UHGV virus genome: UHGV-1366123
Source of the DNA: a virus
Length of the DNA stretch: 64,000 nt
Strand: one strand, 5' to 3'
Shown here one piece after another: positions 1 to 64,000 of this stretch (within the stretch, counting starts at the first letter, position 1; each line of letters begins with the position of its first letter). The notes beneath the pieces were generated by a model. That model was not told where the DNA came from. It did no database searches and saw only the letters and a program-made list of their open reading frames with translations. The translations under genes were made by a program, and so were the position numbers.

Positions 1-65
1 GCAACAGATGCCGAAGTTCGAATCATTCACACCGAAGTCTCTTGGTGAACAATAAGGAAAACGAA

Positions 66-96
66 GAGGGTGACATCGATAGAAGATGTCACCCTC
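66..96 (+). terminator. Stem-loop gagggtgacatc...gatgtcaccctc followed by a T-run
   Basis: Perfect 12-bp inverted repeat then tttctgttt; located upstream of first ORF. Confidence 0.5.
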
Positions 97-221
97 TTTC
101 TGTTTAAAGGAAGGTACTTTCCTTGCACTCGAAGGTTTCCTATGGTACGAAACTATTCTCGAGCATTTTCAAACGCAACGAATGCGCATTTCTTAAATAA
201 GACAAAGCATTTTAAGAAATC

Positions 222-1106
222 ATGAACAAGGTCGAGAAATCTGAGAGATTAAAATCGATTTTCGAAAGCACAAATCCTGCACGTATTCGTCAGAGAATTG
301 ACGAATACGCATCACACTTTACAACAGAGCAATATGAGAAGATGGCTTTTATGTCTAATCTTCTCGCAGAAAATCCAAGTTACATTAGTCACCTCTCTGA
401 AAAGGACATCACTCTTCTTGACAGCGTTGTTGGAGATATTGAAGAAGCGGACATCATCACTGAAGATGAATTCCTCTCTCTCACTGATACTCTCCTTCAA
501 CCGATTGACATTTCATCGATTAACTATTACATCATCGACGAACACATCCTTGCGAAAATATCCGAAGCACTGTTCTCAACATTTGGAACTGTAAGCTATC
601 AAGATCTTCTTGAAGTGGAATACGCAAACCCAGGGTTTGTTGCATCGGTGATTATTGATGTTCTTCAAGAGGTCGGTGTTTATAACAAATCGATCAATGA
701 AGCTGCATTTGCGTCATATAAAAGATCGATCTATGAAAATGGAACACTTTCCAGAGAAGAAATCATCTATTGGGCAAAATCTCTCACGAAAGATGAAGCC
801 GACCACATTTATAGAACGCTTTATGGCGCAGAACCTCCAAGAAACTCTCGAGAGATAATCCTCAGAGACGTTTGTGAAAATCCAGACGGTGAAGTTTGTT
901 CAATTTTTACAGATACTTATTCGTCCGAGAAAGAGTTTAGCTTGAGAAACATAAACGAATCACTCGAGAATCTCCGATCAATTGTGAAGATCGAAGATTT
1001 CCGAAATCTTGTCTATTCAACATCCCCAGTCATGATAGCCGAAGGTATTGATGGATCTCGTTACAAGATCTGGGGATCTATTTGTGAGAATTACGAAAGG
1101 CTGTAA
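222..1106 (+). CDS. hypothetical protein (294 aa)
   Basis: Long ORF with no competing frame; followed by a strong terminator hairpin; no recognisable motifs. Confidence 0.6.
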   Translation: MNKVEKSERLKSIFESTNPARIRQRIDEYASHFTTEQYEKMAFMSNLLAENPSYISHLSEKDITLLDSVVGDIEEADIITEDEFLSLTDTLLQPIDISSINYYIIDEHILAKISEALFSTFGTVSYQDLLEVEYANPGFVASVIIDVLQEVGVYNKSINEAAFASYKRSIYENGTLSREEIIYWAKSLTKDEADHIYRTLYGAEPPRNSREIILRDVCENPDGEVCSIFTDTYSSEKEFSLRNINESLENLRSIVKIEDFRNLVYSTSPVMIAEGIDGSRYKIWGSICENYERL

Positions 1107-1137
1107 TTCTGGTTTTTTTGTTGTTGTTAATGTTGTC

Positions 1138-1186
1138 GAGTGGAGAGCGATCAATTTTTGAGATCGTTCTCCACTCGTCTTTTACG
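1138..1186 (+). terminator. Rho-independent terminator (15-bp stem gagtggagagcgatc/gatcgttctccactc then gtctttt)
   Basis: Inverted repeat plus T-run seen directly in sequence just after the stop at 1106. Confidence 0.65.
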
Positions 1187-1190
1187 GGTC

Positions 1191-1206
1191 GGTAAATAAG
1201 CAAACG
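1191..1206 (+). promoter_or_regulatory. Conserved upstream motif GGTAAATAAGCAAACG (copy 1 of 8), 32 nt before ATG 1238
   Basis: Same 14-16-nt motif recurs 10-45 nt upstream of 8 large + strand genes. Confidence 0.5.
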
Positions 1207-1237
1207 TTTTAAGAAAATATTAATCTGGATTAAGAAA

Positions 1238-2980
1238 ATGTTTAGAGAAAAAATAGCAAAGATCTTCGAACATTGCAGAAAAGAGAATCTCCCACACGTA
1301 GAGCAAGAACTCAATAAGGTGGTAGAGGACATGATTGCAGGATCGGTCAATGAATCTGTGATCGCTCGTCGTGTTCAAGACATACTCGATAAAAACGGCA
1401 TAATGTCGAATGCTCTACAGATCATCAACGAAAAGAAGTATATCCAAAAACCTGAGGATGTGAAGACTTATCTTCGCAGATACAGAAAGATTTCTTCAAA
1501 GATCTATGAATCATTCCGACAGATCGTCGAAGATAACACCCTCATGGTGGGGAATACGAGACTTTTCGATAAGAAATCTATCGGCAAGATCAATAGTGGG
1601 ATTGCCTTCATCGAAGAATCATATAAAGCAAAGATCAATGAATCACTTGAAAACTCATCTGTTAACATTGAAGAAGGTACTTATGTTTTTTCTGATTATA
1701 TCGATTTCGAGTTCTACTTCACCTACGAATACGTCGAACGAAACAAGAAAGTATTCGAACCTGTTGTAGATTTCCTCTCGAGTGGGGACAACTTCATCAC
1801 TTTCGTTGTATCCTCGGGAGACACGGAAACTGGCTATGAGGTTCACGTGGACATTCATGAAAACGAATCCACACTTGAAAACAAGCAGGAAGTTGAAGAA
1901 CTCATTAAGACCTATCACGAAACGTTCACTGACGTGTTAATCACGGAAGAAGAAGGTGAAGATGATGAACTCATCGGAGACGTTCGTCTGAGTGACGTGA
2001 AACCTGGGAAATTCATCGTTGTTGATTCTGATTCAAAGTACCTCTCAGAGTTTGACGAAATCGTCGTTTATGAAGTCACCGAAGACCACGTTCTCTGTAA
2101 ACTTGAAAATCAGAAGTCGATCAAGCTCCATATTGATGAAGCACGTAAGGTTCTTGTTATCAATGACGAAGAGCTTCAAGAAGTGTTTGAGTGTAACGAC
2201 ATCGTGACATGTGCAAAGGAAAACGGCTTCGTCACCGATATTCTTTGCTCTGAATACGATCACGAGTTCATCGAAGCACATATTCAAGACATGATCCAAC
2301 TCGGGAAAGAGTACACTCTTGCAAACGGATCTGTGTTGAAATGGGAAGATGGAAAGTTCATCCTTGAGTACATCGACGAACTTGGAGACACTGTCAAGCA
2401 GGAGAAAGATCGTGATTTCGTGATACTGATCACAATTCTCTACTTCAGATCACTTTCGACGTGCGCATCGGATGATAAGAATCCTTATGGAATTTCTGAA
2501 ATCCGTGATTTCAAGTATAACGAGAACATAATCATTGATTCCGAAGAGTTCCGAAGACTTGCTTCTGAGCATCTTGATCCTCAGCTTTACACAGATTTCC
2601 TCGCAGATCTCGACAGAATTTATAGAGAAGCCAGAATTGCACCGAACTCGGAAGTTTATCTCCAAGAAAATCTGATAGATCTTTCGTTCTGTTATGGTAT
2701 AAACCAACTCCTTGTCGATTCTTCGATTGCTCTTAATGCAAGTAAGGAGGAAGAGGGGGTTGATAGAAACCAGCTTCGAACGAGTGTTATCTACAACATC
2801 TGTCAGATAATCCCCGACGTTTATGACCAGCTTTCAGTGAATCTCACCGACGAGGATGTTGATGCGTTCTGTTCATTTACCACATCGGAATGGTTCATAG
2901 AGCAGGACGTTGATAACTACATCAACTTCGTGATATCGTTCCTTGAAGAGAGAGGTTACGATATCTCAATGTACAGATAA
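1238..2980 (+). CDS. hypothetical acidic protein (580 aa)
   Basis: Long ORF preceded by conserved upstream motif; no recognisable catalytic motifs. Confidence 0.65.
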   Translation: MFREKIAKIFEHCRKENLPHVEQELNKVVEDMIAGSVNESVIARRVQDILDKNGIMSNALQIINEKKYIQKPEDVKTYLRRYRKISSKIYESFRQIVEDNTLMVGNTRLFDKKSIGKINSGIAFIEESYKAKINESLENSSVNIEEGTYVFSDYIDFEFYFTYEYVERNKKVFEPVVDFLSSGDNFITFVVSSGDTETGYEVHVDIHENESTLENKQEVEELIKTYHETFTDVLITEEEGEDDELIGDVRLSDVKPGKFIVVDSDSKYLSEFDEIVVYEVTEDHVLCKLENQKSIKLHIDEARKVLVINDEELQEVFECNDIVTCAKENGFVTDILCSEYDHEFIEAHIQDMIQLGKEYTLANGSVLKWEDGKFILEYIDELGDTVKQEKDRDFVILITILYFRSLSTCASDDKNPYGISEIRDFKYNENIIIDSEEFRRLASEHLDPQLYTDFLADLDRIYREARIAPNSEVYLQENLIDLSFCYGINQLLVDSSIALNASKEEEGVDRNQLRTSVIYNICQIIPDVYDQLSVNLTDEDVDAFCSFTTSEWFIEQDVDNYINFVISFLEERGYDISMYR

Positions 2981-3109
2981 AAACCTCGTCTCTCACAGAT
3001 CTATAAGATTTATGAGAGAAATGGGAAATGGAACATCAGAAACTGACATCTTCTCCACCATTATAAAAAGGATGGATAAACGAAGTGTCAGCGAAAACTG
3101 ATTCTCAAA

Positions 3110-3149
3110 GGAGGTGAGGAGAATTCCTCAAAAGTTTTCCTCACCTCCA
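3110..3149 (+). terminator. Stem-loop ggaggtgaggag...ctcacctcc
   Basis: Inverted repeat between CDS end 2980 and the tRNA. Confidence 0.45.
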
Positions 3150-3155
3150 CCGAAC

Positions 3156-3228
3156 GCCCTAGTAGTTCAATGGATAGAACATCGGTCTTCTAAACCGACA
3201 ATCCAAGTTCGATTCTTGGCTGGGGTAC
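3156..3228 (+). tRNA. tRNA-Arg (anticodon TCT)
   Basis: Cloverleaf folded by hand: acceptor GCCCTAG/CTGGGGT (two GU wobbles), D arm GTTC..GAAC, anticodon stem TCGGT/ACCGA with loop CTTCTAA, T arm CCAAG-TTCGATT-CTTGG; CCA not encoded. Confidence 0.8.
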
Positions 3229-3340
3229 GATTTGTTGATTACTTTTATAAGGGTTGTTGGGCTATGGATCTCTCAAGAGTTCTGTAGCCCAATTCGTATC
3301 CGAAGAGTTACATAAAGAAATAGAAATTCACGGAAGATAA

Positions 3341-3820
3341 ATGAAACAACTAAAAATATTCGAAGACGGTGAAATAAAAACTGTCGGAGAACTCTTGGAA
3401 CAGAAGTTTGGTATGGGCAAAGAGACCAGACCTCTCGTTTATGAGTATCTTCTCTTCTATGAAGAGAAATTTGTAAATGATGCTACTGGAATAGCCGATC
3501 TCGAAGATGCTCAAAAGTTCTATAAGGAAATCATCGACGAGGTTAATCAGTCGTATGAGTGGACGTACAGAAGTTATGACGATCTTCTTTATGTTATCTC
3601 ATCTGGTCGCTATATCAGTTACATCTTGGAAATAGACCCTTCGATCGACAAGCAACAGATGGTGAACTTCTTCATCAACCACTATGTTGATATCCTCACT
3701 TACACTCACGAAGATGGTCATGAAACGAAGGATATCTTCGTTAATGTCTATCGGAAGTACCCCAATCTCGGTATCAAGGACATCTGTCGTGAAATCATTA
3801 AAGAATACTACAAAGCATAA
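3341..3820 (+). CDS. hypothetical protein (159 aa)
   Basis: ORF; its stop overlaps the next start (TAATG). Confidence 0.55.
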   Translation: MKQLKIFEDGEIKTVGELLEQKFGMGKETRPLVYEYLLFYEEKFVNDATGIADLEDAQKFYKEIIDEVNQSYEWTYRSYDDLLYVISSGRYISYILEIDPSIDKQQMVNFFINHYVDILTYTHEDGHETKDIFVNVYRKYPNLGIKDICREIIKEYYKA

Positions 3821-4341
3821 TGAAGAAATTAAGAATTTTTGAATCAGAAGCAGAACTGCTCTCAGATTTCTTGTCAATGCGTGGTGACTTCACCAAATTC
3901 AGAAGAAGTGCATTCTACACGTGGGTTTCCGTGAGATATGGTCTCGAAGTCGGAGAAGGGTCAGAAGTTGTAGATGGCAAGATTGATGGTTATGATGTGA
4001 GAGAACTCATGGAGAAGTTCAACCAGTCATTCATGGGTGTTGCTGGAAGTACCGACATGGATATGAAAAATCCCGATGAAATCTTCTATCGTATACTTGA
4101 AAAGATGCCGATCTTCAGAATGATGGTAGATGAATCGAATTACTCTCGTGAAGATATTGGAGAATACTTCTACAAGAACCTCTTTGACTTTGTAGAAGAT
4201 AAGTCTGAAGAAGGAATGATCTGGATTTTCTGTAAGTTAGATTTCTCAAAGAACATGAAGGAACTGTTTGATGAGATAACTTCCGCCATGGAAGGCAAGT
4301 ATCCGCAAGTCTCGAAGAAGTCTTACAGATACCGCTATTAA
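3820..4341 (+). CDS. hypothetical protein (173 aa)
   Basis: ORF translationally coupled to upstream gene. Confidence 0.55.
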   Translation: MKKLRIFESEAELLSDFLSMRGDFTKFRRSAFYTWVSVRYGLEVGEGSEVVDGKIDGYDVRELMEKFNQSFMGVAGSTDMDMKNPDEIFYRILEKMPIFRMMVDESNYSREDIGEYFYKNLFDFVEDKSEEGMIWIFCKLDFSKNMKELFDEITSAMEGKYPQVSKKSYRYRY

Positions 4342-4420
4342 TTAATAATCGATTCGTTGAGGGCTTTGTATATGAAATAAAAATCTGTACAAAGCCCTCG
4401 GCATATTTTAATCATAACTA

Positions 4421-5014
4421 ATGTTAATTATGAACAAGGCAGAGAAACTCATAAAAAGGATCGTCAAAGGTTACAATTCTATCGTGCAAAGCAAAGGTAT
4501 AAGACTCGAAGATTTCTTGAGACAGAGGTTTAATCCTACAGATCGAGGAATCGATATAATCTGTTCCTATATCAACAAATACTACCGACGAGTTGACAAA
4601 TCCACACTCATAGATGGAGACATTGAAGAAAGATACGTGTTTGAACTTTATAGAGAGACACGAAAATCTGTAGTTTTCTACACACGTGACAAAGAACTCG
4701 AACCCGAGGATGTGATGTTCCATCTTGAGTTTTTCAAGGAGATAGATGAACTCGTACAAGAGGATAAATCTCGTGAACTTGCGCTTTATATCCTCAAGAA
4801 CTATGTCGACAAGGTAAAACCAGAAGATAAAGATGATCACGTTTATGTCTTCTTCACTGGGTTTGTGAAGCATCCTTGGAAGACTGATTGGCAAGTTGCA
4901 GAGGAGATAGCTCTCGAATTCATGGAAAAGATATCAGTCATCAAGGAAGAGGTGAATGTGAATGTAGAAGGAGACGAGGAAGTTGTAGATCCTGTAGACG
5001 AACGACTTTTCTAA
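4421..5014 (+). CDS. hypothetical acidic protein (197 aa)
   Basis: ORF; start may be the ATG at 4430. Confidence 0.5.
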   Translation: MLIMNKAEKLIKRIVKGYNSIVQSKGIRLEDFLRQRFNPTDRGIDIICSYINKYYRRVDKSTLIDGDIEERYVFELYRETRKSVVFYTRDKELEPEDVMFHLEFFKEIDELVQEDKSRELALYILKNYVDKVKPEDKDDHVYVFFTGFVKHPWKTDWQVAEEIALEFMEKISVIKEEVNVNVEGDEEVVDPVDERLF

Positions 5015-5230
5015 TAAAAAGAAGAATGCTAACACTGTTAAGGTTTATTATTCTCGTGTTTATTGTTTTACCGATAGTTCTTATGAGAAAGTTATCTCCA
5101 AAACTAAAACGCAAGAGAAGGTACTTTCCTTGCGCTCTGAGAAGTTCTTTGGTATAAACAACCGCAGAAAAGCGAAGAAGACCAAGGAAAGTACCTTCCT
5201 TGAGTTCGGAAAGCATAGGAGAAATAAGAG

Positions 5231-5267
5231 AAAGCCCCGATCATCCATAAACAGATGATCGGGGCTT
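5231..5267. terminator. Bidirectional terminator hairpin aaagccccgatcatc...gatgatcggggcttt between convergent genes
   Basis: 15-bp perfect stem flanked by an A-run and a T-run; lies between + gene ending 5014 and - gene ending 5298. Confidence 0.65.
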
Positions 5268-5297
5268 TCTTCTGTATAACAACAGCAACAATAATTG

Positions 5298-5906
5298 TTA
5301 TTCTGGTTTAATGCTTTCCACAGAGTTGATATCTTCTACAGTGAGGAGAGTGTAACTGAAGAACTTCTGTCCTGCTTTCTTGGCTTGATTCGCCCACTGC
5401 ATGAACTTTGAGAAATCGTTAATGTTTCTCACCACTTGACAACCTGCAGAATAAAGACCAACAACTGGTACAAGCTTCTGTGAGGATGCTCGATGGAAGT
5501 TTATACCAAACACCCCAAAGTCATCCCCGACGAGATCATGCTTCGCATCTTTATTGTTGTCTCTATGGACATGAGTAGGAGATGACTGCCTGAGTGCTTC
5601 ATACTTGCCTTGATGCAGACCGATCTGCCACAGGTCTTTGTGATATCCACGCTTGAGAATAGCACAACCTTGTGGATTTAGTGGTTTCTGAAGATTGTCA
5701 ATACCTGGGTCTGTCGTGAACTCAAGAATCTCACGGATTTCTATTTCACCCTTCTCGTTAAATCTGAAATAAACACAGGTATCGTTCCATGTGTTTGGGT
5801 TCGATAAATCACGGATGCCGACAATGTTGAGAAAGACTGGTGTTCTATCGATTTCACCACCTATTTTCTCTACGGCACGGATTATGGTCATCATATCGTA
5901 TTTCAT
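5298..5906 (-). CDS. putative cell-wall hydrolase with L,D-transpeptidase (YkuD)-like catalytic motif (202 aa)
   Basis: C-terminal pattern INFHRASS...VGLYSAGCQVV resembles the His...S-x-GC-(I/V) active site of the YkuD fold; lone minus-strand gene; candidate endolysin. Confidence 0.4.
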   Translation of the reverse strand: MKYDMMTIIRAVEKIGGEIDRTPVFLNIVGIRDLSNPNTWNDTCVYFRFNEKGEIEIREILEFTTDPGIDNLQKPLNPQGCAILKRGYHKDLWQIGLHQGKYEALRQSSPTHVHRDNNKDAKHDLVGDDFGVFGINFHRASSQKLVPVVGLYSAGCQVVRNINDFSKFMQWANQAKKAGQKFFSYTLLTVEDINSVESIKPE

Positions 5907-5950
5907 AGCGGTTCTTTTTGTTTTTCTTCTTGTTTCCGTTTATATAGGTC

Positions 5951-5964
5951 GGTAAATAAGCAAA
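5951..5964 (+). promoter_or_regulatory. Conserved upstream motif GGTAAATAAGCAAA (copy 2)
   Basis: 14 nt upstream of ATG 5978. Confidence 0.5.
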
Positions 5965-5977
5965 TATCCTCCAAAAT

Positions 5978-8410
5978 ATGTCTCTGAATCGATTAAAGAA
6001 CATAACGCTATTTCAAAAAAACGGAGAAATCATAGATCTTGAGTACAATGAAGAACTTGATCTTCTTCAAGGTGATCTCGTATTTTCCAAGACAAGCGCA
6101 GGACTTATTGAAACTCAAAGCTTGTATTTCATGGAAAAAGTCAAGCTCTATGACGAGATCGAATATGACGATGTTCGTTCGTTTAGACATGTGAAGTGCA
6201 AAATGCATGAAGGAAAGTTCAAATTCTTCGATGTTGGATCTCCGTATGAATCAGAGCCAGAGATAAGAGTGTTTGATGAATTCGAGGAAGATTTTAAGGA
6301 GGATAAAACAGCAACTTTCGGAGAAGATATCGTTGAGATTCGTGACATTTTTGCAACACCAAAGTGCTTGCAGGTCATGGCAACGTCTTCCGAAGGTGGG
6401 TTCATTGAGGATATTCTTGTTATCGAACTTGACGGAGAAATAGCGATTGAACTGACCGCACAAATCTTCGTTGAAGAGGAAGATGAAAGATTTATTGACA
6501 GACTTGCCGATTTCGGAGAGTATCTTTCTAAAGATGACGCATTTCTCTTCAGAACGCATCCCACGGACGGTGATGTTGCGGACGTTTCTATTCTTAATCG
6601 CAAGCGTAAGGAATTCTTGATAGAAATGCATAACATCAAGCCATATTTCTCCTCGCATAAAGGGGTGAGAGGTATCTTGAACCTGTTCGATTTCCAAGAC
6701 CTCAAGATCAAGGAATATTGGCTAAATCCAAAAACTGGGAAGTTCGTCTATGAAGATCTCTCCGAGAAATCGATGGATTATTCTCGTCTTCAGAAAACTT
6801 CAAAGTTTGGTCTGTTCTTTGAGTATAACTCGGTCGTCGAAGATCTTTATGATGATCAAGGACTACCTGTAGTTAAAGACAACTTCTTGTTTACAGTCGA
6901 CGAAATCATCATAAAGCTGTTTGGTATCAAGAAGTGGATCGAAGACAGAGAAATCGGTGGTATTTCAGATATCGTCGATATCATAGGAGAATTCGTATTC
7001 TTTGGAAAATACAAGATCACTACTTCTTGGTCAGAGCATGAACATACGCAAAATGTAAAATCAAGAACTCACATAATAACCACGGATCGACGTATTTACT
7101 ATCTCCAAGATACACGTAACGATTCTCTGTACGTTGCAGATACAGAACTGCAAGGAAATCCAAAGTTGTCTTCAATTGGAAGTAGAAAGCTTTCATCAAT
7201 CTCGACTTCTATCATCGGTGCATCGATTGGTTATAAGGGATTCCACGACACTTTCGTAACTGGTAGCCGTAAATCAAAGATAGGTGTCGAAGTAACACTT
7301 CGAAATGACAGTTTCAATCGTCGTTATGAAGATGTTCCCACGAACTGGGAAAACTTCAAAGATGTAGGTGCAACATGGGGAGATGTTGATCACTATCAAT
7401 ATTACAGAGCAACATATGAACTGAAAGATGGTGATTTTCGAATAACTGGTGAGTTTTCTCCATCTTCAAGCGAAATCAAGATTCTCGTTAATCGAAAAGG
7501 TGTCTACGATGTGAAGATCGTCTACGAGTACTATGGTGGTGAAGAAATCTTCAAAAAGAAGAAGATGTTCGAGGTGAGACAAAAGATCCCTAACTTCCTC
7601 GCTTTCTTCAAATCTCATCCAAGCAAGGTTATCCATAAGCATCAAAGAATGAGTGACGCTCGTCTTAGATTCTTGTCTTCAAAGATTCACGAATATGAAA
7701 GACTTCACATGCTCAAAGATCCCTCGCTTGGATTCCGAAGAATGAACTATAGAAAATCAGAGTTTAAGATATCTGACTTTGGTATTCGATCTTGGGATGA
7801 CTTGAATCTGTCTGGTGTAAGATACCCTTCGATCATTATCCATTCATTCACACAAGGAAGATACTCCTTGCAATCAAAACTTTTCACTCTCAGTGGTGAA
7901 ATGCGTGAAAGACAAACGATGCGTGATTTATACGAAGACATTCGTCATCAGATCGACCTCCGAGAGTTCAACGTGATCTACCGAGAGTGGGAAACCTCGT
8001 TTATTGAGATCGTTTCGCAGAGAATGGTCTACGAAGACATAAATCTCCGTGCGGAAGGCATTCGTGTAGAATACAAGGAAAGCGTTGACTATCCTTTTAA
8101 GTGGAACAACACGAACATATACGAACAGTCATTCTTCGTTGCGCCATTCCACCCGATCTTCTTCAGTGTTGATGAATCTTACATTGATGGGATAGTAAAC
8201 GCAAATTGGAAGATAAAACAAGGAGATACCGAAGTCCTCACACTCACTAATTCTCTTGTCATGTGTTACACATTCCAAAAGATAGGGAATTACACAGTAG
8301 AATGTGAGATATTCGACAATGCTGGCAATAGTTCTCTTTGTGTGAAACACAACTTTGTGAATGTGATATCTGGTGATGATTATGACAGATACGTAAAACA
8401 CGTACAATAA
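5978..8410 (+). CDS. large hypothetical protein, probable virion component (810 aa)
   Basis: Long ORF preceded by conserved motif and followed by terminator hairpin. Confidence 0.65.
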   Translation: MSLNRLKNITLFQKNGEIIDLEYNEELDLLQGDLVFSKTSAGLIETQSLYFMEKVKLYDEIEYDDVRSFRHVKCKMHEGKFKFFDVGSPYESEPEIRVFDEFEEDFKEDKTATFGEDIVEIRDIFATPKCLQVMATSSEGGFIEDILVIELDGEIAIELTAQIFVEEEDERFIDRLADFGEYLSKDDAFLFRTHPTDGDVADVSILNRKRKEFLIEMHNIKPYFSSHKGVRGILNLFDFQDLKIKEYWLNPKTGKFVYEDLSEKSMDYSRLQKTSKFGLFFEYNSVVEDLYDDQGLPVVKDNFLFTVDEIIIKLFGIKKWIEDREIGGISDIVDIIGEFVFFGKYKITTSWSEHEHTQNVKSRTHIITTDRRIYYLQDTRNDSLYVADTELQGNPKLSSIGSRKLSSISTSIIGASIGYKGFHDTFVTGSRKSKIGVEVTLRNDSFNRRYEDVPTNWENFKDVGATWGDVDHYQYYRATYELKDGDFRITGEFSPSSSEIKILVNRKGVYDVKIVYEYYGGEEIFKKKKMFEVRQKIPNFLAFFKSHPSKVIHKHQRMSDARLRFLSSKIHEYERLHMLKDPSLGFRRMNYRKSEFKISDFGIRSWDDLNLSGVRYPSIIIHSFTQGRYSLQSKLFTLSGEMRERQTMRDLYEDIRHQIDLREFNVIYREWETSFIEIVSQRMVYEDINLRAEGIRVEYKESVDYPFKWNNTNIYEQSFFVAPFHPIFFSVDESYIDGIVNANWKIKQGDTEVLTLTNSLVMCYTFQKIGNYTVECEIFDNAGNSSLCVKHNFVNVISGDDYDRYVKHVQ

Positions 8411-8415
8411 AAGGA

Positions 8416-8450
8416 AGTCCCACCATTGGTAAAGTCCTCTGGTGGGACTT
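8416..8450 (+). terminator. Stem-loop agtcccacca...tggtgggact
   Basis: 10-bp perfect stem immediately after stop 8410. Confidence 0.55.
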
Positions 8451-8468
8451 TCCGTATATGTCCATATC

Positions 8469-8484
8469 GGTAAATAACGAAATA
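8469..8484 (+). promoter_or_regulatory. Conserved upstream motif GGTAAATAACGAAATA (copy 3)
   Basis: 10 nt upstream of ATG 8494. Confidence 0.5.
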
Positions 8485-8493
8485 TGTTGAAGA

Positions 8494-11400
8494 ATGGCAA
8501 CTCAATCAATAAAGAAAGTATCTGTAGACAACTCTCTTGAGGAATCAAGAAAGATAATAAACGAGAATTTTGGTGTAGTAGATCTTATGCTTCAGAAGAT
8601 AAACCAATACACTGGTTTATTTCTTGAAAATCTGAAACTGCCACAAGATCCACTCGGAAACGTAAAGTACGTTTTGAGATATGACGTTCAAAACGGAAGA
8701 TACGTCGTTGAGCCAGATTCTGTCGTCGGATCTACTGGTATTCTTGACATTGTTCAACAATGGTCTGGTGAACAAGGCAAGAATGTGACGTTTATGATAC
8801 TCAACAACATCTCGGAATATGAAGACCTTGATGTTGAAGTTCGTCGTACATCGATCATCTACGTTAAGGAAACTCGAGATGTCATAATCTGTGATAGAAA
8901 CCTTACAAACTTCACGAAGGAAGGGATCATCCAAGACATACAGAACTTCTTTACAGAGAAAAATAACGAGTTCGCAAAGTCGATAAAGGACTTTGAAGGA
9001 AAGCTCAAATCTTACAAGATGGGGATTCTCAGAACATTCTCCACCCTTGAAGATATGCGGTCGACCACGAACCCTGTAAGTGACAAGGGAGAACCACTCG
9101 AAGATGGGAACCTTGTCGCTATCTACAACAAGGCGAACTCTGGGTACGAACATAACGGCAAACTTTTCTCCTATAACCCAACAGCGACTGATGCTGATGA
9201 CCGATGGATCGAGGTCGGGAAGCTTTCACAGACGCTTGGGAATAGATTCACCGATGAGGAAAAACTTAAGGTTTCTATCATCAAGAATGATGGTGAACCC
9301 GATATGTTCCTTAGTGCAAACGGTTCTTATAGAAGAATCATCGTTCCGACAGCACCTATTCAAAAGATCGTTGTGAATGGTAACGAACTTACACCTTCTG
9401 AAGATGGTACTGTAAGAATTGACGCAGGTAAAGGTAGCGTCAAATCGGTACAGATCGGTACAGATCCCGAAATCCTGCCAAATGAGGATGGTGTGGTGAA
9501 AATCCCAGTCGATGTTGAACTTGACGAGAATTCACAATCTCCAATTTCCAATGCTATAGTTGCACAAGAAATCGGGAAGCTGAAGAGACATTCGATATCC
9601 TCACTCGATGCAGAACTCTCTGAAGATGGTCAATCCGTTGTTCTTTCTCTCTACGACGAGGTTCGTGGTGAGAAGTTTGGATCTGTGACTATCCCTGCAG
9701 GAGGTGGAGGTGGCGGTGGTGGCCAGATACAGAAGTCAAAGCTTATCCTTCAATCCGAACTCTCAAAGAAGCACATCCGTCTTGGTGATACTTCTGCATT
9801 CTCTTATACCTACGACTACAAGAATGCAGATGGTGAATCGACGGGTATACGTGCAAAGATTGAAGTCACGATTAAAAATGGTGCACTTACTCTGTTCTCA
9901 AAGACTTATGAAGATGTCTCCGCAGGGACTTATGGCGTGGACATTAACGATTATCTCCGAGAAGGTACGATAGACATTTACGTCAAGTGTACAATCCGAG
10001 ACGAAGAAGGAGAGACGAAGACGAAACAAACGTATCAATCTCTGAGAGTTTACGACATTCGTCTTGAGACTTCGTACAAGCTCTCGGCAAATGGACAAGG
10101 ATACGAATCCGCAGACACGATAATCATCCCTTTCCGTGTAACTGGTGCAGGTGATAAAAATGTGAAACTTCTCATGGATGGGACACAGCTTCAGTCACAA
10201 TCAGTCACAAAGAGTGGTGTCACAAATGGGTCATTCTCAATTCCAGCTGGATCGATTGTAAACGGCATCCATACGATGACCTTGACCACTGATGTATCAG
10301 TCCCAGGTACGACGATCCATTCAAACTCGATAATCTTCCACCTCCGTAGAGGTGTTGATCTTTATAAGCCATTTGCACTGTTTATGTTTGATGACAAGGT
10401 CGGCAGAACTTATGACGCAGGCGAACAGATCAAGATGGTCGTTGCACAATTTGAGGAATTCTCGTTCAACTATTACGTTTATGATCCTTCAAAGGCAAAG
10501 GCGAACATACGTCTCACGGTTGGAAATCAAGAATCATCGATCGTTGTTGATCGCATAGATCAAACGTACACGAACAGATTCATTGACCGCTCTCCAAAGA
10601 CGATCTCTATCAAAACATCCTCTGACACGTTCTCCCTCCCAGTTGTCATTGAAAGATCTTCAATGGACATTGACAAGGTTGTCGACAGTATGTCCTTGGA
10701 ACTTATGTCGGGAGGTCGCTCAAATACTGAATCGAACCCTGCAGTCTGGACTTATAAGGGAATCTCGACTGAATTCCATAACGTCAACTTCTCATCATCG
10801 GGTTGGAAGAACGGTTCACTTTCTCTTGTCAATGGTGCAAGCATAGAAATAAACCACAAGCCATTCGAAACTGACCCCACGATCACTGGCAAGACCTTCG
10901 AATTCGAATTCTCTACCAACACGATCTCTGATAAAACGTCGCCCATTATCCATTCTCTTGACAATGGCGTTGGGATTTCGATCACGCCAATCTCCGCCAG
11001 AATCCAAACATCAAGCGGTGTTTATGTCGAAACGAAGTTCTCCACTGGTAGATTCTACAAGATCACTTTCGTACTTTCGAAGAAGACAGAAACGAGAATC
11101 CTTGAAATCTACGTCGATGGTGTACGTTGTGGTGCAGTTCAGTACCCTTCCACCGATTCAATCCTCCATCAATCACCCAAGAGCATTGTTGTTGATTCAT
11201 CATCTTCGAACATTGATCTTCGAACTGTCAGAATCTATGATCGTGCTCTTCAAGATGATGAAATCCTCATGAACTACATCATCGACAGACCAAACCCCAG
11301 TGATATTGTTAGACTTTACAGAGACAACGACGTTCTTGACGATTCTGGTGCAGTCTCTATGCAGAAACTTCTCGCAAAGGGAAAATCTGTGATGAAGATG

Positions 11401-14400
11401 AAGGCAGATATCGCTCTTGTAGACAAGACCAATAACAAGAAGTTCGAAGTACCTCTTGATGTGGACTTCTTCTCAAAGTTCGGGAAAGAGTTCTCATTTG
11501 AACTCAGACATGGGCGTGTGAGAATACAGGGTACGTCATCGACGACTTATCCACGTAAAAACTATCGTCTCTACTTTGATGTCAAGAAGAAGGATGCGGA
11601 AAATACTCTTACTGTGGGTGGTGTTCTCAAGGAAAAGCGAAAGTACGCTTTCAAGCCGAATTCTCCAGAGGTTGGTCTGTTCACAATGAAAGCCGACTTT
11701 GCGGAATCATCATCTACTCACAACTCTGGTGTTGCAATTATCGTCAATGATGTCTTCAAGCAGTGTGGATTCCTCGTTCCACCTCAGAAGCAGGATATCA
11801 ATGTTCGAATAGGTGTTGATGGTCAGCCTTGTGATATGTTCGTGGATAATCTCGACGGACAAGTGAAGTACATCGGCAAGTATAACTTCAACAACGACAA
11901 GGCAAAATCGGATCACGTCTATGGATTCACGGGTGATGCTTGTACATGTTTGGAATTCCTCAACAACTCGAACGCTGTGGGGCTGTTCCAAACGGATGAT
12001 ATGAACACCCACTTCAAGAATGGTCTCGAGTTCCGATATCCCGAAGATATGACTTGGGAACAGGCAGGTGATAGACAGAGACACGTTCGTCGTTTGTGGA
12101 GCTGGATCAAGTCTTGTGTAGGTCGCCCCGATAAGTTCAAGCGTGAAGTAAGAGACTACTTCGATATCAACTTCCTCTGTGGTTGGTATGTGATGACGGA
12201 ATACTTCATGATGGTCGACCAGAGAGTCAAGAACATGATGCTCGCCACGTGGGATGGAAACCTTTGGTATTTCATCCCTTACGATAACGACACTATCCTC
12301 GGTGTTCGTAATGATGGTAAGCTCATCTACGATTATGATATCGACCAAGACACATATGACGCATCGATTCAGAACTGGGCTTATGCAGGTCATGATTCCG
12401 AACTTTGGAAACTCGTAAGACAAGCACTTCAGAACGAACTTCAAGAAACAGCACAGAAGATCAGATCTGTGATGTCGAAAGAATATGTCTTGAACGTTCT
12501 GAATGAAGAGTTCATGAACAACTGGTCGAAGAGAATCTACAACAAGGACTCTGAACATAAGTACATAAAACCACTACTGGAGAACAATCTTGACTACCTT
12601 TATTCGTTGCAGGGAAACAGAGAATCTCATCGTCAGTACATCATCAATAACCGATTCGACCTTCTTGATGCGAAGTATCTCGCAGGTACTTACAGATCAG
12701 ATAACATAAGAATCTACTTCTCTCACAACTTCTCTCAAGATAACAAGGAGATTCACATAAAAGCATCAGAACAATACAACTTTGGTTATGGATTTACCAG
12801 CGGTGCTCCAAAACAAAGCGGTATTCTTGCAAATGACAAGAACGGTTACAAGGTTTCGTTGAGATTCTTTATGGATCTTATCGTCAATGACCCTCAGTTC
12901 ATATACGGAGCTTCACGAATGCAAGAGATCGACTTCCGTGAGGTTTCGAAATACATCCTCAACAATATCGACTTCTCAAGTTGTAAGACCTTGAAGAAGC
13001 TTGATCTTTCATGTGCCGATACGAATACGACACTTCAATCTCTCACGCTTACTGGATGTCAGAATCTTGAAGAACTCAACGTACAGGGCTTGCAATCTGG
13101 CGGATTCACGTCGCTTGATCTTTCTGGAAATATTCGTCTCCGCAAGTTTGATGGTCGTCGCACGAAACTTCAGAGTATCTCATTCGCATCGGGATCACTC
13201 ATTGAAGAGCTTTATCTTCCAAGAACGTTCACATTCCTGCAACTTCGTGGTCTCAGAAATCTCCGTTGGGAAAATATCCACTTCGAAGACAAATCAAAGA
13301 TCACGAAGCTGTGGATAGAAAACTGTGACAACATACGTTGGGAAGACATCATCCAAGAATTCCCAAATCTTCAGAACATCAGAATCTATGGTGTTTCCAA
13401 GAAGGGTCGTACGGACTTCCTCGAGAAATACAAGCTGATGGGAGGGATCACGATCGATGGGTCTTTGCGCAGAGAATCTGGATTTGTTGGTAAGTATGAA
13501 CTTGAGAACTTCCTCGAGGAATCAGAACTGGATAAATGGCAACGACAATATCCCGAACTTTCTATTCTGCAACCAGAATATTCTGTAATTGCAGTTACGG
13601 AATCGATCGTAGATTCTCGTGGTCTGAAACAGAACGTACTCGATCCGCAGAGACTTTCTAATCTTGACAATGAGACTGGTTATCTTTATAACAAGCCTTA
13701 TGTGATGAGTGGTCACGTAAAGAAGATCGTCGAGAATCGTAGAAAGTACAGAGGAAAGGAAGAGGAAAGAGGAAAGATGGTCGTGTTCCCACTTCACGAC
13801 AAACACTCTGGGAAATATGACACAAATGAAAATCCCGATCTCTGTGAAGTTGCAGATATCGACGTTGCAGAATCTGGGGGTATTTGGGTTCACGAACCAC
13901 AATCTTGGAGAAAGGGTGTTTATGACTACGAAACAGACACTGACTACTTCATCTGGTCATCAAATCTCGAAGAACCACGGAGACCAGAGGGCAAGAAGTT
14001 CGACTTCGTATGGTTTAGACAGAATGCTGTAAAACAGATCTACGTACAACCAAGAAATGGTTGTGTCGGTAAGAACATAAGTCAGTACCTTTACAAGTAC
14101 AGACGATCAATATCTAATAGCGATGAAGGTGCAGACTACATCGGTCATGTAAAGATTGATGTTGGTGGATTCAAGAGAGTGAAGTTCCCAATGATGCACA
14201 GAGGTTATCACAATGAGGATAATCCAGCAATAGGTCTAACAAGTCCTGGGTCTCGGAGACAACCTGGTGGTGAATACTACTACGAGAAAGCTTGGAATGT
14301 TGGTGCTTGTTTCACAGATGCAGATGGGAAGATCATAAAGTTCATACTTCTGAACAATTCGGATTTCTCTATTATGAACCCCGATTTCGGATGTGCAGTT

Positions 14401-15516
14401 CCTGCTGATGCAAAATACCTCTACACGTCGATACTCACTGACTTCTTGCCACACGAAGTTTATGAAGTATGGTTAACAAATAGCGATTCAGTTGCAGACT
14501 GGGAGCCAGACTGGACGAAACAAGAATCGATGTGGGTTGCACACAATCCTCTCGTGTACAGTACAAACGATAAGAGAAGACAATCGTACCCAGGCATAGT
14601 GAATGCCAAAGAGCATGACGGTCATATAGACACGAGATACAACAAAAACCAATGGGTGTTCAAACAGGGAACGTCGTTGTGCTATCATCACAACCCCAAC
14701 ACTGTGGCGAACTTCATGAGAAGGCATGCGTCGTACAGATCGATCGACAGAATAGAAGCTGGCTACTTCTGGCATCTTGTGATATCGGCATATGGAAGAT
14801 TTGACTATGCTAATATAACTGGTTGTTCTTCGTCGAATATGGACAGCGGTCGTGAGAAATTCTTCACAGATCCAAGAATTGGTGTAAACGATTCAAGATG
14901 TATCGGAACTGACGGTGTGTACAACAGATCAAGATTACAGTACGTGTACGACGACGAATATGGACAGAAACAGTTCAATCCATACAGCCAATCGCAGATC
15001 ATGTGCTATGGTTGGATGCAGTCTGTAGTGTTTATGACACAGGCGAGAAACAAGGATGGGGTCGATTATTCTGGTGGTAGCAATATGAACCACTTCAAAT
15101 ATTGGAACGATAACAGATATTCGCAGTGGTACGGTATTATCGCTGTTCAGAAATCAACGACATACTCACCAGTTGGATCAAAAGACGTTTATGTGATCGA
15201 TTGGGAATCTTCCAACAATGGTCGTAACGCTCCAGTGAGAACTGTGAATAGTGGTAAGAAGTTGTCTATTGTTCCAAGGTCATACACTGGTGCAACCGAT
15301 TTCAATGGTTGCTGTCTGTATTATCATCACAATAACGCTTATGACCGTTTCGGTAATGATGAATACAACTACGTGAAATGGAAAACGTTTGGTTGGGAGA
15401 CGTACGTTCCGATCTACCTTGGAAATGTCGTGATATCAAATAACTTAGAAGAGTTTAAATCACTGAAACATTACAAATTCCTATATGATGAACGATTCGT
15501 ACCAGATGATAACTAA
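8494..15516 (+). CDS. giant virion protein (2340 aa), probable tail fibre / host-recognition protein with leucine-rich repeats
   Basis: 7-kb uninterrupted ORF; Gly8 linker (GGGGGGGG ~9700); LRR-like segment LDLSCADTNTTLQSLTLTGCQNLEELNVQGL...LDLSGN (~13000-13400); aromatic/His/Asn-rich C-terminus. Confidence 0.6.
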   Translation: MATQSIKKVSVDNSLEESRKIINENFGVVDLMLQKINQYTGLFLENLKLPQDPLGNVKYVLRYDVQNGRYVVEPDSVVGSTGILDIVQQWSGEQGKNVTFMILNNISEYEDLDVEVRRTSIIYVKETRDVIICDRNLTNFTKEGIIQDIQNFFTEKNNEFAKSIKDFEGKLKSYKMGILRTFSTLEDMRSTTNPVSDKGEPLEDGNLVAIYNKANSGYEHNGKLFSYNPTATDADDRWIEVGKLSQTLGNRFTDEEKLKVSIIKNDGEPDMFLSANGSYRRIIVPTAPIQKIVVNGNELTPSEDGTVRIDAGKGSVKSVQIGTDPEILPNEDGVVKIPVDVELDENSQSPISNAIVAQEIGKLKRHSISSLDAELSEDGQSVVLSLYDEVRGEKFGSVTIPAGGGGGGGGQIQKSKLILQSELSKKHIRLGDTSAFSYTYDYKNADGESTGIRAKIEVTIKNGALTLFSKTYEDVSAGTYGVDINDYLREGTIDIYVKCTIRDEEGETKTKQTYQSLRVYDIRLETSYKLSANGQGYESADTIIIPFRVTGAGDKNVKLLMDGTQLQSQSVTKSGVTNGSFSIPAGSIVNGIHTMTLTTDVSVPGTTIHSNSIIFHLRRGVDLYKPFALFMFDDKVGRTYDAGEQIKMVVAQFEEFSFNYYVYDPSKAKANIRLTVGNQESSIVVDRIDQTYTNRFIDRSPKTISIKTSSDTFSLPVVIERSSMDIDKVVDSMSLELMSGGRSNTESNPAVWTYKGISTEFHNVNFSSSGWKNGSLSLVNGASIEINHKPFETDPTITGKTFEFEFSTNTISDKTSPIIHSLDNGVGISITPISARIQTSSGVYVETKFSTGRFYKITFVLSKKTETRILEIYVDGVRCGAVQYPSTDSILHQSPKSIVVDSSSSNIDLRTVRIYDRALQDDEILMNYIIDRPNPSDIVRLYRDNDVLDDSGAVSMQKLLAKGKSVMKMKADIALVDKTNNKKFEVPLDVDFFSKFGKEFSFELRHGRVRIQGTSSTTYPRKNYRLYFDVKKKDAENTLTVGGVLKEKRKYAFKPNSPEVGLFTMKADFAESSSTHNSGVAIIVNDVFKQCGFLVPPQKQDINVRIGVDGQPCDMFVDNLDGQVKYIGKYNFNNDKAKSDHVYGFTGDACTCLEFLNNSNAVGLFQTDDMNTHFKNGLEFRYPEDMTWEQAGDRQRHVRRLWSWIKSCVGRPDKFKREVRDYFDINFLCGWYVMTEYFMMVDQRVKNMMLATWDGNLWYFIPYDNDTILGVRNDGKLIYDYDIDQDTYDASIQNWAYAGHDSELWKLVRQALQNELQETAQKIRSVMSKEYVLNVLNEEFMNNWSKRIYNKDSEHKYIKPLLENNLDYLYSLQGNRESHRQYIINNRFDLLDAKYLAGTYRSDNIRIYFSHNFSQDNKEIHIKASEQYNFGYGFTSGAPKQSGILANDKNGYKVSLRFFMDLIVNDPQFIYGASRMQEIDFREVSKYILNNIDFSSCKTLKKLDLSCADTNTTLQSLTLTGCQNLEELNVQGLQSGGFTSLDLSGNIRLRKFDGRRTKLQSISFASGSLIEELYLPRTFTFLQLRGLRNLRWENIHFEDKSKITKLWIENCDNIRWEDIIQEFPNLQNIRIYGVSKKGRTDFLEKYKLMGGITIDGSLRRESGFVGKYELENFLEESELDKWQRQYPELSILQPEYSVIAVTESIVDSRGLKQNVLDPQRLSNLDNETGYLYNKPYVMSGHVKKIVENRRKYRGKEEERGKMVVFPLHDKHSGKYDTNENPDLCEVADIDVAESGGIWVHEPQSWRKGVYDYETDTDYFIWSSNLEEPRRPEGKKFDFVWFRQNAVKQIYVQPRNGCVGKNISQYLYKYRRSISNSDEGADYIGHVKIDVGGFKRVKFPMMHRGYHNEDNPAIGLTSPGSRRQPGGEYYYEKAWNVGACFTDADGKIIKFILLNNSDFSIMNPDFGCAVPADAKYLYTSILTDFLPHEVYEVWLTNSDSVADWEPDWTKQESMWVAHNPLVYSTNDKRRQSYPGIVNAKEHDGHIDTRYNKNQWVFKQGTSLCYHHNPNTVANFMRRHASYRSIDRIEAGYFWHLVISAYGRFDYANITGCSSSNMDSGREKFFTDPRIGVNDSRCIGTDGVYNRSRLQYVYDDEYGQKQFNPYSQSQIMCYGWMQSVVFMTQARNKDGVDYSGGSNMNHFKYWNDNRYSQWYGIIAVQKSTTYSPVGSKDVYVIDWESSNNGRNAPVRTVNSGKKLSIVPRSYTGATDFNGCCLYYHHNNAYDRFGNDEYNYVKWKTFGWETYVPIYLGNVVISNNLEEFKSLKHYKFLYDERFVPDDN

Positions 15517-16054
15517 CAAGCAAAGTGGGAACCCCGAGGTGGATGGCAAGCTCATCCACCTCGTAGATCCACTTCACGAGAAATACACAGTCGCCTACGA
15601 CATTAAAGGTCAAGGTGACGATATGACTTATAACGTACAAGAGTATGACCACCGACCAACAACGAAAGAGATCGTGGATTTGTTATCATCAGTTTTCAAC
15701 GGAGAATGTGATGAGGAAATACTCACTGGTTCATTATACACAACACTTGAAGATGAACCAGTCACAAAGCCTTTGTACCTATCTCAAGAGAATCAGTTCA
15801 ACTGGGCAACTGGTTTCTTACTCACGAATGCTCTTGGTGGTGCAAATCTCCCAGAATACATCAAGATAGGTGATGATGATGACTTCTACATCTACAAGAT
15901 AGAAACGCTTGATCAATATAAACACTTCGTTTTACATGTTCTCACACACATAAAAACCTGTTTGAACAAGTGTTGGCAGAAGAAGGCGAATATCGATCTT
16001 TCGAAATACACTCTTGATGACGAAGAATGGGGAGATGGAGATGGGGAAGATTAA
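15485..16054 (+). CDS. hypothetical protein (189 aa)
   Basis: ORF overlapping end of giant gene by 32 nt. Confidence 0.5.
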   Translation: MMNDSYQMITNKQSGNPEVDGKLIHLVDPLHEKYTVAYDIKGQGDDMTYNVQEYDHRPTTKEIVDLLSSVFNGECDEEILTGSLYTTLEDEPVTKPLYLSQENQFNWATGFLLTNALGGANLPEYIKIGDDDDFYIYKIETLDQYKHFVLHVLTHIKTCLNKCWQKKANIDLSKYTLDDEEWGDGDGED

Positions 16055-16385
16055 TGAGGTAGACATAGACAAGACAAAGACGAATGGTTGTGGTGCTATG
16101 GGAGGAATATTCAAGTTCCTAAAACCACCACATCATGAGTTTTTCCGTGGAGAGTGTGAAGTCCACGACATGCTTTATGAAATAGGTGGAACTCGAGAAG
16201 ATAGATTGAAAGCCGATATCGAACTTTTCCAATCAATGGTGCGAAGATCAACCTCTTATTTCAGAGATAGAAGTGTTGGCTCTCAGATGTGGTTCTTCAT
16301 TCTTTCTTACATCTACTACATCGCAGTAAGAGCTTTCGCTGGTCGTAGATTCACATACAAAGAAATAAACAACAAAAACGAATAA
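16014..16385 (+). CDS. small protein with phospholipase-A2-like motifs (123 aa)
   Basis: NGCGAMGG (resembles the Ca-loop GCxxGxGG) followed by CEVHDMLY (resembles the active site HDxxY); start uncertain. Confidence 0.35.
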   Translation: MMTKNGEMEMGKINEVDIDKTKTNGCGAMGGIFKFLKPPHHEFFRGECEVHDMLYEIGGTREDRLKADIELFQSMVRRSTSYFRDRSVGSQMWFFILSYIYYIAVRAFAGRRFTYKEINNKNE

Positions 16386-16393
16386 ATCAGAAG

Positions 16394-17176
16394 ATGGACA
16401 GTTTCAAGAAACTAAGTAAAAGCGAATTCGTATCAGAACTTCCACAGTTCATAAACAACTTCCTGTCGATTATAGAATCAAAGTTTAACTCATATGACTC
16501 TATAATCGACACTGCTCGAGGTATCATAAACCTCACAGGGAATAGTACAATGTCTCTCAAGAAGGTAGTTCTCAATGCCGATATTGATGACGTACTTTCT
16601 ATTCTCGATAAGAGCAATTCACAGATCGCCAGCATTGACAACCTTGGTAATGCGAGATTTGCAAAGCTCGTTGCAGGGAAAGGAACTACAAGTGTCGCAG
16701 ATGGTGAATCTTACATTGATAGACTGTTCTGTGATTCATTCAAGACGAGATCATTCTCCTCGACATCTTTTGATATTGAACAAACACTGGTCACTCAATA
16801 CGAGGTACTGAATGTCACACAGAATAGTGGTACTGACATTCACAATAAAAAGTCTGTACTTCTGCTGAACTACAATTCGATGATATCTTCGGGGGAAAAG
16901 AAACTACTGATCAACCCAGCAACTCTGAAAAAGGGGATGCATTTCACGATGCACCTTTTCCAATGTGGTGAATCCGACATCTGTCAGATAGCTTCTTCCG
17001 ATCCCTTGAGACCAATACGACTTATGAATGGGAAATCCACTGATGTGTCGATTGTGTTCAAAGGACAAAGATCTGATGAACCACAATTTGTCGAACTGGT
17101 CTATGTTGATGAGAAGAACTATCAAGGTCTTGTGGTTTATAGACACAGTGGTGTAACGTTCAGAAACAACGCATAA
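16394..17176 (+). CDS. hypothetical protein (260 aa)
   Basis: ORF. Confidence 0.55.
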   Translation: MDSFKKLSKSEFVSELPQFINNFLSIIESKFNSYDSIIDTARGIINLTGNSTMSLKKVVLNADIDDVLSILDKSNSQIASIDNLGNARFAKLVAGKGTTSVADGESYIDRLFCDSFKTRSFSSTSFDIEQTLVTQYEVLNVTQNSGTDIHNKKSVLLLNYNSMISSGEKKLLINPATLKKGMHFTMHLFQCGESDICQIASSDPLRPIRLMNGKSTDVSIVFKGQRSDEPQFVELVYVDEKNYQGLVVYRHSGVTFRNNA

Positions 17177-17287
17177 GGCATAAGGCACATACTCAAACAC
17201 AAAAATATCTTCGAAAGCACAGAGAGGTATCTTCGTTGAACTCGGAGATACCTCTCGCTGTTTTCATATTAGAAGAAAAAGATAGGA

Positions 17288-17307
17288 CAAGGAAAGTACC
17301 TTCCTTG
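17288..17307. repeat. GTAC-centred palindrome caaggaaagtaccttccttg (dispersed family)
   Basis: 20-bp near-perfect palindrome; family member. Confidence 0.7.
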
Positions 17308-17319
17308 AATTCATGCGAC

Positions 17320-17400
17320 ACTGACAAAGGTGTCAGCATGTATGACAAATCTGTCATGACAGACACATGACAAGGATGACTTGGTACGATCTTTGTTATA
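17320..17400 (+). promoter_or_regulatory. TGACA/TGTCA half-site cluster (tgacaaaggtgtca, atgacaaatctgtcat) followed by box TGGTACGATCTTTGTTATAAT
   Basis: Palindromic operator-like sites next to an extended -10 (TGnTATAAT) / sigma54-like (TGGCAC-N5-TTGT) box about 100 nt upstream of ORF 17496. Confidence 0.45.
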
Positions 17401-17495
17401 ATTATCGTGAAAGATCCTCACGGATCAATCAGACAAGAATCGTCATTATCCATCATCAATAACCACCGAAAGGTAAAAACAAAAGAACAGAACTT

Positions 17496-17987
17496 ATGAA
17501 AATGGTAGGCAACAACACGTACTACTTCAATTCCAAAGAAGGTGTTACACCAGCAGATCATGCTGTTAAGTACGACTACGGCAAGGCAGTATCAGATACC
17601 TTCTACGGTGATTACGACATGGCTGAAGCTCGCCTTGAAATCGAGAATCCCAAATCTCTTGGTGAATACCTCGAGAATATCGAAGGTCACTATGTTGAAG
17701 GTGTAAGCAACTGGCAGGAAGCGCACAAGTACCTCATCGATCTTGTGCAAGCAATGCTCGTGGAACTGGTGAAAACAACACCATCCTTCAACAACGTCAG
17801 AGAATACTCTGCTGTCATCAACGAGAGCTATGCTGACGGCTCTTTTGTTGACTATTCAGTGTCATATTGGCCAGAAAATGAAGAGGTCAACATCTACCTT
17901 GAAGCAAGTAACAACCTCAAGGGAATAGCTTTGAGTAGAAGCGAACTCGAAAAAATGCTAATCATCGAAGCCGTTGATCTTGAATAA
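17496..17987 (+). CDS. hypothetical protein (163 aa) flanked by TGACA repeat arrays
   Basis: ORF between two operator/iteron-like arrays. Confidence 0.5.
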   Translation: MKMVGNNTYYFNSKEGVTPADHAVKYDYGKAVSDTFYGDYDMAEARLEIENPKSLGEYLENIEGHYVEGVSNWQEAHKYLIDLVQAMLVELVKTTPSFNNVREYSAVINESYADGSFVDYSVSYWPENEEVNIYLEASNNLKGIALSRSELEKMLIIEAVDLE

Positions 17988-18016
17988 TGATCAATAACTA
18001 AAAAAGATAAAGATGA

Positions 18017-18055
18017 AAGCCCACCTCGACGCTCATATGCCGAGGTGGGCTTTTT
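18017..18055 (+). terminator. Terminator aaagcccacctcg...cgaggtgggcttttt
   Basis: 13-bp stem plus T5. Confidence 0.65.
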
Positions 18056-18061
18056 GCTTTT

Positions 18062-18240
18062 CAATATAACGACAGACATGACAGACATGACAGACATGAC
18101 AGACATGACAGACATGACACGGAATATGACAGACATGACAGACATGACACGGAATATGACAACTGACATCTTTGTCATGTCAGAATATGACACGTGGCAT
18201 CTTTGTCATGTCAGAATATGACACGTGGCATGACAAAGAT
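18062..18240. repeat. Tandem array: (gacagacat)x5, gacacggaatat, (gacagacat)x2, gacacggaatat, then a 36-bp direct repeat x2 (catctttgtcatgtcagaatatgacacgtggcat)
   Basis: Counted directly from the sequence; non-coding. Confidence 0.8.
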
Positions 18241-18333
18241 GTTAAAGGATGTTATGGCATATGACACTTTGTAATACAAGATGTTACAAAGTGTTAAAGA
18301 ATATATGACAAGACATATGACAACTGACAAATC

Positions 18334-18375
18334 TGTCATGTCTTTGAAACTCTGGCACGATTTTTGTTATAATTT
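18334..18375 (+). promoter_or_regulatory. ATGACAAATCTGTCAT palindrome (second copy) plus box TGGCACGATTTTTGTTATAAT
   Basis: Near-identical duplicate of the 17354/17376 elements, upstream of ORFs 18442 and 18807. Confidence 0.45.
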
Positions 18376-18441
18376 CTATGTGAAGATTTTCACACAAGCT
18401 AATCAAATCAGTTCAACAAATCAAATCACAAATCAGTCATC

Positions 18442-18759
18442 ATGGCTAATCGCAAGTCCAATGGTTTCTTCAACAACGCAATGGAAACCATCATCAGCAC
18501 GATCAAGAAGGTAGCTTCCACGACGAACCAGTTCTTCAAGACAAAGAAGACCCTTAGAAAGTGGATGTCGATCACGTTCATCCTCCTGCTCATCCTTGAA
18601 ACGTTCTTCCCACTCGGCAAAATCGTGAAGGGTCTCGTAGGTAACTTCATAGGTGGAGCATCTGGCGTAGTGATCTTCATCCTCGGCTTCCTCGCCACGT
18701 GCTACATCGTAGTGGAAGCAACAGATCCTGCAAACGGCAAGAACAACAAGAACAAGTAA
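18442..18759 (+). CDS. small membrane protein (105 aa; two predicted TM helices)
   Basis: Hydrophobic stretches ITFILLLILETFF and GASGVVIFILGFLATCYIVV. Confidence 0.45.
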   Translation: MANRKSNGFFNNAMETIISTIKKVASTTNQFFKTKKTLRKWMSITFILLLILETFFPLGKIVKGLVGNFIGGASGVVIFILGFLATCYIVVEATDPANGKNNKNK

Positions 18760-18806
18760 CCTCCTCCCAACAAAAACTAACCCCTAATCAAAAAGATCAA
18801 CGAATC

Positions 18807-20588
18807 ATGGCAACTTACATCACCCCCGAAGGCGCACGCAAGGAAATCAACAGAGCTTTCATCATCAAAGTTCGTCGTCACATCGTAGAGGACATGGAAC
18901 GCAAGCTCTATTATTCACTTTCTCCTGCATACCGCAAGAAGTTCACTATGGAAAAGTGGGTACGTGAACAGTCCGTCGGTAGACTTTTCATGACTGGGGA
19001 CAAGGACAACTCGATCTTCTCCGAATTCTTCTCAATCTTCTACCCACAGGCAATGGAGCAATCCTTGCTTATCCTCCACGACGAGGATGAATCTCATAAC
19101 GTCGTCATTGACATGTTCGACATGTTCAGAACTCGACGAAAGTACGTCAGAAACAAGGAAGTCGCAGACATCCAAAAGAAGATCCGTGAGATCGAAAGAC
19201 TGATCGAAAACCGTGAACAGAAGGTGACAATGTCAGACTTCAAAGCGACGAAGTCATTCTCGAAGGAACTCTCCGAAATCGAGGAATTCAAGGCAGAGAT
19301 CCAGACGCTCCAAGCAAGGATCAAGGAACTCGAAACGAAGGATGATGAAGCATATGCTCGTCGTCTCGAATCATACGACGGTCTGACCTATCAAGAGATC
19401 TATGAACTCGAAAGCCGTGACTTTTCGAAGTCAGAAGACAATGAATGGTTCTCTGATGACAAGCCCATCAGCGGTTATATTGCAGTCTCCGCCAAGAATC
19501 TCTCTCTGATGAGATTCAACAGAATGCAGACCAACATCGTTATTCCTATGTCAAAGCTCACGTCAAACAGTGATGCCGACGACGAGGAAATGATCGACAT
19601 CGCTCACAAGCGCAACACCGTCAAGGAAGATGACGAGGAAATTGAAATCGTCCGATCAGAAGACATTTTCAACCCCGACGAAGATCCAGAGGATGCAAAG
19701 AACAAGAGAATGATCAAGCGTTGCCGTGAACTCTTCGAAAAGTGTCCCAACTCTGAAGTCCTTATCGACTTCATCTTCCACGATCTTACCCACGAACAGA
19801 TCCGTGATAAGTATGGATTCGAAACAAGCGGTGCAGTAAAGTCTCGTGTCTTCAGAATGCGAAACAGAGTAAAGGAAATCATCAAGCGTGAACTTGAATC
19901 AGAAGCGATCCTTGAACGTCAAATTCCAACTGGTGTCGTCACGAGATACTATGAAAATGGTGAACTCGACACGATCAAGTCGGAATCATTCTTCGAAAAC
20001 TTCCAAATGGTCAAGCGAATCGAATACTTCGAAAATGGCAAGGTAAAGCGCACTTCGAACTATGTCGACGGCTCTCTCTGTGGTGAGTATACCGAATACT
20101 ACGAAAACGGAAAGGTCTATAAGAGCGGATTCTACACGAATGGTAAGAAGTCTGGGGAATGGACTACCTACTTCGAAAATGGGAAGAAGGACGAATGGGT
20201 GAACTATCTCTCGGACACCGAGAAGATCTTCGAAGTCTATAACGAACAAGGCAAGCTCGAGCAATACGGTCATATCGTGGAAGGTGTGGCAGTAGAGTTC
20301 TTCATCGACAACGTTCACACAGAACGCTACATGAGTGGAAAGCTCAAGGTACGTGGCAACACCGACAAGAAGAACAACCCGATAGGCATCTGGGAAATGT
20401 ACGACGAAGAAGGTCGTGTTATCAAATCAAAGAAGCACGACAAGAATGGTAACGTCGTAGAACTCTCAGAATACGACTACGACCATGCACAAATCAAGAC
20501 TTATCGTTACGGTGAAGATGGTGTTATGAAGGAAATGGAAACGAAGCCTATCAAGTCCGAAGATAACGCCCACGAAGACCGCAACTAA
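18807..20588 (+). CDS. protein with sigma-70 region-4-like HTH and C-terminal MORN/YwqK-type repeats (about 594 aa from ATG 18807; ORF opens at 18699)
   Basis: LIDFIFHDLTHEQIRDKYGFETSGAVKSRVFRMRNRV resembles sigma70_r4; repeats YYENGELDT / YFENGKVKR / YYENGKVYK / YFENGKKDE. Confidence 0.45.
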   Translation: MATYITPEGARKEINRAFIIKVRRHIVEDMERKLYYSLSPAYRKKFTMEKWVREQSVGRLFMTGDKDNSIFSEFFSIFYPQAMEQSLLILHDEDESHNVVIDMFDMFRTRRKYVRNKEVADIQKKIREIERLIENREQKVTMSDFKATKSFSKELSEIEEFKAEIQTLQARIKELETKDDEAYARRLESYDGLTYQEIYELESRDFSKSEDNEWFSDDKPISGYIAVSAKNLSLMRFNRMQTNIVIPMSKLTSNSDADDEEMIDIAHKRNTVKEDDEEIEIVRSEDIFNPDEDPEDAKNKRMIKRCRELFEKCPNSEVLIDFIFHDLTHEQIRDKYGFETSGAVKSRVFRMRNRVKEIIKRELESEAILERQIPTGVVTRYYENGELDTIKSESFFENFQMVKRIEYFENGKVKRTSNYVDGSLCGEYTEYYENGKVYKSGFYTNGKKSGEWTTYFENGKKDEWVNYLSDTEKIFEVYNEQGKLEQYGHIVEGVAVEFFIDNVHTERYMSGKLKVRGNTDKKNNPIGIWEMYDEEGRVIKSKKHDKNGNVVELSEYDYDHAQIKTYRYGEDGVMKEMETKPIKSEDNAHEDRN

Positions 20589-20607
20589 GAATTCATAACA
20601 CAAGCAT

Positions 20608-20659
20608 TCATTCGGGGGTTATCTGGCAAAGTATAAGAACTTCAGATAACCCCCGAATG
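20608..20659 (+). terminator. Terminator cattcgggggttatctg...cagataacccccgaatg
   Basis: 17-bp stem after stop 20588. Confidence 0.6.
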
Positions 20660-20684
20660 ATTATTAAAAACCTCCTCAAGAAAA

Positions 20685-21881
20685 ATGGAAGCAAATCTCA
20701 AGATTTTCGCATCTGTCATTGATTCAAAGACCAAGGAACAGATCGATTCAATCGTTTCCCGAGAGCCATATTCGTCAGAAAGAGTGAGAATAATGCCAGA
20801 TGTTCATGCAGGTCGAGGATGTGTTATTGGCTTCACATCAACAACAACTCAAGGGAAGGTCAATCCTCATCTTGTCGGAAATGACATAGGCTGTGGAATG
20901 ACAATAGTCAAGCTCGGGAAGATCGATATTGACTACAAGGATCTCAATGGTTTCGTAGATTTGATCGCAAAGAAGGGTGTGCAATCTAACACCCCATTTG
21001 GCGGATTCCTACACGATTTCATGAAGTTTTATGGGATACTGATGTCATCATTACGATGCAATGTAAGTCCAGATGAACTTCAGAAGATCTTCGGCACTTT
21101 CGGCACTCTTGGAGGTGGTAATCACTTCATAGAGATCGGGAAGTCAGAATCGGGCGATCTTTATCTTGTGATACATAGCGGATCTCGTCGTCTTGGTAAT
21201 CACGTCTACAAGTACTACGTGTCCAAGAACTTTGACTATACCAAGAAGTCGAAGTCAGAGAAGATCAAGGCGATGATTTCGGAAATGAAGAAGAATGGTC
21301 TTCACGCACAAATCGAGGAACGTGTAAAGGAAATGCGATCAAGTGAAGAATCCACTGACATTCTCCACGAATCGTTACTTTATGACTATCTCCACGATAT
21401 GGGCGTTGCAGTCGAATTTGCTATTCTCAGTCGCATGTATATGGCAATGTCAATTTGTGAACACCTCGGTCTGAAAATCGACAACACGAAGATTGAGCAT
21501 TGTGTTCATAACTACATCGACGATCACGGTATCATTCGAAAGGGTGCATGTTCCGCTTACAAAGATCAACGTGTTGTAATTCCTATCAACATGCGTGACG
21601 GCATCATAATTGGTCGTGGACTTGGAAATCCAGATTGGAACTACTCTGCACCACATGGAGCAGGTCGTGTGATGTCAAGGACAGAAGCAAAGAACAAGCT
21701 TACTCTTGATGAACTCCAGAAGTCAATGGAAGGTGTAAACACATGGTCACTTTCCGAAGATGTGATAGATGAATCACCTTCTGCTTATAAGAAACTTGAA
21801 GATATTCTTCCATGGCTCTCGGAAACAGTCAATGTGGAAGGCATCTTAAAGCCAGTTTATAACTACAAAATAGCTGAATAA
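20685..21881 (+). CDS. rtcB: RtcB-family RNA ligase (398 aa)
   Basis: MPDVHAGRG, GNDIGCGM, GGGNHFIE, HSGSRRLG, NYSAPHGAGR match the RtcB metal/GTP-binding signature. Confidence 0.85.
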   Translation: MEANLKIFASVIDSKTKEQIDSIVSREPYSSERVRIMPDVHAGRGCVIGFTSTTTQGKVNPHLVGNDIGCGMTIVKLGKIDIDYKDLNGFVDLIAKKGVQSNTPFGGFLHDFMKFYGILMSSLRCNVSPDELQKIFGTFGTLGGGNHFIEIGKSESGDLYLVIHSGSRRLGNHVYKYYVSKNFDYTKKSKSEKIKAMISEMKKNGLHAQIEERVKEMRSSEESTDILHESLLYDYLHDMGVAVEFAILSRMYMAMSICEHLGLKIDNTKIEHCVHNYIDDHGIIRKGACSAYKDQRVVIPINMRDGIIIGRGLGNPDWNYSAPHGAGRVMSRTEAKNKLTLDELQKSMEGVNTWSLSEDVIDESPSAYKKLEDILPWLSETVNVEGILKPVYNYKIAE

Positions 21882-22933
21882 TGCAGATAGTTTTTGATAT
21901 GAACTACATTGCGAATAGGACAGCGTTCGCAATATCCCCTTCCGAGATTTTCTTGTCCACACAAGAGGACAGAGATGATCTCCGTCAAGCTGTCCTACAA
22001 TCGATAAACTTCGTGATCAAGAAGTACAGCAGTGTGACAAACTTTGTATTCTGCTTTGATTCTACGGAGAAGTCGTGGCGATATGGGCTTAATCGTGGCT
22101 ATGATTATAAGGCAAATCGAAAGACATCAACACCAAGATTCGATCGTCAAGGATTCTCTAAGTTCATCTCAGAGTTCAAACGATTCCTCACGGAAAACGG
22201 CTATTGTGTTCTCTCCTATCCTCATGCAGAAGGTGATGATCTCATCTACGTTTCATCGAATCTGATCTTCAAGTCCGACGAATCAGTTATCATCTGTACA
22301 GCGGATTCTGATATGAAACAACTCGTGAAGTTCAATGGAACGAGCTTCATTGCAATGTTCAACATGGATTCGTCGAAGATGATGCACTATATCGACCAGA
22401 GAACAAAGAAGAAGGAAATCTCCACGCTTGATGACTTTTTAGGGATATCTGAAAACGTCATCGAAGACAGCAACAGAACGATCATTGAACAGAGATCCGA
22501 AAAGATCATCCCAGAGAAGGCACTGTTTGTAAAGGTCTTGTCGGGGGATAAATCCGACAACATCCCTTCGGTTTACAAATATCTCAAGGGAAAATCTGAA
22601 GTATCGTTCACTGACCTCCGTGCATCGAAAGTCTTCGAGAAGTATTATGAAGAGAAGGTGGTAAATGGTGAGATGACCGTTGAAGATGTTTTCGAAGATG
22701 CAGATCTCCCAAAGCACATTATCGACGAGGTTCAAAAGTCTCCAGATTATACAGATTCTGAGAAGATTTCCGAGAACATTGGTATTAATCGCAGATATGT
22801 CGAACTCTCACATAAGAGTTATGACGACGCTTACTATGATGCGCTTGAATTGTACGTTATAGGAGAGTTGTCAAAGACACAGAATAATAGAACGTTTGAT
22901 CAGTTTATAGACTCTCAAGACATATGGCAATAA
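21881..22933 (+). CDS. 5'-3' exonuclease / flap endonuclease (FEN, T4 RNase H-like) (350 aa)
   Basis: AEGDDLI, CTADSDMKQL acidic clusters and H3TH motif LSGDKSDNIPSV. Confidence 0.7.
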   Translation: MQIVFDMNYIANRTAFAISPSEIFLSTQEDRDDLRQAVLQSINFVIKKYSSVTNFVFCFDSTEKSWRYGLNRGYDYKANRKTSTPRFDRQGFSKFISEFKRFLTENGYCVLSYPHAEGDDLIYVSSNLIFKSDESVIICTADSDMKQLVKFNGTSFIAMFNMDSSKMMHYIDQRTKKKEISTLDDFLGISENVIEDSNRTIIEQRSEKIIPEKALFVKVLSGDKSDNIPSVYKYLKGKSEVSFTDLRASKVFEKYYEEKVVNGEMTVEDVFEDADLPKHIIDEVQKSPDYTDSEKISENIGINRRYVELSHKSYDDAYYDALELYVIGELSKTQNNRTFDQFIDSQDIWQ

Positions 22934-23331
22934 AGCTGTTTGATATCATCGATTCGATGTGGGATGATACAAAATGGGAGAAGATCTCTGAATCTGATAA
23001 AAGAACTCATTACTTCATGATTCAGAGATTCATGTCGATCATGTACATTGATGAAACATCCAGAATGAACCTTGAGCAAATCAACTATGCTCGTGTGGTA
23101 GACTTTTGGAGAGAAGTGATGAAAAGGCGTTACAAGTCAAAGCCACAATTCCTCTTCACAAAGACCAAGAAACTCGAGAAAGAAAAAGAGAAGAAGATCG
23201 CAGTCGATACGGAAGTTGTCAATTTTTATATGAAGCATAACGAACTCGACAGGCGTGACTTCGATATGCTATTCAAAATGTTCCCCGATGCGCTCAATGA
23301 TGAGTTGAAAATGTACGAGAGGAACATGTAA
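22924..23331 (+). CDS. hypothetical protein (135 aa)
   Basis: ORF overlapping upstream stop. Confidence 0.5.
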   Translation: MAIKLFDIIDSMWDDTKWEKISESDKRTHYFMIQRFMSIMYIDETSRMNLEQINYARVVDFWREVMKRRYKSKPQFLFTKTKKLEKEKEKKIAVDTEVVNFYMKHNELDRRDFDMLFKMFPDALNDELKMYERNM

Positions 23332-23344
23332 AAATCCCCTCCGA

Positions 23345-23392
23345 ATAGCCCCTTGATCGGTAAATAAGCAAATCTCTACCGATCAAGGGGCT
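23345..23392 (+). promoter_or_regulatory. 15-bp-stem hairpin tagccccttgatcgg/ccgatcaaggggcta whose loop contains conserved motif GGTAAATAAGCAAA (copy 4)
   Basis: Motif 23359-23374 sits inside the loop; ATG at 23402. Confidence 0.5.
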
Positions 23393-23401
23393 ATTTCGTA
23401 T

Positions 23402-26400
23402 ATGGACATTGAACAATTTAACATACTCTACGACATCTTCGGTGAATCGTTAGATTTGCAGAGAAACTCATCTTCGAAAATCAATAGCATTTTCGATGGT
23501 GTCCAAAGCATATCGACGAATCTTGAAGAAGTTGCAAAACTTTACAAGGAAAAACTCGAAGAAGAGAAGAAGCTCTCGGAATCTGTACCTCAGATGGCTT
23601 CTATCACTTCTCCGACTTCAATGTCCGACATGGCAACTGTCTCGTTCTATATCGAACAACAGGCTATTCTCATGGACAAAGTGTTCGGACTGAATGGTCA
23701 TTTGTTCATGGATACGATGTTCTCGATAGACAAGGGAATACAACTGATCGCAAAGCAGAAAGCAGAGATATCGGCAACACAACCAGTAGGAGGTGCACAG
23801 CTTGGTGCAGATATGAGAACGCTTGATCAGATAAGCCAATCAATCAACCTTTTCGTATCTTCTATCAACACAAGTGTAAACAAGAGATACGTCAAGAATA
23901 TAGCGACATTCAATAAGTCGATAAGTGTTCTGATGAAGGGTATCAAAGATGCCGTTGAAAAACTCGACAAGCAGTCTTTGGATACTTTCTCGAAAGCATC
24001 AATGTTTGTTGTCGATTATACTCGTGGCGTTGCGGAGATAGATTCGAGAAATATCACCGATAGAAAGATAAGAGCGATCAAGAAAGCGATATCGATCTTC
24101 AACATGCAAGATCTTCGGGATGTCTCCATTGAAAACACAAAAGCGATTGCTGAATCGATGTCCGTCTTCTCTGTTCACCTCAAACCTTTCATGGATTCTC
24201 TGTCAAAGTCGAAGATGCCTTCACAGAGAAGAATCCAAAAAATAATGAACTCGCTTGGAGAATTTGTCAAGAGCTTCTCGGAGGTGATGAAGAATGGTGA
24301 TGCTTCGAAAATGAAGGCAACTGGTGATATGCTCTCGAGCATTGGTACAGGTATTCGTAAGTTTGCGTGGAGAATCTTTATTGCATCACCGCTTCTTGTT
24401 CTTGCTGTCCCAGGTATGACGATCTTCAAGTTTGTCGTCAAATTCTTGAAGAAAGAACTACAATTCATAGCGGACAATGCTGAAGGATTGAACAGGGGTG
24501 CAGTTGGTATTGCAAAGATGGGACTTTCTGTTCTTGCATTTGCAGGATCGATGGCACTTACGACGCTCATCATGCGACAGATCGATGTTCGACAGCTTGT
24601 ATGGGGTCTTGCAATAACCAGTGCTACAATGTACGGAATGTCGAGACTTTTCATATACTTTGGGAACTCTCGAAACTCTCGTAGAATTGTCGCTGGTGCA
24701 AAAGCGATCGCCTTCATGTCAGCTTCTCTTGTCATTGGTGCACTTTCTCTTTATAGTGTATCACAGGTAGGGATTGACTTTGTAAATGTTGGTATTCTTG
24801 CCTTATCACTTTCGGCACTTGCCGTCGTTTATCACTTCATCGGTAAATCTTGGGTGACAATATCGAAGGGTGCACTCGCAATGTCCGTGATGTCCTTGTC
24901 GATTTACCTTGTTAGTGCATCGATCGCCTTCTCATCTATGGTGGCAATGAAGAGTTGGAAGGGTGCACTAATCTTCATGGGACTTGCATCGGGGATCGCC
25001 ACAATCTGGGGTGTTGCAGGTATGTTCTTCGGTTATATCGCTCTTGGTGCAGGTGCTATGGCACTCGTTGGACTTTCATTGCTCACCTTTGCCCTTCCGT
25101 TGAAGATGGTCGGAGAAGCAATGGAAAAGAGCGGTGATGCACTGATAAAGCACCTCCCAGAGTTTATCAAGGAACTGGTTGTTCCAATGAGCATGCTCGG
25201 GATCGCTTCACCTCTTATTCTTCTTGGATCTGTCGCTCTTGGTGCAGTTGGTGCATCACTTCTTCCATTTACGAAGGTCTTCGAAGGTATAAGCAAATCC
25301 AAAGTTCAAGTCGATGATGTTTCGAACTTCTCAAAATCGATGACGATCCTCGCAAAGGGAGCATCGGACGCACTTTCAGAGCTTTCCTTCCTTGATACTT
25401 TCCGAATAGGATCATTGAAAGATGTCGCAAGTATTGTCGACACATTCTCCACGTCAATGGTCAAATTCTCCACGCTTGGTGACACTTCGAAGCTCATTGA
25501 TATTTCTCGCAACATTGGGGAGATGTTCAAGAACATTATGCACTCCGTCATTATCGCAACTTCCCCCGATGCCATCAAGAAGATGTATGACATTGACACG
25601 AACTGGCTCAAAATCCAAGGATCAATCACCTCGGCAAGTAGAATGTCTTCGGCAATGATCGATCTTGCAGATGGTGTCCGAAAGTGGACAGAGATGAAGA
25701 TCGACGGGGGAGATGGTCAGAAGATTGCAGACAATATAAAGTCGATTCTTGGCATCATCCCTGCATCAATCGCTCCAATGGGGAGATTCTTTGATGACGA
25801 TGACGACATGTGGAATCTTTGGGGTATTCTCAGAAAGTCAGATAAAGATGTAGAAGAAAAGAGAAAATTCGAATATCTCAATGGCCAGACTTTCTCACTT
25901 CGTGAAGTTCGTAATGGTCTAAGATTTACCGCAAAACTCGGGGATTCTCTGGGGGATCTTGCAGATGGTGTGAAGAAATGGGCAGAGATGAAGCTCTCTT
26001 CTTCTGATGTGGAACAGATCGACACGAACATAAGAACAATCCTTGGTGTTCTTCCTCGAAAGATTGCAGACTTCGGGGCAATTGACAAGGATGAGGTTAT
26101 AAACGCAGGTTTCCTTGGATTGTTCCAAAAGTCATCCGTAGAACGAGGACTTGAATATACAGGCGATCTTGGACAAGCAATAAACAGTCTCGCAGATGGT
26201 GTCCGAAAATGGAGAGATGCAAAGCTCACTTCGGCAGATGTTGAAAGAATAACTTCCAATCTCCAGACAATAATGGGTGTTCTCCCTGCTCTCGTCTCTC
26301 AATTCGGTGAACAAGACAAGGATGTGATTCCTACTGGTTTCATGGGGATGATCCTCAAGACCACAGTTCAGAGAGGTATCGACTATGTCAAGGGAATCGG

Positions 26401-27238
26401 GGAAGCACTTATTCCTCTTTATGATGGTGTCGTGAAATGGAAGACGACGAAGCTCTCCGATGAAGACAGAACAGCAATACAGAAGAATATCGAAGGAATA
26501 CTCACCACGATTCCTCAAGTGTTCATGTCTCTTGCAGAAGATGCCGATAAGGGAACTGGTATCTTTGGGATAGCAGATAGTGATCTTCAAAAGGGTGTTG
26601 ATGCAGTGAAGATGTTCAATGAACCGTTGAACATGCTTGTCAACACTATTAAAAACTACTCATCGATTAAGGATGCCGATATTTCGTCTCTGAGAATGGG
26701 TGCTACCTTGAAGAAGACACTGCAGATGATCAACGAAGGATTCTCGTTCCTCACGCCCCACAAGGTCGACACGTTCTCGAAGTTCATCAAGCCATTCTCC
26801 GAATTCACGAAGATACTCACGAAGTTCGGTAAAGATATGAAGGATGTCTCGGCAGATTGGAAGTCTATAGAATCCGTGATTGATAAGGCGAACTCGTTCG
26901 AACAGAACAGATCGAGATCTTCATACTCATTCCCTTCACTTTCAAAGCCTTCGGGAGGATCTTTCGCAAGCTATCAGTCATCCACTGGTTTCAAGATAGA
27001 GAAATCAAACAAGGAAACCATGAAAGTGGATAGAAAAGCAGGAGAAACCCCAGAACAGCTCCGAACTCGACAGATTGACAAGATCATCCAGTCGATGGGT
27101 ATGATCCTTGATGCTCTTGGTTATAGAAACTCGGATGGTGCTGTCCAACAGAACGCAGTCGCATCGATACTTTCTGACCTTAAGGATCTGTTTATGGATG
27201 GTAATGCTAAGGTGAGAGTGAATGGCAAGATTGGCTAA
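23402..27238 (+). CDS. tape-measure-like / internal virion protein with TM segments and four tandem ~45-aa repeats (1278 aa)
   Basis: Repeats LADGVRKWTEMKI.., LADGVKKWAEMKL.., LADGVRKWRDAKL.., LYDGVVKWKTTKL..; long hydrophobic central region. Confidence 0.5.
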   Translation: MDIEQFNILYDIFGESLDLQRNSSSKINSIFDGVQSISTNLEEVAKLYKEKLEEEKKLSESVPQMASITSPTSMSDMATVSFYIEQQAILMDKVFGLNGHLFMDTMFSIDKGIQLIAKQKAEISATQPVGGAQLGADMRTLDQISQSINLFVSSINTSVNKRYVKNIATFNKSISVLMKGIKDAVEKLDKQSLDTFSKASMFVVDYTRGVAEIDSRNITDRKIRAIKKAISIFNMQDLRDVSIENTKAIAESMSVFSVHLKPFMDSLSKSKMPSQRRIQKIMNSLGEFVKSFSEVMKNGDASKMKATGDMLSSIGTGIRKFAWRIFIASPLLVLAVPGMTIFKFVVKFLKKELQFIADNAEGLNRGAVGIAKMGLSVLAFAGSMALTTLIMRQIDVRQLVWGLAITSATMYGMSRLFIYFGNSRNSRRIVAGAKAIAFMSASLVIGALSLYSVSQVGIDFVNVGILALSLSALAVVYHFIGKSWVTISKGALAMSVMSLSIYLVSASIAFSSMVAMKSWKGALIFMGLASGIATIWGVAGMFFGYIALGAGAMALVGLSLLTFALPLKMVGEAMEKSGDALIKHLPEFIKELVVPMSMLGIASPLILLGSVALGAVGASLLPFTKVFEGISKSKVQVDDVSNFSKSMTILAKGASDALSELSFLDTFRIGSLKDVASIVDTFSTSMVKFSTLGDTSKLIDISRNIGEMFKNIMHSVIIATSPDAIKKMYDIDTNWLKIQGSITSASRMSSAMIDLADGVRKWTEMKIDGGDGQKIADNIKSILGIIPASIAPMGRFFDDDDDMWNLWGILRKSDKDVEEKRKFEYLNGQTFSLREVRNGLRFTAKLGDSLGDLADGVKKWAEMKLSSSDVEQIDTNIRTILGVLPRKIADFGAIDKDEVINAGFLGLFQKSSVERGLEYTGDLGQAINSLADGVRKWRDAKLTSADVERITSNLQTIMGVLPALVSQFGEQDKDVIPTGFMGMILKTTVQRGIDYVKGIGEALIPLYDGVVKWKTTKLSDEDRTAIQKNIEGILTTIPQVFMSLAEDADKGTGIFGIADSDLQKGVDAVKMFNEPLNMLVNTIKNYSSIKDADISSLRMGATLKKTLQMINEGFSFLTPHKVDTFSKFIKPFSEFTKILTKFGKDMKDVSADWKSIESVIDKANSFEQNRSRSSYSFPSLSKPSGGSFASYQSSTGFKIEKSNKETMKVDRKAGETPEQLRTRQIDKIIQSMGMILDALGYRNSDGAVQQNAVASILSDLKDLFMDGNAKVRVNGKIG

Positions 27239-27254
27239 AGTGCCCTCTTGATAC

Positions 27255-27336
27255 AAGAAGGGTACTTTCCTTGCAGTCGAAGATGCTCAAAGGTATGAAA
27301 ACAACAGAAGATGTCTTCGAGTGCAAGGAAAGTACC
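27255..27336. repeat. Palindrome-pair module (caagaagggtactttccttg ... gcaaggaaagtacc)
   Basis: Two GTAC palindromes about 50 bp apart just after the TMP stop. Confidence 0.65.
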
Positions 27337-27665
27337 ACGGAAAAACTCGAAAAGTACATAAATCAAAAATCCAAAAGAATAATGGTGGGAAATCGTTGGT
27401 TTAGACAGGTGGTTATCAATGCAACAATGTTCGTCATGTGCAGTTGCTTTATAACGTTTATGATAGTTTCAGTGATGTCATTCTTATCTTCCAAATCCAT
27501 AACTTTTTACGATAGTAGAAGCGGACAAGACACGATAACTCTGGTTGATACGATATACGTTCAAAGCCCAGACACAACAGTGGCGATGGACACTGTTGTG
27601 AGGAACATGGAAATAAACAATGACAATGTTGTAAACGATTGAAAAATTGGAAACACAAAGCAGGT

Positions 27666-27706
27666 GAGAGCCGATGATCTTGATTGATAGAAAGATCATC
27701 GGCTCT
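27666..27706 (+). terminator. Stem-loop gagagccgatgatctt...aagatcatcggctcttc
   Basis: Inverted repeat, T-rich tail. Confidence 0.55.
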
Positions 27707-27728
27707 TCCGTTTTTCCGCCTACAAAGT

Positions 27729-27745
27729 GGTTAAATAACGAAATA
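27729..27745 (+). promoter_or_regulatory. Conserved upstream motif GGTTAAATAACGAAATA (copy 5)
   Basis: 27 nt upstream of ATG 27772. Confidence 0.45.
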
Positions 27746-27771
27746 TAAATAGAAACGATAATTAAAAACAT

Positions 27772-30700
27772 ATGGCAAGAGCAACTGTTAGTCTTTCTGA
27801 TTTAAAGACAAAGTTCAAAGGTGCTGGTGTCTTTACCATGATTTCTGATGAATCGGTAACGTCATATAACGCACCTGGTAGAATCTCTGTCCTTGTACCA
27901 GGTTTTTCAAAAGTTGGATGGTTCAACAGACCATTCCTCATCGAAGCAGGTGATGTTGAGACTTTGAGAAATCTGTATGGCGCACGTGATAAGTCGCTTG
28001 AAAGGAAAGGATCATTCTTCCACAAATCAATAGAAGTACTTCTCAAGAATACACCAGTCATTGCGCTTAATCTCGTGAAGTTCAATGATACGCTAAAGGA
28101 AGATGGTACTCCTGCAGAAGATGCAGACAAGGTCGATTTCCTCTCGCTATCCACTGAACCACAGATCAAGAACATCGGCAAGACGACGAAGTTGTATTCT
28201 TCATTCTTCAAGAAGGATGACTGGTTTATTCCTTCTGCAGAGAATGTTCTCGCAAATAGACGTGATAAGTCAATTTTTAATCTTGTAAACCTTTCACAGC
28301 AAAAACTCTCATTCATCATCAAGAAGGCAGAACTTCGAGGTTATGACATGAAGCTCAAGGAATGGTATGATGGCAATGTTCCAGCGTACCTTGATCCAGA
28401 GACATCAGTCAACGACTACATCATCGAAGTTATCGCTATTGTTGGTGATTATTCTCAGATTTCTGATTTTGATGTTAGATTCAAGGGACTGTTTGAAGGA
28501 GGTCTTCTGCAGGCAGACAAGCTTGAAGATTTCCTGCGTCGTCAAGATATCGCCATCAAGTTCAGAACTGTAGGATCACTTATCCCAGACTTCCGCACGA
28601 AGAATGGTGAAAATCTCTACATTGAACAGATGATCAACTCGTCGACGATTTCTCACGGTGTCGTTTGTGCAATTGATAGAGAGCAGATCGAAGACAAGCA
28701 GTACAACATGCACGAACGACAGATTGATGTTGTTTGCTCTTCAATCATCCAGAATCCTGCCGATTCTCTGGAGATGCTTTCTCACGTGTCGAAGTCGTTT
28801 GGTCAGAGAACAGTAATCGAGCCACGTGTGTTCTCGGAAGAGATGGTCATCGACGAGATCTCACTGTCCAAGTTTGAAAAGGTAGATGATAAGACTTTCC
28901 TCTTCACCGACAAGTCAGACGATATGTACACGAAGCTTCTCCGTATTGTGAAGACTGGTACTCACCCACACGTGAAGGTAAAGCGGAAGTACACTGTACC
29001 AGAACATGACACATCGCACTCTGAAGATCGTAAGCGTGTTGATGGCATTCTCCACAAGTACACTAACGACACCGCAGTTGGATCAAAGCTGGAAATCACT
29101 GAAATGGGTGATATTCGTCTTGTGTTCGATGAAATCGTATCATTCCCTCTCGGTAAGGCAACTTTCAAGGTTGTGGAAAATGAGAACGCAGTGTTCATCG
29201 ACGGATCTCCTGCAAAGAACGCAGATGATGTCGTGGCATATGCCAAGAAGATCGGTTTCAATGCAGTGAAGACGGATGGTGGTAAGGTCGATATCATCCC
29301 CACTACCAAGAATCTCGCAGAAATAAACACCGAAGTTCTGACGACGGCACGCCACGACGTATTCGACACCTATGATAAGACCACTGGTGATATCATCAAG
29401 AATGTTGCAGGTAACACGAACGTTGCCACTCTCACGAGAGAACAGTCTGATATCAAGGACACTGACCTCAAGGCAACGATTTCGGTCTATGGTGATGGTA
29501 ACATTTACGTTGAAGATGACACCGATAAGAACAAGTGGCTGTTCCTTGAAGACATTCACATCGGTTCTATCGAAAACGGTACTGCTCGTGTATGGGCAGA
29601 AGGCTCAAGCATAAACGGTGATGTTGTCGCTGTTCAGTATGATCAGAAGTCACGTGAAATTTCTGACAGCGTTAGTGTCAACTGCTATGAGTTCTATGTC
29701 TCATCTGTAGGAAATGAAGAAGCACTCTTCCTCAATTCTGCACCGAAGGTAACGATTGGTGAACTCGACTATGGTAACAAGATCGAAAACGTTCTTGATG
29801 TTGTTGCAGATAAGTCCAACAAGCTCTCCTATCAAGATGTTGAACTTATCAAGACCTTCTACAAGACTGCTACGTTCAACATGGAGAACATTCAGAAGAT
29901 ATCGCTTGATCTCTCTTCTATTCGCACTCAGAAAACGTTCGTTGTAGAGCAGAAGGTGTTCGAAAAGAACCCTATCGAAGTCGGGGATAAGATCAAGACT
30001 ACGATGGATGTGCACAATGTGATATCGATCAAGCAGGAACTGGTTGGTGGCAAGAAGTTCTTCATCGTCGAACTCGATGGTTCGATTGGTGATGGTCGTT
30101 TCTACAGAGAGGTTTCTGTTCACGAGCTTACGAAGTTCTACAAGGTGTTCTCTCTTGATGGATTCCAGATTAATCCGAAGTCTATCCCAGATGGATCAAA
30201 CAAGTCCATTCGTGAGATTTACTCAGTGATTTCTGAAACCAACATCGGCAAGGCACTTTCTGATCCCGAAGCGATCTCGTTCCGATATATCGTTGACACT
30301 TTCAATGGTGGTATCGAACCAAAGTGCAAGAGCTACATTTCAGAAATTGCCAAGAAGCGTGATATCTGCATGGCGATCATCAACATTCCTCGTGTCGATG
30401 AGTTCAAGAAGCACAAGAATCCAAGATTCACGGCATCACCCACTTCGACCAATCCTTCTCCTTCGGTAGAAGTCAGATACATCGTTGAAGGTGGGAACAA
30501 GGCAGAATCTCCCGAATGGTTGTTCTCTCTCCCCGAAGAGGAGCAGGGTGCATCACATTCAGCATTCTTCTTCCCAAATGTTTCAGTTACGGAGACTGAC
30601 GGCTCTACGTCATCTATCCCACCTGCCAGCTATGTTGCATCTTGCTTCATGCGCAAGTTTGGGACAACGGACGAATACAAGCCTTCTGCAGGTATCATCC

Positions 30701-31197
30701 GTGGTGCAATAACTGGTGAAGGTGTTACTGGTGTTGACTTCCGTCTTGGATCTGATGATTACCGCTCTCTCATCGAGTTTGGTATCAACCCAATCATCAT
30801 CAAGAACGGCTCTCCGATAATCTACGGTAACGAAACTGGTTATCAGAGATTTACGTCTGCACTCAACAACATTCACGCTCGTGACCTTCTTATAACCATA
30901 ACTGAGGAAACGAAACGACTCATCGATCCTTACGTTTATGATTATAACGATGATACGATGAGAGCAACGATCAGAACTATTCTCAACGGTTATTATGGTT
31001 CTCTCCGTGATGCTTATCGTGCAATCGAAAGCTTTAAGATAACCATTGATAGAACCAACAACCCTGGGTGGCTGGTCGACAACGATGGTGTTCTTATTGA
31101 CGTTGAAGTCACGATTACTGGTGTTGCCAAGAAGTTCATCAACAGAATCACCCTTAAGGGAAGATCGGTGAATCAGACAGGCTTTACCATAATATAA
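27772..31197 (+). CDS. large virion/tail protein (1141 aa)
   Basis: Long ORF immediately downstream of TMP-like gene; beta-rich. Confidence 0.6.
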   Translation: MARATVSLSDLKTKFKGAGVFTMISDESVTSYNAPGRISVLVPGFSKVGWFNRPFLIEAGDVETLRNLYGARDKSLERKGSFFHKSIEVLLKNTPVIALNLVKFNDTLKEDGTPAEDADKVDFLSLSTEPQIKNIGKTTKLYSSFFKKDDWFIPSAENVLANRRDKSIFNLVNLSQQKLSFIIKKAELRGYDMKLKEWYDGNVPAYLDPETSVNDYIIEVIAIVGDYSQISDFDVRFKGLFEGGLLQADKLEDFLRRQDIAIKFRTVGSLIPDFRTKNGENLYIEQMINSSTISHGVVCAIDREQIEDKQYNMHERQIDVVCSSIIQNPADSLEMLSHVSKSFGQRTVIEPRVFSEEMVIDEISLSKFEKVDDKTFLFTDKSDDMYTKLLRIVKTGTHPHVKVKRKYTVPEHDTSHSEDRKRVDGILHKYTNDTAVGSKLEITEMGDIRLVFDEIVSFPLGKATFKVVENENAVFIDGSPAKNADDVVAYAKKIGFNAVKTDGGKVDIIPTTKNLAEINTEVLTTARHDVFDTYDKTTGDIIKNVAGNTNVATLTREQSDIKDTDLKATISVYGDGNIYVEDDTDKNKWLFLEDIHIGSIENGTARVWAEGSSINGDVVAVQYDQKSREISDSVSVNCYEFYVSSVGNEEALFLNSAPKVTIGELDYGNKIENVLDVVADKSNKLSYQDVELIKTFYKTATFNMENIQKISLDLSSIRTQKTFVVEQKVFEKNPIEVGDKIKTTMDVHNVISIKQELVGGKKFFIVELDGSIGDGRFYREVSVHELTKFYKVFSLDGFQINPKSIPDGSNKSIREIYSVISETNIGKALSDPEAISFRYIVDTFNGGIEPKCKSYISEIAKKRDICMAIINIPRVDEFKKHKNPRFTASPTSTNPSPSVEVRYIVEGGNKAESPEWLFSLPEEEQGASHSAFFFPNVSVTETDGSTSSIPPASYVASCFMRKFGTTDEYKPSAGIIRGAITGEGVTGVDFRLGSDDYRSLIEFGINPIIIKNGSPIIYGNETGYQRFTSALNNIHARDLLITITEETKRLIDPYVYDYNDDTMRATIRTILNGYYGSLRDAYRAIESFKITIDRTNNPGWLVDNDGVLIDVEVTITGVAKKFINRITLKGRSVNQTGFTII

Positions 31198-31240
31198 GAA
31201 CTTTGGGAACTGAAGACCATAGTTGTTATTGAACTTTGAG

Positions 31241-31277
31241 GATTGGGCTGTTGGGAGAAATCTCGACAGCCCAATCT
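31241..31277 (+). terminator. Stem-loop gattgggctgt...acagcccaatc
   Basis: 11-bp stem. Confidence 0.45.
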
Positions 31278-31353
31278 CTTCGTAAACCATTCTATTTCCG
31301 TGATTTATAAGAACTTTGGAAAATGTAAACATAGCTGTTGTTAAGTTGTTATG

Positions 31354-31385
31354 TCGGGGCTATCGTCGGGAGATGATAGCCCCGA
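31354..31385 (+). other. Hairpin tcggggctatc-GTCGGGAGAT-gatagccccga
   Basis: Shares GCTATCGTCGGGAGA with elements at 31491, 41839, 42283. Confidence 0.5.
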
Positions 31386-31484
31386 CTGAGTTTTTGGAGA
31401 TATTGAAGAAAACAACCACCTCTGTGAAAATATAAGATCGTTGATCTGATTTTAGTAACAAGAAGGAATTAGCTTAAAATGGAT

Positions 31485-31525
31485 GTGATGGCTGTCGTCG
31501 GGAGACGACAGCCATCACGGTTTTT
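31485..31525 (+). terminator. Hairpin gtgatggctgtcgtc-GGGAGA-cgacagccatcac followed by ggtttttt
   Basis: 14-bp stem plus T-run. Confidence 0.6.
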
Positions 31526-31550
31526 TCCCCAACGACGGTCAGACGGGTTT

Positions 31551-31565
31551 TTTAAATAACGAAAT
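31551..31565 (+). promoter_or_regulatory. Conserved upstream motif TTAAATAACGAAATA (copy 6)
   Basis: 9 nt upstream of ATG 31574. Confidence 0.45.
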
Positions 31566-31573
31566 ATTCTCTT

Positions 31574-33244
31574 ATGCAAAGAAGAAAAAGCAATGGATTC
31601 GTTGCTGGTCTCATTTCAAAGTATGCGAAATCGATATCAGATATCGGAATTGATTATTCTATAATAGCGAGAACGAAGTCAATCACAAAAGATGGTGATG
31701 ACGATGACATCTATGACGACAAACAAAGAGAAGTCCGTGATCCTTATGAAGACATGTCCTACGAAAGTAAGAGAGATGTTTATCGTAAGTTCGCATCATA
31801 TAACGAAATAGAGTACATTCTCGATAGCGTATGTGACGATTCAATAATCCCCGATGAGTTCGGGATGGCGTGTTCGATAAACATAAGAGAAGAAAAGCTA
31901 CTCGCCTATCACGTTTCTGTTATCAAGAAGAACTTCGAGCAGGTTTACAGCATGCTCAAGTTCGATCAATCTAACAACCTTTGGAAAAAGTTCAGATCTT
32001 ATCTCGTTGATGGTGCTATTGCTTATGAGATCGTGTATGAATATGAGAAGAAATCAGAGATCATATCAAAGATCGAATCCATAAAGGGGAAAATTCGATC
32101 AGTGAATGAATCGATATCTCATATGAAGAACGATGTAAAAAGATCAACACTCATAGCAGAGAGAAAGAGAGAGGAAAGAGCTTTAAGAAAGTACGAAGAA
32201 ATCTACAATCTTTCATCTTCAATGTCTATGCAGAACGGAGAAGATGGTGAAGATGTTGTACCAGTGAAAATCATCGGTTTTGTTGAATTAGACCCTGCAA
32301 AACTGGAGAAAATAGTAGATGGTGAATCTGGGAAGGTTTATTGGTTCTATGCAGAAAACGGCAGTTATCTGTCTGACAATCAAGTCATTAGAATCTCTTA
32401 TTATGATGAATCAACATCGGGAAACGTTTCCTATGTTGAAAGACTTATAAGAAACTTCAACTTGAAGAGAAAACTTGAAGATTCTACTGTTGGATGGTTT
32501 ATCATGAACTCGCAATACAAGCTCAAGATGGTAGTACCGATCGCCAACAAGACGAGAGATAAAGCAAAGGAAGCACTTCGAAAGGTAACAAACAACTACC
32601 AAGAAGATCTGTTTGTCAATGCGATGACTGGGGAAGTTACTATTAACGGAGAACCAAGAATTAACTATTCACGTAACATAGTCTTCCCAAATCGAAACGG
32701 TCAGTCTCCTCAAGTTGACGTTCTACAGAGCAGTGGGCCAGATCTTTCATCGATGAAGGTCGTGGACTATTTCAACCGAGCACTTCGAAAAGACTCTCGT
32801 ATTCCACTGAACAGATATGATAGAGACCAATCGAACTCGAGAGCGATAATCTTCAAGGCAGATAGTGTCACTTATGAGGACATGTCCTATGCAAACTTCA
32901 TAAACAGAATAAGAGCATCATTCTCCGAAGTCCTCAAGAAGCCGATTTACATCCAGTCTCTTCTTGATTGTAAAGACCTCGTGGCATTCCAATCATTGAA
33001 GTCGAGTATCGGTTTTACTTTCAACACGAACTTCCTCTTTGAAGAATCTCGACAGGCAGAGATCATGCGTGCAAGATATGAACTCGTCAAGAACTATGAA
33101 AACATAAAGGGAGAAGATGGAGGAATGCTGTTCTCACAGAAGTTCCTTTACGTGACGAAGTTCAAGGTCTTCACCGAGGAAGAATGGGAAGAGAATGAAA
33201 GAATCAAGGAAGCAGAGAAAAACAAAGAAAAACAAGAAGGTTAA
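31574..33244 (+). CDS. hypothetical virion-module protein (556 aa)
   Basis: Long ORF with conserved upstream motif. Confidence 0.6.
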   Translation: MQRRKSNGFVAGLISKYAKSISDIGIDYSIIARTKSITKDGDDDDIYDDKQREVRDPYEDMSYESKRDVYRKFASYNEIEYILDSVCDDSIIPDEFGMACSINIREEKLLAYHVSVIKKNFEQVYSMLKFDQSNNLWKKFRSYLVDGAIAYEIVYEYEKKSEIISKIESIKGKIRSVNESISHMKNDVKRSTLIAERKREERALRKYEEIYNLSSSMSMQNGEDGEDVVPVKIIGFVELDPAKLEKIVDGESGKVYWFYAENGSYLSDNQVIRISYYDESTSGNVSYVERLIRNFNLKRKLEDSTVGWFIMNSQYKLKMVVPIANKTRDKAKEALRKVTNNYQEDLFVNAMTGEVTINGEPRINYSRNIVFPNRNGQSPQVDVLQSSGPDLSSMKVVDYFNRALRKDSRIPLNRYDRDQSNSRAIIFKADSVTYEDMSYANFINRIRASFSEVLKKPIYIQSLLDCKDLVAFQSLKSSIGFTFNTNFLFEESRQAEIMRARYELVKNYENIKGEDGGMLFSQKFLYVTKFKVFTEEEWEENERIKEAEKNKEKQEG

Positions 33245-33250
33245 AGTGAA

Positions 33251-34096
33251 ATGGACTTTATAGTAAAGAAAAACAACGATGATGTTTTCATGCGAAACAT
33301 CATCGTTGCCTTATCAAAGTTTTTATATGATGTGATAAAGATCGTCGAGGTGAAAGATGGTGAAGAAATCCTCAAAACCGTCAAGATCTTCTATGGTTCT
33401 GTCGATCAGCAGTATCTTTCCGATATGTTCCTTGATCCTCATCAATATGAATGGTTACAAGACGACTTGACAGAAGATGACTACAAAAAGATAGTAGAAG
33501 GACAATATCGCAAAATTCCCTATGGTGTTTTCACTTTTGAAAGTGCTGGACTTCAACCAAACCAGATGTCGGGAGGATATGAACGTGCAGAGTTCGTGAT
33601 GGATGTCGAGAACGAGATGGGAATTTCAACAGAGACTTTCTCGGCACGTACAAACTTTGTCCCCGAACAGTTCAACGTCAACATCGAAATTAAAGCATCT
33701 TCTGAAATAGAACGAATGAAGATCTATGACGCTTTCATTGAAAAGCTCTGGAAAGCGAACATGTTCTATTTCAGATACAAAGGTTTCCAAGGTCTTCCGT
33801 GTACGGTGACTTTCCCCGAGAACGCACAGATGGAAAAGAACCTCACTTTCAAGTCCAATACAAATGACAAACTTCCAATGATGAAGCTTGCTTTGAAGCT
33901 CGACACTGTTAGACCAATTATTGATGAGACCACGATAATGATGAAGAAAAACCAAGCAAAGGTAACTTTCATCAACACGAAAGTGGTGATTGGTGGAAAT
34001 GGTACTCGGAAATATCCAATAAACATTGTCCCCTCATCCGTGGAAATAAAGACACACGAACAAACAGAAGATTTCTGGGCGGGTGAAGAAATCTAA
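33251..34096 (+). CDS. hypothetical protein (281 aa)
   Basis: ORF. Confidence 0.55.
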   Translation: MDFIVKKNNDDVFMRNIIVALSKFLYDVIKIVEVKDGEEILKTVKIFYGSVDQQYLSDMFLDPHQYEWLQDDLTEDDYKKIVEGQYRKIPYGVFTFESAGLQPNQMSGGYERAEFVMDVENEMGISTETFSARTNFVPEQFNVNIEIKASSEIERMKIYDAFIEKLWKANMFYFRYKGFQGLPCTVTFPENAQMEKNLTFKSNTNDKLPMMKLALKLDTVRPIIDETTIMMKKNQAKVTFINTKVVIGGNGTRKYPINIVPSSVEIKTHEQTEDFWAGEEI

Positions 34097-34107
34097 ATAA
34101 GCAAACG
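34093..34107 (+). promoter_or_regulatory. Conserved upstream motif CTAAATAAGCAAACG (copy 7)
   Basis: 12 nt upstream of ATG 34119. Confidence 0.45.
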
Positions 34108-34118
34108 TTTCTCTCGAT

Positions 34119-35693
34119 ATGAACAATTGGAACAAATCATACAAACACGGTAAGCTAATACTCGAGCACAAATCTAAACCAGTGAGAATTTTTGAAGATG
34201 ATGAATATTTCCTCTTCGAAAGTGGTGACACCATTGAGCAGATTGCATACAACTATGAAGATCTCGAACACGTTGTAGACATTGTCGACAAGAAATTGGA
34301 ATCCGAAGACGAGGAAAATGTGGACAAAGGAAGAGAACTCTGTGATAGAGTGATTGAGATCTGTGACAATCTTGAAACAGAATACGATTTCCAACATGTC
34401 CTTGAATTGTTCAGATCGTATAACGTGCCTTCTGTGGAAGATCTGACAATAATCGATGAGAACGGAATCCTTACAGAAGATTTCAGAAATGACGTGCTGT
34501 ATGGTGATGGTACGTCACTCAGACTTTTGAGACTTCTCAAAGAGTACTATGGTGAAGAAATTGCCACCGATGTTCTGAACACTCTCGATAGAGTGACTTT
34601 AGTAGAACCGATTTACTCTGTAGATTCTATACCACCAACTGTTGATGCGAAGGTCTATGAAGATCTCTCATTCAGAGATTACATTGGCTATGTTATAATG
34701 ACCGCCACCGATGAAAGTGACACATGGATTTGTATTATGAACTCTGACTCGGGTGATTATGCTATTGTTATTGACTATGTCGCAGGAACAGAGAACACTT
34801 TTAGAGTAACTCAAGATGTTATCGACACGATCTTTGAGTACTATGGTGTTGATGTCACACCACTTTTACAATCACCAGTTTCCGTCATGGAAGCACTTGA
34901 AGATAGAGCAAGTGGTGAAGATGATAAGCCAAAGGGTGAAGACGGTGAAGATGATGTGGAAGACATTGTTGAAGATGTCGATGCGGATCTTCAGAAGGAA
35001 ATCAGCGTTCTAAATGAACAGATTGAAAAAATCGAAAGTCTCCCCGAAGATATCCGTGAGAACGAGAGAATCATGGAAATCTACTACATTCTTCTTGGGA
35101 AACGTGAGTACATCCAGAAGAAGAGCGATGATGACAAGTCCAAGGAAATCGTCGATAACATCATAAACGAAATCGAGGACAACATAGGAGAAATCGATCA
35201 GGTATTCCTTGATGATGATCGCAACGAGATACAGGTCAATGAAGGGAGAGTGTTTGAACACGAAGGAATGACAATCAAACCTGTGATCACTGGTTTCCGA
35301 TCTCACAAGACAAAGACACTCATCGTCGAAAGTGGTGGAGAACGTAAGAGATATGACATCACGAACGGATCAAGAGATGTCCTCAAGAAGATTTTCAAGG
35401 TCAATGAAGCCGAGGATGTCGCCAACATTAGTGATGCTTTCTCCATAATAAACGTTATCAAAGATGACAGAAAGCTTGTCGATTCATTCTACAACTCACT
35501 GGTAAACATCGCTTACAAGATAGACGGTTATCGATCAACATCGGACTACAAGAAGTATATCAAGAACGTGGTCGATGATGGAGATTATGAAAACAAGTCC
35601 GACACATTGCCTTATCTTGTAAATGTCGCATCACAAGATGTGAAGAGATTCAACGCTGTGATAGAAAGAACGAAGACGAAACTCGGAATGTAA
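34119..35693 (+). CDS. hypothetical acidic protein (524 aa)
   Basis: Long ORF. Confidence 0.6.
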   Translation: MNNWNKSYKHGKLILEHKSKPVRIFEDDEYFLFESGDTIEQIAYNYEDLEHVVDIVDKKLESEDEENVDKGRELCDRVIEICDNLETEYDFQHVLELFRSYNVPSVEDLTIIDENGILTEDFRNDVLYGDGTSLRLLRLLKEYYGEEIATDVLNTLDRVTLVEPIYSVDSIPPTVDAKVYEDLSFRDYIGYVIMTATDESDTWICIMNSDSGDYAIVIDYVAGTENTFRVTQDVIDTIFEYYGVDVTPLLQSPVSVMEALEDRASGEDDKPKGEDGEDDVEDIVEDVDADLQKEISVLNEQIEKIESLPEDIRENERIMEIYYILLGKREYIQKKSDDDKSKEIVDNIINEIEDNIGEIDQVFLDDDRNEIQVNEGRVFEHEGMTIKPVITGFRSHKTKTLIVESGGERKRYDITNGSRDVLKKIFKVNEAEDVANISDAFSIINVIKDDRKLVDSFYNSLVNIAYKIDGYRSTSDYKKYIKNVVDDGDYENKSDTLPYLVNVASQDVKRFNAVIERTKTKLGM

Positions 35694-35830
35694 AAACCCG
35701 CTATTTTTTAACATCAATATAAAGAGAGAGCCTTGTGTGGACTAGTAACAAAAACTACCCATACAAGGCTCTCGAGTGTATTTCCATTGCGCTCTTTTCT
35801 TTCAAGATTATGAAAACACGATGGAACATC

Positions 35831-35965
35831 TTCGAGCGCAAGGAAAGTACCTCTCTTTGATTTAAGCTTTCGAACACACTTCCCTTGCATTCGAAACTAT
35901 TCAAGAATATGAAAATAGCGGAAAATGGGTCAGAGTTCAAGGAAAGTACCTCTCTCGAATTAGAA
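35831..35965. repeat. Composite ~110-bp module: GTAC palindrome, TTCAAGAATATGAAAATAGCGGAAA, GTAC palindrome (copy A)
   Basis: Near-identical modules at 41722-41825 and 42163-42270. Confidence 0.7.
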
Positions 35966-36051
35966 GGCGTATGTTTATAAACGGAAAGGTGGCTACCAGA
36001 GAGATCATCTCCGATAGCCACCACCTTCTCTTCTTTTTACGATTTTCTTTT

Positions 36052-36468
36052 TTATAGATACTTGATGAATGAGAAGTAGTCTCGGTTTTCTAAGTATCTC
36101 GGTTTTCCCTCATTCAGATAAGCTTCCTTTTCAAAGGATATGCTCACGTAAGCTTCGTCATGGTTCTTCTTTATAGCAAGTCTTATGAGATATTCCAAGA
36201 AATACCACACATAAAACGCACAGAATGAGAGAAGCATCGTGAGGATCGTGTACTTGACATCGATTCTACCTATGAAAGGAACATTAAGAATTGTAAACAC
36301 TGCAAACATCAGTTCTTTCCATTGTTCTACGTGTATTAGTTCGTGGTTCACGATGACACTATCGGCATCATTTTTACTTGATCTGATAAACACATGACCA
36401 AACAACATCATAGCACTATAACCCTTGGGCAGGAGAAATCGTACTAACTTACTGTTATAATGTATCAT
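36052..36468 (-). CDS. small membrane protein with HExxH motif (138 aa), possible zinc metallopeptidase-like
   Basis: VNHELIHVEQW followed by two hydrophobic helices. Confidence 0.3.
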   Translation of the reverse strand: MIHYNSKLVRFLLPKGYSAMMLFGHVFIRSSKNDADSVIVNHELIHVEQWKELMFAVFTILNVPFIGRIDVKYTILTMLLSFCAFYVWYFLEYLIRLAIKKNHDEAYVSISFEKEAYLNEGKPRYLENRDYFSFIKYL

Positions 36469-36506
36469 AAAAGCGTATTTTAGTAGTTTATATACTTTTT
36501 CGGGAA

Positions 36507-36521
36507 GGTAAATAACACAAA
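36507..36521 (+). promoter_or_regulatory. Conserved upstream motif GGTAAATAACACAAA (copy 8)
   Basis: 22 nt upstream of ATG 36543. Confidence 0.45.
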
Positions 36522-36542
36522 TTAAAAAAAGACTTCGACATT

Positions 36543-39500
36543 ATGTCAAACAGTATAGACAAGTTTTTAGAGAATGTAGCGAGACATGACATCACGTCTT
36601 TGGAGATAATCAACGCCCTCCAAAAGATGATGATCGATGAATCTGATACTGTTAGAATAGAATACATCCTTGAGAACGGCAAAGAATCGTTCGACGTACC
36701 TTCTCTGTCCCACATCATCCGAAGACTTGAAAGAATCGACAAGAACATAAGGAACATAGTGGCAGATGGTGAGATGCAGGCGTACGTTGTTACACAAGAT
36801 GGCGTTCGAAGACAACTTATAAACATCAAGAGATTTACACCAAATGAGATAACGATCACGGACGACATCATTTCGAAGTCATTATACACACATGAAAACC
36901 TCAAAGGTGAAAAATCAACGTTTATTGATATTGACATTTCGAAGCAGGTCGAAGAGTATAAGTACGATTTCACCCATGTACAGATAAAGAAGCTTTTCGT
37001 CGATGGTTATGATTTCTCTGCAGGTACGAAATACGAGAATATACTCAAACATCTTCATTCTACGGCGAAGAAATATAAAGAACAAGAATCGATCGTTTGT
37101 GTCAAACCAAGATCACGAAACATCACCCGAGATTTCAAGATATCGGACATTTCCGAGGACGGTTATCTTTTAGACAATGGATCTGGACAGAATCTCTCGT
37201 ATACAGAATCGATCGATGGTGATGTGACGATTACAAGATCAGTTTCAGTTGGATCAAAGTTTACTGTCGGTAAGAACACTCTTTGGTCAGTTTCGGAAAT
37301 TGACAAGTCCACTGGTTATGTCCGATTTAACACGGTTTATGGTCTTGAACAAGTATCCATTGGTGATACGATCAAGATCGATATCGAAGACGAGTTTGGA
37401 ACAATTGTCCCAGTAGAGCTTCATTCATCAGAGCCATTCATTCTCTTCATCAAACCGATAAATCAGCGGTGGATAGCTTCTGATGAATGGGGATCTTGTA
37501 ATGTCTATGTGAAACCCGACGTTCAAGTCGAAGAGAAAATCAACAATCTCCGAGGTTCTTCGGCGAAGAAGGATGTTTATGTGAAGCCGAACGCCCCCTC
37601 CCTTGAAGCCAAAAACCTGCAAGTGAAGCTGATCAATTCACATAGAATAAACCAGTTCGAGACGAAGGTAAGAGAGAAATATGCCGAGAAGGAAAACGTA
37701 AAGAGCCAAATCGAAATCATCGACAAATCGATAGTGAAACTCAAAGACGAGATGGGTTCGACTGTCGATAAAAACCTACGTGAGAAACTTCAGAAGTCGA
37801 TAGATGAGAATTATAAGCAGAGAAAGAATCTCGTAAGCACTTTCTATTCTCTTGTCAATGATATCCTCACGTATACTCGAGATTCTGAAGAATTCAAACC
37901 AAAGTACAGAATCAGAGGGTTCTTTGCTATACCAGATCCTACAGTTTATAACGGAATATCCTACGACATTATCAAGTTTGAATGTCAATATCGATATCTC
38001 CGAACTGATAACACTGAATCAAACGTAGAGACAATCGACTATATCTTACCCAGTGGTGAGAAACTCAAAGCATACTACTCGAATTGGAATACGCTCCCAA
38101 TGAACCAGAGAGAGAAGATCTACAACATTGCAACTGGGGCGTATGAATGGAAATCTGAAAATGAACTCGATGCCGATAGCATTAATCCAAATCAAGTAGA
38201 CATTCCAATATCCAAAAATGAGTATGTAGAAATCAGAGTACGTTCTATCTCTGAAGCTGGCTATCCGACAGTTATCAACATGTCGGAATGGTCATCACCT
38301 GTCATTGTTGAATTCCCACAACATCTCGTCGACACATCATCGAAGATTTTCGAGGGGATTGGTGATGACAACATGCTCACGATGATAGAGAAGGAACTCA
38401 CATCAATTGGTGTTTATGATCACCTTTCAGATTCCCACACATCGGGCGAGAAAATGTTCCACCATTCTTCACGTAACATATCGACGGACTACTTCACTGA
38501 TGGTGAAAACAAGCAGAAATCGGTGATGCAGGTTCTCGACGAGATGAAGAGAACGATTGATTCGATAGAATCAAGATATGGGATTAAGAACTCTCCTCTA
38601 CAAATATCCATTCTTGATAGCAATGAGGAAAAGATCATGAACATTGAGAACAATGACCATGTGAAGATCTTTGCTGGTTATTACAAGAACGAAACCGAAT
38701 CGAACTCGAAGGGATCGATTATTCAGAAGACGTATTATCTAAGCATAAGAAATCCAAAGTCGATAGATGCAGAACTCTTGTCTTATGTCCCAGGTTTCAA
38801 CACACCAGTCACTGAGGACATGAGTGGATACGTTCACGATGAGAAGACTTACGGCTATCGTCGCTATGACTTCCCTTGCATCGGCTTTAAAACCGATGGA
38901 GAAGGTGAACACCGACTTCCGTTTGGATCTCCACAGATGAAGGGACAATTTGTCTATCAGAGATCACGTGACCTTGCACTTCAAGAGAGTATAGTCGAGA
39001 AGTGGAAGAAATCGACGACTGGGATGAATGCCTCAGAAAAGAAACTGAACGAAGAAAGAAAAGAACTGAACTTTGGGGATTATGCAACGACTGGGAAACC
39101 CGAGACACAGTTCATCGCAAAGATTGTCGATGGAAAACTCGTGGATGGAAACGGTTATCTCACAGATTTCTGCTTCCACAAAGATCACCCGCTTTTCAAG
39201 AACATAAGTGGTGTGGATAGCGAACACAAATCCACGATTAAAGACATCATCACCAAAAGTGTTCAGAGTGCATCTTTCAAGTCGAACTCGGTGAAATCGA
39301 TAATCGGTGAATCATCCAAGATTGGTTTCCACCACGATGACAGATACCTCGTAGGCAAAGACACCTGTGGTGCTTATGTTTATCTTTCACCCCAAAATCC
39401 AAAATCGATAAGCACCAACACGAACATCTATAACAAAGGGATAATCATCAACAATTCAGAAATCAGAATACCGATCATCTTCGAATGTAGAATGACGGAC

Positions 39501-39662
39501 TATTATGGTGATGGTTCTCAAGGTGAAGGGCGTGTAAATGGCGAAGATGGTGTGAAGAACGTGGTCTATGAGAAAGTTATCGGCTTTGACCTCATACAAA
39601 AGTTCATCGATGATATCTTCTCATTCGACATAACGATAAAGATGAAATATCAAGAAGACTAA
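36543..39662 (+). CDS. large virion protein (1039 aa)
   Basis: Long ORF with conserved upstream motif, terminator after. Confidence 0.6.
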   Translation: MSNSIDKFLENVARHDITSLEIINALQKMMIDESDTVRIEYILENGKESFDVPSLSHIIRRLERIDKNIRNIVADGEMQAYVVTQDGVRRQLINIKRFTPNEITITDDIISKSLYTHENLKGEKSTFIDIDISKQVEEYKYDFTHVQIKKLFVDGYDFSAGTKYENILKHLHSTAKKYKEQESIVCVKPRSRNITRDFKISDISEDGYLLDNGSGQNLSYTESIDGDVTITRSVSVGSKFTVGKNTLWSVSEIDKSTGYVRFNTVYGLEQVSIGDTIKIDIEDEFGTIVPVELHSSEPFILFIKPINQRWIASDEWGSCNVYVKPDVQVEEKINNLRGSSAKKDVYVKPNAPSLEAKNLQVKLINSHRINQFETKVREKYAEKENVKSQIEIIDKSIVKLKDEMGSTVDKNLREKLQKSIDENYKQRKNLVSTFYSLVNDILTYTRDSEEFKPKYRIRGFFAIPDPTVYNGISYDIIKFECQYRYLRTDNTESNVETIDYILPSGEKLKAYYSNWNTLPMNQREKIYNIATGAYEWKSENELDADSINPNQVDIPISKNEYVEIRVRSISEAGYPTVINMSEWSSPVIVEFPQHLVDTSSKIFEGIGDDNMLTMIEKELTSIGVYDHLSDSHTSGEKMFHHSSRNISTDYFTDGENKQKSVMQVLDEMKRTIDSIESRYGIKNSPLQISILDSNEEKIMNIENNDHVKIFAGYYKNETESNSKGSIIQKTYYLSIRNPKSIDAELLSYVPGFNTPVTEDMSGYVHDEKTYGYRRYDFPCIGFKTDGEGEHRLPFGSPQMKGQFVYQRSRDLALQESIVEKWKKSTTGMNASEKKLNEERKELNFGDYATTGKPETQFIAKIVDGKLVDGNGYLTDFCFHKDHPLFKNISGVDSEHKSTIKDIITKSVQSASFKSNSVKSIIGESSKIGFHHDDRYLVGKDTCGAYVYLSPQNPKSISTNTNIYNKGIIINNSEIRIPIIFECRMTDYYGDGSQGEGRVNGEDGVKNVVYEKVIGFDLIQKFIDDIFSFDITIKMKYQED

Positions 39663-39686
39663 TCTTAAGCACCTCCGTAAAAATTG

Positions 39687-39725
39687 GAGAGGGCTGTGGT
39701 CTCGAAATTGACCACAGCCCTCTCG
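39687..39725. terminator. Bidirectional terminator gagagggctgtggtc...gaccacagccctctc
   Basis: 15-bp stem between convergent gene ends. Confidence 0.6.
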
Positions 39726-39753
39726 CTGTCTATGAATAGTATGAATAGAATCC

Positions 39754-40458
39754 TTATTTTCTCTTTCTGAAAGATATCTTCTTGTCGAACCCATGACCGA
39801 CGATCTTCTGTTCATCGGTCATCTTCACTTCAACACCGTCTTTGATTTTCGAGGAGAGGAAGTTTTGGATCTTGATGAACATCTCCTCTGGAGGAACAAT
39901 CCCACCGAAGTTGATGCACTTCAAGAGTGGATTTTTACAAGTGAAGTAACTTTCAAATCCAAATCTGGCCACCTTCGGGACTATCTCGGACGCTGATATT
40001 TCGAACAGACATCTGAACATGTCGTCGTAGTCTATACGCTCATTTCCAAAACCGTATTTTCTACCGTGAGTGATCATATAAGACATGAACATAGAGAAAA
40101 CGGTATGGGCGTTGTCAATGTTCAGTAAGAACGAGACACTGTCAGAGAGTTTCTCCTTTTCATCGATCTCCTTTGTGCAGATGAGAGAAAGAGAACGTAT
40201 GTCCTTGTGATAGAAACTCAATCTTTGGAAAGGGTGCTCCCCTCTTAAAGAATCTCTCTCGGGATCAACATCAACTCTGAGAAGATACCATGTTGTGGCA
40301 ACTTCTACAAGAAAATAGGCAAGATTATCATGACAAGAAAAACGAACATCTTCGTGCTGTAAATTGAAAGCGTGCCTATCAAACACGATCTTCCTATCTA
40401 CACCATAAACGCCTTGGATGTAGTCGTAGTAGTCTTTGTTCGTGTCAAGGATTAACAT
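39754..40458 (-). CDS. hypothetical protein (234 aa)
   Basis: ORF in minus-strand 3-gene cassette. Confidence 0.55.
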   Translation of the reverse strand: MLILDTNKDYYDYIQGVYGVDRKIVFDRHAFNLQHEDVRFSCHDNLAYFLVEVATTWYLLRVDVDPERDSLRGEHPFQRLSFYHKDIRSLSLICTKEIDEKEKLSDSVSFLLNIDNAHTVFSMFMSYMITHGRKYGFGNERIDYDDMFRCLFEISASEIVPKVARFGFESYFTCKNPLLKCINFGGIVPPEEMFIKIQNFLSSKIKDGVEVKMTDEQKIVGHGFDKKISFRKRK

Positions 40459-40985
40459 ACGTCGAAACTGTGAGCGTAGAATTTTTCGATTGTTGTTGCC
40501 GTATCGATCTTCACATGATCATAACCGAGATCTTTCATCTTCTGATCAAAGTTTTCAAAGAGCTTGTCGTCATTCTCATCTCTGGAAGTGGTATCTTGAG
40601 ATGTATCACGAATCTGTCTTCTTAGGATTGTGACTGTCTTTTCACAGACAAGTTCCGCAATTGTTATCTTTGAACGAAGATTTTGGGGGATATTCTCGAG
40701 ACCAGTTGGTGAAGTGATGAAGAAGTCACAATCTCTGAATTCTTGAAAAGTAGTTCCGTAATATTCTCCTTGGAATTCCATGAACTGGATGAACACACTA
40801 TTATTCACTAATCTCACGAATTCCTCCTTGGAAACAAAGTGATAATCTTTACCGTCTATTTCACCATCTCTTGGTTTTCTTGTAGTATGACCTATTGCTG
40901 GTTTGTATCCAAGAGTTGTAAAAACATCTAAGAAGTGATTCTTACCAACTGCAGATTTACCAACGAAAGCTATCTTCTTCATCAC
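40452..40985 (-). CDS. gmk: guanylate kinase-like nucleoside monophosphate kinase (177 aa)
   Basis: P-loop VGKSAVGKNH and signature GHTTRKPRDGEIDGKDYHFVSKEEF (TTRxPRxGExDGxDYxFVS). Confidence 0.75.
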   Translation of the reverse strand: MMKKIAFVGKSAVGKNHFLDVFTTLGYKPAIGHTTRKPRDGEIDGKDYHFVSKEEFVRLVNNSVFIQFMEFQGEYYGTTFQEFRDCDFFITSPTGLENIPQNLRSKITIAELVCEKTVTILRRQIRDTSQDTTSRDENDDKLFENFDQKMKDLGYDHVKIDTATTIEKFYAHSFDVC

Positions 40986-40995
40986 CAGTTGTTTG

Positions 40996-41661
40996 TTAGA
41001 AGTTTAAGAACCAGTGAATTGATCTTGCAGAATCGATCAGACCATCCAGATTTCTTACTGATTCTTCTGATTTTTCAATGACTTTCTCGTTTGGCATCTT
41101 ATATTCCAAAGATGGGTAAGGATTTTTATAGAAGACAGAAGGATTGAAGAATGTGTAAAGAAGAATCTCTTCACGGATCATCTTGTAAACGTTCATTATT
41201 TCCTCTGGAGATTTTGAAGAGAGATCGTGAACAACAGTTATGTCTCGCATATCAAGAATCTTCATCTTGTTCCGTGTCTTTATAGAAAACTGCTTATAGA
41301 ACACTGGATCGGATTCCACAATGTAATAGTCTTCACAAAAGAGACCGTCACGAATAAACGGAATCGTTTCCTCGTGATTCTCAGTTTTAATACCTTCGTC
41401 GTTGATTATCATATCTTGATATGAAACCACCAAATCACCCCTTCGAGAGTATAAGTCAAGATCGATATTTTCAATCCTTGCTTGTCTACCTTCGATGATT
41501 ATGAAGATATCGTGGTTCAAGACCATATTTCTGAATTGTTCTAATGATTTCATTGTCTTCTTTGTATTCTTATGGAAATCCGACGAATCTACTTCATACG
41601 TCTTATAATGAGCAGAAAGTTGTTGTTTTTGTTCAGAAGATCGGTGGAAATGGGAAGACAA
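40996..41661 (-). CDS. hypothetical protein (221 aa)
   Basis: ORF. Confidence 0.55.
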   Translation of the reverse strand: MSSHFHRSSEQKQQLSAHYKTYEVDSSDFHKNTKKTMKSLEQFRNMVLNHDIFIIIEGRQARIENIDLDLYSRRGDLVVSYQDMIINDEGIKTENHEETIPFIRDGLFCEDYYIVESDPVFYKQFSIKTRNKMKILDMRDITVVHDLSSKSPEEIMNVYKMIREEILLYTFFNPSVFYKNPYPSLEYKMPNEKVIEKSEESVRNLDGLIDSARSIHWFLNF

Positions 41662-42956
41662 TGACTAACAGTGAAGACAATCGACCATAATGAAAAACAA
41701 TGACTAAAAATGGTCGAATTAAAGGAAGGTACTTTCCTTGTCCTCGAAGTGACTCAAGAATATGAAAATAGCGGAAACTATACTCAAGCTCAAGGAAAGT
41801 ACCTTCCTGTAATCAGAAGAGGTATTCTGTAAGACTATGGGCTATCGTCGGGAGACAATGGACTATTTCGAAGGATTATGAGAGGATAATCAAAGACTAT
41901 GGAAAGACAATGGCTGATTATTGAAAGACAATGGCTGATTATTGAAAGACTATCGATCATAATCAAAGACAATGAAGGATTGTCGTCTTTGTGTCTTCCT
42001 TGTCTTCAAACTTATCAAATGGGGTGAAAGTAGCTCCAAGTATCTTCAAGTTCAAGGAAAGTACCTTCTTGTAATCAGAAGAGTACTTTTGTCCAATGAT
42101 GGGTTGATAATGAAAGACAATGATGATTATCAAAGGACTATTGAAAGACTATCGACTGTTTTCTTGGTACTTTCCTTGTCCTCGAAGCTATTCAAGAATA
42201 TGAAAATAGCGGAAAGTGTATCAGAATGCAAGGAAAGTACCTTCCTGTAATCAGAAGAGTATTTTTGAACAATTATGGGTTATTGTCGGAAGACAGTAGA
42301 TTATTTCGAATGATTATCAAAGACTATGAAAAGACGATGACTATGAAAAGACAGTCAATCATAATCGAAAGACAATGGACGATTATTGATTAATCATTGA
42401 AGACTTTGAAGGATTGTGGAATGACTATGAAGACAATGGACGATTGTTGAAAAATTCTCAAAAGACTATGAAGGATCATTGAAAGACTATGACGATTGTT
42501 GAAAATTCTCAAAGACTATGAAAAATTCTCAAAGACTTGGATTCTTGGACTAATAGTCAGACTAATTCTTGGAGATTATTCGGCTCAGTTGTCGACAAAC
42601 TGCGTGCTTATTCGTGTGTATTCCCGTGTGTATTCCCGAGTGTATACTCGTATACGCATGCGGTATTTCAAATTATCTGGAAAAGTAAATGCGAAGCATT
42701 TACAACTGGTTTGGAGAACAAACTATGCACGCTAGTGCATAGGTTTCTTCCAAACCATACATTGAGCGCAGAAATATCTTTATTTCTCAGATTAAAAATC
42801 TCCAGTTTAAACGATTGGTACCGCCAGCGTGTTAGGTGACACGCACGTAAAACTGTAGGAATTCCTGCGCTCACGTATGAAACTTTAAAAAACGTACACG
42901 TAAAACTTTAAAAAGATCCAACAATTAACATTCTTTAACATAACCTATCACCTCTC
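41662..42956. repeat. 1.3-kb non-coding repeat region: two ~450-bp tandem units, each a palindrome-pair module followed by an AAGAC(T/A)ATG(G/A) iteron array, then CGTGTGTATTCC direct repeats and palindromes ctatgcacgctagtgcatag, ggtttggagaa/ttcttccaaacc
   Basis: Iteron spacings 11, 21, 21, 20 bp counted directly; no credible ORF. Confidence 0.75.
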
Positions 42957-44273
42957 TTGATTATAGGAATTGTGAATAGACATCATCCGACATCAACTTC
43001 ATCTACTCATCTACTCATCTACTCATCAACTGATCAATTAATCAGACAACTCTACAACGAATTCCAACAAATGATCCTTGAGATAGAACTTAACCACTCA
43101 TCCTTGAAGAAGGGACAGAATGTTACGGAAGAGGACATTCTTATGGAAATATCTCGACTTGAGAGAGAAGCAAGTTATCAGTCCACAATTAACAAAGTCT
43201 CGAAAGTTGCTCTCAATTCAATCTATGGTGTTCTTGGTTATCACTCATTTATCCTTTACGACAGAGAAATTGCAAGATCGGTTTCGGAGCAATCTTCTCA
43301 CGTGATCCGTTACACCATTCTCTTCTTCAATAGGTATTTCCAACAGAGATTCCCAAATCATAGGGAACTACACGCAAAGATGGGGATTACAAAGTGTGAT
43401 CCGATCGATTTCAATGCGGTGAACTATGCTGACACTGATTCCGTGTTTATCCGTTACAAGGACATCATGGACAAGACCGATTACAAGGGGACTCTCGAGG
43501 AATTCGTCTTTGATATCGGTTCGTATGATCTCAATGATTGTGTCAAAGATATGCTCGAAGGCTATATTCGAAAGTTCAACGGATTCCAACAGAAGATCGA
43601 TGGACAACGTTCAATGAAGCTTGCTTTTGAAATGATCTGTCATAATGTCTTGTGGACATCGAAGAAGAAGTACATCAAGAATATCTCTTGGGAAGAAGGT
43701 GTTTATTTCAAGCCACTTGAAAACGTAGAAGTTAAAGGTCTCGACATTAACAAGAGTTCAACGCCAAAGTTTGTTCGAGAACTTCTCCGTGAGACAGTCC
43801 ACTACATCTTGCAACATAGAGAACTCAACCTTCGAGATTTCATCGACCACGTCAAGATGCAAAAATCAAAGTTCGAAAGTGCAAACGTGGAAGACGTTGC
43901 AATCTCTCAGAGAGTTAATGGTTATGAGAAATATGTGATAACTGCAAAAGATGGTGTCTTCGAATACGTCAAAGGTGTAACAATTCAGATCAGAGCTTCG
44001 AGTGTTTATAACGCAGAACTTGCAAAATCGAAGTACAAGCACAAATATCAACAGATCAGATCGGGGATGAAGATTCAGTACTACTATTCAACAGATCCTC
44101 GTAGTGATGTTTTCGCATTTGTCAACGGTGATCCTTGCTATGAGTTCCTTTATCCAATCGATTATTCTAAGCAGTTCGAAATGCTTTATCTTTCACCACT
44201 TAACAAGATAATCACATCGATTGGTGTACAAGCACTGCCTGTTTCATTGATCGCTTTCGATCCACTTTGGTAA
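42957..44273 (+). CDS. family B DNA polymerase, C-terminal (palm/thumb) portion only; likely start ATG 43071
   Basis: Motif B KVALNSIYGVLG, motif C YADTDSVFI, KKKY motif; no exonuclease domain or motif A in-frame upstream; 42957 is a TTG ORF-opening and the first 38 codons are a low-complexity tandem 9-bp repeat. Confidence 0.75.
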   Translation: MIIGIVNRHHPTSTSSTHLLIYSSTDQLIRQLYNEFQQMILEIELNHSSLKKGQNVTEEDILMEISRLEREASYQSTINKVSKVALNSIYGVLGYHSFILYDREIARSVSEQSSHVIRYTILFFNRYFQQRFPNHRELHAKMGITKCDPIDFNAVNYADTDSVFIRYKDIMDKTDYKGTLEEFVFDIGSYDLNDCVKDMLEGYIRKFNGFQQKIDGQRSMKLAFEMICHNVLWTSKKKYIKNISWEEGVYFKPLENVEVKGLDINKSSTPKFVRELLRETVHYILQHRELNLRDFIDHVKMQKSKFESANVEDVAISQRVNGYEKYVITAKDGVFEYVKGVTIQIRASSVYNAELAKSKYKHKYQQIRSGMKIQYYYSTDPRSDVFAFVNGDPCYEFLYPIDYSKQFEMLYLSPLNKIITSIGVQALPVSLIAFDPLW

Positions 44274-44280
44274 AAGACAA

Positions 44281-45093
44281 ATGAGAACTTTAAACTTTGT
44301 CTATGGTTGTGATGTCTTTGGAAAGAAGGAAGGGACTTGCGGAGATCCATTTGACGATTCAATCATAGTTCCCACGGAAAAGTCATCTTGTCCATATTGC
44401 TACGTCCGTTACAAGATGTTCCCAGCCCGTGGTTATGCCGATCAGTTTTTCCTACAACCAAAGATAAACGTTCGACACCTCCGAGATTTCATAAGTCCAT
44501 CAGAGGTCTCTGAAATCTACATCGGTTCGATAATGGGTGACTTTTTAAGTCCATCGATCGAAGACAAGGACATAGCTCAAGTCTTTGACACTTTCGGAGA
44601 TTTCCCACAACACGTCTTCTTTCTCTTGTCGAAGAATGCTGGAAGGTACTACAAATTCCTCCGAGACTACTATCAGAAACCGCTCCCAGATAACGTCATA
44701 ATTGGAACATCTGTGGAAAATGATGGCTTTCGTCATAGAGTGGATCTTCTGCGAGCATCTTTGAAGATTTCTCCAAACACAAGACTTTGGTTGGAAATTG
44801 AACCTCTTCTTGGATTTCATACAAAGACTGATTTCTCGGGGATTGAGTATGTTTCATGTTCTGCGCTTGGTCAAGATCAAATCTACTACCAGAATGGGAA
44901 ACGATTTCCGTGGGTCTTCCGTGAAGAATGGATGCAATCGATAATCGATAACGATACACTTGATAAAGAGAATCTGTCGATTTATCACAATATCAAAAAT
45001 CTCTGCACGTCCCCGATAATAAGAGATTGGGAGAATCCGAACCTCTATGAAAGGTTCTTCCACAAATCTCAAAAAGAAGAAACACTATGGTAA
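44281..45093 (+). CDS. hypothetical Cys-containing protein (270 aa)
   Basis: ORF; N-terminal C-x5..-SCPYC cluster. Confidence 0.5.
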   Translation: MRTLNFVYGCDVFGKKEGTCGDPFDDSIIVPTEKSSCPYCYVRYKMFPARGYADQFFLQPKINVRHLRDFISPSEVSEIYIGSIMGDFLSPSIEDKDIAQVFDTFGDFPQHVFFLLSKNAGRYYKFLRDYYQKPLPDNVIIGTSVENDGFRHRVDLLRASLKISPNTRLWLEIEPLLGFHTKTDFSGIEYVSCSALGQDQIYYQNGKRFPWVFREEWMQSIIDNDTLDKENLSIYHNIKNLCTSPIIRDWENPNLYERFFHKSQKEETLW

Positions 45094-45701
45094 AAATCGT
45101 CTACCTTTCAAGTTTGAAGTCATACGTGGCGAAGATCGGTGATAGATTCTTCACAGTCCGTATCGACATGGACAGATTCAACGACTACAACCCCTGTATC
45201 GACAAGAAGAAGTTCCTTTCATGTGCAGGATCTATCGAATATATCGGAGGTGTGGCAATTGTCGTTCCAATGATCAAACTTCTCGTAGAGAGAAGAGACG
45301 GAACAAAGACCTCTTCGAGATTTCTTTACAGATTGAGCTTTTCTGAAGAATCGTTTGACGAAATGATTGATAACTATCTTTTCACACTTCTGGAAATCTA
45401 CGTTACCGAAACAATTCCTTATTCCGATCTTTGGAAGTTCGAAGATGAGATAGTAGTCACTTCGGGAATTGGTGAAATGTTGTCAGTTATCGGCTTCAAT
45501 GAAAATGGAAAGCGGATCTCTGAAGGCTTCGTAAACTTTGAAAACCTCAGAACACCACAGATTTTCAAGTACTCTTCAGACATCATTGTTATCGACAGAC
45601 ATGGCAAAGACTTGAAAATCATCGTGAATGGTCTTCTTGTCGAAAGTACAAAGATGACAGTTTCCAGCATTTACAACAACGAATACCTCAACTTTAAGTA
45701 A
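45087..45701 (+). CDS. hypothetical protein (204 aa)
   Basis: ORF. Confidence 0.5.
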   Translation: MVKIVYLSSLKSYVAKIGDRFFTVRIDMDRFNDYNPCIDKKKFLSCAGSIEYIGGVAIVVPMIKLLVERRDGTKTSSRFLYRLSFSEESFDEMIDNYLFTLLEIYVTETIPYSDLWKFEDEIVVTSGIGEMLSVIGFNENGKRISEGFVNFENLRTPQIFKYSSDIIVIDRHGKDLKIIVNGLLVESTKMTVSSIYNNEYLNFK

Positions 45702-45712
45702 ACAGATAGACC

Positions 45713-46336
45713 ATGCCCAAACTAGTACTCGTAAAACTCAGACACGATAACAAGACCATAAGAACCTATGCTGTTTTGAAAGATGGTCAGTACTACGTTG
45801 TTGTCTTTGATGGTAAAAAGTTCAACGAGAAAAGATACTCTCTTGACGGCAAGTTCTGTTTGTTATTGGAAGATTATCTTGATGGGAATTTCGTCTTCTC
45901 AAGAACACTTGGAAGAGTGGTCTATGATGATGACAGTCGTGACATCTTCAGATCACAGAAGATCCTCGACAGAGTAGACATTTCGGAGGAAGTGTTTGAA
46001 AAAATGATAATCGATGAGATCATTTCTCTTGAAATGATTAAGAAGACTGATATCATCGACGATTCTTATTGGAAATTCCAAAAATCAGTCATTCTCAAAG
46101 CTGTTACAGGTAAACATTACCTCTTAGTGGAATACAAGGATGAAACAGATGGTTATTCATCATCCAAGCTTCACTACCACTATGGCAAGAACGTGGAAAT
46201 GGTCTCCGAAGGTAGAAATATTTCGATCGAACTTGACTATGCTTGTATCAAAAACATGCTTGTCGACGGAAATATAAAAGAGGAGGTTGAGGTGTCGACT
46301 TCAACCATTCTTTCAACCAGTGATTTTTTAATTTAG
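45713..46336 (+). CDS. hypothetical protein (207 aa)
   Basis: ORF. Confidence 0.5.
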   Translation: MPKLVLVKLRHDNKTIRTYAVLKDGQYYVVVFDGKKFNEKRYSLDGKFCLLLEDYLDGNFVFSRTLGRVVYDDDSRDIFRSQKILDRVDISEEVFEKMIIDEIISLEMIKKTDIIDDSYWKFQKSVILKAVTGKHYLLVEYKDETDGYSSSKLHYHYGKNVEMVSEGRNISIELDYACIKNMLVDGNIKEEVEVSTSTILSTSDFLI

Positions 46337-46349
46337 AATCTGTGAAAAT

Positions 46350-46682
46350 ATGACTACACTGCTGGATGACTACTTCTCTGTGAAAGACTACACTCGGAGA
46401 ATGTTCAAGATCCATAACAAGATTCCAATGTCATACTTCTCAAAGAAGAAGACTGATGAGGAATTCGAACTGATAATCGAAATCTATAACAGACTAAAGG
46501 AACTACCAACTTACATCTACAACGACATGGAAGATGGTGAAAATGTCGACATTGCGATTGATGACAGATTCGGAGATCTTTTAGAAATTGTAGAAGAAGA
46601 TCCAATGAACCTTAAAAACATCGATCATTACAGGGAAATGTTGACACTTCTTGACACCTTGGAAGATCAGATCATAGCTTAA
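46350..46682 (+). CDS. hypothetical acidic protein (110 aa)
   Basis: ORF. Confidence 0.45.
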   Translation: MTTLLDDYFSVKDYTRRMFKIHNKIPMSYFSKKKTDEEFELIIEIYNRLKELPTYIYNDMEDGENVDIAIDDRFGDLLEIVEEDPMNLKNIDHYREMLTLLDTLEDQIIA

Positions 46683-46708
46683 AGAAGAAGGGAAAACAAA
46701 AGAAGAAA

Positions 46709-46739
46709 CGGTCATCTTGTCGTAAAGATAAGATGACCG
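46709..46739 (+). terminator. Stem-loop cggtcatcttgtc...gataagatgaccg
   Basis: Inverted repeat after stop 46682. Confidence 0.45.
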
Positions 46740-46809
46740 AAACATTACTAAGTAATCAATCGCAAACAATCACAAACAACAAATAAAGATCAATCTCAAT
46801 TAAACGATT

Positions 46810-48213
46810 ATGAACATCTTCGAAGCATTCAACGAAACGAGAACGACGAATGGCGACAGAGCTTATAAGAGGTACATCGGAAATCCTTATGTCGATTTCT
46901 TGTTCAGACTTCAAAAGATCCGTGAAATCGCAAAGTACAAGGGACTTGCAGAAGTGGAGAAACTGATAATAGTCGATTATCCCGAGTTCCTTGAGAAGAG
47001 TGAGTTCAACCGCTTCTTCTCAATGTACATCAGAGATCCTCGTATGGGGATTGGTGAAAGAGAAATCGGTCGTGTTCTCTTGAAAATTCAGAACATTTCG
47101 ATCGATGATGTCATCGAAATCGGTCGTGCCGACGATATTCTCTTCACTCATTCCCCAAAAGAAGTCGTGGGTTATATCAAGGAAGCTATGGACAACGATT
47201 CCATTCGTGGCAACTATGAACTTCTGAAAAAGTGGCTTCCACGTGAGAGATCCAAGAAGTTCAAGATCATCAGAAACGAACTTCGTAGACAGAAGATTTC
47301 GAAGACAATCTACAGAGGATGGTGCGCATCACCCATGACTGTTGAAGCAGTCAGATCACGTGGTGAATTCCCAGATGATTACTCACATGTTCCTTCACTT
47401 TCTATGCTTCGACATAAGAAGGAATTCTTCAAGGATGAAAACTTCAAGAAGTATCTCGAGGAACTCAAGTCTGGGAAAACCAAGATCAATCAGTCCGTTT
47501 CTACACCATACGACATCTTGAGATCATATCGAAACACCGCCTTCAGTGGCTTTGATTATCGTTATACTGCATATGACGGAAAGGTGAATCCCAGTGAGAA
47601 GGGAATGGAACACGACACGTTCTATACAGAAGCTTTCAAGGCTTTGGGTTCGATGAACTTCGGCAAGATCATCCCAATCATCGATGGTTCTGGATCAATG
47701 TTCGACAGATACGACTCGATAGGTAAGGCTCGTTCAATTGGTCACTACGTTGCTCGCCATTCAGATTATCTTCCAAATCACTTCATCGTCTTCTCGGACG
47801 ATTCTCGGATTATGAAGTTGACTAAGGATGAAGACTTCTCCTATGTTCGGGATATGGCGATCATGGAATCGTTTGGTGACTGTACTAACACGAACTTTGA
47901 AGCAGTTTTACGTAATCTGAACAACGTGACAGCAGATCTTCCCGATTATGTCCTTGTTCTCAGTGATATGCAGTTTGACGATTCTTATGATAGAAACGAA
48001 ACACATCTTGATACGCTCAATCAGAAGGGTGTGAAGATGATCTGGTGGAATCTCTCAGTGGACAACGTCACATTACCGACTGTAAGCAAAGATGGGAACG
48101 TCTTCGTCAGTGGTTATTCACCTCAGATTCTGTCGATGCTTTCTGGAGAGTTCGATGCGGAATCCTACGTAACAAAGCTCATCGAAGACTATAAGAAAAA
48201 GAGAAGTAGATAG
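46810..48213 (+). CDS. vWA-domain protein with N-terminal TROVE/DUF2828-like region (467 aa); Ro60-like architecture
   Basis: MIDAS motif IIPIIDGSGSM, downstream TNTNFEAVL and VLVLSDMQFDD typical of vWA. Confidence 0.6.
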   Translation: MNIFEAFNETRTTNGDRAYKRYIGNPYVDFLFRLQKIREIAKYKGLAEVEKLIIVDYPEFLEKSEFNRFFSMYIRDPRMGIGEREIGRVLLKIQNISIDDVIEIGRADDILFTHSPKEVVGYIKEAMDNDSIRGNYELLKKWLPRERSKKFKIIRNELRRQKISKTIYRGWCASPMTVEAVRSRGEFPDDYSHVPSLSMLRHKKEFFKDENFKKYLEELKSGKTKINQSVSTPYDILRSYRNTAFSGFDYRYTAYDGKVNPSEKGMEHDTFYTEAFKALGSMNFGKIIPIIDGSGSMFDRYDSIGKARSIGHYVARHSDYLPNHFIVFSDDSRIMKLTKDEDFSYVRDMAIMESFGDCTNTNFEAVLRNLNNVTADLPDYVLVLSDMQFDDSYDRNETHLDTLNQKGVKMIWWNLSVDNVTLPTVSKDGNVFVSGYSPQILSMLSGEFDAESYVTKLIEDYKKKRSR

Positions 48214-48242
48214 TTGCTATTCTTTATTTTAGTTTGTGCCCG

Positions 48243-48277
48243 AGACCTCACCTTCGATATAAGAAAGGTGAGGTCTT
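48243..48277 (+). terminator. Stem-loop agacctcacctt...aaggtgaggtct
   Basis: 12-bp stem. Confidence 0.5.
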
Positions 48278-48339
48278 AACATATAAGAACAATAACAATC
48301 ATCAACAATAACAATCAAAGACAATAACAATCAAAGACA

Positions 48340-49125
48340 ATGCAAACTTATCTCGATTTGCTCAAGTACGTTCTTGAAAATGGAACAGAAAGAACTGACA
48401 GAACTGGAACTGGAACAATCTCCGTGTTTGGTCATCAAGTGGAATATGACGTAAGTGAAAAGTTCCCAATACTCACCACGAAGAGAATCCACATGAGAAG
48501 TGTCATTATGGAACTTGCTTGGATGCTCAAAGGTGATACCAACGTGAAGTTCTTAAGAGACAATGGTGTGACGATCTGGGATGAATGGGCAGATGAAAAC
48601 GGAGATCTCGGAAAGATCTACGGAAAGCAATGGAGAGATTTCGGAGGGATTGATCAAATCAAGGATATCATCGACCAAATCAAGAACAACCCAGATTCAC
48701 GAAGAATAATCGTCTCGGCTTGGAATCCTGCAGAACTCTCGGAAATGGCACTTCCTCCTTGTCATTGCTTCTTCCAGTTCTACGTCGAAGGTGACCGACT
48801 ATCCTTGAAGCTTTATCAAAGATCTGCTGATCTCTTCTTGGGTGTTCCATTTAACCTTGCACAATACTCACTCTTGCTTTACATTGTTGCAAAGATCTGT
48901 GGAAAGAAACCTCATCGTTTTATCCACTCGTTTGGAGATCTTCATATCTACAAGAATCACTTGGATCAAGTAAAGCTCCAACTATCGAGAAAACCATACG
49001 AACTCGCAGAGGTAAAAATCGTGGGAGATATCGACATTGATAATATCTCCGCAAATCTCATCGATCAAATCGAAATCAAGAACTACGTTCATCATCCCAC
49101 AATCAAGGCGGATGTGAGTGTTTAA
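48340..49125 (+). CDS. thyA: thymidylate synthase
   Basis: Near full-length identity pattern to ThyA: DRTGTGT, catalytic [22 protein letters not shown]. Confidence 0.95.
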
Positions 49126-49140
49126 AAACTCAAGCAAGCT

Positions 49141-50136
49141 ATGCAGAAAAACTCGGAACAATGCAGAACAATGCAGAAAAAATTCGGAGCAATGTGGAAA
49201 AAACTGAAGGTGGAATTCGTCGCATATGTCGGCAAGTCCTTGTGTGTCAACGATTATACGAATCCGTTCACAGATGAGAAGTACAGAGAATCACTGAGAA
49301 AGTTGATAAATGACACTCGTGAAGGTGCGATTATTCTTATGGACGGAGAGTACTTCGAAATGATGGAAAGATCAAACTTTAGAGTTCCGTCGATTGTTCT
49401 CTTTGATTTTCAACACAAAGACACCAAAGATACGAAGTTCATCTGTTCATACAGTCAACTTTGTGATTTCCTTCGTGGGAGAAACGAGAAGGTCTTCGTT
49501 ATAGGTGGATACGACACATGGGCATCGCTTGTTCAGTACGTCTCCAAAATCCACTTCCTCGTCACTGATGAGAAATGGAACGAGGAAATGACAAGACCAT
49601 TCTTGGATGATGTTCATAAAGTGTGTAAGATAACAAACTACTCAGAATTCCCTAACGGAATAATCCACCAAGAACGTGAATTTGCAGACAATGTTGTGAT
49701 TTGCAACAGTTATGTTTCTAAAGACAAAGGATGTGAACTTTACTGTTGGGATGTTCTTTCACATGTGAATTCTGAAGGTGAACCTGTAAACAGAATACTT
49801 TCGAATGGTGTATCGACAATCGTCGGAGGAGGTGATACGATTTCGATCGTTACAGATTTCAAGATGTACAGAATACCGCCCACAACTGATATCCGTGTTG
49901 TGGAAAATCCTCGTTTCCGTTCGCTTGGTGTTGTTATGCAGTCGTGTAAAATCTCTGGTGGCGACATTATCATTTCTTTTACCAACAACTCACCACACCG
50001 TGTTATGTTGGACTATAAGAAAGTGGTTGCTAATATTCACATAATCGGAGACTACAAACTCATAGGTTGTAATAACGATTTCTCAGAGAATATGGAAACC
50101 AGCAAATGGGGAACTAAACTGATCAAACACTCATAA
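49141..50136 (+). CDS. degenerate DHFR-like domain fused to dUTPase-like beta-barrel domain (paralog 1, 331 aa)
   Basis: GAIILMDGEYFE...VPSIVLF and KVFVIGGYDTWASL resemble DHFR; C-terminal VTDFKMYRIPPTT...SGGDIIISF..VMLDYKKVVANIHII aligns with paralogs. Confidence 0.55.
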   Translation: MQKNSEQCRTMQKKFGAMWKKLKVEFVAYVGKSLCVNDYTNPFTDEKYRESLRKLINDTREGAIILMDGEYFEMMERSNFRVPSIVLFDFQHKDTKDTKFICSYSQLCDFLRGRNEKVFVIGGYDTWASLVQYVSKIHFLVTDEKWNEEMTRPFLDDVHKVCKITNYSEFPNGIIHQEREFADNVVICNSYVSKDKGCELYCWDVLSHVNSEGEPVNRILSNGVSTIVGGGDTISIVTDFKMYRIPPTTDIRVVENPRFRSLGVVMQSCKISGGDIIISFTNNSPHRVMLDYKKVVANIHIIGDYKLIGCNNDFSENMETSKWGTKLIKHS

Positions 50137-50155
50137 GAACAATCACAAACAAAAG

Positions 50156-51214
50156 ATGAAGAAGAACAAGACCGAAATCGAAATGATCCTATTTGTCAAT
50201 GACAAAGGCAAGACAGTCAACGCCCAGAAGTTGTTATCTTCACCCTCCGAAAGTGATCTTCGAGACTATATCGGAAAGATTACAACTGGGAACATCATCG
50301 TCTTTGATGAGGACACGTGTTCTACACTTATCGCTCCATTACCAAACAGAATCTGTGTTGTAATTACCCAGAACAAGGACTTCAATCGTGAAGGGTTTGT
50401 TCGTGTAGAATCTATCCGAGATTTCATCGACATGCTCGGTACGAAGTTCGACAGATATCGTGATGTTTACGTAATGGTCGACAACATTCACATCGCAAGA
50501 AGCTTCATGGGTCATGTCGATAGAGTGAAGATGGTGGAAGTCAAAGGATCAAAGAACCACGACAGATACGAACTCTCTGATGTTCCTTACAAGACAATCA
50601 CTGATATTCGTCGATCTTCGAACGTTGTCGGTGAATACTCTCTCAATGATCTCGTAAAAATCATTGATTATGAGTTTAAAGACAACGTCTTCATGTGCAC
50701 AGCAAGTGTTGATGGCTTTGGATGTTGTGGTGTCTGTGCACGAGAACCAAGAATCCATGTCGACAGCTTTGGTGAAACTGTGAGAAGAAAGTCGGACTGT
50801 CGTGAATCCATAGTCCTTCACAAAGGTGATAGAGTTTTCATGAAGACTGATATCGAGATTTACAGAATTCCCAAGAACGTTTATGTCGATATCAAGACAA
50901 TCTTACATGGCTTTATCTGTAACGGAATCTCTGTGGAATCGTCGAGTATCGCTGACGGTGTCGTCTGTGTTGGACTGATAAACATGGGATCGAAGCCTGT
51001 CACCATTCACAAGGATCAAACAATTGCCATAATGGCGGTCAGAGGTGATCATGAGTTCTTGAAAGTAGAGCATAAAGACTTCCCACGTGAAAAAGTCGAT
51101 GGGTGGAATAACTTCGAACGTGAAGACGAAGATGAAAATCGTCGACCACTAAAGGATGAGTGTTGTGTGGGTAGTATAATGGAACGTTGTGAAGACAGCG
51201 ATTATGACTTTTAA
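50156..51214 (+). CDS. degenerate DHFR-like domain fused to dUTPase-like domain (paralog 2, 352 aa)
   Basis: GNIIVFDEDTCSTLIAPLPNRICVVITQN resembles DHFR; C-terminal KTDIEIYRIPKN...IADGVVCVGLINMGSKPVTIHKDQTIAIMAV resembles dUTPase motifs III-IV. Confidence 0.55.
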   Translation: MKKNKTEIEMILFVNDKGKTVNAQKLLSSPSESDLRDYIGKITTGNIIVFDEDTCSTLIAPLPNRICVVITQNKDFNREGFVRVESIRDFIDMLGTKFDRYRDVYVMVDNIHIARSFMGHVDRVKMVEVKGSKNHDRYELSDVPYKTITDIRRSSNVVGEYSLNDLVKIIDYEFKDNVFMCTASVDGFGCCGVCAREPRIHVDSFGETVRRKSDCRESIVLHKGDRVFMKTDIEIYRIPKNVYVDIKTILHGFICNGISVESSSIADGVVCVGLINMGSKPVTIHKDQTIAIMAVRGDHEFLKVEHKDFPREKVDGWNNFEREDEDENRRPLKDECCVGSIMERCEDSDYDF

Positions 51215-51227
51215 AGAATAATCGATT

Positions 51228-52097
51228 ATGCCAGTAAAGTTTATAGCTTGTACAGATAAGAACTTCGCTGTTGGAAACGATAGCAAACTTCTGTTCAGAA
51301 TTCGAGAAGATATGAAGCTGTTCCGTGAGCTGACGATGGGAAGCATTGTCGTCATGGGCAGGAAGACCTTCGAAGAGATCGGAAAGCCACTTGAAGGTAG
51401 AATAAACATTGTTCTATCAAGATCGGACATTTCTATTGGAGGTGTTCACGTTTTCCGATCGATGGAAGAATTGAAAGCTTTCTGCATGACATCTGAAAAT
51501 CGACAGAAAGATGTCTTTGTGATTGGTGGTGCAGAAATGTGGGAACTCTTTAGAAGATATGTTTCACAGATCCACCTCACGAAAGTCCCAGATGACTGTC
51601 CCGAATACGACACCGTCTTCCCTCATGATCTCTTGACGGCTTTCACACTCGTTCATAAGAATCAGATCGGCATCTATGAAAAGAACTATCAACCGATTGT
51701 CCATGAAGTCTATGACAGACAGAAGGATGTGACGGTTATGAACCGCAAGAATGATAAGCTCGTACCTTTGAGATTTGTCGATGTTCTTGAATATGTCGGT
51801 GATAAACCATCAACGATTCTTAAAGACGATTCAGTGAAGATACTTGCAAATGACAGAATCGCTGTAAAAACTGATCTTCGTGTTTATGAACTTCCTTTAG
51901 ACACGCTTGTCAGTGTGGATGTCGTTCCATCAGTTTTTATGGACAACGGACTGATGATTGCAGGTTGGGATATCTTTGATGATGACTTTATCGTTTACAT
52001 GACACTGATTGGAAAGAAGTCGATTTCACTGAAACGTGGTGATATCATAGCAGACGTTAATTTCTATTCTCGTCATCCTCTGATTTACGCCCCATAA
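51228..52097 (+). CDS. folA: dihydrofolate reductase fused to C-terminal dUTPase-like domain (paralog 3, 289 aa)
   Basis: IVVMGRKTFEEIGKPLEGRINIVLSR and DVFVIGGAEMWELF...IHLTKVPDDCPEYDTVFP are canonical DHFR; C-terminal KTDLRVYELPLDT...GWDIFDDDFIVYMTLIGKKSISLKRGDIIADV. Confidence 0.85.
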   Translation: MPVKFIACTDKNFAVGNDSKLLFRIREDMKLFRELTMGSIVVMGRKTFEEIGKPLEGRINIVLSRSDISIGGVHVFRSMEELKAFCMTSENRQKDVFVIGGAEMWELFRRYVSQIHLTKVPDDCPEYDTVFPHDLLTAFTLVHKNQIGIYEKNYQPIVHEVYDRQKDVTVMNRKNDKLVPLRFVDVLEYVGDKPSTILKDDSVKILANDRIAVKTDLRVYELPLDTLVSVDVVPSVFMDNGLMIAGWDIFDDDFIVYMTLIGKKSISLKRGDIIADVNFYSRHPLIYAP

Positions 52098-52108
52098 AAA
52101 ACCGAACA

Positions 52109-52327
52109 ATGAATATGGACAAGAAGTACAGCGGTTATATCGTGATGAGTGATGGACTTCTATCACCGAATGACCAAATCTCGTACAATGGTTCTGTTTT
52201 CACATATCTTGGGAAATCACAGAGTTCAAGTGGTGAGCTTTGTGGTGTCTTCAAGAATGGTGAAGTAGAATGCTTTATCCCAGTCAGAATCGTAAGATCA
52301 ATGAAGGACAAGAAACTCGTGTACTAA
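52109..52327 (+). CDS. small hypothetical protein (72 aa)
   Basis: Short ORF in operon context. Confidence 0.35.
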   Translation: MNMDKKYSGYIVMSDGLLSPNDQISYNGSVFTYLGKSQSSSGELCGVFKNGEVECFIPVRIVRSMKDKKLVY

Positions 52328-52573
52328 GGAAGATACTCTCCTTGGCTCTCCTTGGTATTTCCCTTGATTTCTGAATCCATTGGAGGTGTGAAAGCCTTCA
52401 GAAATGGTTTCGAGGTCAAGGGAAATACGTCTCTGAAAATCTCTGAATATCCGTGAACCACTCCCCATTTCCGTATGATAGGAAATATGGCAGGTCGATT
52501 GTAAGACAAACCAACCAATAAACAATAATCAACATCAACATTCGACAGACAACAATCAATCAATCAAGCAAAA

Positions 52574-53302
52574 ATGGACATTATCAAAAACCTCGGTTAT
52601 AACCAACATGGGATACTGGACAACATCCAGAAGCTGTATCTCGACGGAAAGCCGATCGATTGTGACATCACTTATTCCAAAGGTGCTTTCTATGGAAAGT
52701 TCAAAGTGAAGGAAGCAGATGGAGAAACTCGTGAAATCACAATCGAACAACCTCGACTAAAGTTTGATGTTTTCCCACTTTCGGAAGATGTTCAGAAGAT
52801 AGAACCCTTAAAGCCACTTCCACTCGAAGATCAATCGATCGAATCAATGATGATCGACCTACCGTTTATCGTCAGACCAACAAAGCCAGACACGTCGGTG
52901 ACTGATGAAACTGGGTCGAAGATGTTCAACCGATTCCAAGGTTTTCACACTCCAGACGACATGTATGAAACGTACTGGTTCTGGATCAACGAAGCTTATC
53001 GTGTGCTGAAGGTCGGTGGTACGCTTCTCTTCAAGACACAGAACACGATTTATGGCGGTATCAACCACAATACTGAGTTTTTCTCGTTCATGTGTGCCGA
53101 GAGAGCAGGGTTTGTCACCGAAGACACCTTCGTTCTTGGTGCAAAGTCGAGAATGATCTCACCATTTATGACCAAGCAGTTGCACGCTCGAAAGTTCACA
53201 TCGACTTTCTTCATCTTCAAGAAGCACAAATCCACAAAACATAAGAAGTTCAACTATTGGTCATTAATCCCAAAGCTTGAAGAATCTCATCATCATCAAT
53301 AA
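52574..53302 (+). CDS. possible truncated amino-methyltransferase-like protein (242 aa)
   Basis: IDLPFIV then YWFWINEAYRVLKVGGTLLFKTQ resembles the DPPY...RVLKpgG region of N6/N4 MTases; no AdoMet FxGxG motif seen. Confidence 0.3.
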   Translation: MDIIKNLGYNQHGILDNIQKLYLDGKPIDCDITYSKGAFYGKFKVKEADGETREITIEQPRLKFDVFPLSEDVQKIEPLKPLPLEDQSIESMMIDLPFIVRPTKPDTSVTDETGSKMFNRFQGFHTPDDMYETYWFWINEAYRVLKVGGTLLFKTQNTIYGGINHNTEFFSFMCAERAGFVTEDTFVLGAKSRMISPFMTKQLHARKFTSTFFIFKKHKSTKHKKFNYWSLIPKLEESHHHQ

Positions 53303-53322
53303 TTAATACAAAACTAAACCGT

Positions 53323-55365
53323 ATGTCAAAATCAGAAATCGCTAACGAGTTCTTGAGTGATCTCGTCGTGCATTCGAAGTATGCGAACATTGTCCCAGAG
53401 GAACATAGAAAGCAGACTTGGGAAGAATGTGTGGCAGAACTGGAGAAGATGTTCATCAATGACTATCCTCATCTTGAGGGAGAGATCCGTGAGAACATGA
53501 AGATGGTGTACTCAAAGAAGGTGTTCCCATCAATGAGATCGATCCAGTTCGGTGGTCTCCCAATCTCGTATAATCCAACACGAATATACAACTGTTCTGC
53601 ACTTCTTCTTAATGATACAAAGTGCTTCTCAGAGATCATGCACATTCTCTTGAGTGGGACAGGAATCGGTGTTTCTATCCAAAAGCGACACATCGACAAT
53701 CTCCCAGAAGTCAAGAAACCAACCAAGAAGAAGCGTTTCCTCATCTCAGATTCTATCGAAGGTTGGGCAGATGCCGTTCGTATGCTCTGTTACTCTTATC
53801 TTCGTGGGAATCCTTACCCAGAGTTCGACTATCGTGACATCCGCCCAAAGGGATCAATCATCAAGAAGTTGAACTGCTATGCACCAGGTCATGAAAGACT
53901 CAAGAAGTCAATCGAACAGATCGACAAGGTCTTCAAGACAGCAGTTGGTCGAAAGCTCACACCTCTTGAATGTCTTGATATTTCTTGCTTCATCGGTGAT
54001 GCTGTGGTCAGTGGTGGTGTGAGAATGGCTGCAATGATCATGTTCTTCGATAAGGATGATGAAGCAATTATGACTGCAAAGTCAAATGTTCCACTTCGAA
54101 GTGCAACAGTAGAATCTGAGGACGATAAGAACTGGTACATCAAGGTAGAACCGAAGAACATCGACGACTTCTATGGTGATGAATCACGAGTTATCACTGT
54201 TCGCAAGAAGTTCGGTGACTTTGACAATTCTTGGGACTTTGACAACATCTGCAAGAATCTCTCTGCAAGTTGGTACTACGTGCATCCTCAGAGAGCAATG
54301 AGTAACAACTCTGCAGTACTTCATCGTGATGATACCACACGTGAAGAACTCGAGAAGTTGATGAGAATCGCAGATTCGAACAAGTCTGGAGAACCAGGTC
54401 TTTTCTGGACGAATGACTATGACATGATCTCGAACCCATGTGGCGAGATTGCGCTCAACGACTGTCAGTTCTGTAATCTTTCAACGATCGTTGCCTACGA
54501 TATTCGTACGCAGGAAGAGTTTAACCATCGTGCACGAGTGGCATCATTCCTTGGAACTCTCCAAGCAGGTTACACGAACTTTCACTACCTCCGCCCAAAG
54601 TGGAAGGAACAGACCGAAAAGGAAGCACTTCTGGGGGTATCTTTGACAGGTATTGCATCGGGAACTATCCTTTCTCTCAATGAAACCGAAGCTGCATTGT
54701 GTGCAGTAGAAGAAAACAAGAGAGTGGCAAAACTCATCGGTGTAAATGAAGCACAAAGAGTAACGACGATCAAGCCCGAAGGGACATCAACGATCGTTGC
54801 TGGTGTGTTCGGAAGTGGGATTCACTCTGCTCATGCTGAATACTACGTTCGCAACATTCGCATTCTGAAGTCTGACCCAGTTTACACTTATCTGAAGATC
54901 AACGCTCCAGATTTCCTTGATGATGAATATTCCGATAAGGACAAAGCCGTGTTCTCTGTTCCTATGCGAGCAAATCACGACTGCATCTTCAGAACGGAAT
55001 CCACCTTCGACCTTCTTGAGAGAATCAAGAGATTCAACGAGAACTGGATAGCACCAGGTCATATCTCTGGAGCAAACAAGCACAACGTCTCCTCGACTGT
55101 CTACGTCAAAGATGGTGAAATCGATAAGGTCATCGAGTGGATGTGGGATAATCGTAATTCCTATTCTGGTCTCACGATTCTTCCTTTCGATGGTGGTACT
55201 TACAAACAAGCACCTTTCCAAGATATCACGAAGGAAGAATATGAACAGATGCTTGAGAAGTTCCCGACGAATCTCGACCTTTCTAAGGTTTATATCGAAG
55301 ACATCAAGACTACTCAATTCGAATACGCTTGCGCAGGTGGGGCTTGTGAAGTGAAGTCCGTTTAG
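53323..55365 (+). CDS. nrdJ: ribonucleotide reductase, class II (B12-dependent)-like monomeric type (680 aa)
   Basis: Active-site NPCGEIAL...CQFCNLSTIV, SGTGIGVS; size typical of monomeric class II. Confidence 0.65.
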   Translation: MSKSEIANEFLSDLVVHSKYANIVPEEHRKQTWEECVAELEKMFINDYPHLEGEIRENMKMVYSKKVFPSMRSIQFGGLPISYNPTRIYNCSALLLNDTKCFSEIMHILLSGTGIGVSIQKRHIDNLPEVKKPTKKKRFLISDSIEGWADAVRMLCYSYLRGNPYPEFDYRDIRPKGSIIKKLNCYAPGHERLKKSIEQIDKVFKTAVGRKLTPLECLDISCFIGDAVVSGGVRMAAMIMFFDKDDEAIMTAKSNVPLRSATVESEDDKNWYIKVEPKNIDDFYGDESRVITVRKKFGDFDNSWDFDNICKNLSASWYYVHPQRAMSNNSAVLHRDDTTREELEKLMRIADSNKSGEPGLFWTNDYDMISNPCGEIALNDCQFCNLSTIVAYDIRTQEEFNHRARVASFLGTLQAGYTNFHYLRPKWKEQTEKEALLGVSLTGIASGTILSLNETEAALCAVEENKRVAKLIGVNEAQRVTTIKPEGTSTIVAGVFGSGIHSAHAEYYVRNIRILKSDPVYTYLKINAPDFLDDEYSDKDKAVFSVPMRANHDCIFRTESTFDLLERIKRFNENWIAPGHISGANKHNVSSTVYVKDGEIDKVIEWMWDNRNSYSGLTILPFDGGTYKQAPFQDITKEEYEQMLEKFPTNLDLSKVYIEDIKTTQFEYACAGGACEVKSV

Positions 55366-55389
55366 TATTGATTGATTATTGATTGTGTC

Positions 55390-55430
55390 GTCGACCTCCG
55401 TGGGATAAAAACCACGGAGGTCGATTTTTA
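55390..55430 (+). terminator. Terminator tcgacctccgtgg...ccacggaggtcga plus T5
   Basis: 13-bp stem with T-run. Confidence 0.65.
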
Positions 55431-55454
55431 TAAGATAATAAAAAACCTGTAAGA

Positions 55455-55940
55455 ATGATTATCACGTTTCTCATCATAATCGTCTCTTTCATCCTCTTGT
55501 TCTATAAGACGATCAAACTCTACAAGTACACTTCAGATTGTTTCACAAACATCGTCGAAAATGAAACGATTCAACTAAGGTACAGGATGAAAATCGATGG
55601 ACAAGACGTAAAGAATGTCAGAAAGACAATGTTCAACGTGCTTTATGTTTTTGTGGTTATACCAGATGAAGTGAGAAAGGCAGATCATATGAGCTACATC
55701 ATAAGCCACTTACAGCTGATCGAAGAATCATTACAAGTTCAGAATCTTTATGGTCTTGTAAGTTCTTCACGTGAACAGTTTGTAAGTGAAGAAAATGATA
55801 AAGAAAGAACGATTTATCTCGTAAAGTTCAAGCCGATCATTTATGGTCTTGATCTTTGGAGAATCCTTGTCTTCATTTTCTCTATAATCGTCGCAATTTA
55901 TAATAAAGAAATAGCAGAACTGATATGGCTAATGTTTTAA
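55455..55940 (+). CDS. membrane protein (161 aa; N- and C-terminal TM helices)
   Basis: MIITFLIIIVSFILLF and LWRILVFIFSIIVAIY. Confidence 0.45.
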   Translation: MIITFLIIIVSFILLFYKTIKLYKYTSDCFTNIVENETIQLRYRMKIDGQDVKNVRKTMFNVLYVFVVIPDEVRKADHMSYIISHLQLIEESLQVQNLYGLVSSSREQFVSEENDKERTIYLVKFKPIIYGLDLWRILVFIFSIIVAIYNKEIAELIWLMF

Positions 55941-57016
55941 GTGGGAACGATCCTTCCTACATCCTTAACCCAAAGATAAGAACAAGAGAGCGGTCTATCG
56001 TTTTCTCGAATAACCAGTTTATGGACAGTTTTGGAAGAACTTTCCTTGACATGTCCGAGTTCTCTGTAAAGTGTGAAAGATCGTCATCGACGATAATCAC
56101 GATTGATCCATACGAAGAGGTTCAGATCCCTTCATTCAAGAACGTGATCTTCACATGTTTCGGTGGATCTGTTGCACATATGAACGATGCACAGATTCGA
56201 TCGAAGCAGACTTTACACTTCGGTATGAATGTGGAAGTCGAGAATCCGAAAGATGCACTGTCGTGGAATTCCAAAACTACTCATCTGAACATAAGTTTTG
56301 TGTTCCCACCTTTAATGAGTGAAGGTATCGACGGAATAGCTAACCTCCAAACACAGCGTATAAACATTCAAAGATACCTCTCGAAATCTGGGAAATATGT
56401 CGGAGATGTTGAAGATATCACTTTTGAGCATCTTCATACGCATGTAAAGTTCAACATCCACTACGAATATGACGAGATTTTGAATGAACATGATCTGAAG
56501 ATAAGCGACTTCAAAGTAGGTGGTAAGTTCAGTGGAGGTGGAGAAATCGACACTGAGTGCAACGTCACGAAAAAGTCACGAGTTTTTATGCTCTCACCAA
56601 ACATAGACTATCAGTTGGATGGTGTTGAATCTGTTCGATTCCTTTATAGTCGGGAAACATGGGAGAAACTATGTGACAACGGAGCTATTCTGAGAAAGTA
56701 CACTGCTCTTGGAAGTGAAGAAGATGTCCGATTAGAGCACGACATGTTCCAATCAAAGTTCTCTGTCGCAGAGTTCCGTGGGATTTCGATCATTCTTGAA
56801 AACAACTCAGAAACCGAAGGTCTTCTTCAAGAGGTCTCTGTAGAAAAGATCTACAAGAAGTATGATGAATCGTTCAGTTGTTCGATCACGTGTGGTAGTC
56901 TCCGAGAACACGACGTTTATCACAGCTTCGGTTTTGTGAGACCCCAAGGAAACAACGTATCTTTCAGAAATATAACAAGAAAAAAGATCGATTTACAAGT
57001 TTTATCTTATGAATAA
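55925..57016 (+). CDS. hypothetical protein (363 aa)
   Basis: ORF. Confidence 0.55.
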   Translation: MANVLSGNDPSYILNPKIRTRERSIVFSNNQFMDSFGRTFLDMSEFSVKCERSSSTIITIDPYEEVQIPSFKNVIFTCFGGSVAHMNDAQIRSKQTLHFGMNVEVENPKDALSWNSKTTHLNISFVFPPLMSEGIDGIANLQTQRINIQRYLSKSGKYVGDVEDITFEHLHTHVKFNIHYEYDEILNEHDLKISDFKVGGKFSGGGEIDTECNVTKKSRVFMLSPNIDYQLDGVESVRFLYSRETWEKLCDNGAILRKYTALGSEEDVRLEHDMFQSKFSVAEFRGISIILENNSETEGLLQEVSVEKIYKKYDESFSCSITCGSLREHDVYHSFGFVRPQGNNVSFRNITRKKIDLQVLSYE

Positions 57017-57296
57017 ACTCAACCTTTTATCAATCCTTAAGGTGTTGGTAAAGCAGGAACTGGGAAATGTCACAGTCAATGGCAATCTCCTCAGTTACAA
57101 CAGTGGTGTGGTGTCCAATAATGTCACAGGTCGTACATACAACGTAGTGGCAAACTACAATTCACTGAATCCAAATGTTGTATCTTGTATGTTCTCTACT
57201 TCACAGGGTACGAGCCACATGGTCTTCGTAAGAGGTCAAGAACGATTTGATCTTCTTCTGAAGCTCATGGAAGTATGTCAAGACAAGCAAATGTAA
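57009..57296 (+). CDS. hypothetical protein (95 aa)
   Basis: ORF. Confidence 0.4.
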   Translation: MNKLNLLSILKVLVKQELGNVTVNGNLLSYNSGVVSNNVTGRTYNVVANYNSLNPNVVSCMFSTSQGTSHMVFVRGQERFDLLLKLMEVCQDKQM

Positions 57297-57317
57297 CTTT
57301 TTAATTTCAATCCAAAT

Positions 57318-57581
57318 ATGACTAAGAAAGAATTCATCACAGCTCTCGCAGAGCAGACTGGTGCAACTAAGACGCAGGTAGAAGCCATCATCGGTGCTTA
57401 TCACAAGACTATCATCGAAAGTCTTAAGAAGGATGAGCCAGTGACCTTCGTTGGCTTCGGTACGTACTCATCCAGAGTTCGCCCAGAGCGTGAAGCCTTC
57501 AAGCCTGGTACTAAGGAAAAGATGACAGTACCTGCAAAGAAGGTCGGTAAGTTCAAGATGTCAAAGTCTGTAGAACTTTAG
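57318..57581 (+). CDS. hup: HU/IHF-family DNA-binding protein (87 aa)
   Basis: MTKKEFITALAEQTGATKTQVEAII...VTFVGFGTYSSRVRPEREAFKPGTKEKMTVPAKKVGKFKMSK matches the HU fold signature. Confidence 0.85.
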   Translation: MTKKEFITALAEQTGATKTQVEAIIGAYHKTIIESLKKDEPVTFVGFGTYSSRVRPEREAFKPGTKEKMTVPAKKVGKFKMSKSVEL

Positions 57582-57615
57582 TAGAAAAAGGAGATAAACG
57601 AATTCGCAATGAACG

Positions 57616-57654
57616 GATGGGCTGGTCTTTGGAAACATAGACCAGCCCATTTCG
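57616..57654 (+). terminator. Stem-loop atgggctggtct...agaccagcccat
   Basis: 12-bp stem then ttcg. Confidence 0.5.
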
Positions 57655-57774
57655 TATAAAAATACTGAAAATATCGAAAATGACGACGGAATCGACACCG
57701 ACGAACACTGACGAGTATCTTCGATATAAAAATGGAAAGAACGAATTAGTCAAATCAAACTTAATAAAGAACAA

Positions 57775-59205
57775 ATGAAAGCCAAGAAGCATCACGTGGG
57801 CATGTTTGACCACATGTTCCAAAAGGGAAAGATCACATTCTTGCTGGATGGTTACTCCGCAGGTTCATCTGGGAAGGGCAAATGTGAATCTCTGATCGTA
57901 AAGAACACGTCGTTTGGATCTAAAGACAGTGATAAGCGTCTTGCAGTCTGTACCACAAACTCTGCAAATGCGTCACATTGGGTTTATGATGACGGCAAGA
58001 AGATGATGTTCGAAGTCCTCCCTTCATCGGCTTACCTGTACGAAAAGCTCGAGTTCGTGGCTATCGGTCACGGTGCGTCGTTCTCCGTTGAACGTCTCTT
58101 CGAAGAAATCAAGATGAGCGGTCTTCCCCTCGATAAGCTCTTCATCCACCCCAAGGCAGGGATCATCACCAAGATCGACGAAGACTACGAAAAGGGTCTT
58201 TGTGATATCGACGGCAACTATTCGTCACAAGACCACGACGGCACAATTGCAGGTGGTTCAACTTGCTCTGGATCTGGTGCAGTTCGTGCAAAGAAGGTCG
58301 TTCGAAACAAGACGGTGACTTATGCTTACCAAGTCCCAGAACTCAAGCAGTTCATCTGTGATGTCGAAAAGCGTCTTATGACGTTTATGATCAATGGAGG
58401 ATCAGTCCTTCTGCAGATTGGTCAAGGTTTCCCACTTTCGTATGGTCTCGGCTATAACAAGCAGAACTCAACAAGTCGAAATGTGACAATCAGTGCAGCT
58501 TTGGATGATATGAATCTTCCTCCATTCTTCGCAGGTGACGTTATCTTGAATGGTAGAACTTATCCGATCAAGATCAACAACAAGAAGTATCGCCTTATTG
58601 GTGGGAAGCCAGTTGTCCGACTTCACAAGAACTCGGAATCGACGCTCAAGTACTACGCTCATAAGCATCTGTTCGACTTCATCGAAGGAGATGATCACGT
58701 TTCTATCGTCACACGTAAGGAATTCATCAACTTCTACGAAATGCGTGAGTTCCCCTACCTTGAATACGAAGTCATCGAATCGTTCAGTGGTACTGGTTAT
58801 TCTCCAATCTGGAACGAAGAAAGTCACCAGCGAGAAATCACGTGGGAAGATGTCGAAAAGAACTATGGGAAGACAATCCCAGATGATGTAAAATGCACGT
58901 CACTTACCAAGCTCCCCCGAAGAGTCTTTGAGTTCGATAAGAGCCTTCTGCACGACGGTATTCTCTACAATCTCTCTCCAAATGGCAAAACTCATATTGT
59001 CATCAACTTCGTCAACTGGGTAGATGGTGAAATGGACGGAGAACGTGAGAAGATCACCGAAAAGGTCGAAGATTGGCTCTCCAAGAACATGTTCGGCGAA
59101 ATCGACACTATCAACAAGCTCGTAGGTGGTAATGATGAAAAGGTCGTGCTTTCTGTACTCGGGACTGGTCGTGAATCCGACGACTTTGTCGCTGTAGAAC
59201 AGTAA
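57775..59205 (+). CDS. adenylosuccinate synthetase-family enzyme, divergent (PurA/PurZ-like, 476 aa)
   Basis: P-loop GSSGKGK aligns with [30 protein letters not shown] aligns with [32 protein letters not shown] with [18 protein letters not shown] with GAQGTLLDIDHG. Confidence 0.55.
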   Translation: [476 protein letters not shown]

Positions 59206-59230
59206 TTTCCTCTCTTCAAAGGAACAATCC

Positions 59231-59280
59231 GCAAGAATGGGGTCATTGTGACAATAAGCACACAATGACCCCATTCTTGT
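59231..59280 (+). terminator. Stem-loop acaagaatggggtcattgtg...cacaatgaccccattcttgt
   Basis: 20-bp perfect stem. Confidence 0.55.
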
Positions 59281-59336
59281 TATAAGATTAATAAAAAACG
59301 TAGCAACCCCCCCCACACCATTTCAAAATCTTCATT

Positions 59337-59738
59337 ATGACAAAAGACGACTGCACAAGCATTAAGAAGATACTACGGATTTCTACGATAGTTTTCTTCG
59401 TTATCACTACGATTTACTTCATTGTCGCAATTATGCGTATTGCAAACATAGGAAGTGAAAACAAACCTCACGAGATAATCGATTCGTTGAAATACACAAA
59501 CTCTGTCTATGAACACGATGTTCGAAAGTTGAAGGCGCAGATCGATTCACTTTCCCTACAAAACGAGATATCTTCAAAAAAGATCGATTCACTTGAAAAT
59601 GTCGTCGACACGAAGACATCTTCACTAAGGAAAGCAGAGAGCGCAATGCGAGCAAAGAAGCTGAATTTCTCCAAAGACGTGTTCGAAGTCGAACAAGAAC
59701 TAAGACAAAACATCCAAGAATATGAAAAGAATAATTAG
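59337..59738 (+). CDS. small TM plus coiled-coil protein (133 aa)
   Basis: N-terminal hydrophobic helix, heptad-rich C-terminus. Confidence 0.45.
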   Translation: MTKDDCTSIKKILRISTIVFFVITTIYFIVAIMRIANIGSENKPHEIIDSLKYTNSVYEHDVRKLKAQIDSLSLQNEISSKKIDSLENVVDTKTSSLRKAESAMRAKKLNFSKDVFEVEQELRQNIQEYEKNN

Positions 59739-60120
59739 TCTCTCGCTCTTGATGCTCATCTATGGTGTAACAGTGTCACATGCGCAGAACATAGAAATCT
59801 CGAAGAAAGATGCTGTCATAATCAACCACATGTTTGATCAACACAAGCAACTTCTTGAAATCTCCACAATGAAGGATTCGATCATGCAGTCGTTGAGGGA
59901 AGTCGTGGACAACAAGACACTTATCATTGAAAACCAACTTGAACAGCTTCGCAAGTATGACGAAATGATGATGAAGAATGACACGATCATTAATAACCAT
60001 AAGAAGATGGCGGAGATCTATGAGAAATCTCTGAAAAAGGAAAGACAAAAGTCAGTATTTTGGAAATATGTTGGACTTCTTTCCTCTGCAGTGGCTATCA
60101 CCGCATTCATCATAAAATAG
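59722..60120 (+). CDS. small secreted/coiled-coil protein with C-terminal TM (132 aa)
   Basis: Signal-like N-terminus, C-terminal hydrophobic helix. Confidence 0.45.
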   Translation: MKRIISLSLLMLIYGVTVSHAQNIEISKKDAVIINHMFDQHKQLLEISTMKDSIMQSLREVVDNKTLIIENQLEQLRKYDEMMMKNDTIINNHKKMAEIYEKSLKKERQKSVFWKYVGLLSSAVAITAFIIK

Positions 60121-60130
60121 GCTCTCCGAG

Positions 60131-60152
60131 CTTAAGGAAGGTATTTTCCTTG
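60131..60152. repeat. GTAC palindrome cttaaggaaggtattttccttg
   Basis: Family member directly upstream of purB. Confidence 0.6.
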
Positions 60153-60198
60153 CGCTCTGGAATATCGACGAATATTTTCACCCCAATCAAATCAAGAA

Positions 60199-61470
60199 AT
60201 GTCAAGGAACGTATCTCCTCTCGATCACAGGTATGCCGATGTCATACAGAACATGTCACACATCTTCAATTCTGAAAGATACTATAAGACGATGTGGAAT
60301 GTCGAAGTCGAATATCTTCTTTACTTCTTAAAAGAGATAGCAAACATAGAAGTAAACGAAGACATCATCAGAAAAAACTGCAAGTTCGACAGTTCTGTCT
60401 ACAACGAGATTCTTGAAGAGGAAAATGTAACCAAGCACGATGTCAAGGCAGTTATCAATGTCCTACAGAGAAAAACGTCGGGTTCGGTTTATGTCCATTT
60501 CGGACTGACTTCACAAGACATAGTTTCTCTGTCAATGTCTATTCTCATGCAAGAAGCAATGGAAGTCATTGATCGTTCGGTAAACTATGTCGAAGGAATC
60601 CTTGAAAATCTTCATAGAGAGACAAGGGGCATTTGGTCTCTATCAAAGACTCATGGACAATCTGCAGTTCCTCATCTTTTGAAAGATGACGTTTATAAAT
60701 GGCGGTATGATGTCTTGAAGTTTAGACAACGTACAAACAACTATTCAGTTGTCAAATTCTCTGGTGCTGTCGGTAACAACTTCGCAATTTCGAGACTTTT
60801 CGACATAGATGTTCGGAGAGTTGCAGAACTTATGGATTCGTTCGTCAAGAAATTCGGACGGTTCACTGTTAGTGGAGAAGAAGCGACACAAACCGACAGA
60901 TGGGAATCGTTCTGTGAAAGATTCTCTGATTGGAATCTGGCCATTTCAAGAATCATTAGCGACATTCAACAGATTTGGCAAATGTGCTCGGATGGTTATT
61001 TCAAACTGAAGGTAGACGAAGGTTATTGTGGATCTTCCGCTATGCCCCACAAGGTCAACCCCATCAAGTTTGAAAATGCGGAAGGATGCTTCTGTAGATG
61101 TCAGAAAGACTTCGAGTTTTACATTAATAAGTTATCGAAATCAAGAATGCATCGTGATCTTTCAGATTCAGTGGTCATAAGAATGATCCCCGAGACGTTG
61201 TCTTATCTTTATCTCGGATTCTCTTCGTTTGCAAATGGCTTGAAGTCGCTCGAGGTGAACGAGGAGAAGATAAAAGATGATCTCGAGGAGAACTATCAAG
61301 TGTTCTCTGAAATCGTACAGCTCTATCTAAAGATGAAGGGAGATGAGGACGCATATGAAGAATCAAAGCGTGTGTTTAGAGGAAGCCAGATGACACTCTA
61401 CGACTTCAAGAAAGCTCTTAAAGCTCTGAACATTGAGTATGATGAAATCAAGAAGTTCATAGAACTTTAG
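60199..61470 (+). CDS. purB: adenylosuccinate lyase
   Basis: N-terminal SPLDHRY signature and superfamily motif GSSAMPHKVNP. Confidence 0.8.
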   Translation: MSRNVSPLDHRYADVIQNMSHIFNSERYYKTMWNVEVEYLLYFLKEIANIEVNEDIIRKNCKFDSSVYNEILEEENVTKHDVKAVINVLQRKTSGSVYVHFGLTSQDIVSLSMSILMQEAMEVIDRSVNYVEGILENLHRETRGIWSLSKTHGQSAVPHLLKDDVYKWRYDVLKFRQRTNNYSVVKFSGAVGNNFAISRLFDIDVRRVAELMDSFVKKFGRFTVSGEEATQTDRWESFCERFSDWNLAISRIISDIQQIWQMCSDGYFKLKVDEGYCGSSAMPHKVNPIKFENAEGCFCRCQKDFEFYINKLSKSRMHRDLSDSVVIRMIPETLSYLYLGFSSFANGLKSLEVNEEKIKDDLEENYQVFSEIVQLYLKMKGDEDAYEESKRVFRGSQMTLYDFKKALKALNIEYDEIKKFIEL

Positions 61471-61481
61471 AGACAAATAGA

Positions 61482-61542
61482 AAATCGTCGGTGAGATCCT
61501 TTTGTTGGTAGTTACATAACAAAAGGATCTCACCGATTTTTG
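61482..61542 (+). terminator. Terminator atcgtcggtgagatccttttgtt...aacaaaaggatctcaccgatttttg
   Basis: Long perfect stem plus T-run. Confidence 0.65.
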
Positions 61543-62181
61543 TATATGGACTACCAGCTCGTAATACCTTCACTAAAGCCGATATCTTACCAGTCATTGG
61601 AAGCAAAGCAGACGATAAAGATTGATGATGAGGAAATTGTCGATCTTTGTTCTGAATCGTTTTCAAAGACTGTTCCTATGGACTATACGTTGCAGATATC
61701 GACGATTTCTGAAGATTTGAGCGGTAGACCTCATCTTGTATCGAGGATTCTTATGGGATCAGAGGACGATGCTGATATCTTGATGCATTACAACCACGTC
61801 TCGAATCCTTATTCGATGGATGGGACTTTCACGTTTATAACACCAAACAGACAGACAGCAGTCGAAGCTATAAAGAAGTCGGCTTCATCTTCACAGAAGG
61901 AGAACGAATCTCAAGTAGAACTCAATCGAAGTGTTGCAGAGAAGGATAAGAAGAGGATAATGGAACTTATACGACAGTCCAATCCTCAGATGGTTTCGGA
62001 ATCCACAACACCAATCAGAACAACGAACATGACTACACAGCCACAGACAGAAGAAAAGGATGGTGAGATCGTGTTTGGTACAAACGTTGTGTCGAAGAGA
62101 TGTTCTGGTGACCTCTCTTCGACACAATCAAGAACGGAGATGATAAGAAGAACTATCCGTTCAATGGCTATTAAATCATAG
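61540..62181 (+). CDS. hypothetical protein (213 aa)
   Basis: ORF. Confidence 0.5.
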   Translation: MYMDYQLVIPSLKPISYQSLEAKQTIKIDDEEIVDLCSESFSKTVPMDYTLQISTISEDLSGRPHLVSRILMGSEDDADILMHYNHVSNPYSMDGTFTFITPNRQTAVEAIKKSASSSQKENESQVELNRSVAEKDKKRIMELIRQSNPQMVSESTTPIRTTNMTTQPQTEEKDGEIVFGTNVVSKRCSGDLSSTQSRTEMIRRTIRSMAIKS

Positions 62182-62184
62182 CCT

Positions 62185-62652
62185 TTATTCTTTCCAGAGT
62201 TCCTTTATTATCCCTTCGGAGAGGATCTTTTTTGCATCATCTTCATCAAAAGAAAGTTCAACGATGTCTTTCACAACATCCTCTTTCGGTATGTTGTAAG
62301 ATTGGGATAAAAAGTCGATGATGCTCTCGGGGATCATGTCGATTTCGACCATAATGTTGAAAGAAATAGTGGACTTCACACCATTCTTCACAATTCCTAT
62401 GACCTCATTTGGGAGGTTTAACTTTCTTGGTGGTAGCTTTATAGCGTGAGACTTATCATTGTCTTCATAGATCATCATTTTCTGATCATTATCTTCCTCT
62501 TTGATCTCGTTTCTATGAAGCATTATCGTCTGACGAGGTTCTTCGTTGATAACCTCTCTGACATTATCAGAAGGTGTCGTGATTGGTATTCCGTTTTCAT
62601 CAACTTCTAACGTGCTAAAGACATCCCACGCTTTGCTATTATTCTCTTCCAT
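62185..62652 (-). CDS. hypothetical acidic protein (155 aa)
   Basis: Minus-strand ORF with no overlapping + ORF. Confidence 0.5.
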   Translation of the reverse strand: MEENNSKAWDVFSTLEVDENGIPITTPSDNVREVINEEPRQTIMLHRNEIKEEDNDQKMMIYEDNDKSHAIKLPPRKLNLPNEVIGIVKNGVKSTISFNIMVEIDMIPESIIDFLSQSYNIPKEDVVKDIVELSFDEDDAKKILSEGIIKELWKE

Positions 62653-62730
62653 ACCTGTTGATCTTTCTGATTGGTTTTTCTTCTTATACTTTTAAATAAT
62701 GAGAATTTTTGATCAAAAAAGAAACGAAAC

Positions 62731-63258
62731 ATGTTTGAACTTAGTAATATCAAGATCACAAAGTCTAAGGTCGATGAGAAAAGCATCGAATCTAACGGCT
62801 TTTGGTTTACACCTGTCAATGGTGAATTCAACACCGATGGTGTTGTAGAGTTTATAACGAGTGAACTTGAAAGCCCTAAGTGGCTTGATGGTAAGACATT
62901 CCCATCTCTTAATCATCTCTTCGTCACGGAATCACAGACGAATCTCTTCATGGCTCTGTGTCCGTCTGTAGTCATCGATGGTTATTCGTTCGAACTGAAG
63001 TATAACCGCATCCTCGGTGGTCACCAGCTCCACGCCATAAAGGTGGAAGGTGAAGATGCAGAAGAAGAACAGACCGAAACCGAAACGGAAAAGGTAGAAG
63101 AAACTACGGAAACCGCAGAAGAAACTACGGAAAAGGCTGAAGACGATTCTAAGGAAGAAAAGACCGAAGACACAAAGGAAGTAGAAGAAAAGACTGAAGA
63201 AAAGGTAGAAGAACCAAAGGAAAAGAAGACTACCGCACGCAAATCGACGAAGAAGTAA
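62731..63258 (+). CDS. hypothetical protein with highly acidic E/K/T-rich tail (175 aa)
   Basis: ORF. Confidence 0.5.
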   Translation: MFELSNIKITKSKVDEKSIESNGFWFTPVNGEFNTDGVVEFITSELESPKWLDGKTFPSLNHLFVTESQTNLFMALCPSVVIDGYSFELKYNRILGGHQLHAIKVEGEDAEEEQTETETEKVEETTETAEETTEKAEDDSKEEKTEDTKEVEEKTEEKVEEPKEKKTTARKSTKK

Positions 63259-63298
63259 AGATCTCGTCGGTTTTGTTGATTGATTTGATTGATTAGTT

Positions 63299-63336
63299 TG
63301 AGGTCGCTATGTCGAGAAGATATGGCGACCTCGTCA
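63299..63336 (+). terminator. Stem-loop gaggtcgctat...atggcgacctc
   Basis: Inverted repeat after stop. Confidence 0.45.
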
Positions 63337-63364
63337 TATATAAGAATACCACAAATCAGTCATA

Positions 63365-63835
63365 TTGATAACAATAAAAATGGATGAAAAAGTAAAAGAA
63401 TACGAGCAATTTGTCGTTTCTTGCTTCAACGAGAATCCTACAAATAACAAGGTTCTCGACTTCATTCACATGACAATGGCACTTATGTCAGAATCTGGTG
63501 AATTCGCTGATATAGTCAAGAAGGCGGTGTTCCATTCTAAGGAGATCTCGAAGGTTGATCTCGTAGACGAACTCGGTGATGTTCTGTTCTACTTCATGAA
63601 CATTTGTCATTTCCTTGGTGTCACGATTGATGATGTCATGGAAGCAAATCTCATAAAAATCCGTGAAAGATACCCCGAAGGTCGTGGCAAGAACTACAAC
63701 TTCGGTACACGTAATAAGGCAGAAGAAAAGAAGAGAATAGAACAATTCTTGATGAAGATAAAGCAGGATGTTTCAATCGATATCAACATCAGCCAAATCA
63801 ATCCTCATCATCAGTCTCAACACATAGGAAAGTAA
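63365..63835 (+). CDS. MazG-like nucleoside triphosphate pyrophosphohydrolase (156 aa)
   Basis: ALMSESGEFADIVKK (EExGE) and ELGDVLFYFMNICHFLGVTIDDVMEANLIKIRERY match the all-alpha MazG signature. Confidence 0.8.
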   Translation: MITIKMDEKVKEYEQFVVSCFNENPTNNKVLDFIHMTMALMSESGEFADIVKKAVFHSKEISKVDLVDELGDVLFYFMNICHFLGVTIDDVMEANLIKIRERYPEGRGKNYNFGTRNKAEEKKRIEQFLMKIKQDVSIDINISQINPHHQSQHIGK

Positions 63836-63837
63836 CC

Positions 63838-64000
63838 ATGATCATTGTAACAATTCGGAACATCAACATAGAAGCATTTATCAGCTTCTTCAACGACATC
63901 GACATAAAGTCGAAGCAGGTGATTGATATCTACAAAACAGAAGATGGGAAGCATGAGATCGTCTCTCGTGGTCATACAATCACACGTGACTTCGTGAAAG
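63838..64000 (+). CDS. partial ORF running off window end
   Basis: ATG 63838 overlapping upstream stop; truncated. Confidence 0.3.
   Translation, partial: MIIVTIRNINIEAFISFFNDIDIKSKQVIDIYKTEDGKHEIVSRGHTITRDFVK

Follow-up and report, generated by a model that had tools for sequence, protein, structure and literature searches.

The region analysed here holds a genuine control module, in which an array of TGACA pentamers that includes a triple site of fixed layout, a 21-bp box and a 5' hairpin precede a non-structural operon, and the same module is found at three or four loci in about ten related genomes (IMG/VR, human-gut metagenomes). The arrangement of its motifs supports a role of the boxes as promoters in a regulated control region. 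As to how they are read, the explanation that we favour, and to which we give about an even chance, is that they represent co-regulated, regulator-dependent phage promoters in a paralogous cassette family with three or four members per genome.

The window, i.e., the whole stretch of 64,000 nt that was analysed, is part of the genome (~150 kb) of a T4-like myovirus from the human gut. Its host almost certainly belongs to the Bacteroidales, since a Shine-Dalgarno sequence is absent before 40 of 40 genes, the CotH protein of the tail shares 34-41% identity with Bacteroides phage proteins, and homologues of ORF163 (see below) adjoin SusC-like and hybrid two-component genes. Nucleotide searches for near and distant matches among GenBank phages found none, nor did tblastn searches of these phages with ORF163 and ORF593; in Rfam, the window yielded one tRNA and otherwise no family, the present region included. 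A PurZ-like enzyme is encoded by the phage, and adenine in the motifs described below may hence be substituted.

Architecture of the control region

The region comprises the following features:

17222-17265, + strand: intrinsic terminator, 14-bp stem (17222-17256) followed by GCTGTTTTC; closes the upstream structural-gene unit
17288-17307, - strand: copy of the phage-wide palindromic element CAAGGAAAGTACCTTCCTTG, reading GGTACTTTCCTTGT on the - strand
17322-17372: P1 site cluster with six pentamers at 17322>, 17331<, 17343>, 17352<, 17357> and 17368> (arrows give orientation)
17382-17402, + strand: P1 box TGGTACGATCTTTGTTATAAT, candidate core promoter of ORF163
17408-17431, + strand: P1 leader hairpin, TGA-AA-GATCC-tcac-GGATC-AA-TCA
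17496-17987, + strand: ORF163, monocistronic, acidic (pI 4.4), the cargo of P1
18016-18060, + strand: intrinsic terminator after ORF163, 15-bp stem (18016-18053) followed by a T-run
18070-18235, + strand: distal P2 array, mainly direct ATGACA units with 9- and 12-bp spacing
18236-18352, + strand: proximal P2 regulatory region, conserved like coding DNA
18353-18373, + strand: P2 box TGGCACGATTTTTGTTATAAT, candidate core promoter of the ORF105 / ORF593 / RtcB / 5'-3' exonuclease unit
18379-18394, + strand: P2 leader hairpin, TGTGAA-gatt-TTCACA
18442-18759, + strand: ORF105, small basic membrane protein, first gene of the P2 unit
18807-20588, + strand: ORF593, coiled coil, ECF-sigma region-4-like segment (residues 282-360) and MORN repeats

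A first-pass annotation of this DNA had described two near-identical 21-bp boxes with a 163-aa ORF between them. Both boxes are present and identical at 19 of 21 positions, with their coordinates corrected from 17379 and 18355 to those listed, and the ORF is ORF163. The box TGGYACGATYTTTGTTATAAT occurs only at these two places in the window (0 expected); a scan of the 64 kb with three mismatches allowed returned no further match, and 100 shuffles returned none at all. Each box directly follows an intrinsic terminator and lies 70-95 nt ahead of the first gene of a + strand unit. ORF163 has strong terminators on both sides, the upstream one of which (17222-17265) is invariant in five relatives.

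Among the relatives, more than 25 distinct alleles of box, array and hairpin were collected at P1, P2, P3 and sometimes P4, and every cassette stands ahead of a + strand non-structural gene. Even the distant L071 and L072 retain TGGCAY-N4-TTTGT, the TGTCA/TGACA arrays and, with another sequence, a 5' hairpin. At least the P1 cassette is dispensable, since P1 is absent in L089 and its counterpart in L093 has a degenerate box that has lost TTTG and lacks TGACA sites.

The cassettes differ in their cargo. The P2 cassette encodes a membrane protein, the sigma-4-like/MORN protein, RtcB and an exonuclease, and the P3 cassette, which lies outside the window, encodes a clade-specific protein, a DNA ligase and others. 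In ORF593, the sigma-4-like segment reaches a score of only 21.7 bits, a search with this single segment matched an ECF sigma factor at only E=1.4, and a profile search against PDB sequences gave no match. The first gene product of P3 may carry a winged helix, as a weak TrmB-type match (E=0.038) hints; its AlphaFold model (pLDDT 37) was unusable.

TGACA/TGTCA arrays

The operator-like TGACA/TGTCA arrays reported by the first-pass annotation are borne out by their enrichment, which is ~24-25-fold upstream of both boxes: 17320-17381 holds six pentamers where 0.17 would be expected (p=3e-8), and 18070-18340 holds 22 where 0.76 would be expected (p=1e-24), compared to 2.8 per kb over the remaining window. 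ATGACA is not enriched window-wide (83 vs 75 expected), and the signal is hence one of clustering. Within the arrays, the cores are 5-6 bp long and irregularly spaced at 5-16 bp. TGGCA, which is one base away from TGACA and occurs as an occasional variant of the array unit, is 3-fold enriched in the arrays vs 24-fold for TGACA.

Ahead of P1, the pentamers form the dyads TGACAAAGGTGTCA, ATGACAAATCTGTCAT and TGTCATGACA, and the cluster differs from that of most relatives by exactly one extra 11-bp unit. The palindrome that had been noted before each box is exact at 17342-17357 (ATGACAAATCTGTCAT), whereas the second copy, CTGACAAATCTGTCAT at 18324-18339, matches it at 15 of 16 positions. The distal P2 array does not consist of seven 9-bp repeats and a 36-bp direct repeat in two copies, as first described, but of five GACAGACAT units in direct succession (18071-18115), a duplicated 30-bp block ATGACAGACATGACAGACATGACACGGAAT (18096-18125 and 18126-18155) and a 31-bp unit in 2.6 copies (18152-18231, 93% match); TRF reports 8.4 copies of a 9-bp unit with 89% match for 18071-18149. 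The proximal region contains two TGTTA-N5-TGTTA pairs (18240-18254 and 18282-18296), TGACA at 18262, 18306, 18318 and 18325, and TGTCA at 18334, with CTGACAAATCTGTCAT as its dyad.

The two parts of the P2 array evolve differently. The distal array shows 72-86% identity among close relatives, with unit-sized indels and a copy number that is different in each relative, and here the free copy-number variation that the first-pass annotation had named as evidence against a regulatory function is indeed found; the proximal sites, by contrast, are constant, and over the 206 bp that precede the start of the P2 gene, close relatives agree at 89-98%, as they do in the flanking genes. A triple site, TGACA-N4-TGTCA-TGACA, ends 9 nt upstream of TGGCAC, and if the T of TGG is numbered -27, its layout is -53>, -44<, -39> in P1, P3 and P4, and likewise in L071b, in which the homologue of ORF593 shares only 61% identity. 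Relatives at ~60% protein identity still keep the proximal sites in place. The TGACA sites are without exception upstream of the core promoter, with none from the box to +20 (the +1 position being assumed). Such clustered, position-conserved motifs beside several promoters are what an operator or activator array should look like. We also considered the array as coding DNA, but the respective ORFs (MTDMTD.../MSVMSV...) overlap with the terminator, and relatives do not preserve their frame or length. A literature search on TGACA-binding factors and Bacteroides phage promoter motifs found nothing relevant.

Regulator-dependent promoters as the favoured explanation

Within the P1 box, GATCTTTG can be aligned to the TAtcTTTG of distant ORF163 homologues, a canonical -7 box of Bacteroides (TAnnTTTG). 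In other Bacteroidota elements, these homologues are preceded by TTTG-N19-21-TAnnTTTG and by a 3' leader that is homologous to that of P1, and from both alignments it can be inferred that the box descends from a sigma-A promoter. GATYTTTG agrees with the Bacteroidetes -7 box at 7 of 8 positions, and GAnnTTTG is the form found in the close clade. The differences to a Bacteroidetes sigma-A promoter (-33 TTTG / -7 TAnnTTTG) are nonetheless consistent: T at the first position of the -7 box is present in no allele, a -33 TTTG at 19-21 nt upstream of it is absent in every allele, and TGGCAC has been added immediately upstream. A TTTG at 23 nt, inside the dyad, is found in P3 and P4, and P1 and P2 are without any. 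The -7 box match fails in L071a and L072, and in distant P2 cassettes (AGCTTTTG, GTAGTTTG) the positional match is lost but TGGCAY retained.

We propose that the box arose from a canonical -7 element by the change of TAnnTTTG to GAnnTTTG, the loss of the -33 TTTG and the gain of TGGCAC, and that the host RNA polymerase starts a few nucleotides downstream of it. On its own, the box would be expected to be a poor sigma-A promoter. A protein recognising (A/T)ATGACA would occupy the fixed triple site, where the -33/-35 element otherwise sits, and would load cooperatively onto the further upstream sites; since this binder would be shared by all cassettes, these could fire or be shut off together. 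From our point of view, positive control is more likely than repression, since the T of the -7 box and the -33 TTTG at 19-21 nt are missing and all TGACA sites lie upstream.

For activation of this kind, class II activators or the T4 MotA box, which takes the place of the -35 element, would be parallels. As in T4 middle promoters (MotA box at -30 plus sigma70 -10; sigma appropriation by AsiA/MotA), non-structural genes of a T4-like myovirus are preceded by a retained downstream core, and the -35/-33 element is replaced by a phage motif at a fixed distance from it. Unlike there, the motif is a TGACA dyad with a long array rather than a single 9-bp box, the host sigma factor is the Bacteroidetes sigma-A, and no MotA/AsiA homologue was detected here. 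Class II or MotA-type activation does not usually involve arrays that extend as far as 300 bp upstream, which speaks against this explanation.

Most likely, the protein that binds TGACA is encoded by the phage, and ORF163 is probably not this protein. The confident structure model of the latter resembles no solved fold, which together with the acidic pI means that nothing marks it as a DNA-binding protein; as its homologues elsewhere come without TGACA arrays, it is a poor candidate.

Possible repression by a phage protein

The first-pass annotation had compared the layout to a regulated early control region with repressor operators. Promoters of a regulated control region, as a recurrent module with fixed sites, are well in line with our results, but repression appears less likely than positive control. 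The boxes would in this case be strong early promoters, and a phage protein made from one of them would bind TGACA, spread and shut down the early units by negative feedback, which we regard as a serious but rather unlikely alternative. The architecture supports it just as it supports regulator-dependent promoters. Short direct and inverted repeats beside promoters, as found here, are typical of ribbon-helix-helix repressors (omega of pSM19035, ParR). The arrays share with the omega heptads of pSM19035, ParR/parC of R1 and the ParG boxes many 5-7 bp cores in direct and inverted orientation with 7-12 bp spacing beside regulated promoters, and the control of several promoters by one protein; they differ from these plasmid repressor/centromere systems in their irregular spacing and in having a candidate binder only.

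In addition, the proximal site abuts or overlaps the place of the -33/-35 contact, and the near-match of TGGCA to TGACA, which L010 P1 completes as TGACAC, means that a weak operator could sit inside the core promoter. If the first gene of P3 does encode a DNA-binding protein, autoregulation would follow. However, for the presumed host the core promoter does not look strong, as it has no -33 box and a first -7 base that is off consensus everywhere, the stretch from -10 to +20 is free of full TGACA sites, and the modest enrichment of TGGCA in the arrays gives little indication that it is an operator.

Possible sigma54-dependent transcription

The best-conserved part of the box, TGGCAY-N4-TTTG(T/C), fits the sigma54 -24/-12 pattern, and the first-pass annotation had pointed to a sigma54-like TGGCAC-N5-TTG half. 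Accordingly, the boxes could be -24/-12 promoters (TGGCAC-N5-TTGY) of the RpoN holoenzyme, with the arrays as sites of a host or phage AAA+ enhancer-binding protein and TATAAT merely as an easily melted segment; we consider this unlikely, and somewhat more so than repression. The half in question is indeed the better conserved one: the GG-N10-G(T/C) spacing is fixed across all alleles with zero indels within the box, P2 is one position off TGGCACG-N4-TTGCW, and TGGCAY-N4-TTTGT survives in distant relatives from which TATAAT is gone. A perfect TTGC, with GC at -12, is found in two alleles (L089 P2 and L008 P1). The arrays are enhancer-like in lying upstream, in multiple copies and in either orientation, and Bacteroidia possess sigma54 regulons (PMC12316311). 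The glnAp2/NtrC and nifH/NifA promoters offer the same TGGCAC-N5-TTG(C/T), rigid GG-N10-G and several upstream sites in either orientation.

A second intergenic family, GGTACTTTCCTTG[CT], likewise fits the pattern, with 14 matches in the window vs 3.5 +/- 1.8 in shuffles. The copy of the palindromic element ahead of P1 carries a -24/-12-like motif as well (GGTACTTTCCTTGT), directed away from P1, and is part of an inverted copy of an intergenic element of ~100 nt (17170-17307). The likeness to the pattern may, however, be due to the palindromic symmetry of the GGTAC element.

Other observations weigh against sigma54. The -12 dinucleotide is GT instead of GC in ~90% of alleles, GG at -24 is replaced by GA in one allele, L010 P1, L093 P1 is without TTTG, and a TATA-rich segment follows the motif. 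Activator sites typically lie farther away than the nearest conserved sites here, which directly adjoin the promoter (~-39 to -53). A search for an enhancer-binding protein in six-frame translations of 363 kb, i.e., the window plus related loci that together cover about two thirds of the phage genome, returned no GAFTGA, no Walker A motif of such proteins and no RpoN-box. Moreover, our literature search found no virulent phage that relies on sigma54.

The further-reaching idea that the phage runs part of its programme via host sigma54, with TGGCAC-box and GGTACTTTCCTTGC promoter families, an enhancer-binding ATPase on the TGACA arrays, and a weakened -12 (GT) plus AT-rich segment that eases melting, is more doubtful still. 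If true, this would be the first lytic phage described with a transcription programme that depends on enhancers, and the timing of its genes would be coupled to a stress sigma factor of the host.

Sigma70-type promoters and replication origins as improbable readings

Constitutive sigma70-type extended -10 promoters with neutral, slippage-prone repeats upstream are very unlikely. The extended -10 TGnTATAAT noted by the first-pass annotation is present in the window, where TGTTATAAT is a perfect extended -10 motif, P2 has a TTGAAA at 18-nt spacing, and the distal array varies freely. However, Bacteroidetes are without sigma70-type -10/-35 recognition (PMC7366714), and the hexamer drifts in relatives, which show TATAAC, TATAGT, AATAAT, AACATT and, in L072, ACCATG. 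In 4 of ~13 P1/P3 alleles, namely P3 in three of six genomes and L008 P1, the hexamer reads TATAAC and the -7 T is gone. On the grounds of host identity and hexamer drift, we rejected a host sigma70 reading, which would also leave the conserved positions of the proximal sites unexplained and offers no role for TGGCAC. Among candidate -35 elements, the TTGAAA occurs in P2 only and none is conserved; TTGGCA as a -35 element with a second -10 downstream was rejected since the downstream hexamers are unconserved.

T4-type phages have several promoter-associated origins, and tandem short repeats of variable copy number beside a promoter could likewise be the iterons of a replication origin or a partition site, with transcriptional activation from the adjacent promoter. 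Against this least probable of our readings, and against the second iteron cluster proposed at first, where 17-22 bp iterons with regular spacing, an AT-rich unwinding element, an initiator gene and a single locus would be expected, stand the short, irregularly spaced cores, the three or four loci per genome that are all coupled to the same box, the dispensable P1, the lack of an adjacent initiator gene, a cumulative GC skew that rises monotonically through 17-18 kb with no inflection, and a separate, larger repeat field by the DNA polymerase gene (41.7-42.6 kb), which is the better candidate.

Significance

To our knowledge, almost nothing is known about transcription timing in large virulent gut Bacteroidales phages, and owing to the unusual primary sigma factor of the host, E. 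coli rules are inapplicable. The module provides a compact handle, consisting of a 21-bp box, a 5-bp motif in a fixed arrangement, and co-regulated units that number three or four. If it is read by sigma54 or if the -33 element is replaced in a MotA-like manner, it would represent a new phage route to take over the Bacteroidetes RNA polymerase and a source of regulated promoters as parts with which Bacteroides and its phages could be engineered. Even with an ordinary set of repressor operators, this uncultured clade of phages would have its first regulon defined.

Leader hairpins

The P1 hairpin begins 6 nt past the box, approximately at the predicted 5' end of the message. The P2 hairpin sequence doubles as a perfect TGTGA-N6-TCACA dyad of CRP type; with this exception, resemblances to PhoB, NifA, GlrR, Rex and CRP sites were rejected, as their spacings do not fit. 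The hairpin pairing is found in nine of nine alleles, and since the loop varies in length (4-6 nt), base pairing is favoured over a protein site of fixed spacing. There is one compensatory pair, and the ATGAA-gatt-TTCAT of L093, at the P2 hairpin, is a compensatory change.

A conserved regulatory module, probably a promoter with regulator sites

The 21-bp promoter box occurs twice in the window, as P1 before ORF163 and as P2 before ORF105 and ORF593; no further match was found at up to three mismatches, and none in 100 shuffles. Over 16900-18900, the features that the first-pass annotation described are present with small corrections. Both boxes exist at revised positions, the palindrome before each of them is exact only at P1, the supposed sevenfold 9-bp array consists of five contiguous units plus a duplicated 30-bp block, and the repeat described as 36 bp has a 31-bp unit.

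Features of the P1 and P2 region
17222-17256 and 18016-18053, strong intrinsic terminators
17342-17357, exact copy of ATGACAAATCTGTCAT
17382-17402, P1 box (TGGTACGATCTTTGTTATAAT)
17496-17987, ORF163
18071-18115, five contiguous GACAGACAT units
18096-18125 and 18126-18155, duplicated 30-bp block
18152-18231, 31-bp unit, 2.6 copies
18240-18254 and 18282-18296, TGTTA-N5-TGTTA direct-repeat pairs, 42 bp apart
18324-18339, second palindrome copy, starting with C
18353-18373, P2 box (TGGCACGATTTTTGTTATAAT)

Given the two terminators, ORF163 is a monocistronic unit and the second box opens a new one. The element common to the repeats is the pentamer TGACA, mostly as (A/T)ATGACA, with six copies in 17320-17381 (p=3e-8) and 22 in 18070-18340 (p=1e-24), against 2.8 per kb elsewhere; 17 of the 22 P2 copies face the promoter. 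TGTTA is enriched 6-fold in the arrays, and its paired repeats, which are invariant among relatives, hint at a second DNA-binding factor at P2 only.

Pattern searches and protein-anchored retrieval of relatives yielded more than 25 distinct alleles, and each genome repeats the same architecture at three or four places:

P1, upstream of ORF163
P2, upstream of ORF105, ORF593, RtcB and an exonuclease
P3, upstream of a clade-specific 258-aa protein, then DNA ligase and others, some 13 kb outside the window, past its start
P4, a fourth site, seen in one genome

With the T of TGG set at -27, TGACA (>) and TGTCA (<) sites lie at -53>, -44< and -39> in P1, P3 and P4, as well as in one cassette of a relative with a 61% identical ORF593 homologue; P1 of the window has exactly one additional 11-bp unit. 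P2 retains sites at -116>, -72>, -60>, -53> and -44<. Since the distal P2 array is 72-86% identical among relatives with unit-sized indels, while close relatives share 89-98% identity over the 206 bp leading up to the P2 gene start, matching the neighbouring genes, the distal part is plastic and the proximal sites are constrained. The module is a real, conserved, multi-copy regulatory module and not a set of chance repeats, and it probably combines a promoter with an array of regulator sites.

In a more distant relative (L071, Logan SRR32496752; 7940-9100), ORF105 and ORF593 together lie in inverted orientation with respect to the ORF163-like, RtcB and exonuclease genes, which creates a divergent intergenic region; this relative has two cassettes, with TGTCA arrays mostly of the opposite orientation.

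The phage and its host

The window comes from a large myovirus and encodes a T4-type portal (31574-33244), a sheath protein (27772-31197), a 1278-aa tape-measure-like protein and a 2340-aa CotH/LRR tail protein. No nucleotide relative was found among GenBank phages; IMG/VR and human-gut assembly contigs of about 145-150 kb are 86-93% identical. The host almost certainly belongs to the Bacteroidales. All of 40 gene starts examined lack a Shine-Dalgarno sequence and leaders are A/C-rich, the CotH tail domain shares 34-41% identity with Bacteroides phage proteins, and distant ORF163 homologues adjoin SusC-like receptors, hybrid two-component regulators and AhpCF.

Purine and thymidylate genes (48340-52097, 57775-59205 and 60199-61470) encode a divergent adenylosuccinate-synthetase homologue, adenylosuccinate lyase, ThyA and three DHFR-like ORFs. 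The best PDB matches of the synthetase homologue are 7ODX, the sole entry named PurZ, and 6TNH/6FM1/6FKO, deposited as 'Adenylosuccinate synthetase', which we take to be phage phiVC8 PurZ. Possibly 2-aminoadenine or some other modified base is present in the phage DNA, and this would bear on the reading of every motif described here.

Reading of the box and sign of regulation

The host bears on how the box is read, since Bacteroidetes lack sigma70-type -10/-35 recognition and use promoters with -33 TTTG and -7 TAnnTTTG (PMC7366714). Sigma-A-derived, sigma54 and sigma70 readings were considered, none of which passes all tests against the alleles.

That the box derives from a host sigma-A promoter is suggested by the textbook TTTG-N19-21-TAnnTTTG promoters preceding distant ORF163 homologues, whose TAtcTTTG aligns in MAFFT with GATCTTTG of the P1 box and which share the 3' leader CACC(G)CCGAAAGGYAAAA with P1. 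However, no allele has the first T of the -7 box, a -33 TTTG with the expected spacing is missing, and the 'A' is lost from the distant P2 cassettes. In the history that we favour as an inference, an ancestral sigma-A promoter was weakened and gained TGGCAC, plus a TGACA dyad where the -33 contact had been, and would thereby have become dependent on a TGACA-binding regulator.

Sigma54 -24/-12 promoters under enhancer control seem unlikely, although what persists of the box in all lineages is TGGCAY-N4-TTTG(T/C), its spacing unchanged, two alleles have TTGC, the sigma54-like pattern is also matched by another intergenic family (GGTACTTTCCTTG[CT]), and sigma54 regulons exist in Bacteroidia (PMC12316311). 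Against this, -12 is GT in most alleles, P1 of L010 has GA at -24, P1 of L093 lacks TTTG, and no enhancer-binding-protein signature was found in 363 kb of related sequence. A lytic phage programme driven by sigma54 would be novel, and we consider it more doubtful still. The sigma70 extended -10, perfect in the window, fails because the hexamer drifts in relatives (TATAAC in 3/6 P3 alleles and P1 of L008; TATAGT, AATAGT, AATAAT, AACATT, ACCATG) and the host lacks such boxes.

As to the sign of regulation, the first-pass annotation had proposed repressor operators. The regulated promoter with its site array probably holds, but no full TGACA site covers -10 to +20, all of them being upstream of the core promoter, which favours activation, by analogy with class II activators and the T4 MotA box. 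We would give a specific activator-type model about an even chance, and repression via these sites appears rather improbable.

Leader hairpin

Six nucleotides past the box, every P1, P3 and P4 allele carries a predicted hairpin, TGA-AA-GAYC-loop-GRTC-AA-TCA, with pairing in 9/9 alleles and a loop of 4-6 nt; covariation backing is thin, with one compensatory pair (GACC/GGTC). P2 has TGTGAA-gatt-TTCACA in the same place, its L093 counterpart reads ATGAA-gatt-TTCAT, and the leaders of L071 and L072 form hairpins of unrelated sequence. Because loop length varies and the sequence changes, an RNA 5' stem-loop, plausibly serving message stability, is favoured over a fixed-spacing operator. The P2 hairpin TGTGAAGATTTTCACA (18379-18394) also reads as TGTGA-N6-TCACA, a dyad of CRP/FNR type with no mismatch, which would span roughly +1 to +16 from the presumed start site, and it is invariant in close relatives.

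Candidate TGACA binders

ORF163, suggested earlier as the binder, is unlikely to be so: its pI is 4.4, its confident alpha/beta model (pLDDT 91.6) matches no PDB fold, and its 74-member family occurs in elements with ordinary promoters and without TGACA arrays. In a viral structure library its sole clear match (E=6e-22) is to a homologue that is itself uncharacterised. Members of the family, whose models are confident and have no solved structural relative, are also encoded in prophage-like stretches of Bacteroidota chromosomes (L082, L084-L088), beside a D12 methyltransferase and an amidase and behind canonical promoters.

Two weak candidates remain. The first P3 gene product, with 39 homologues, all from this clade, weakly matches a winged helix of TrmB type (E=0.038), and its predicted model is unusable. 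ORF593 (18807-20588; seven homologues, this phage clade only) combines a coiled coil, an ECF-sigma-like segment and MORN repeats; the ECF-sigma-like segment, residues 282-360, is similar to region 3/4 in the C-terminal half of these factors (SigZ model TIGR02959, E=1.4e-4, 21.7 bits, far under the family cutoff), and the protein might mimic or appropriate a sigma factor.

Replication origin

An alternative reading of the TGACA arrays as a second iteron cluster at 17-18 kb was rejected: the cores are 5-6 bp, spaced by 5-16 bp, and occur at several loci always coupled to the box, P1 is dispensable (missing in L089, array-less in L093), no initiator gene is adjacent, and cumulative GC skew climbs smoothly across the region. 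A 1.3-kb non-coding region (41662-42956), between the leftward gene block and the split family-B DNA polymerase, is packed with AAAGAC[AT]ATGG repeats (41.7-42.6 kb; periods 11, 21, 30 and 62). This field is the more likely origin candidate and probably the 'first' cluster implied by that reading.

Other intergenic elements

The sigma54-like pattern GG[CT]A[CT]-N5-TTG[CT] has 14 window matches (3.5 +/- 1.8 in shuffles). The phage-wide GGTACTTTCCTTG[CT] belongs to a palindrome, AAGGAAGGTACTTTCCTTG, usually followed by CTCGAAG; its copy at 17288-17307 faces away from P1, which places the TGACA sites between a divergent pair of -24/-12-like motifs. In a repeat of about 100 nt, two inverted CAAGGAAAGTACC arms flank a core, AATATGAAAAYAGCG. 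Since a number of copies run up to a hairpin, this repeat may represent small-RNA or promoter cassettes; two copies terminate in TAnnTTTG (42084, 42260).

Intergenic elements in the window
113+, 5120+, 17300-, 27261+, 27336-, 35851-, 41728+, 42166+, 42241-, 60140+, GGTACTTTCCTTG[CT]
17170-17307 (inverted), 35846-36006, 41699-41859, 42137-42297, ~100-nt repeat
near 90-250, 5100-5260, 27240-27400, 60090-60215, partial copies of this repeat
17256-, 35906+, 41759+, 42197+, the four exact AATATGAAAAYAGCG cores
~1205, 5950, 8470, 23370, 27740, 31550, 36510, GGTAAATAA[GC][CG]AAAT, 15-30 nt upstream of structural gene starts
~48275, 55432, 59284, 63338 (also 20632, 57650), TATAAGA[AT], directly 3' of terminator hairpins in the nucleotide-metabolism half

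GGTAAATAA[GC][CG]AAAT has the look of a consensus for late promoters, much as TATAAATA is in T4. TATAAGA[AT] is possibly a third promoter class, and its copy at 59277 reads TTGTTATAAG, resembling the box.

Follow-up and report, generated by a model that had tools for sequence, protein, structure and literature searches.

Some family B DNA polymerases are assembled from two separately encoded polypeptides, and the closest described counterparts of the locus considered here are the split gp43 proteins of a handful of T4-like phages, in which the break falls at the fingertip (phages 133, 44RR, 31, 25 and 65; PMC3061061). In these viruses, Aeromonas phages 25, 31, 44RR and 65 and Acinetobacter phage 133 (Petrov et al. 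2006, 2010, as summarised in PMC3061061 and PMC2988022), gp43A carries the exonuclease and motif A and gp43B carries motifs B and C and the thumb; the two cistrons are adjacent, N then C, with 2 bp to 3 kb between them, each has its own start and stop codon, and there is no intein. The gp43A and gp43B proteins of phage 25 co-purify and are active (PMC2988022). An engineered finger-tip split of Pfu polymerase, artificial, bicistronic and archaeal, likewise reconstitutes full activity, and it widened the use of gamma-phosphate-modified nucleotides (PMC3061061). Unlinked genes, 85 kb apart, encode the two-subunit family B polymerase of Methanothermobacter thermautotrophicus (Kelman et al. 1999, as cited in PMC3061061), although this enzyme is archaeal, is described in that account as split in the palm ~83 residues C-terminal to the fingertip position, and is not a close relative.

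How does the present locus compare with these systems? The DNA analysed here (64,000 nucleotides of virus genome UHGV-1366123, hereafter the window) encodes at 43071-44273 what we take, with a probability of about 0.88, to be the intact C-terminal subunit of a naturally split T4/RB69-type PolB, the gene for the N-subunit lying ~23 kb downstream and the upstream repeat region being separate intergenic control or origin-like DNA. This kind of split enzyme is already known from gp43A/gp43B, with which it shares the finger-tip cut, the allocation of domains to the N- and C-halves and the lack of an intein. The gene arrangement differs, with the C-half here coming first, and in relatives of the phage, where either strand may carry them, up to ~130 kb separates the halves. 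The closest annotated isolate, MaF61 (PQ858689), has a 994-aa polymerase with 32-33% identity over both halves; its gene is contiguous, unlike that of the present phage, and a shared feature is that chaperonin genes adjoin the polymerase or the N-half. A simple rearrangement relative to MaF61, argued from synteny, was rejected, as the 1039-aa neighbour is not the tail sheath, which is encoded at 27772-31197. The features discussed below are collected in Table 1.

Table 1. Features around the polymerase gene, with window coordinates, strand and basis
Feature	Coordinates	Strand	Basis
234-aa ORF, leftward block	39754..40458	-	ORF list
Guanylate kinase, next in leftward block	40452..40985	-	ORF list
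First gene of divergent leftward block, 185 aa, no family match	40996..41553	-	ORF list
Non-coding intergenic region of 1517 nt separating divergent gene blocks	41554..43070	.	ORF list, composition, seven-strain alignment, Rfam
Iteron-like 9-11-mer array (AAAGACWATG), ~25 units, nearly all in one orientation	41655..42520	+	Repeat and pattern scans
Dispersed ~84-nt inverted-repeat cassette, copy 1	41724..41807	-	Repeat and pattern scans
Dispersed cassette, copy 2, left arm degenerate	41986..42069	-	Repeat scans
Dispersed cassette, copy 3	42162..42245	-	Repeat scans
Hairpin-rich conserved core	42583..42880	+	Conservation, folding, strain comparison
A+T-rich stretch	42880..42935	.	Composition, strain alignment
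Conserved box TAACATAACC...CTCTCTTGATTATAGGAAWTGTGAATAGACATC, directly upstream of leader	42936..42990	+	Strain alignment; single occurrence in window
In-frame TTG extension of mechanical ORF; most likely untranslated 5' leader	42957..43070	+	C/A/T-rich; indels not multiples of 3
polB C-terminal subunit (gp43B-like, 400 aa)	43071..44273	+	Pfam, RB69 and MaF61 alignments, homologue clusters, codon differences

The C-terminal subunit gene and its partner

The first-pass annotation had described the gene as a C-terminal PolB fragment with motif B, motif C and KKKY and without exonuclease domain or motif A, and had left to a profile search the question of whether it was PolB at all. Both points are borne out by a Pfam DNA_pol_B match with an E value of 2.5e-15, whose first aligned profile position is 156 of 453, and by alignment with RB69 gp43 (residues ~544-794) and with residues 556-995 of the 994-aa polymerase of Flavobacterium phage MaF61. 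The product corresponds to the C-terminal 45% of a PolB and comprises the second finger helix with motif B (KVALNSIYG, which pairs with RB69 K560-G568), the C-terminal part of the palm with the catalytic aspartates of motif C (YADTDS), and the thumb (SKKKY, for the KKRY motif of thumb and palm), the latter two motifs also aligning to RB69; the Exo domain and motif A are absent from the ORF. Identity to T4-like gp43 is only ~26-29%, and in a megablast comparison with 50,697 phage records the region had no match.

The mechanical ORF runs from a TTG at 42957 to 44273 and has 438 codons. The true start is most likely the ATG at 43071, as the resulting 400 aa is the length both of P0001, a 98% identical protein, and of the genes called in relatives, which begin at this ATG. 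Upstream of this ATG the seven-strain alignment contains strain-to-strain length changes that are not multiples of 3, and the leader carries 8-nt tandem repeats (TCATCTAC/CATCAACT, 42991-43044) that differ between strains in length and sequence. From the ATG onwards the same 400-codon frame and stop are present in all eight relatives compared, with ratios of synonymous to non-synonymous codon differences from 81:2 to 149:16, which indicate strong purifying selection. Homologues are stand-alone proteins of 380-450 aa in 66 of the 69 clusters, the ~400-aa form being kept down to 27% identity, and the gene, preceded by the same gap, was assembled independently from different samples.

Where, then, is the other half of the enzyme? 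A search for an ORF with exo I-III and motif A, as originally suggested, was unsuccessful within the 64-kb window (tblastn with MaF61 and ten N-half or full-length relatives) and successful in the contigs of relatives. Stand-alone N-halves exist as proteins of 472-503 aa (P0073-P0078), and in six close relatives, five of them contigs of 145-151 kb, a 498-aa ORF running from ATG to TAA shares contig and strand with the C-half and lies 23.0-23.2 kb downstream of it, in agreement with the initial suggestion of a split polB with its N-terminal half encoded elsewhere. The loci of these relatives overlap the window at 61.4-64.0 kb with 85-93% nucleotide identity and conserved gene order, and this overlap would place the N-half of the source phage ~3.4 kb past the end of the window. 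The two halves are independent cistrons, each with its own start and stop codon, and genes of nucleotide metabolism lie between them.

The content of the N-half complements that of the C-half. Its Pfam matches are DNA_pol_B_exo1 and positions 26-142 of DNA_pol_B, and it aligns with RB69 gp43 112-486, covering the three Exo motifs, motif A and the first helix of the fingers (DIE, GWNxxxFD, YxxxD, DYESLFPS and FNKRVEAK); in the partner ORF L012:6001-7497, for instance, Exo I-III and motif A read FWDIETEV, GWNVLKFD, YGIIDTF and DYESLFPS. Residue 475 of the N-half corresponds to RB69 residue 486, with the protein ending 23 residues later, and the C-half reaches its motif-B helix ~30-45 residues after its own start. 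As the N-half alignment stops at RB69 486 and that of the C-half begins at RB69 ~544, the alignments put the break between the two long helices of the fingers domain, at its tip.

The active site is incomplete in either half alone. The N-terminal subunit (~498 aa) would supply the N-terminal and 3'-5' exonuclease domains, the palm half bearing motif A and the first finger helix with the R/K that bind the triphosphate, and the C-terminal subunit would supply the second finger helix (motif B), the catalytic aspartates of motif C and the thumb. A single polymerase would then form by non-covalent association of the two, with the palm and the pair of antiparallel finger helices as contacts. Assembly into an active enzyme is inferred by analogy with gp43A/gp43B of phage 25 and with the engineered split of Pfu, the full activity of which makes the mechanism feasible.

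Decay of a once complete polB, in a phage that uses another polymerase, would account for a C-terminal 45% standing alone and for a window devoid of N-terminal domains. This degraded-gene option of the first-pass annotation is extremely unlikely, however, given the excess of synonymous differences and the retained frame and stop in the eight relatives, the conservation of the ~400-aa form to 27% identity in 66 clusters, the integrity of every catalytic motif expected of a C-half, and the matching intact N-half in related genomes. In the PolB of Nanoarchaeum equitans the halves are joined by a split intein through protein trans-splicing, and the location of the present halves on unlinked genes is the typical setting of split inteins; such post-translational joining is nevertheless highly improbable here, as the tails of ~23 and ~30-45 residues leave no room for a ~100-aa Int-N or a ~35-aa Int-C, there is no junction Cys/Ser and no HN-C/S/T block, and neither half has an intein Pfam domain. 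An unrecognised intervening element had also been considered, which would make the 1.5-kb repeat region a group I or II intron, a mobile insertion or a homing-endonuclease relic in a once contiguous polB, with splicing restoring the full length. The region does lie directly 5' of the truncated gene and holds a conserved, strongly folding segment, and polymerase genes interrupted by introns or endonucleases are frequent in related huge gut phages (PMC12880540). Against this, no coding sequence resembling PolB precedes the region, where the next genes are on the other strand, the N-half is found 23 kb downstream and not upstream, no intron family is matched even at E up to 10, and more distant relatives with the identical split have just 15-126 nt ahead of the C-half gene, so that there is very little to be said for an intervening element. 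Since these relatives have the split without the repeat region, the region is not part of the split, and the connection between repeats and truncation implied at the outset is not supported, the two being separate features that happen to adjoin.

The intergenic repeat region

The region upstream of the gene is non-coding and repeat-rich, as first described, but it measures 1517 nt rather than 1.3 kb, and the genes beyond it are on the opposite strand, as had also been stated. Its left limit is set by the minus-strand 185-aa gene, whose start is placed near 41553 because the frame is lost upstream of that position in two strains (L004/L005). The region has a G+C content of 0.33-0.37, below that of its flanks, and is full of indels in the seven-strain alignment; its longest ORFs (up to 100 aa) are disrupted in sister strains by 1-nt and other indels. 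Rfam searches at gathering scores and at E up to 10 (41.4-43.2 kb and 44.2-48.7 kb) gave no intron, riboswitch, Y RNA or other family, the matches in the repeat region at E up to 10 being chance-level snoRNA and miRNA hits. The region is a lineage-specific intergenic hub between divergent gene blocks and not an intervening polB element.

The repeats exceed chance expectation by a wide margin, and they include a 174-nt repeat in three copies and several tandem arrays. The motif AAGACWATG has 19 occurrences in the window, where 1.8 would be expected, and 14 of them fall within 41551-42520; GGAAAGTACCTTCC (up to 2 mismatches) has 19 matches against 0.2 expected. In the array the iteron-like units number 25 on the plus strand and 3 on the minus strand, compared with 125 on both strands of the other 62.4 kb. 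Spacings of 11, 21 and 31 nt predominate, many of the units have the form CAAT-N8-ATTG in a 21-nt period, and copy number depends on the strain, with indels of whole units. The cassettes within the array consist of two near-palindromic arms of 14-17 nt (GGAAGGTACTTTCCTTG / CAAGGAAAGTACCTTCC), separated by 70 nt and flanking a conserved centre that reads CTATTTTCATATTCTTGA on the minus strand; related cassettes occur in other intergenic gaps (5116-5199, 17221-17304, 27187-27270, 35772-35855, 35871-35954 and 60066-60149), often beside terminator-like hairpins. The cassette and the 21-nt units can be read as small ORFs (MKIAE...KESTFL and MADY*, respectively), but these frames are not kept from copy to copy or strain to strain and were discarded, as were a diversity-generating retroelement and CRISPR-like repeats, there being no reverse transcriptase and no target gene and the units being too short.

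Downstream of the array, the core stands out as a conservation island of ~280 nt, the fraction of columns identical among 5 strains being 0.82-0.89, compared with 0.2-0.6 elsewhere between the divergent genes and a median of 0.79 for the window. Three arms in 42583-42767 are predicted to be able to form a four-way junction; among them are a hairpin with a C(GAA)G triloop (42685-42703) and a long hairpin (42707-42757). Further hairpins and the palindromes GGTACC and GGAATTCC follow, up to ~42880. The MFE z-score is -5.5 on the plus strand and -4.6 on the minus strand, and there are 2 compensatory pairs and some wobble-only changes, the other helices being invariant; a 1-nt indel rules out a coding function. 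Exact and gapped pattern scans of IMG/VR and JGI metagenomes and nhmmer on 100 loci found the core only in the ~150-kb lineage. Four more diverged relatives (L090, L091, L109 and L110), added for covariation, have contigs that end at or beside the repeat region and permitted a partial comparison. A direct repeat, CACGTAAAACTKTA, has one copy at 42844-42857 and a second at 42897-42910, in the A+T-rich stretch, that is missing from half of the strains. The box that follows is conserved throughout the strains and in part in L109 and L090, which are more distant, and is a candidate promoter of the C-half gene block; scans with sigma-70 and terminator consensus sequences gave matches at chance level.

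What might such a region do? Iteron-type origins, such as lambda ori, P1 oriR and those of theta plasmids, consist of phased direct repeats beside an A+T-rich stretch. The ~25 same-strand direct repeats here have the helical phasing of such an origin and are followed by A+T-rich DNA; the resemblance does not extend to an initiator gene, none being recognised among the neighbouring genes, or to DnaA boxes, none of which were identified, and cumulative GC skew over the whole window has no inflection at the region. We tentatively suggest, as the most likely role though at rather less than even odds, that the region serves as a replication origin and/or in transcription control, expressing the C-half gene block.

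A purely regulatory function, in which the iterons and paired 14-bp palindromes would be operators switching the divergent blocks and the cassettes promoter or terminator modules, is somewhat unlikely. T4-type phages have dispersed intergenic stem-loop modules known as PeSL cassettes, and the present cassettes are similarly dispersed although unrelated in sequence; their presence in at least six other intergenic gaps, often by terminator-like hairpins, the location between divergent gene blocks and the conserved box immediately before the C-half leader all suit transcription control without any role in replication. Some 25 phased iterons of one orientation over 900 bp, followed by A+T-rich DNA, go beyond the usual needs of an operator and resemble an iteron origin, however, and no regulator was identified, with promoter matches at chance level. 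The core could instead be the gene of a structured non-coding RNA, possibly a Y-RNA-like partner of a Ro60-like protein acting with RtcB (20685-21881) in RNA repair. The DUF2828/DUF7788 protein encoded at 46810-48213 is confirmed to have a Ro60-like fold in its predicted structure (pLDDT 86), its top ten PDB matches being Ro60/Rsr, and its gene lies ~4 kb (3.9-4.2 kb) downstream of the core and would share its strand with an RNA read from the plus strand; bacterial Y RNAs are encoded within ~4 kb of the Ro60 orthologue (PMC4201824). A conservation island in non-coding DNA, the folding energy, the possible four-way junction, the two compensatory pairs and wobble-compatible changes that fit the plus strand only are also consistent with an RNA. 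Yet Rfam searches at E up to 10 match neither Y_RNA/YrlA nor any other family, there is no sign of a tRNA-like T-arm, and a covariance model of the core (R1) found nothing in 100 loci, including 79 Ro-like loci; the Ro-like genes of other phages sit among tRNA genes with no such element adjoining. As for the Ro-binding motif GNCGAA(N)G, expected in a stem, the core has UGCGAAG only, in a hairpin loop. Most helices are invariant, which makes covariation almost uninformative, the palindromes suit protein binding equally well, and the minus strand folds nearly as well, so that an RNA gene is distinctly unlikely. With its conserved structured core, the repeat region is a concrete candidate for an origin or control locus that could be mapped experimentally in a lineage that is abundant, metagenome-derived (some samples being human-associated) and without a cultured member.

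Distribution of the split among large phages

The split is old. It is common to a large clade of large phages, most of them uncultivated, and the two genes in these phages are usually unlinked. Among the 80 N-half loci from IMG/VR, 79 are stand-alone, with a stop within 35 codons of the end of homology, and 71 lack a C-half within 6 kb. Distances of 13-130 kb separate the halves in published genomes of huge phages, where they may share a strand or lie on opposite ones; both halves were located at separate places in LR756500, LR756502 and LR745206, and for Lak megaphages a match to the N-half alone was found. In the cultured Vibrio phage 2.058.O._10N.286.46.B8 (MG592662) they are ~1 kb apart. 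In a simple NJ tree, which lacks bootstrap support, full-length polymerases of the MaF61 type nest within the split clade, and the history of the polymerase may have involved either one split followed by re-fusion or repeated splits.

Literature searches for unlinked split PolB in phages found no description. A fingertip split recorded before in a handful of T4-like phages with adjacent cistrons is the normal state in a large phage clade, with genes 1-130 kb apart, and evidently unlinked genes are able to sustain an essential composite active site. PolB 'fragments' of ~400 aa of this kind should not be labelled pseudogenes or assembly artefacts, and their ~500-aa partner is easy to miss in annotation. 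The clade also provides a natural set of split family B polymerases for work on how subunits assemble and how nucleotides are selected.

Among the other products of the window are a PurZ-like synthetase with the GSSGKG loop, PurB, MazG and guanylate kinase. A more far-reaching joint reading would make the unlinked fingertip-split PolB the ancestral replicase of a large Bacteroidota-associated clade of large phages, from ~100-kb genomes to huge phages with Lak-like N-halves; it would have the enzyme replicate a 2-aminoadenine (Z) genome in the present lineage, the open finger tip contribute to altered nucleotide selectivity (compare the engineered Pfu split and modified dNTPs), and the hairpin core with its iterons represent a new type of phage origin. 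Taken as a whole this is improbable. As regards existing records, those of the huge phages carry no annotation, and the N-half of Vibrio phage MG592662 is annotated merely as 'coil containing protein'.

A family B polymerase encoded by two genes

The reading frame that follows a long non-coding repeat tract had been described in the first-pass annotation as a C-terminal fragment of a family B DNA polymerase (PolB), a description upheld by profile comparison, as Pfam DNA_pol_B matches its 400-residue product with an E of 2.5e-15 from profile position 156 onward only. This product, the C-half, aligns to residues ~544-794 of RB69 gp43 and to residues 556-995 of the contiguous polymerase (994 aa) of Flavobacterium phage MaF61. 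It contains motif B (KVALNSIYG), motif C (YADTDS) and KKKY, and neither exonuclease motifs nor motif A are found in its translation. The frame called mechanically is longer, with its first 38 codons varying in length and sequence among sister strains through indels whose lengths are not divisible by three, and the start used in every relative's gene call is the ATG equivalent to 43071. The 400-codon frame and its stop codon are kept in all eight relatives (72-93% nucleotide identity). Codon differences are overwhelmingly synonymous in the seven relatives of 85-93% identity, with synonymous to non-synonymous ratios of 81:2 to 149:16, and stand at 148:94 against the most distant of the eight, L090. 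Homologues among 5.8 billion searched proteins form 69 clusters, 66 of which have lengths of 380-450 aa, at identities down to 27%; a PolB C-terminus of about 400 aa encoded on its own is thus a conserved gene family. The alternative that the gene is degraded is contradicted by this constancy of frame, stop and length and by the mostly synonymous changes; to judge from its sequence, the C-half is a working gene.

The missing part of the enzyme, the N-half with motifs Exo I-III and motif A, is not present in the window (tblastn queries: MaF61 and ten relatives, N-terminal or full-length) and was found instead on contigs of close relatives, so the earlier suggestion of a split polB with its N-terminal half elsewhere is borne out. 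The N-terminal 558 residues of the MaF61 enzyme retrieve stand-alone N-halves (P0073-P0078, 472-503 aa) in which Pfam DNA_pol_B_exo1 is followed by the start of DNA_pol_B. Six IMG/VR contigs, five of them 145-151 kb in length, encode the C-half at 98-100% protein identity, and all six have an N-half on the same strand, 23.0-23.2 kb downstream in the three contigs examined in detail. Because the relatives L012, L014 and L015 overlap window positions 61.4-64.0 kb at 85-93% identity, the N-half gene of the studied phage would lie at about 67.4-69.0 kb, ~3.4 kb beyond the window end. In L012 it is a clean frame (6001-7497, ATG to TAA, 498 aa) encoding Exo I FWDIETEV, Exo II GWNVLKFD, Exo III YGIIDTF, motif A DYESLFPS and a first finger helix FNKRVEAK. 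The product aligns with residues 112-486 of RB69 gp43 and ends 23 residues further on, which, with the C-half starting from ~544, puts the break in the fingertip and distributes the catalytic residues over two proteins. A split intein was considered and rejected, as the junction tails are far too short; neither intein nor intron signatures were detected.

An enzyme of this kind, the fingertip-split T4-type PolB, is already known. The finger-tip split of gp43 occurs in five T4-related phages (133, 44RR, 31, 25 and 65; Petrov et al. 2006, 2010, summarised in PMC3061061). Pfu polymerase cut close to its finger tip regains full activity from separately made fragments (PMC3061061). The gp43 subunits of phage 25 co-purify and are active (PMC2988022). 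By analogy, the N-half and C-half products of the studied phage should assemble non-covalently through antiparallel finger helices and a shared palm.

Distribution and arrangement of the halves

Less familiar is the gene arrangement, with unlinked halves and the C-half leading, an arrangement retained across a very large clade. In the five T4-related phages the gp43A and gp43B genes are 2 bp to 3 kb apart (PMC3061061), whereas in the studied lineage the distance is ~23 kb. Across 80 IMG/VR loci with relatives of the N-half, on contigs of up to 554 kb, 79 terminate no more than 35 codons from where homology ends and 71 have no C-half within 6 kb. At one such locus (L056:6001-9213) the N-half frame runs 620 codons past homology, which may reflect an insertion or a fused domain, and the C-half is ~3 kb further on. 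The halves are on opposite strands 100-130 kb apart in LR756502 and LR745206 (about 640 kb), 13 kb apart in LR756500, and the N-half is also present in Lak megaphages (public phage records). In the cultured Vibrio phage 2.058.O (MG592662) a 344-aa "DNA polymerase family B" gene at 2645-3679 of the examined locus, L108, corresponds to the C-half, and the 502-aa "coil containing protein" NVP2058O_111 (92-1600), about 1 kb upstream, to the N-half. Contiguous MaF61-type enzymes are nested within the split clade in a simple neighbour-joining tree without support values, with which re-fusion and repeated splitting are both compatible. No published description of unlinked fingertip-split PolB genes in phages was found in a literature of incomplete coverage.

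The repeat region upstream of the C-half

The presence of non-coding DNA before the polymerase gene is confirmed, with borders slightly different from the 1.3 kb first proposed. The frame of the upstream minus-strand gene is lost beyond about 41553 in the relatives L004 and L005, so this gene starts near there and not at the TTG at 41661, and the gap accordingly measures 1517 nt. An intervening element had been another explanation of the fragment; it is rejected, and no intron or intein signature points to it. Comparison with homologous phages shows the split to be common to relatives, those at 38-56% C-half identity having the identical split with just 15-126 nt before the gene. The long repeat region is thus lineage-specific and, on these comparisons, a feature separate from the PolB split.

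Positions of features in and around the repeat region and elsewhere in the window
Feature	Position	Description
2340-aa ORF	8494-15516
RtcB RNA ligase	20685-21881
Repeat region	41554-43070	Intergenic, between divergent gene blocks
(a) Iteron-like units		Leftmost; AAAGACWATG, about 25 on + strand, only 3 on - strand
(b) Cassettes		~84 nt; three copies, one shared orientation; near-palindromic arms GGAAGGTACTTTCC, 70 nt apart
(c) Hairpin-rich core	42583-42880
(d) A+T-rich stretch		Carries one direct-repeat copy, the other just upstream
(e) Conserved box		Ends about 80 nt before ATG; unique in window; kept even in more distant L109
(f) C/A/T-rich leader		8-nt tandem repeats
Mechanical ORF	42957-44273	TTG start, 438 aa
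C-half	43071-44273	ATG start, 400 aa
Ro60-like protein	46810-48213	DUF2828/DUF7788; phrog_850 'RNA-binding protein'
Iteron in thymidylate synthase leader	48310-48342	Includes start codon
DHFR-like paralogue run	49141-52097	Past thymidylate synthase; two DHFR matches, one ORF without match
Further cassettes	5116-5199, 17221-17304, 27187-27270, 35772-35855, 35871-35954, 60066-60149	Solo site at 109
Candidate Z DNA gene set	57775-59205, 60199-61470, 63365-63835, 40452-40985(-)	PurZ-like adenylosuccinate-synthetase homologue, PurB, MazG, guanylate kinase

The iterons (AAAGACAATGGCTGATTATTG) have spacings concentrated at 11, 21 and 31 nt, with a copy number that differs among strains; a further 125 similar units are found on both strands in the rest of the window. 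A copy of the iteron sequence (AAAGACAATG) makes up the leader and start codon of the thymidylate synthase gene (caatcaaagacaATG), so that in at least one place outside the region the iteron core coincides with the setting of a translation start. The cassette recurs in at least six further intergenic gaps, with arms GGAAGGTACTTTCCTTG 70 nt apart and often beside terminator-like hairpins, and these dispersed copies may form regulatory modules similar to the PeSL stem-loop cassettes of T4-type phages. The core has a fraction of 0.82-0.89 identical columns across five strains, equal to the best coding segments, against 0.2-0.6 around it, and is non-coding because of a 1-nt indel. It folds much more stably than shuffled sequence (z-scores of -5.5 on the + strand and -4.6 on the - strand); two compensatory pairs fall in a C(GAA)G-triloop hairpin, wobble-only changes occur as well, and the other helices are invariant.

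Phased iterons, a structured core and an A+T-rich stretch adjoining replication genes resemble an iteron-type origin. No GC skew signal occurs at the region, and no initiator gene was recognised nearby. A transcription-control hub would also fit, given the divergent gene blocks on either side and the dispersed cassettes. That the core is instead a Y RNA has a low probability. This possibility arises because Y RNAs of bacteria are encoded no more than 4 kb from Ro60 genes, in the same orientation (PMC4201824), and a Ro60-like gene stands in the same block as the C-half. Against it, there is no Y_RNA or YrlA match, a covariance model of the core has no match in 100 loci (79 of them Ro-like), and the Ro-like genes of other phages are placed among tRNA genes.

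The repeat region is real, and its repeat density is unusual. In several samples, contigs of the studied and sister lineages (L008, L090, L091, L109, L110) end inside the repeat region or 125-850 nt from it, that of L110 inside the C-half gene itself, which suggests that the repeats break short-read assemblies.

Neighbouring genes

Both polymerase genes belong to one long same-strand block, the C-half being the first gene past the intergenic region. It is followed by genes for a DUF5131 protein, the Ro60-like protein, ThyA, DHFR paralogues, a PurZ-like synthetase, PurB, MazG, a possibly split terminase, the N-half, GroES/GroEL-like proteins and gp32. The candidate split large terminase (L012:3269-4408 and 4463-5281) would lie about 0.7-2.8 kb past the window end; Terminase_6N is the only match of its 379-aa frame, and the next frame (272 aa) has no Pfam match. 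A relative (L109:6482-9319) has three DHFR_1 hits.

The AlphaFold model of the Ro60-like protein (pLDDT 85.9) has a predicted Ro60-like ring and vWA fold, and Foldseek against the PDB gives Ro60/Rsr for each of its ten top matches, led by the Ro60 of Thermus phage phiLo (E 3e-8). Together with RtcB, this predicted fold suggests a phage RNA-repair or quality-control module. In L112, L114, L119, L121 and L122 the Ro60-like (DUF2828) gene is inside or beside tRNA gene arrays, and in L119 a ROOL RNA is found 4.6 kb downstream of it.

Four genes of the window look like a set for 2-aminoadenine (Z) DNA. The PurZ-like protein has the PurZ of phiVC8 and S-2L as its best PDB matches and a P-loop, GSSGKG, like the GSTGKG of phiVC8; its best NCBIfam match, amino_Aden_PurZ, falls short of the cut-off and scores almost level with archaeal-type PurA. 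PurZ homologues adjoin the N-half in a sister lineage, and no publication linking PurZ with a family B polymerase was found. Elsewhere in the window, the only matches of the 2340-aa ORF are to PHROGs without a known function (phrog_14959, phrog_24896).

Follow-up and report, generated by a model that had tools for sequence, protein, structure and literature searches.

A duplicated composite element with helically phased AAGAC repeats in a T4-like phage genome: a putative protein-binding replication or control region

The uncultivated phage represented by UHGV-1366123 carries a composite cis-element of ~1.5 kb, which occurs in two inverted copies per ~150-kb genome and combines hairpin modules, arrays of short direct repeats, a hairpin block and A-rich repeats. 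Judging from its sequence organization, it is most likely a putative protein-binding region for replication or control. As a more specific identity we tentatively put first a replication origin of the promoter-plus-iteron kind, by analogy to oriE of T4. The original prediction had pointed to a candidate origin of replication or a partition site; the first of these suggestions is retained here in a modified form, while the second has become very improbable. Iteron-like arrays are a known kind of element; what is new here is that short phased repeats in large number are joined to hairpin modules of a dispersed family and to a covarying block, and that the whole comes as two inverted paralogs.

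The 64-kb window, i.e. the whole stretch of DNA analyzed, is a section of a ~150-kb phage genome. Relatives found in IMG/VR and ENA form contigs of 149,090-150,601 bp whose start points differ, which implies circularly permuted assemblies. The C-terminal half of the family-B DNA polymerase (PolB) matches the gp43-type polymerases of T4-like cyanophages and of Flavobacterium phage MaF61, which is the nearest isolate (33% identity), and a portal protein is recognized by a PHROG match in the window and as Portal_T4 in one relative. The polymerase half and the portal identify a T4-type phage with a T4-type replisome, which looks like a lytic T4-like myovirus; neither integrase nor plasmid-maintenance genes are present in the window. 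The lineage is a deep-branching and poorly known branch of the T4-like phages with a split family-B polymerase, and no nucleotide similarity to isolated phages was found. The gene starts in the window are devoid of Shine-Dalgarno sequences and their leaders are A-rich, from which we infer that the host is probably a member of Bacteroidota. The window also encodes an HU-family protein (57318-57581), a possible architectural factor for the candidate element.

The copy of the element that lies in the window (locus A) occupies a non-coding gap of 1,517 bp (41554-43070), a local point of divergent transcription beside a replication gene. To the left of the gap lies a leftward operon of three genes, encoding a 186-aa ORFan, guanylate kinase and a 234-aa protein. 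To the right, a rightward block begins with the C-terminal half of the split family-B polymerase (ATG at 43071) and continues with thymidylate synthase, three DHFR-like genes, ribonucleotide reductase, a PurZ-like gene and PurB. The predicted position immediately upstream of the polymerase gene is correct insofar as the gap adjoins that gene, but only the C-terminal half of a split gene is concerned, and it starts ~530 bp after the last array. In view of the PurZ-like gene, the phage DNA may contain 2-aminoadenine; in such DNA AT-richness is no guide to easy melting and, if the modified base is present, would not ease melting at the A-rich repeats described below. The first gene of the leftward operon (40996..41553, minus strand) has its start codon inside a copy of AAGACAATG. 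Its 186-aa product has no match in Pfam, PHROG or PDB, a profile search for remote relatives among 1.8 billion representatives retrieved three clusters only, and its AlphaFold model (pLDDT 31) is unusable. At the opposite end of the gap, two copies of TTAACAT (42925-42931 and 42936-42942, plus strand) precede the promoter-like sequence TTGATTATAGGAAT (42957-42970, plus strand), both kept in L008, a relative at 77%. The latter sequence resembles TATAAGA-type elements upstream of other genes of the block and is probably the promoter of the polymerase fragment. Between it and the ATG at 43071 lies a (TCATCTAC)n leader repeat (42991..43044, plus strand), which varies among relatives.

The predicted arrays of phased AAGAC repeats are real. 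In the window, AAGACNATG is matched 24 times against 3.93 +/- 1.89 expected, a count that none of 100 shuffles reached; 15 of these matches fall within 41551-42520, and all but one of the 15 are on the plus strand. With the relaxed core A[AG]GA[CT], 27 same-strand units are found in 41640-42560, mostly 10, 11, 20 or 21 bp apart. The set thus exceeds by far the minimum of three same-orientation direct repeats in helical phase, and we regard the repeats as genuine, selected, uniformly oriented and helically phased. The 171 units collected from nine copies of the element give the 12-bp consensus sRAAGACWATGr. In the same nine copies, drawn from loci A and B (see below) of several genomes, 63% of successive spacings equal 10, 11, 20, 21, 22, 31, 32 or 42 bp, compared to ~20% for uniform spacing, a figure that is not a probability, as the nine copies are mutually related.

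The units are distributed, all on the plus strand, over a proximal mini-array and three further groups. The mini-array (41637..41705) comprises 3-4 AAGAC-type units (AAGATCGGT, AAGACAATG, AAGACAATC and AAAACAATG) spaced by 18-21 bp, is separated by 85-150 bp from the beginning of the divergent 186-aa gene and is kept in close relatives. Array A1 (41831..41985) consists of ~11 units with the core A[AG]GA[CT]nAT spaced by 10/11/21/21/20/10 bp, and includes a 21-bp unit, TATTGAAAGACAATGGCTGAT, repeated 2.5 times. Array A2 (42111..42153) has three units, AAGACAATG, AGGACTATT and AAGACTATC, 20 and 11 bp apart. Array A3 (42290..42540) has ~14 units with local spacings of 10/11/20/21 bp and some irregular ones (17 and 29-32 bp). 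The claim of helical phasing is therefore borne out by A1, which is well phased (vector strength 0.85 at a 10.5-bp period), whereas A3 is phased locally, in runs only.

Among the relatives, the arrays differ by indels of 10, 11, 21 and 23 nt, which marks them as non-coding; together with single-base indels in the hairpin block, these differences led us to reject coding repeats or mini-ORFs (ATG-N9-TGA units). Expansions of the arrays in relatives include (AAGACA)n, (GAAAGACTAT)9 and a 19-bp unit present six times, and whole 10- and 19-bp units are involved. The motif is kept in close relatives while the arrays gain and lose whole units, and such a combination of a kept motif with turnover of copies is typical of binding-site arrays. 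The 10.5-bp pitch points to a sequence-specific protein that contacts one face of duplex DNA. Taken together, we consider it very probable that the arrays are functional protein-binding sites on DNA. A purine-rich R-loop signal was considered and dismissed, as a purine content of 60-62%, the value in the arrays, is nothing unusual in this genome. Since the 186-aa gene and thyA each have their start codon overlapped by a copy of the motif, a translational operator similar to that of RegA was considered; this possibility was rejected, because the AAGACAATG copy at the thyA start is not kept even in close relatives.

The arrays are preceded by hairpin modules. Module M1 (41718..41813) is an inverted repeat with arms at 41718-41747 and 41784-41813 that are 87% complementary; each arm ends in the near-palindrome AAGGAAAGTACCTTCCTT, the loop carries TATGAAAATAGCGGAAA, and the RNA fold has z = -6.1 on the plus strand and -8.0 on the minus strand. 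Module M2 (41985..42075) is degenerate: its left arm, GTCTTCCTTGTCTTC, has decayed, while the right arm, CAAGGAAAGTACCTTCTTG, is intact (42053-42071) and is followed by the octamer TACTTTTG at 42084-42091. Three apparent inverted GTCTT iterons at 41985-42006 turned out to be nothing else than the decayed left arm of M2. Module M3 (42163..42251), with arms at 42166-42190 and 42229-42251 complementary at 13 of 13 positions, is followed by the octamer TATTTTTG at 42260-42267. The octamers after M2 and M3 are partly conserved and are the only two intergenic plus-strand instances of TAnnTTTG in the window. No -33 element accompanies them, and in a scan for sigma-70 promoters and terminators the sites were no commoner than in shuffled sequences. 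The two tandem units of ~450 bp described earlier are real as tandem units, but they are better resolved into a module-plus-array start of 174 nt that recurs three times, at 41728, 41990 and 42166 (spacings of 262 and 176 bp, which sum to 438), the middle one with the degenerate module.

The palindrome-pair module had been described as the opening of each tandem unit. It does precede the arrays; however, its core AAGGAAAGTACCTTCCTT has 20 matches on both strands, at 13 sites of the window, compared to 0.02 expected. All 13 sites are intergenic (107, 5114/5184, 17289, 27255, 35840/35939, four at locus A, 52326 and 60134), and a module dispersed in this way is not specific to an origin. A complete module is a long inverted repeat whose loop of 40-50 nt carries TATGAAAAyAGCG, and the z-scores reach down to -8. 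Two sets of modules sit between convergent genes, and hence the modules cannot simply be promoters, while in a relative at 43% PolB-C identity one module arm is found ~45 nt upstream of a gene. To us the modules look like a dispersed regulatory cassette, perhaps similar to the PeSL repeats known from T4-type phages.

Downstream of A3 lies a hairpin block of ~300 bp (42580..42875, plus strand), nearly invariant among close relatives. The direct repeats in three copies noted before correspond to CGTGTGTATTCC, present 2.8 times at 42613-42645 within this block, and the hairpins noted with them are equally real. They comprise GTAAATGC-GAA-GCATTTAC at 42685-42703, a long hairpin at 42707-42757 and a multi-hairpin domain at 42763-42873 closed by GAGCGCAG/CTGCGCTC. 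The region 42570-42960 folds with -113.8 kcal/mol and z = -6.4 on the plus strand (z = -3.65 on the minus strand). Single-base indels between clades indicate that the block is non-coding. In an alignment of ten A and four B copies there are 51 consensus pairs, nine of them with compensatory double changes, e.g. AAATGC/GCATTT versus AAATAC/GTATTT; the compensatory changes extend to the entire inner stem of the 42707-42757 hairpin. The hairpin block is thus a selected structure, and, irrespective of the role of the arrays, it is a candidate for a new structured element of RNA or DNA. The consensus energy of the alignment is -39.5 kcal/mol on the plus strand versus -33.2 on the minus strand, and the helices predicted for plus and minus strand alike contain more G:T wobbles than A:C mismatches (~9 to 2); this bias is weak evidence for a plus-strand RNA or single strand, since the main hairpins are perfect palindromes. 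A known RNA family was sought and rejected: no Rfam covariance model gave a credible match at E <= 10 to 41400-43200 or to the blocks of locus B and of the distant lineages.

The block is followed by A-rich repeats of the form ACGTrwAAACTTTAAAAAA (42877..42915, plus strand), in 2-3 copies ~23 bp apart. The segment 42880-42970, which carries the AAACTTTAAAAA repeats, is the least stable duplex of the region (+2.7 SD), yet it is outside the 15 least stable 60-mers of the window, so that the AT-rich sequence invoked by the original prediction is a weak feature. The A-rich repeats are the only candidate for an unwinding element, and a modest one.

A pattern scan for paired repeats led to a second, paralogous locus (locus B) in the genomes of relatives; it lies outside the window and is known from their contigs. 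In three independent contigs of ~150 kb it is located 68-82 kb from locus A, in the opposite orientation. The parts occur in the same order as in A: modules, AAGAC arrays, a hairpin block (~70% identical to that of A), A-rich 24-bp repeats (four to five copies) and two TTAACAT. The A and B copies as a whole are ~70-80% identical, internal and inverted with respect to each other. Upstream of locus B there is a 549-aa gene of unknown function with its terminator, and downstream there are two reversed modules, a strong terminator-like hairpin, tRNA-Lys, a NADAR gene and more tRNAs, beyond which an EcoRI-type methylase and a TnsA-like gene are encoded. No replication genes were recognized among the genes scanned near locus B, and the N-terminal half of the polymerase is absent from the 5-11 kb available.

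All genus-level relatives have arrays at locus A. A 17-base probe from the hairpin block, searched in viral contigs, gave real matches to the six known relatives only. In the 77% lineage only scattered copies of AAGACTTTA were seen in the assembled parts, and since the contigs of this lineage break at the module, arrays could have escaped notice. At 43-56% PolB-C identity, relatives lack such a region: the polymerase fragment is directly preceded by coding sequence or by a short gap, which suggests that the link to the polymerase gene is recent. On the other hand, two more distant lineages, L108 and L213, possess a dense hairpin block next to a homologous leftward gene (z = -5.8 in L108, the one that was folded), with stems that differ by compensatory changes; a module follows, and then the contigs end. 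No arrays are present in the assembled parts of L108 and L213, although block and module are. This distribution suggests that hairpin block and modules arose before the arrays, which may be a recent accessory. With respect to the variability or absence in close relatives that had been named as an argument against an origin, the motif stands in close relatives, while the number of copies changes and the region is missing upstream of the polymerase in distant ones. Several assemblies of relatives break inside the arrays. Arrays and modules evidently break metagenome assemblies of these phages, and knowledge of the layout should help to close their genomes.

An origin comes first among the DNA-level roles because the phage is T4-like, because T4 fires several origins and because its oriE contains repeats; the presence of two copies per genome, of a flanking structured segment and of an A-rich repeat adds to the fit. 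The iteron-type architecture that had been proposed is supported by the phased arrays, their non-coding state and their location by a replication gene, but not by an initiator or by DnaA boxes. No initiator or partition protein was recognized near locus A, where the adjacent gene is an ORFan; PHROG scans of the neighboring genes returned no RepEB or RepEA annotation; and TTATCCACA does not occur with up to one mismatch on either strand of 41000-43500, so that a DnaA-dependent origin was rejected. The GC skew does not change sign at locus A (42 kb) within the window, but in this phage genome the skew follows transcription. Duplication of the element beside tRNA and accessory genes, and its absence upstream of the polymerase at 43-56% identity, also speak against the origin reading.

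If the element is an origin, a sequence-specific and probably phage-encoded protein would load cooperatively on the arrays along one helix face. Rightward transcription, driven from the modules or from promoter-like sequences at their right arms, would pass through the protein-coated arrays or alongside them. Together with the downstream hairpin block and the A-rich 24-bp repeats, the nucleoprotein complex would then promote opening and priming, and a T4-type replisome would start leading-strand synthesis in the same direction as the downstream genes. If these loci are origins, they would provide the first handle on the start of replication in a deep-branching T4-like lineage.

The main rival reading, which we consider somewhat less likely than an origin, is that the arrays serve the control of transcription. 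In this case they would resemble operators or enhancers, to which a phage regulator binds so as to cover the DNA that follows the promoter-bearing modules, turning early or middle transcription off or on. The targets would be the polymerase/nucleotide block at locus A, the tRNA/accessory block at locus B and the divergent 186-aa operon. In accordance with this possibility, each array directly follows a module with a conserved right arm and a CTGTAATCAGAAGAG-TAnnTTTG-like sequence, the module arm in the 43% relative occupies a promoter-like position ~45 nt before the gene start, the divergent 186-aa gene starts within one copy of the motif, and both loci head gene blocks of the early/middle type. 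Moreover, a different repeat cluster (GACAGACAT with TGACA palindromes) is situated upstream of promoter-like sequences at 17.3-18.4 kb, which suggests that this phage may use repeat clusters near promoters in general. However, with 20-38 sites per locus the arrays are far larger than known phage operators, and locus B is cut off from its downstream genes by the two reversed modules and the strong terminator-like hairpin. Furthermore, a separate promoter-like element, located beyond the entire composite, seems to serve the polymerase fragment, modules also sit between convergent genes, where no promoter is needed, and the AAGACAATG copy at the start of thyA is not kept in relatives.

Less plausible is a function at the RNA level, in which arrays and block would form a long non-coding RNA or leader whose repeats sponge an RNA-binding protein while the block acts as the structured core. 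The better fold of the block on the plus strand (by z-score as well as by consensus energy), the excess of G:T wobbles, and the compensatory changes between paralogs and between lineages are in line with this, and the phage encodes RtcB and a Ro/TROVE-like RNA-binding protein. On the other hand, a 10.5-nt periodicity is meaningless for single-stranded RNA, the arrays have no RNA structure (z = +0.6 and -1.2), no Rfam family was matched, and the central hairpins, as perfect palindromes, are just as compatible with DNA. It may well be that the block functions as RNA and that the arrays act at the DNA level.

It is tempting to combine the two levels in an RNA-primed origin adapted to a possible 2-aminoadenine genome, in which AT-rich DNA is hard to melt, but we give this scenario only a small chance. 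Promoter-bearing modules would transcribe through the coated arrays into the covarying hairpin RNA, which would set up a persistent RNA-DNA hybrid at the A-rich 24-bp repeats, in analogy to RNA II of ColE1 or to the R-loop at oriF of T4; the two inverted copies would send forks in opposite directions, each along its downstream genes. Should it be true, the hairpin block would represent a new structured RNA family with two paralogs per genome.

Equally improbable to us are several unrelated roles: a packaging site for the small terminase, a pause region for DNA entry like that of T5, or a near-neutral slippage satellite that grew around a dispersed repeat. The iss region of T5 is likewise large, untranslated, rich in repeats and present twice per genome (bioRxiv 10.1101/866236). 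The copy number of the arrays shifts fast, with expansions of the hexamer (AAGACA)n, and the breaks of several assemblies inside the arrays could be seen in the same light. However, in the circularly permuted contigs, most of which have the locus at an internal position, there is no fixed end here; a genome end or pac site was rejected on these grounds, and the contig ends within arrays were attributed to assembly breaks. In addition, the two copies are inverted, diverged and internal rather than terminal repeats, DnaA boxes are absent, and the motif, its orientation and its phasing are kept across two paralogous loci and several lineages, which argues against neutrality. Finally, a parC-type partition centromere, to which an adaptor protein would bind and which a motor similar to actin or tubulin would move, is very hard to reconcile with the data in spite of the resemblance of the contiguous 10-11-bp and 20-21-bp direct repeats found here to parC of R1 and pSK41, given that the genes scanned around A and B contain no ParM, ParR, ParA or ParB and no tubulin- or actin-like domains, that the genome appears lytic and T4-like, with a window devoid of integrase and plasmid-maintenance genes, and that two inverted copies are atypical of a centromere.

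Several known systems share parts of this organization. Among the partition sites, parC of R1 contains 11-bp iterons and that of pSK41 20-bp repeats. The likeness lies in contiguous repeats of 10-11 or 20 bp, on which a protein would sit turn after turn of the helix close to a promoter; the phage differs in the absence of adaptor and motor genes among those scanned, in its lytic-type genome and in its two inverted copies. The PeSL cassettes of T4-type phages are dispersed repeats composed of an early promoter and a stem-loop. Our hairpin modules resemble them as a dispersed intergenic family, kept down to relatives at 43% PolB-C identity, but the comparison covers the modules only, not the arrays, and some of the modules are placed between convergent genes.

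In plasmids and temperate phages, iteron origins (ori of lambda, oriR/incA of P1, gamma of R6K, pSC101) contain helically phased repeats with units of 17-22 bp. They have in common with locus A the phased direct repeats, the adjacent A-rich repeats of lower stability and a gene start within ~100 bp of a repeat copy. In contrast, no initiator of the Rep or O type and no DnaA boxes are recognized here, the AT-rich element is weak, and the units, with 12-13 informative bp and a pitch of 10-11 bp as opposed to 17-22 bp, are shorter and far more numerous. In the Bacillus phage SPP1, the origin-binding protein G38P binds two distant regions, oriL and oriR, the former of which lies inside the initiator gene. 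The presence of the same repeated boxes in two distant regions of one phage genome is reminiscent of our loci A and B, but no such initiator gene is known in the UHGV-1366123 phage.

The T5 iss, which is untranslated and crowded with direct and inverted repeats and palindromes, occurs twice per genome (bioRxiv 10.1101/866236). With it the element shares the character of a large untranslated region, rich in repeats and palindromes, and the number of copies. However, T5 has identical copies, which are located in its direct terminal repeats and contain eight DnaA boxes, whereas the copies described here are internal, inverted, ~70-80% identical and without any DnaA box.

The closest parallel is oriE of T4, in which an early promoter is combined with a cluster of iterons, i.e. 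evenly spaced 12-nt repeats kept in relatives; T4 uses several origins per genome, the more active of which are near points of transcriptional divergence, and the oriE iterons have no established link to origin activity (PMC3016281). In both cases a T4-type phage carries short, evenly spaced, same-orientation direct repeats in a regulatory region, and the iteron-like repeats are kept at syntenic positions in close relatives (PMC3016281). The likeness is one of architecture, and it has its limits: the element described here has far more repeats, ~27 per locus, arranged in 2-3 arrays each behind a hairpin module, and it is followed by a covarying hairpin block of 300 bp and repeated as two inverted paralogs.

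Independent assemblies of related phages end repeatedly inside the AAGAC arrays or a hairpin module (L005:1-60, L188:1-120, L160:1-120, L008:1-20, L108:1-20 and L213:1-60), which makes the array/module element a recurrent assembly breakpoint, and because of this its copy number per contig may be underestimated. The sequences also suggest that gene conversion has taken place between the element's two copies, which are inverted relative to each other: in one lineage (L110:2560-2640), the long hairpin of the locus A hairpin block carries an inner stem of the type found in locus B, the inverted paralogous copy of the element outside the window (compare L169:1195-1265).

The hairpin modules are not confined to this element. 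Further long inverted repeats with the core AAGGAAAGTACCTTCCTT are found at 107, 5114-5201, 17220-17306, 27255-27340, 35780-35957, 52326 and 60134, all of them intergenic. In a relative whose polymerase C-terminal half is 43% identical, one module arm is retained upstream of a gene (L011:7266-7300). A second non-coding region rich in repeats, with a motif different from that of the AAGAC arrays, lies at 17300-18400. There, (GACAGACAT)n runs with a pitch of 9 bp and TGACA...TGTCA palindromes are located upstream of a pair of promoter-like sequences that are nearly identical, TGGTACGATCTTTGTTATAAT and TGGCACGATTTTTGTTATAAT; a hairpin module stands before one of the two. An unlisted ORF of 87 aa (57318-57581) encodes a DNA-binding protein of the HU/IHF family (Pfam Bac_DNA_binding, E = 2e-25), whose solved relatives include SPO1 TF1. 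This protein could serve the repeat elements as an architectural partner. The window also carries genes for an RtcB RNA ligase (20685-21881) and a Ro/TROVE-like protein (46810-48213; DUF2828/DUF7788, PHROG "RNA-binding protein"); a Y-RNA-like match was sought in the hairpin block (42580-42875) and was not found.

Another recurring motif, GGTAAATAAsSAAAyrT, is located 10-20 nt 5' of the start codon in a number of large and structural genes (1238, 5978, 8494, 23402, 27772, 31574, 34119 and 36543), and is possibly the late promoter of the phage. Several genes have leaders built from short units repeated in tandem, such as (CAATCA)n or (TCATCTAC)n (42991-43044, 48276-48339 and 52540-52573), and these leaders differ in length between close relatives. 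The density of GATC over the whole window is 7.45 per kb, about twice the estimate for its base composition, and the window carries a DNA methylase-like gene (52574-53302).

The gene at 43071-44273 encodes only the C-terminal half of a family-B DNA polymerase, from motif B to the end, and no N-terminal half is detectable within the whole 64-kb window. Such stand-alone C-halves of ~400 aa form a family that reaches down to 26% identity in metagenomes, and the polymerase is likewise split in lineages at 43-77% identity.

Within the nucleotide-metabolism block, a thymidylate-synthase-like gene is followed by three DHFR-like genes in succession (48340-52097), of which the third alone gives a strong match; such a triplication is unusual. 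The window further encodes a PurA-like protein (57775-59205), adenylosuccinate lyase (60199-61470), a MazG-like pyrophosphohydrolase (63365-63835) and guanylate kinase (40452-40985). Together with the structural matches of the PurA-like protein, the latter three genes suggest a 2-aminoadenine (Z) genome: the protein's top solved structures, 6TNH, 6FM1 and 6FKO, are deposited as adenylosuccinate synthetase and we take them to be PurZ of phage PhiVC8, and the next match is PurZ of S-2L (7ODX).

Follow-up and report, generated by a model that had tools for sequence, protein, structure and literature searches.

A purine gene cluster in a T4-like myovirus of ~150 kb, found in human oral metagenomes, probably constitutes a self-contained pathway for 2-aminoadenine (Z) nucleotides, a variant of the PurZ pathway. 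The window analysed is a stretch of 64,000 nucleotides from the virus genome UHGV-1366123; the genome is 59% A+T and the phage carries a family-B polymerase. The plus strand encodes a long-form PurZ-like synthetase of 476 AAs (57775-59205), an adenylosuccinate lyase PurB of the E. coli type (423 AAs, 60199-61470) and a MazG-type NTP pyrophosphohydrolase (63365-63835, with a TTG start), and the minus strand a guanylate-kinase-like (Gmk-like) NMP kinase of 177 AAs (40452-40985). All ORFs named in an earlier note on this DNA were located where it had placed them, and their family assignments stand after ORF and profile checks. The aminoadenine pathway which that note put forward as a candidate is supported by the Ser-type placement of the synthetase, its PurZ substrate-pocket residues and the route formed with PurB, the Gmk-like kinase and MazG.

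The synthetase ORF, described earlier as a divergent member of the PurA family, matches PF00709 with 32.8 bits in its N-terminal part only. Its best NCBIfam model is PurZ (NF038379), which reaches 85.7 bits, far short of its curated 300-bit cut-off, and covers residues 30-268 only; the PurA equivalogs TIGR00184 and NF003295 score 44.1 bits (cut-off 395.55) and 81.9 bits (cut-off 368), 81.9 bits being likewise the score of the archaeal PurA model of NCBIfam. PurZ of phiVC8 (PDB code: 6tnh) is the best PDB match of the synthetase by sequence and, for its AF2 model (pLDDT 95.5), by fold; by whichever measure, sequence, HMM or fold, its nearest relatives are PurZ enzymes. An exhaustive search retrieved only 753 relatives and did not reach the bulk of cellular PurA. 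In a tree built by neighbour-joining only, from sequences that do not include archaeal PurA, the comparison with PurZ, PurZ0 and PurA that had been set in advance placed the synthetase in a Ser-type PurZ/PurZ0 superclade, separated from the Asp-type PurA proteins (E. coli and phage PurA-likes) with 100% bootstrap; its long-form clade (94%) falls outside that of the characterised PurZ enzymes (92%). Ser occupies the PurZ S14 position in all 118 metagenomic neighbour sequences of the tree alignment. Judged by sequence, the 476-AA protein is not a cellular PurA; by sequence and structural model it belongs to the Ser-type PurZ superclade and has a pocket of the PurZ type.

The statement that phages almost never carry PurA homologs has to be withdrawn, as E. 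coli PurA has matches in 278 phage records, mostly to Asp-type genes of cluster-C mycobacteriophages and of jumbo phages of Rhizobium and Vibrio; a published survey lists 481 phage PF00709 homologues, only 147 of which are PurZ/PurZ0 (PMC12884076). The Asp-type PurA-likes (mycobacteriophage cluster C, Rhizobium RHph_TM39, Vibrio phiTY18) share PF00709 with the synthetase and come from phages of 150-200 kb, but they retain Asp13, lack the PurZ signature and group with cellular PurA. Those of large phages were not detected at E<1e-3 by tblastn with the window synthetase.

Most ligand contacts of PurZ that were mapped are retained in the active site. Ser31, which corresponds to PurZ S14 and to PurA Asp13, is present in 120/120 clade members and T375 in 118/120, the PurZ S14 and T262 positions being conserved in the same 120/120 and 118/120; Asp13 is catalytic in PurA and 99% conserved (PMC12884076). 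The clade keeps the T-x-x-T-K-L-P-R-R aspartate loop and the N-F-x-N adenine motif. ATP recognition in PurZ is defined by N294-F295-x-N297 followed by the aromatic Y298, in place of the guanine-specific Asp333 of PurA; the synthetase has N411-F412-V-N414-W415 (N in 117/120, F in 119/120, N in 116/120, an aromatic residue in 120/120), and Asp333 is Asn, as in S-2L PurZ. Deoxyribose preference is defined by the hydrophobic V241 gate of S-2L PurZ, a PurZ-specific insertion after the gate and the loss of PurA Arg303, and these features are also found here: the 2'-OH gate is Ile267 (118/120), Arg303 is replaced by Leu380 (113/120), like L278 of S-2L, and a domain of ~68 AAs is inserted at residues ~268-336, the site of the PurZ-specific loop. 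The published PurZ determinants (S14, T262, F295, Y298, W252, Y244 and P233; bioRxiv 10.1101/2025.10.22.683976) and the S-2L pocket residues (PMC8342488) are conserved in 93-100% of the 120 clade members, with two exceptions: F12 is Ala in 96/120, at a position where S-2L PurZ touches its ligand through the backbone (PMC8342488), and the ATP-stacking P336 of S-2L is variable. The ~68-AA insertion adjoins the substrate pocket, where a loop covers the ribose and aspartate site, and could change specificity. We predict that the product of 57775-59205 is an N6-succino-2-amino-2'-deoxyadenylate synthase, converting dGMP, Asp and ATP to dSMP.

The lyase, previously called a bona fide PurB, is confirmed as such by its Lyase_1 and ASL_C domains (PF00206, 87.8 bits; PF08328, 87.6 bits); its 268.6 bits against PRK09285 are below the 446-bit equivalog cut-off, which marks it as a divergent, phage-evolved copy. 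Its architecture and motifs are those of the family, with THGQ at residue 151 and SSAMPHKVNP at residue 279, which we take to be, as in E. coli PurB, the motif of the catalytic His and the Ser loop (SSxMPxKxNP). PurB is syntenic with the synthetase in related loci (L005, L006, L009-L014, L015-19 and L022), and a second, different lyase subfamily stands beside the synthetase in L023/24. In 6 of the 22 lineages PurB and the synthetase are no more than 10 kb apart, with two lyase subfamilies involved, which argues that PurB was gained at least twice. The predicted reaction of the 60199-61470 product is dSMP to dZMP and fumarate. Classical Z-phages use the PurB and GMP kinase of the host (PMC8342488; bioRxiv 10.1101/2025.10.22.683976), so PurB is not the typical companion of PurZ that it was held to be, and a phage-encoded copy is new; that the host enzymes are known to perform the same steps for classical Z-phages speaks for the pathway.

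MazG matches PF03819 (40.7 bits) and PHROG 229 (107 bits), its likely true start being the ATG at 63380 (151 AAs), the start used in sister contigs, and its position downstream of PurB is conserved in L005, L006 and L022. Its designation as MazG-type therefore holds, while its likeness to MazZ extends to the superfamily level only: phmmer found no match to S-2L MazZ at E<1e-3 and the BLASTP alignment spans 34 residues. We rejected it as a MazZ orthologue, since it has the MazG domain only and weak local similarity to S-2L MazZ; it is a candidate source of dGMP from dGTP. The guanylate kinase homolog is confirmed by PF00625 (65.6 bits) and TIGR03263 (64 bits, cut-off 160) over residues 2-84 only, the N-terminal half, so that the P-loop and the GMP-binding part are kept. 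In L023, L024, L040, L044 and L046/47 a homologue is found no more than 10 kb from the synthetase, and the protein is a candidate kinase for dZMP to dZDP.

Directly upstream of the synthetase, as the earlier note had it, is the gene of an HU-family DNA-binding protein (57318-57581, plus strand; PF00216, 89.2 bits). HU is found beside or near the synthetase in 6/22 lineages, and this linkage is conserved. The HU-synthetase-PurB-MazG order is kept at 88%, 65% and 39% synthetase identity, which together with the recurrent PurB linkage argues for clustering beyond chance; the genomic coupling of the synthetase to PurB, the Gmk-like kinase and MazG is evident from the sequences. Two small overlapping ORFs of 133 and 132 AAs (59337-60120, plus strand) between synthetase and PurB resemble membrane or secreted proteins by their translations, had no Pfam family in a sweep of 28 ORFs and are assigned no role in the pathway. 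Comparable signal/TM ORFs occur upstream of PurB in L015/L017. Outside the pathway core, a class II B12-dependent ribonucleoside-triphosphate reductase (RTPR; 53323-55365, plus strand; TIGR02505, 217.5 bits), near the synthetase in 4 lineages, gives a context of dNTP supply, and ThyA and DHFR, which had been reported in the window, were both detected by profile search.

The four enzymes form a plausible route from dGTP through dGMP, dSMP and dZMP to dZDP. MazG would hydrolyse dGTP to dGMP, with extra dGMP possibly coming from the breakdown of host DNA; the synthetase would convert dGMP to dSMP, from which the phage PurB would take off fumarate to give dZMP. The Gmk-like enzyme would generate dZDP, a host NDP kinase dZTP, and the family-B polymerase of the phage would place Z opposite T. 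We infer the substrates of every enzyme of the pathway, as well as Z in virion DNA; with a longer PurZ-type enzyme and phage-encoded versions of the two enzymes that follow it in the pathway, the phage may have Z in its DNA.

Profile searches detected no HD/DatZ, dUTPase, NDT or deaminase family in the window, and the ~120 of the ~150 kb of the phage genome that were searched yielded no DatZ, DpoZ, DUF550, dUTPase-like or NDT gene; homologues of dATP removers (DatZ, DutZ/DUF5664, DUF550) were absent from the window, 56 related loci and the same ~120 kb. The earlier observation that the window has no DatZ-like HD hydrolase is thus correct for the window, with the addition of a YfbR-like HD protein ~22 kb outside it (L175:14026-14781), the sole candidate dATP remover that the wider search for DatZ yielded. 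This protein, whose family has >584 IMG/VR members, has the H..HD..D residues and R-Y-N-G at the DatZ specificity position. It does not qualify as DatZ: the specificity residues W20 and I22, of which Ile22 excludes the 2-amino group (PMC8065100), are absent, with Gly replacing Ile22. These results weigh against the Z pathway, as do the low PurZ score of the synthetase, its position outside the characterised PurZ clade, its insertion beside the pocket and a MazG that is no MazZ orthologue.

These searches bear on the reading, unlikely in our judgement, that PurZ-type chemistry operates without genome replacement and virion DNA is largely canonical, the activity serving low or partial Z incorporation, manipulation of the pool, a dGMP drain or the countering of host defences that target purine nucleotides. 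Neither a DatZ-type dATPase nor a Z-selective polymerase was found in ~120 kb, and polymerases accept both A and Z when dATP is not removed (PMC8065100, PMC8342488); in three lineages the synthetase is accompanied by adenosine-deaminase-family genes with no PurB nearby, a hint of broader purine-pool remodelling. A full four-gene route to the diphosphate, however, looks made for the supply of a polymerase substrate, PurB was gained independently at least twice, and partial substitution would still count as Z-DNA.

Ordinary auxiliary purine metabolism, in which a PurA/PurB pair converts IMP (or dIMP) to AMP (dAMP) and feeds the replication of an A+T-rich genome, would agree with PurA and PurB forming the canonical AMP branch, with the many nucleotide-supply genes of the phage (RTPR, ThyA and DHFR included) and with the Asp-type PurA-likes of other large phages. 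It is nevertheless very unlikely given the Ser at the PurA Asp13 position throughout the clade, the replacement of the GTP-specifying Asp333 by Asn and of the ribose-contacting Arg303 by Leu, the TIGR00184 score far below its cut-off and the 100% bootstrap split from the Asp-type proteins. We consider it just as improbable, or slightly more so, that another 6-oxopurine nucleotide is aminated or succinylated by the long-form enzyme, or that its succinylated product stays as it is or undergoes further modification, giving a different modified purine. The insertion over the ribose and aspartate site, the Ala at F12 and the deep divergence of the clade from characterised PurZ would fit such a change; against it, the base-pocket residues are as in PurZ, profile searches found no further purine-modification genes in the window, and the recurrent presence of a lyase beside the synthetase (6/22 lineages) argues for the usual removal of the succinyl group.

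Compared with known systems, the synthetase shares with PurZ of phiVC8, S-2L and SH-Ab 15497 the P-loop Ser, the aspartate loop, N-F-x-N with its aromatic residue, the hydrophobic 2'-OH gate and the compact archaeal-type fold (TM 0.82-0.84). It differs in identity (26-30%, in the N-terminal half only), in length (PurZ has 343-390 AAs, without the inserted domain and with F12), in its separate clade and in its phages, which are ~150-kb myoviruses with a family-B polymerase, whereas those of PurZ are ~40-kb sipho- and podoviruses with DpoZ or PrimPol. PurZ0 of Arthrobacter and Gordonia phages (PDB code: 7vf6) belongs to the same Ser-type superclade and fold (TM 0.77), but PurZ0 genomes carry DutZ/DmtZ (PMC12884076), none of which was seen in the oral phage. 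The classical Z-cluster (PurZ, DatZ, MazZ/DUF550 and DpoZ) likewise combines a PurZ-type synthetase with a nearby pyrophosphatase of the MazG superfamily in a region of replication and nucleotide metabolism; in the oral phage DatZ, DUF550 and DpoZ were not found, and PurB and the Gmk-like kinase are phage-encoded instead. Small Z-phages rely on their hosts for PurB and GMP kinase, and need DatZ together with DpoZ or PrimPol. The synthetase of Microbacterium phage Cicada, presumably of PurZ0 type, lacks the F295/Y298 aromatic pair (Met/Gln), while the window synthetase has the ATP-type motif.

The sole cultured phage with a long-form synthetase (39.5% identity) is Flavobacterium phage MaF61, which also has PurB, a Gmk-like gene (ORF95), a MazG-like gene and a member of the same HD family (the ORF141/ORF149/ORF95/ORF62/ORF97 set), scattered over the genome, unlike the cluster of the oral phage. 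That all four pathway genes recur at so low a synthetase identity speaks for the pathway. Its annotation names only a putative adenosuccinate synthetase and lyase, and the synthetase gene is not taken up in the MaF61 paper.

Tentatively, and with somewhat less than even confidence, we propose that a widespread lineage of large T4-like myoviruses (contigs of ~130-400 kb, comprising abundant human oral phages and MaF61) swaps much or all of its adenine for 2-aminoadenine, relying on a PurZ of the long form, on a PurB and a Gmk-like kinase of its own, on a family-B polymerase and on a means of dATP exclusion unrelated to DatZ; the linked HU may suit the altered minor groove of Z:T pairs. The Z-genomes documented to date are those of small sipho- and podoviruses (PMC8599892), and the hosts named belong to Pseudomonadota, Cyanobacteriota and Actinomycetota (PMC12884076). 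Should the clade make Z-DNA, its known range would widen to large T4-like myoviruses that use family-B polymerases, to a host in the Bacteroidota (Flavobacterium, infected by MaF61) and to the human oral virome; a self-sufficient pathway would be shown and a new mode of dATP exclusion implied. Library methods based on restriction or other enzymes may then overlook or distort such phages, and their genes would provide new enzymes for Z-DNA production.

The synthetase of the cluster (476 amino acids, 57775-59205, plus strand) is matched only weakly by PF00709, in its N-terminal part (32.8 bits). Its best NCBIfam model is PurZ (NF038379), the N6-succino-2-amino-2'-deoxyadenylate synthase, with 85.7 bits against a cut-off of 300; the archaeal-type PurA model comes second (81.9 bits) and TIGR00184 (purA) reaches 44 bits only. 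When the PDB is searched by sequence, phiVC8 PurZ (6tnh, 6fko) and S-2L PurZ (7odx) rank above Pyrococcus PurA. The phage-database matches inspected are, apart from Flavobacterium phage MaF61, all known or annotated PurZ enzymes, aligned over the N-terminal half with 26-30% identity. MaF61, a 167.8-kb myovirus, is the sole cultured phage with a full-length relative (39.5% identity), and the paper describing it makes no mention of the gene. Only 753 relatives came out of an exhaustive search through 1.84 billion representative proteins; approximately 44 of them are at E<1e-30, and the next tier is of PurZ length (330-400 amino acids). Certain long-form homologs (P0073, P0128-P0141) have 750-820 amino acids, with the query aligned in three segments; intein (PF14890) and LAGLIDADG (PF03161) domains are present in P0073, hence inteins have invaded the long-form synthetase gene.

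The residue at the position of PurA Asp13 divides these proteins. In a 133-taxon alignment that included E. coli PurA, phage PurA-like proteins, PurZ enzymes and 118 metagenomic neighbors, this position is a Ser in 125 sequences, among them all 118 neighbors. Asp is found in five, namely E. coli PurA, a fecal-phage PurA and the proteins of mycobacteriophage Catera, Vibrio phiTY18 and Rhizobium TM39. Contrary to the earlier note, PurA homologs are not rare in phages. The phylogeny against PurZ and PurA that it had proposed, built here as a bootstrapped NJ tree, separates the Ser-type from the Asp-type sequences with 100% support. A long-form clade (94% bootstrap, the branching order among Ser-type lineages not being settled by NJ) unites the window protein with MaF61 and 25 metagenomic sequences and is separate from the clade of characterized PurZ enzymes (phiVC8, S-2L, PMBT28, Acinetobacter, BCSR129; 92%).

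Conservation within the clade (n=120; phiVC8 PurZ numbering) extends to S14 (120/120), T262 (118/120), F295 (119/120) and an aromatic residue at Y298 (120/120), as well as to W252 (120/120), Y244 (112/120) and P233 (118/120), which are differentially conserved in PurZ (bioRxiv 10.1101/2025.10.22.683976); the F12 position is Ala in most members. Mapping of the ligand-contacting residues listed for S-2L PurZ (PMC8342488) showed that those of the dGMP pocket, the aspartate loop and the triphosphate site are kept in the PurZ form or conservatively substituted, the exceptions being Y21, a backbone contact replaced by Ala, the varying Y203/C204 and the likewise variable ATP-stacking P336. An N-F-x-N motif replaces the guanine-specific Asp of PurA, the Val of the 2'-OH gate is Ile in 118 of 120 members, the aspartate loop T-S-L-T-K-L-P-R-R is a near-copy of T-T-V-T-K-L-P-R-R of S-2L, and the position of the ribose-contacting Arg303 of PurA is Leu, as in S-2L PurZ.

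The AF2 model of the synthetase (pLDDT 95.5, pTM 0.93) superposes on Pyrococcus PurA, phiVC8 PurZ, S-2L PurZ and PurZ0 with TM scores of 0.85, 0.84, 0.82 and 0.77, respectively, and bacterial PurA fits poorly (TM ~0.6, rmsd ~10 Å). The fold by itself does not discriminate PurZ from archaeal PurA; the residues alone separate them. An α/β insertion of ~68 amino acids between PIKI(267) and SFSGTGY(336), at the site of a short PurZ-specific insertion, is a new feature of the long-form enzyme. A viral structure library contains a single long-form match, a metagenomic Myoviridae protein labeled "Uncharacterized protein".

The other ORFs of the cluster are likewise where the earlier note had placed them. 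PurB (60199-61470) has Lyase_1 and ASL_C domains (PRK09285, 268.6 bits), profile matches identify the MazG domain protein (63365-63835) and the HU-family gene (57318-57581), which does lie directly upstream of the synthetase, and the guanylate-kinase-like (Gmk-like) protein is encoded on the minus strand (40452-40985). ThyA is present as claimed, with two DHFR-like genes: between 48340 and 52097, ThyA is followed by a 331-amino-acid ORF without assignment, a weakly DHFR-matching ORF of 352 amino acids and a DHFR of 289 amino acids that is extended at its C terminus. At 53323-55365 lies the gene for a class II B12-dependent ribonucleoside-triphosphate reductase (TIGR02505, 217.5 bits, without a Pfam match), which 4 lineages have close to the synthetase. 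The window also contains a T4-type portal and half of a family-B polymerase. When its other ORFs were swept with Pfam, RtcB, 5'-3' exonuclease, CotH, LamG and MORN domains were found, CotH and LamG occurring in a 2340-amino-acid protein (8494-15516). A tRNA-Arg(TCT) is located at 3156-3228. The 242-amino-acid ORF at 52574-53302 has a sub-threshold match to N6/N4 DNA methylases (PF01555, E=1e-4, below cut-off); adenine methylation would be unexpected in a genome containing 2-aminoadenine (Z). The flanks immediately beyond the window (L158/L160) encode GroES/GroEL, an NAD-dependent DNA ligase and a gp32-like SSB. A promoter/terminator scan of 57-64 kb gave no excess over chance.

When compared by megablast, the 7-kb region had zero DNA-level matches among phage isolates. 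IMG/VR genomes of ~145-150 kb (L009-L014) share 96-98% synthetase identity, and human oral metagenome contigs (PRJEB6997) carry exact copies of window proteins; the phage is present also in HMP samples.

The HU-synthetase-PurB-MazG order is retained at 88% (L005), 65% (L006, a 204-kb contig) and 39% (L022) synthetase identity. With 62 loci grouped into 22 lineages, and proximity taken as ≤10 kb of the synthetase, PurB and HU are each linked in 6/22. HU reads the minor groove, the site of the extra amino group of Z, and a connection of the HU linkage with the minor groove of Z DNA is speculative. The "DNA-binding protein" upstream of PMBT28 PurZ offers no parallel, being an SSB that ends in a DDDIPF tail. 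Homologs of a 161-amino-acid protein (55455-55940) with hydrophobic N- and C-termini and no known family match occur near the synthetase in 8/22 lineages, more than PurB or HU. Recurrent terminase, Metallophos and AAA neighbors were rejected as pathway partners; they look like T4-type core synteny, probably gp46/gp47-like.

The linked lyases belong to two subfamilies, PRK09285/E. coli-type (window, L006, L015, L022, MaF61) and TIGR00928-type (L023/L024), which means that the association of synthetase and PurB was assembled at least twice and argues for functional coupling, not inherited synteny. A Gmk-like gene is found close to the synthetase in L023, L024, L040, L044 and L046/47, and MaF61 combines synthetase, PurB, Gmk (PF00625), a MazG-like gene and an HD_3 protein. 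PurB is otherwise very rarely encoded by phage isolates, and it is not a typical Z-phage gene as had been assumed: in classical Z-phages, host PurB converts dSMP to dZMP and host GMP kinase converts dZMP to dZDP (PMC8342488; bioRxiv 10.1101/2025.10.22.683976). By their predicted functions, the PurB and Gmk-like genes linked here correspond to exactly those host-supplied steps.

We propose that a dGTP-to-dZTP route, in which the last step is left to the host, probably operates in this phage and feeds DNA. MazG, whose supposed likeness to MazZ could not be demonstrated, would generate dGMP from dGTP; the long-form enzyme, judging by its pocket residues, would convert dGMP to dSMP with ATP and Asp; phage PurB would release dZMP, the Gmk-like protein would form dZDP and host NDK dZTP, to be incorporated by the family-B polymerase. 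Ordinary IMP-to-AMP supply, the cellular function of a synthetase-PurB pair, conflicts with the exchanges to Ser, Asn and Leu seen in the synthetase and is very unlikely; a pathway to another modified purine is likewise very unlikely. That PurZ chemistry operates without genome replacement is a more serious, if rather unlikely, alternative, and the exclusion of dATP is the weak point of the Z-DNA reading.

Homologs of DatZ, S-2L MazZ and DpoZ were found neither in the window nor in 56 related loci. The earlier statement that the window has no DatZ-like HD hydrolase holds for the window, its Pfam sweep having detected no HD, dUTPase, NDT or deaminase families; an HD protein does exist outside. 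The search of the rest of the genome for DatZ and a polymerase partner, along sister contig IMGVR_UViG_3300009964_000001 from ~11 kb to ~131.5 kb, revealed neither DatZ nor DpoZ. One HD-family protein of the YfbR-like type (L175:14026-14781) is encoded there, ~22 kb beyond the right-hand end of the window; its ortholog in MaF61 is ORF97 (E 1.4e-22; custom HMM 1.7e-35), and the protein is 94-96% conserved across sister contigs. It is flanked by a PIF1 helicase/DUF4494 pair and a clamp loader. The H..HD..D metal ligands are retained and R19-W20-x-I22 of DatZ reads R-Y-N-G; Ile22, the residue that excludes 2-aminopurines in DatZ (PMC8065100), corresponds to an invariant Gly in the family. Since this family is widespread (>584 IMG/VR members) and lacks I22, MaF61 ORF97 is a weak candidate only for a DatZ equivalent; Pfam does not recognize the window-phage copy. 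Further sweeps of the walked contig found no other DatZ-like candidates, only replication, chaperone and lysis genes, and weak HD-HMM matches upstream of PurB in L015/L017 were spurious, being signal-peptide/TM proteins. An adenosine-deaminase-family gene (PF00962; TIGR01430, 164 bits, at L007:1206-2159; also L057, L059) lies ≤10 kb from the synthetase in three distant lineages without nearby PurB, and could be an alternative route for adenine-nucleotide removal.

The polymerase is a split family-B enzyme, neither DpoZ nor PrimPol. Its halves are apparently two genes ~27 kb apart, a 438-amino-acid PF00136 ORF (42957-44273) and one of 498 amino acids (L160:14655-16151), past the terminase just outside the window. 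Since the polymerases tested, Klenow and S-2L PrimPol, take both dATP and dZTP (PMC8065100, PMC8342488), Z incorporation as such is plausible.

Compared to the known Z-cluster, the system of the window phage encodes PurB and a Gmk-like kinase, lacks DatZ, DUF550 and DpoZ as far as sequence is covered, and has large T4-like myoviruses as its carriers; in the literature that could be searched, no report links PurZ to a phage-encoded PurB or Gmk, or to large myoviruses. About 330 phage PF00709 homologs were left without classification by a 2026 survey (PMC12884076). By the tested criteria of sequence and modeled structure the long-form synthetase appears PurZ-like, yet it scores below the curated family threshold and sits outside both named subfamilies, PurZ and PurZ0, and is for these reasons regarded as a novel, long-form variant of PurZ and not as a member of PurZ sensu stricto.
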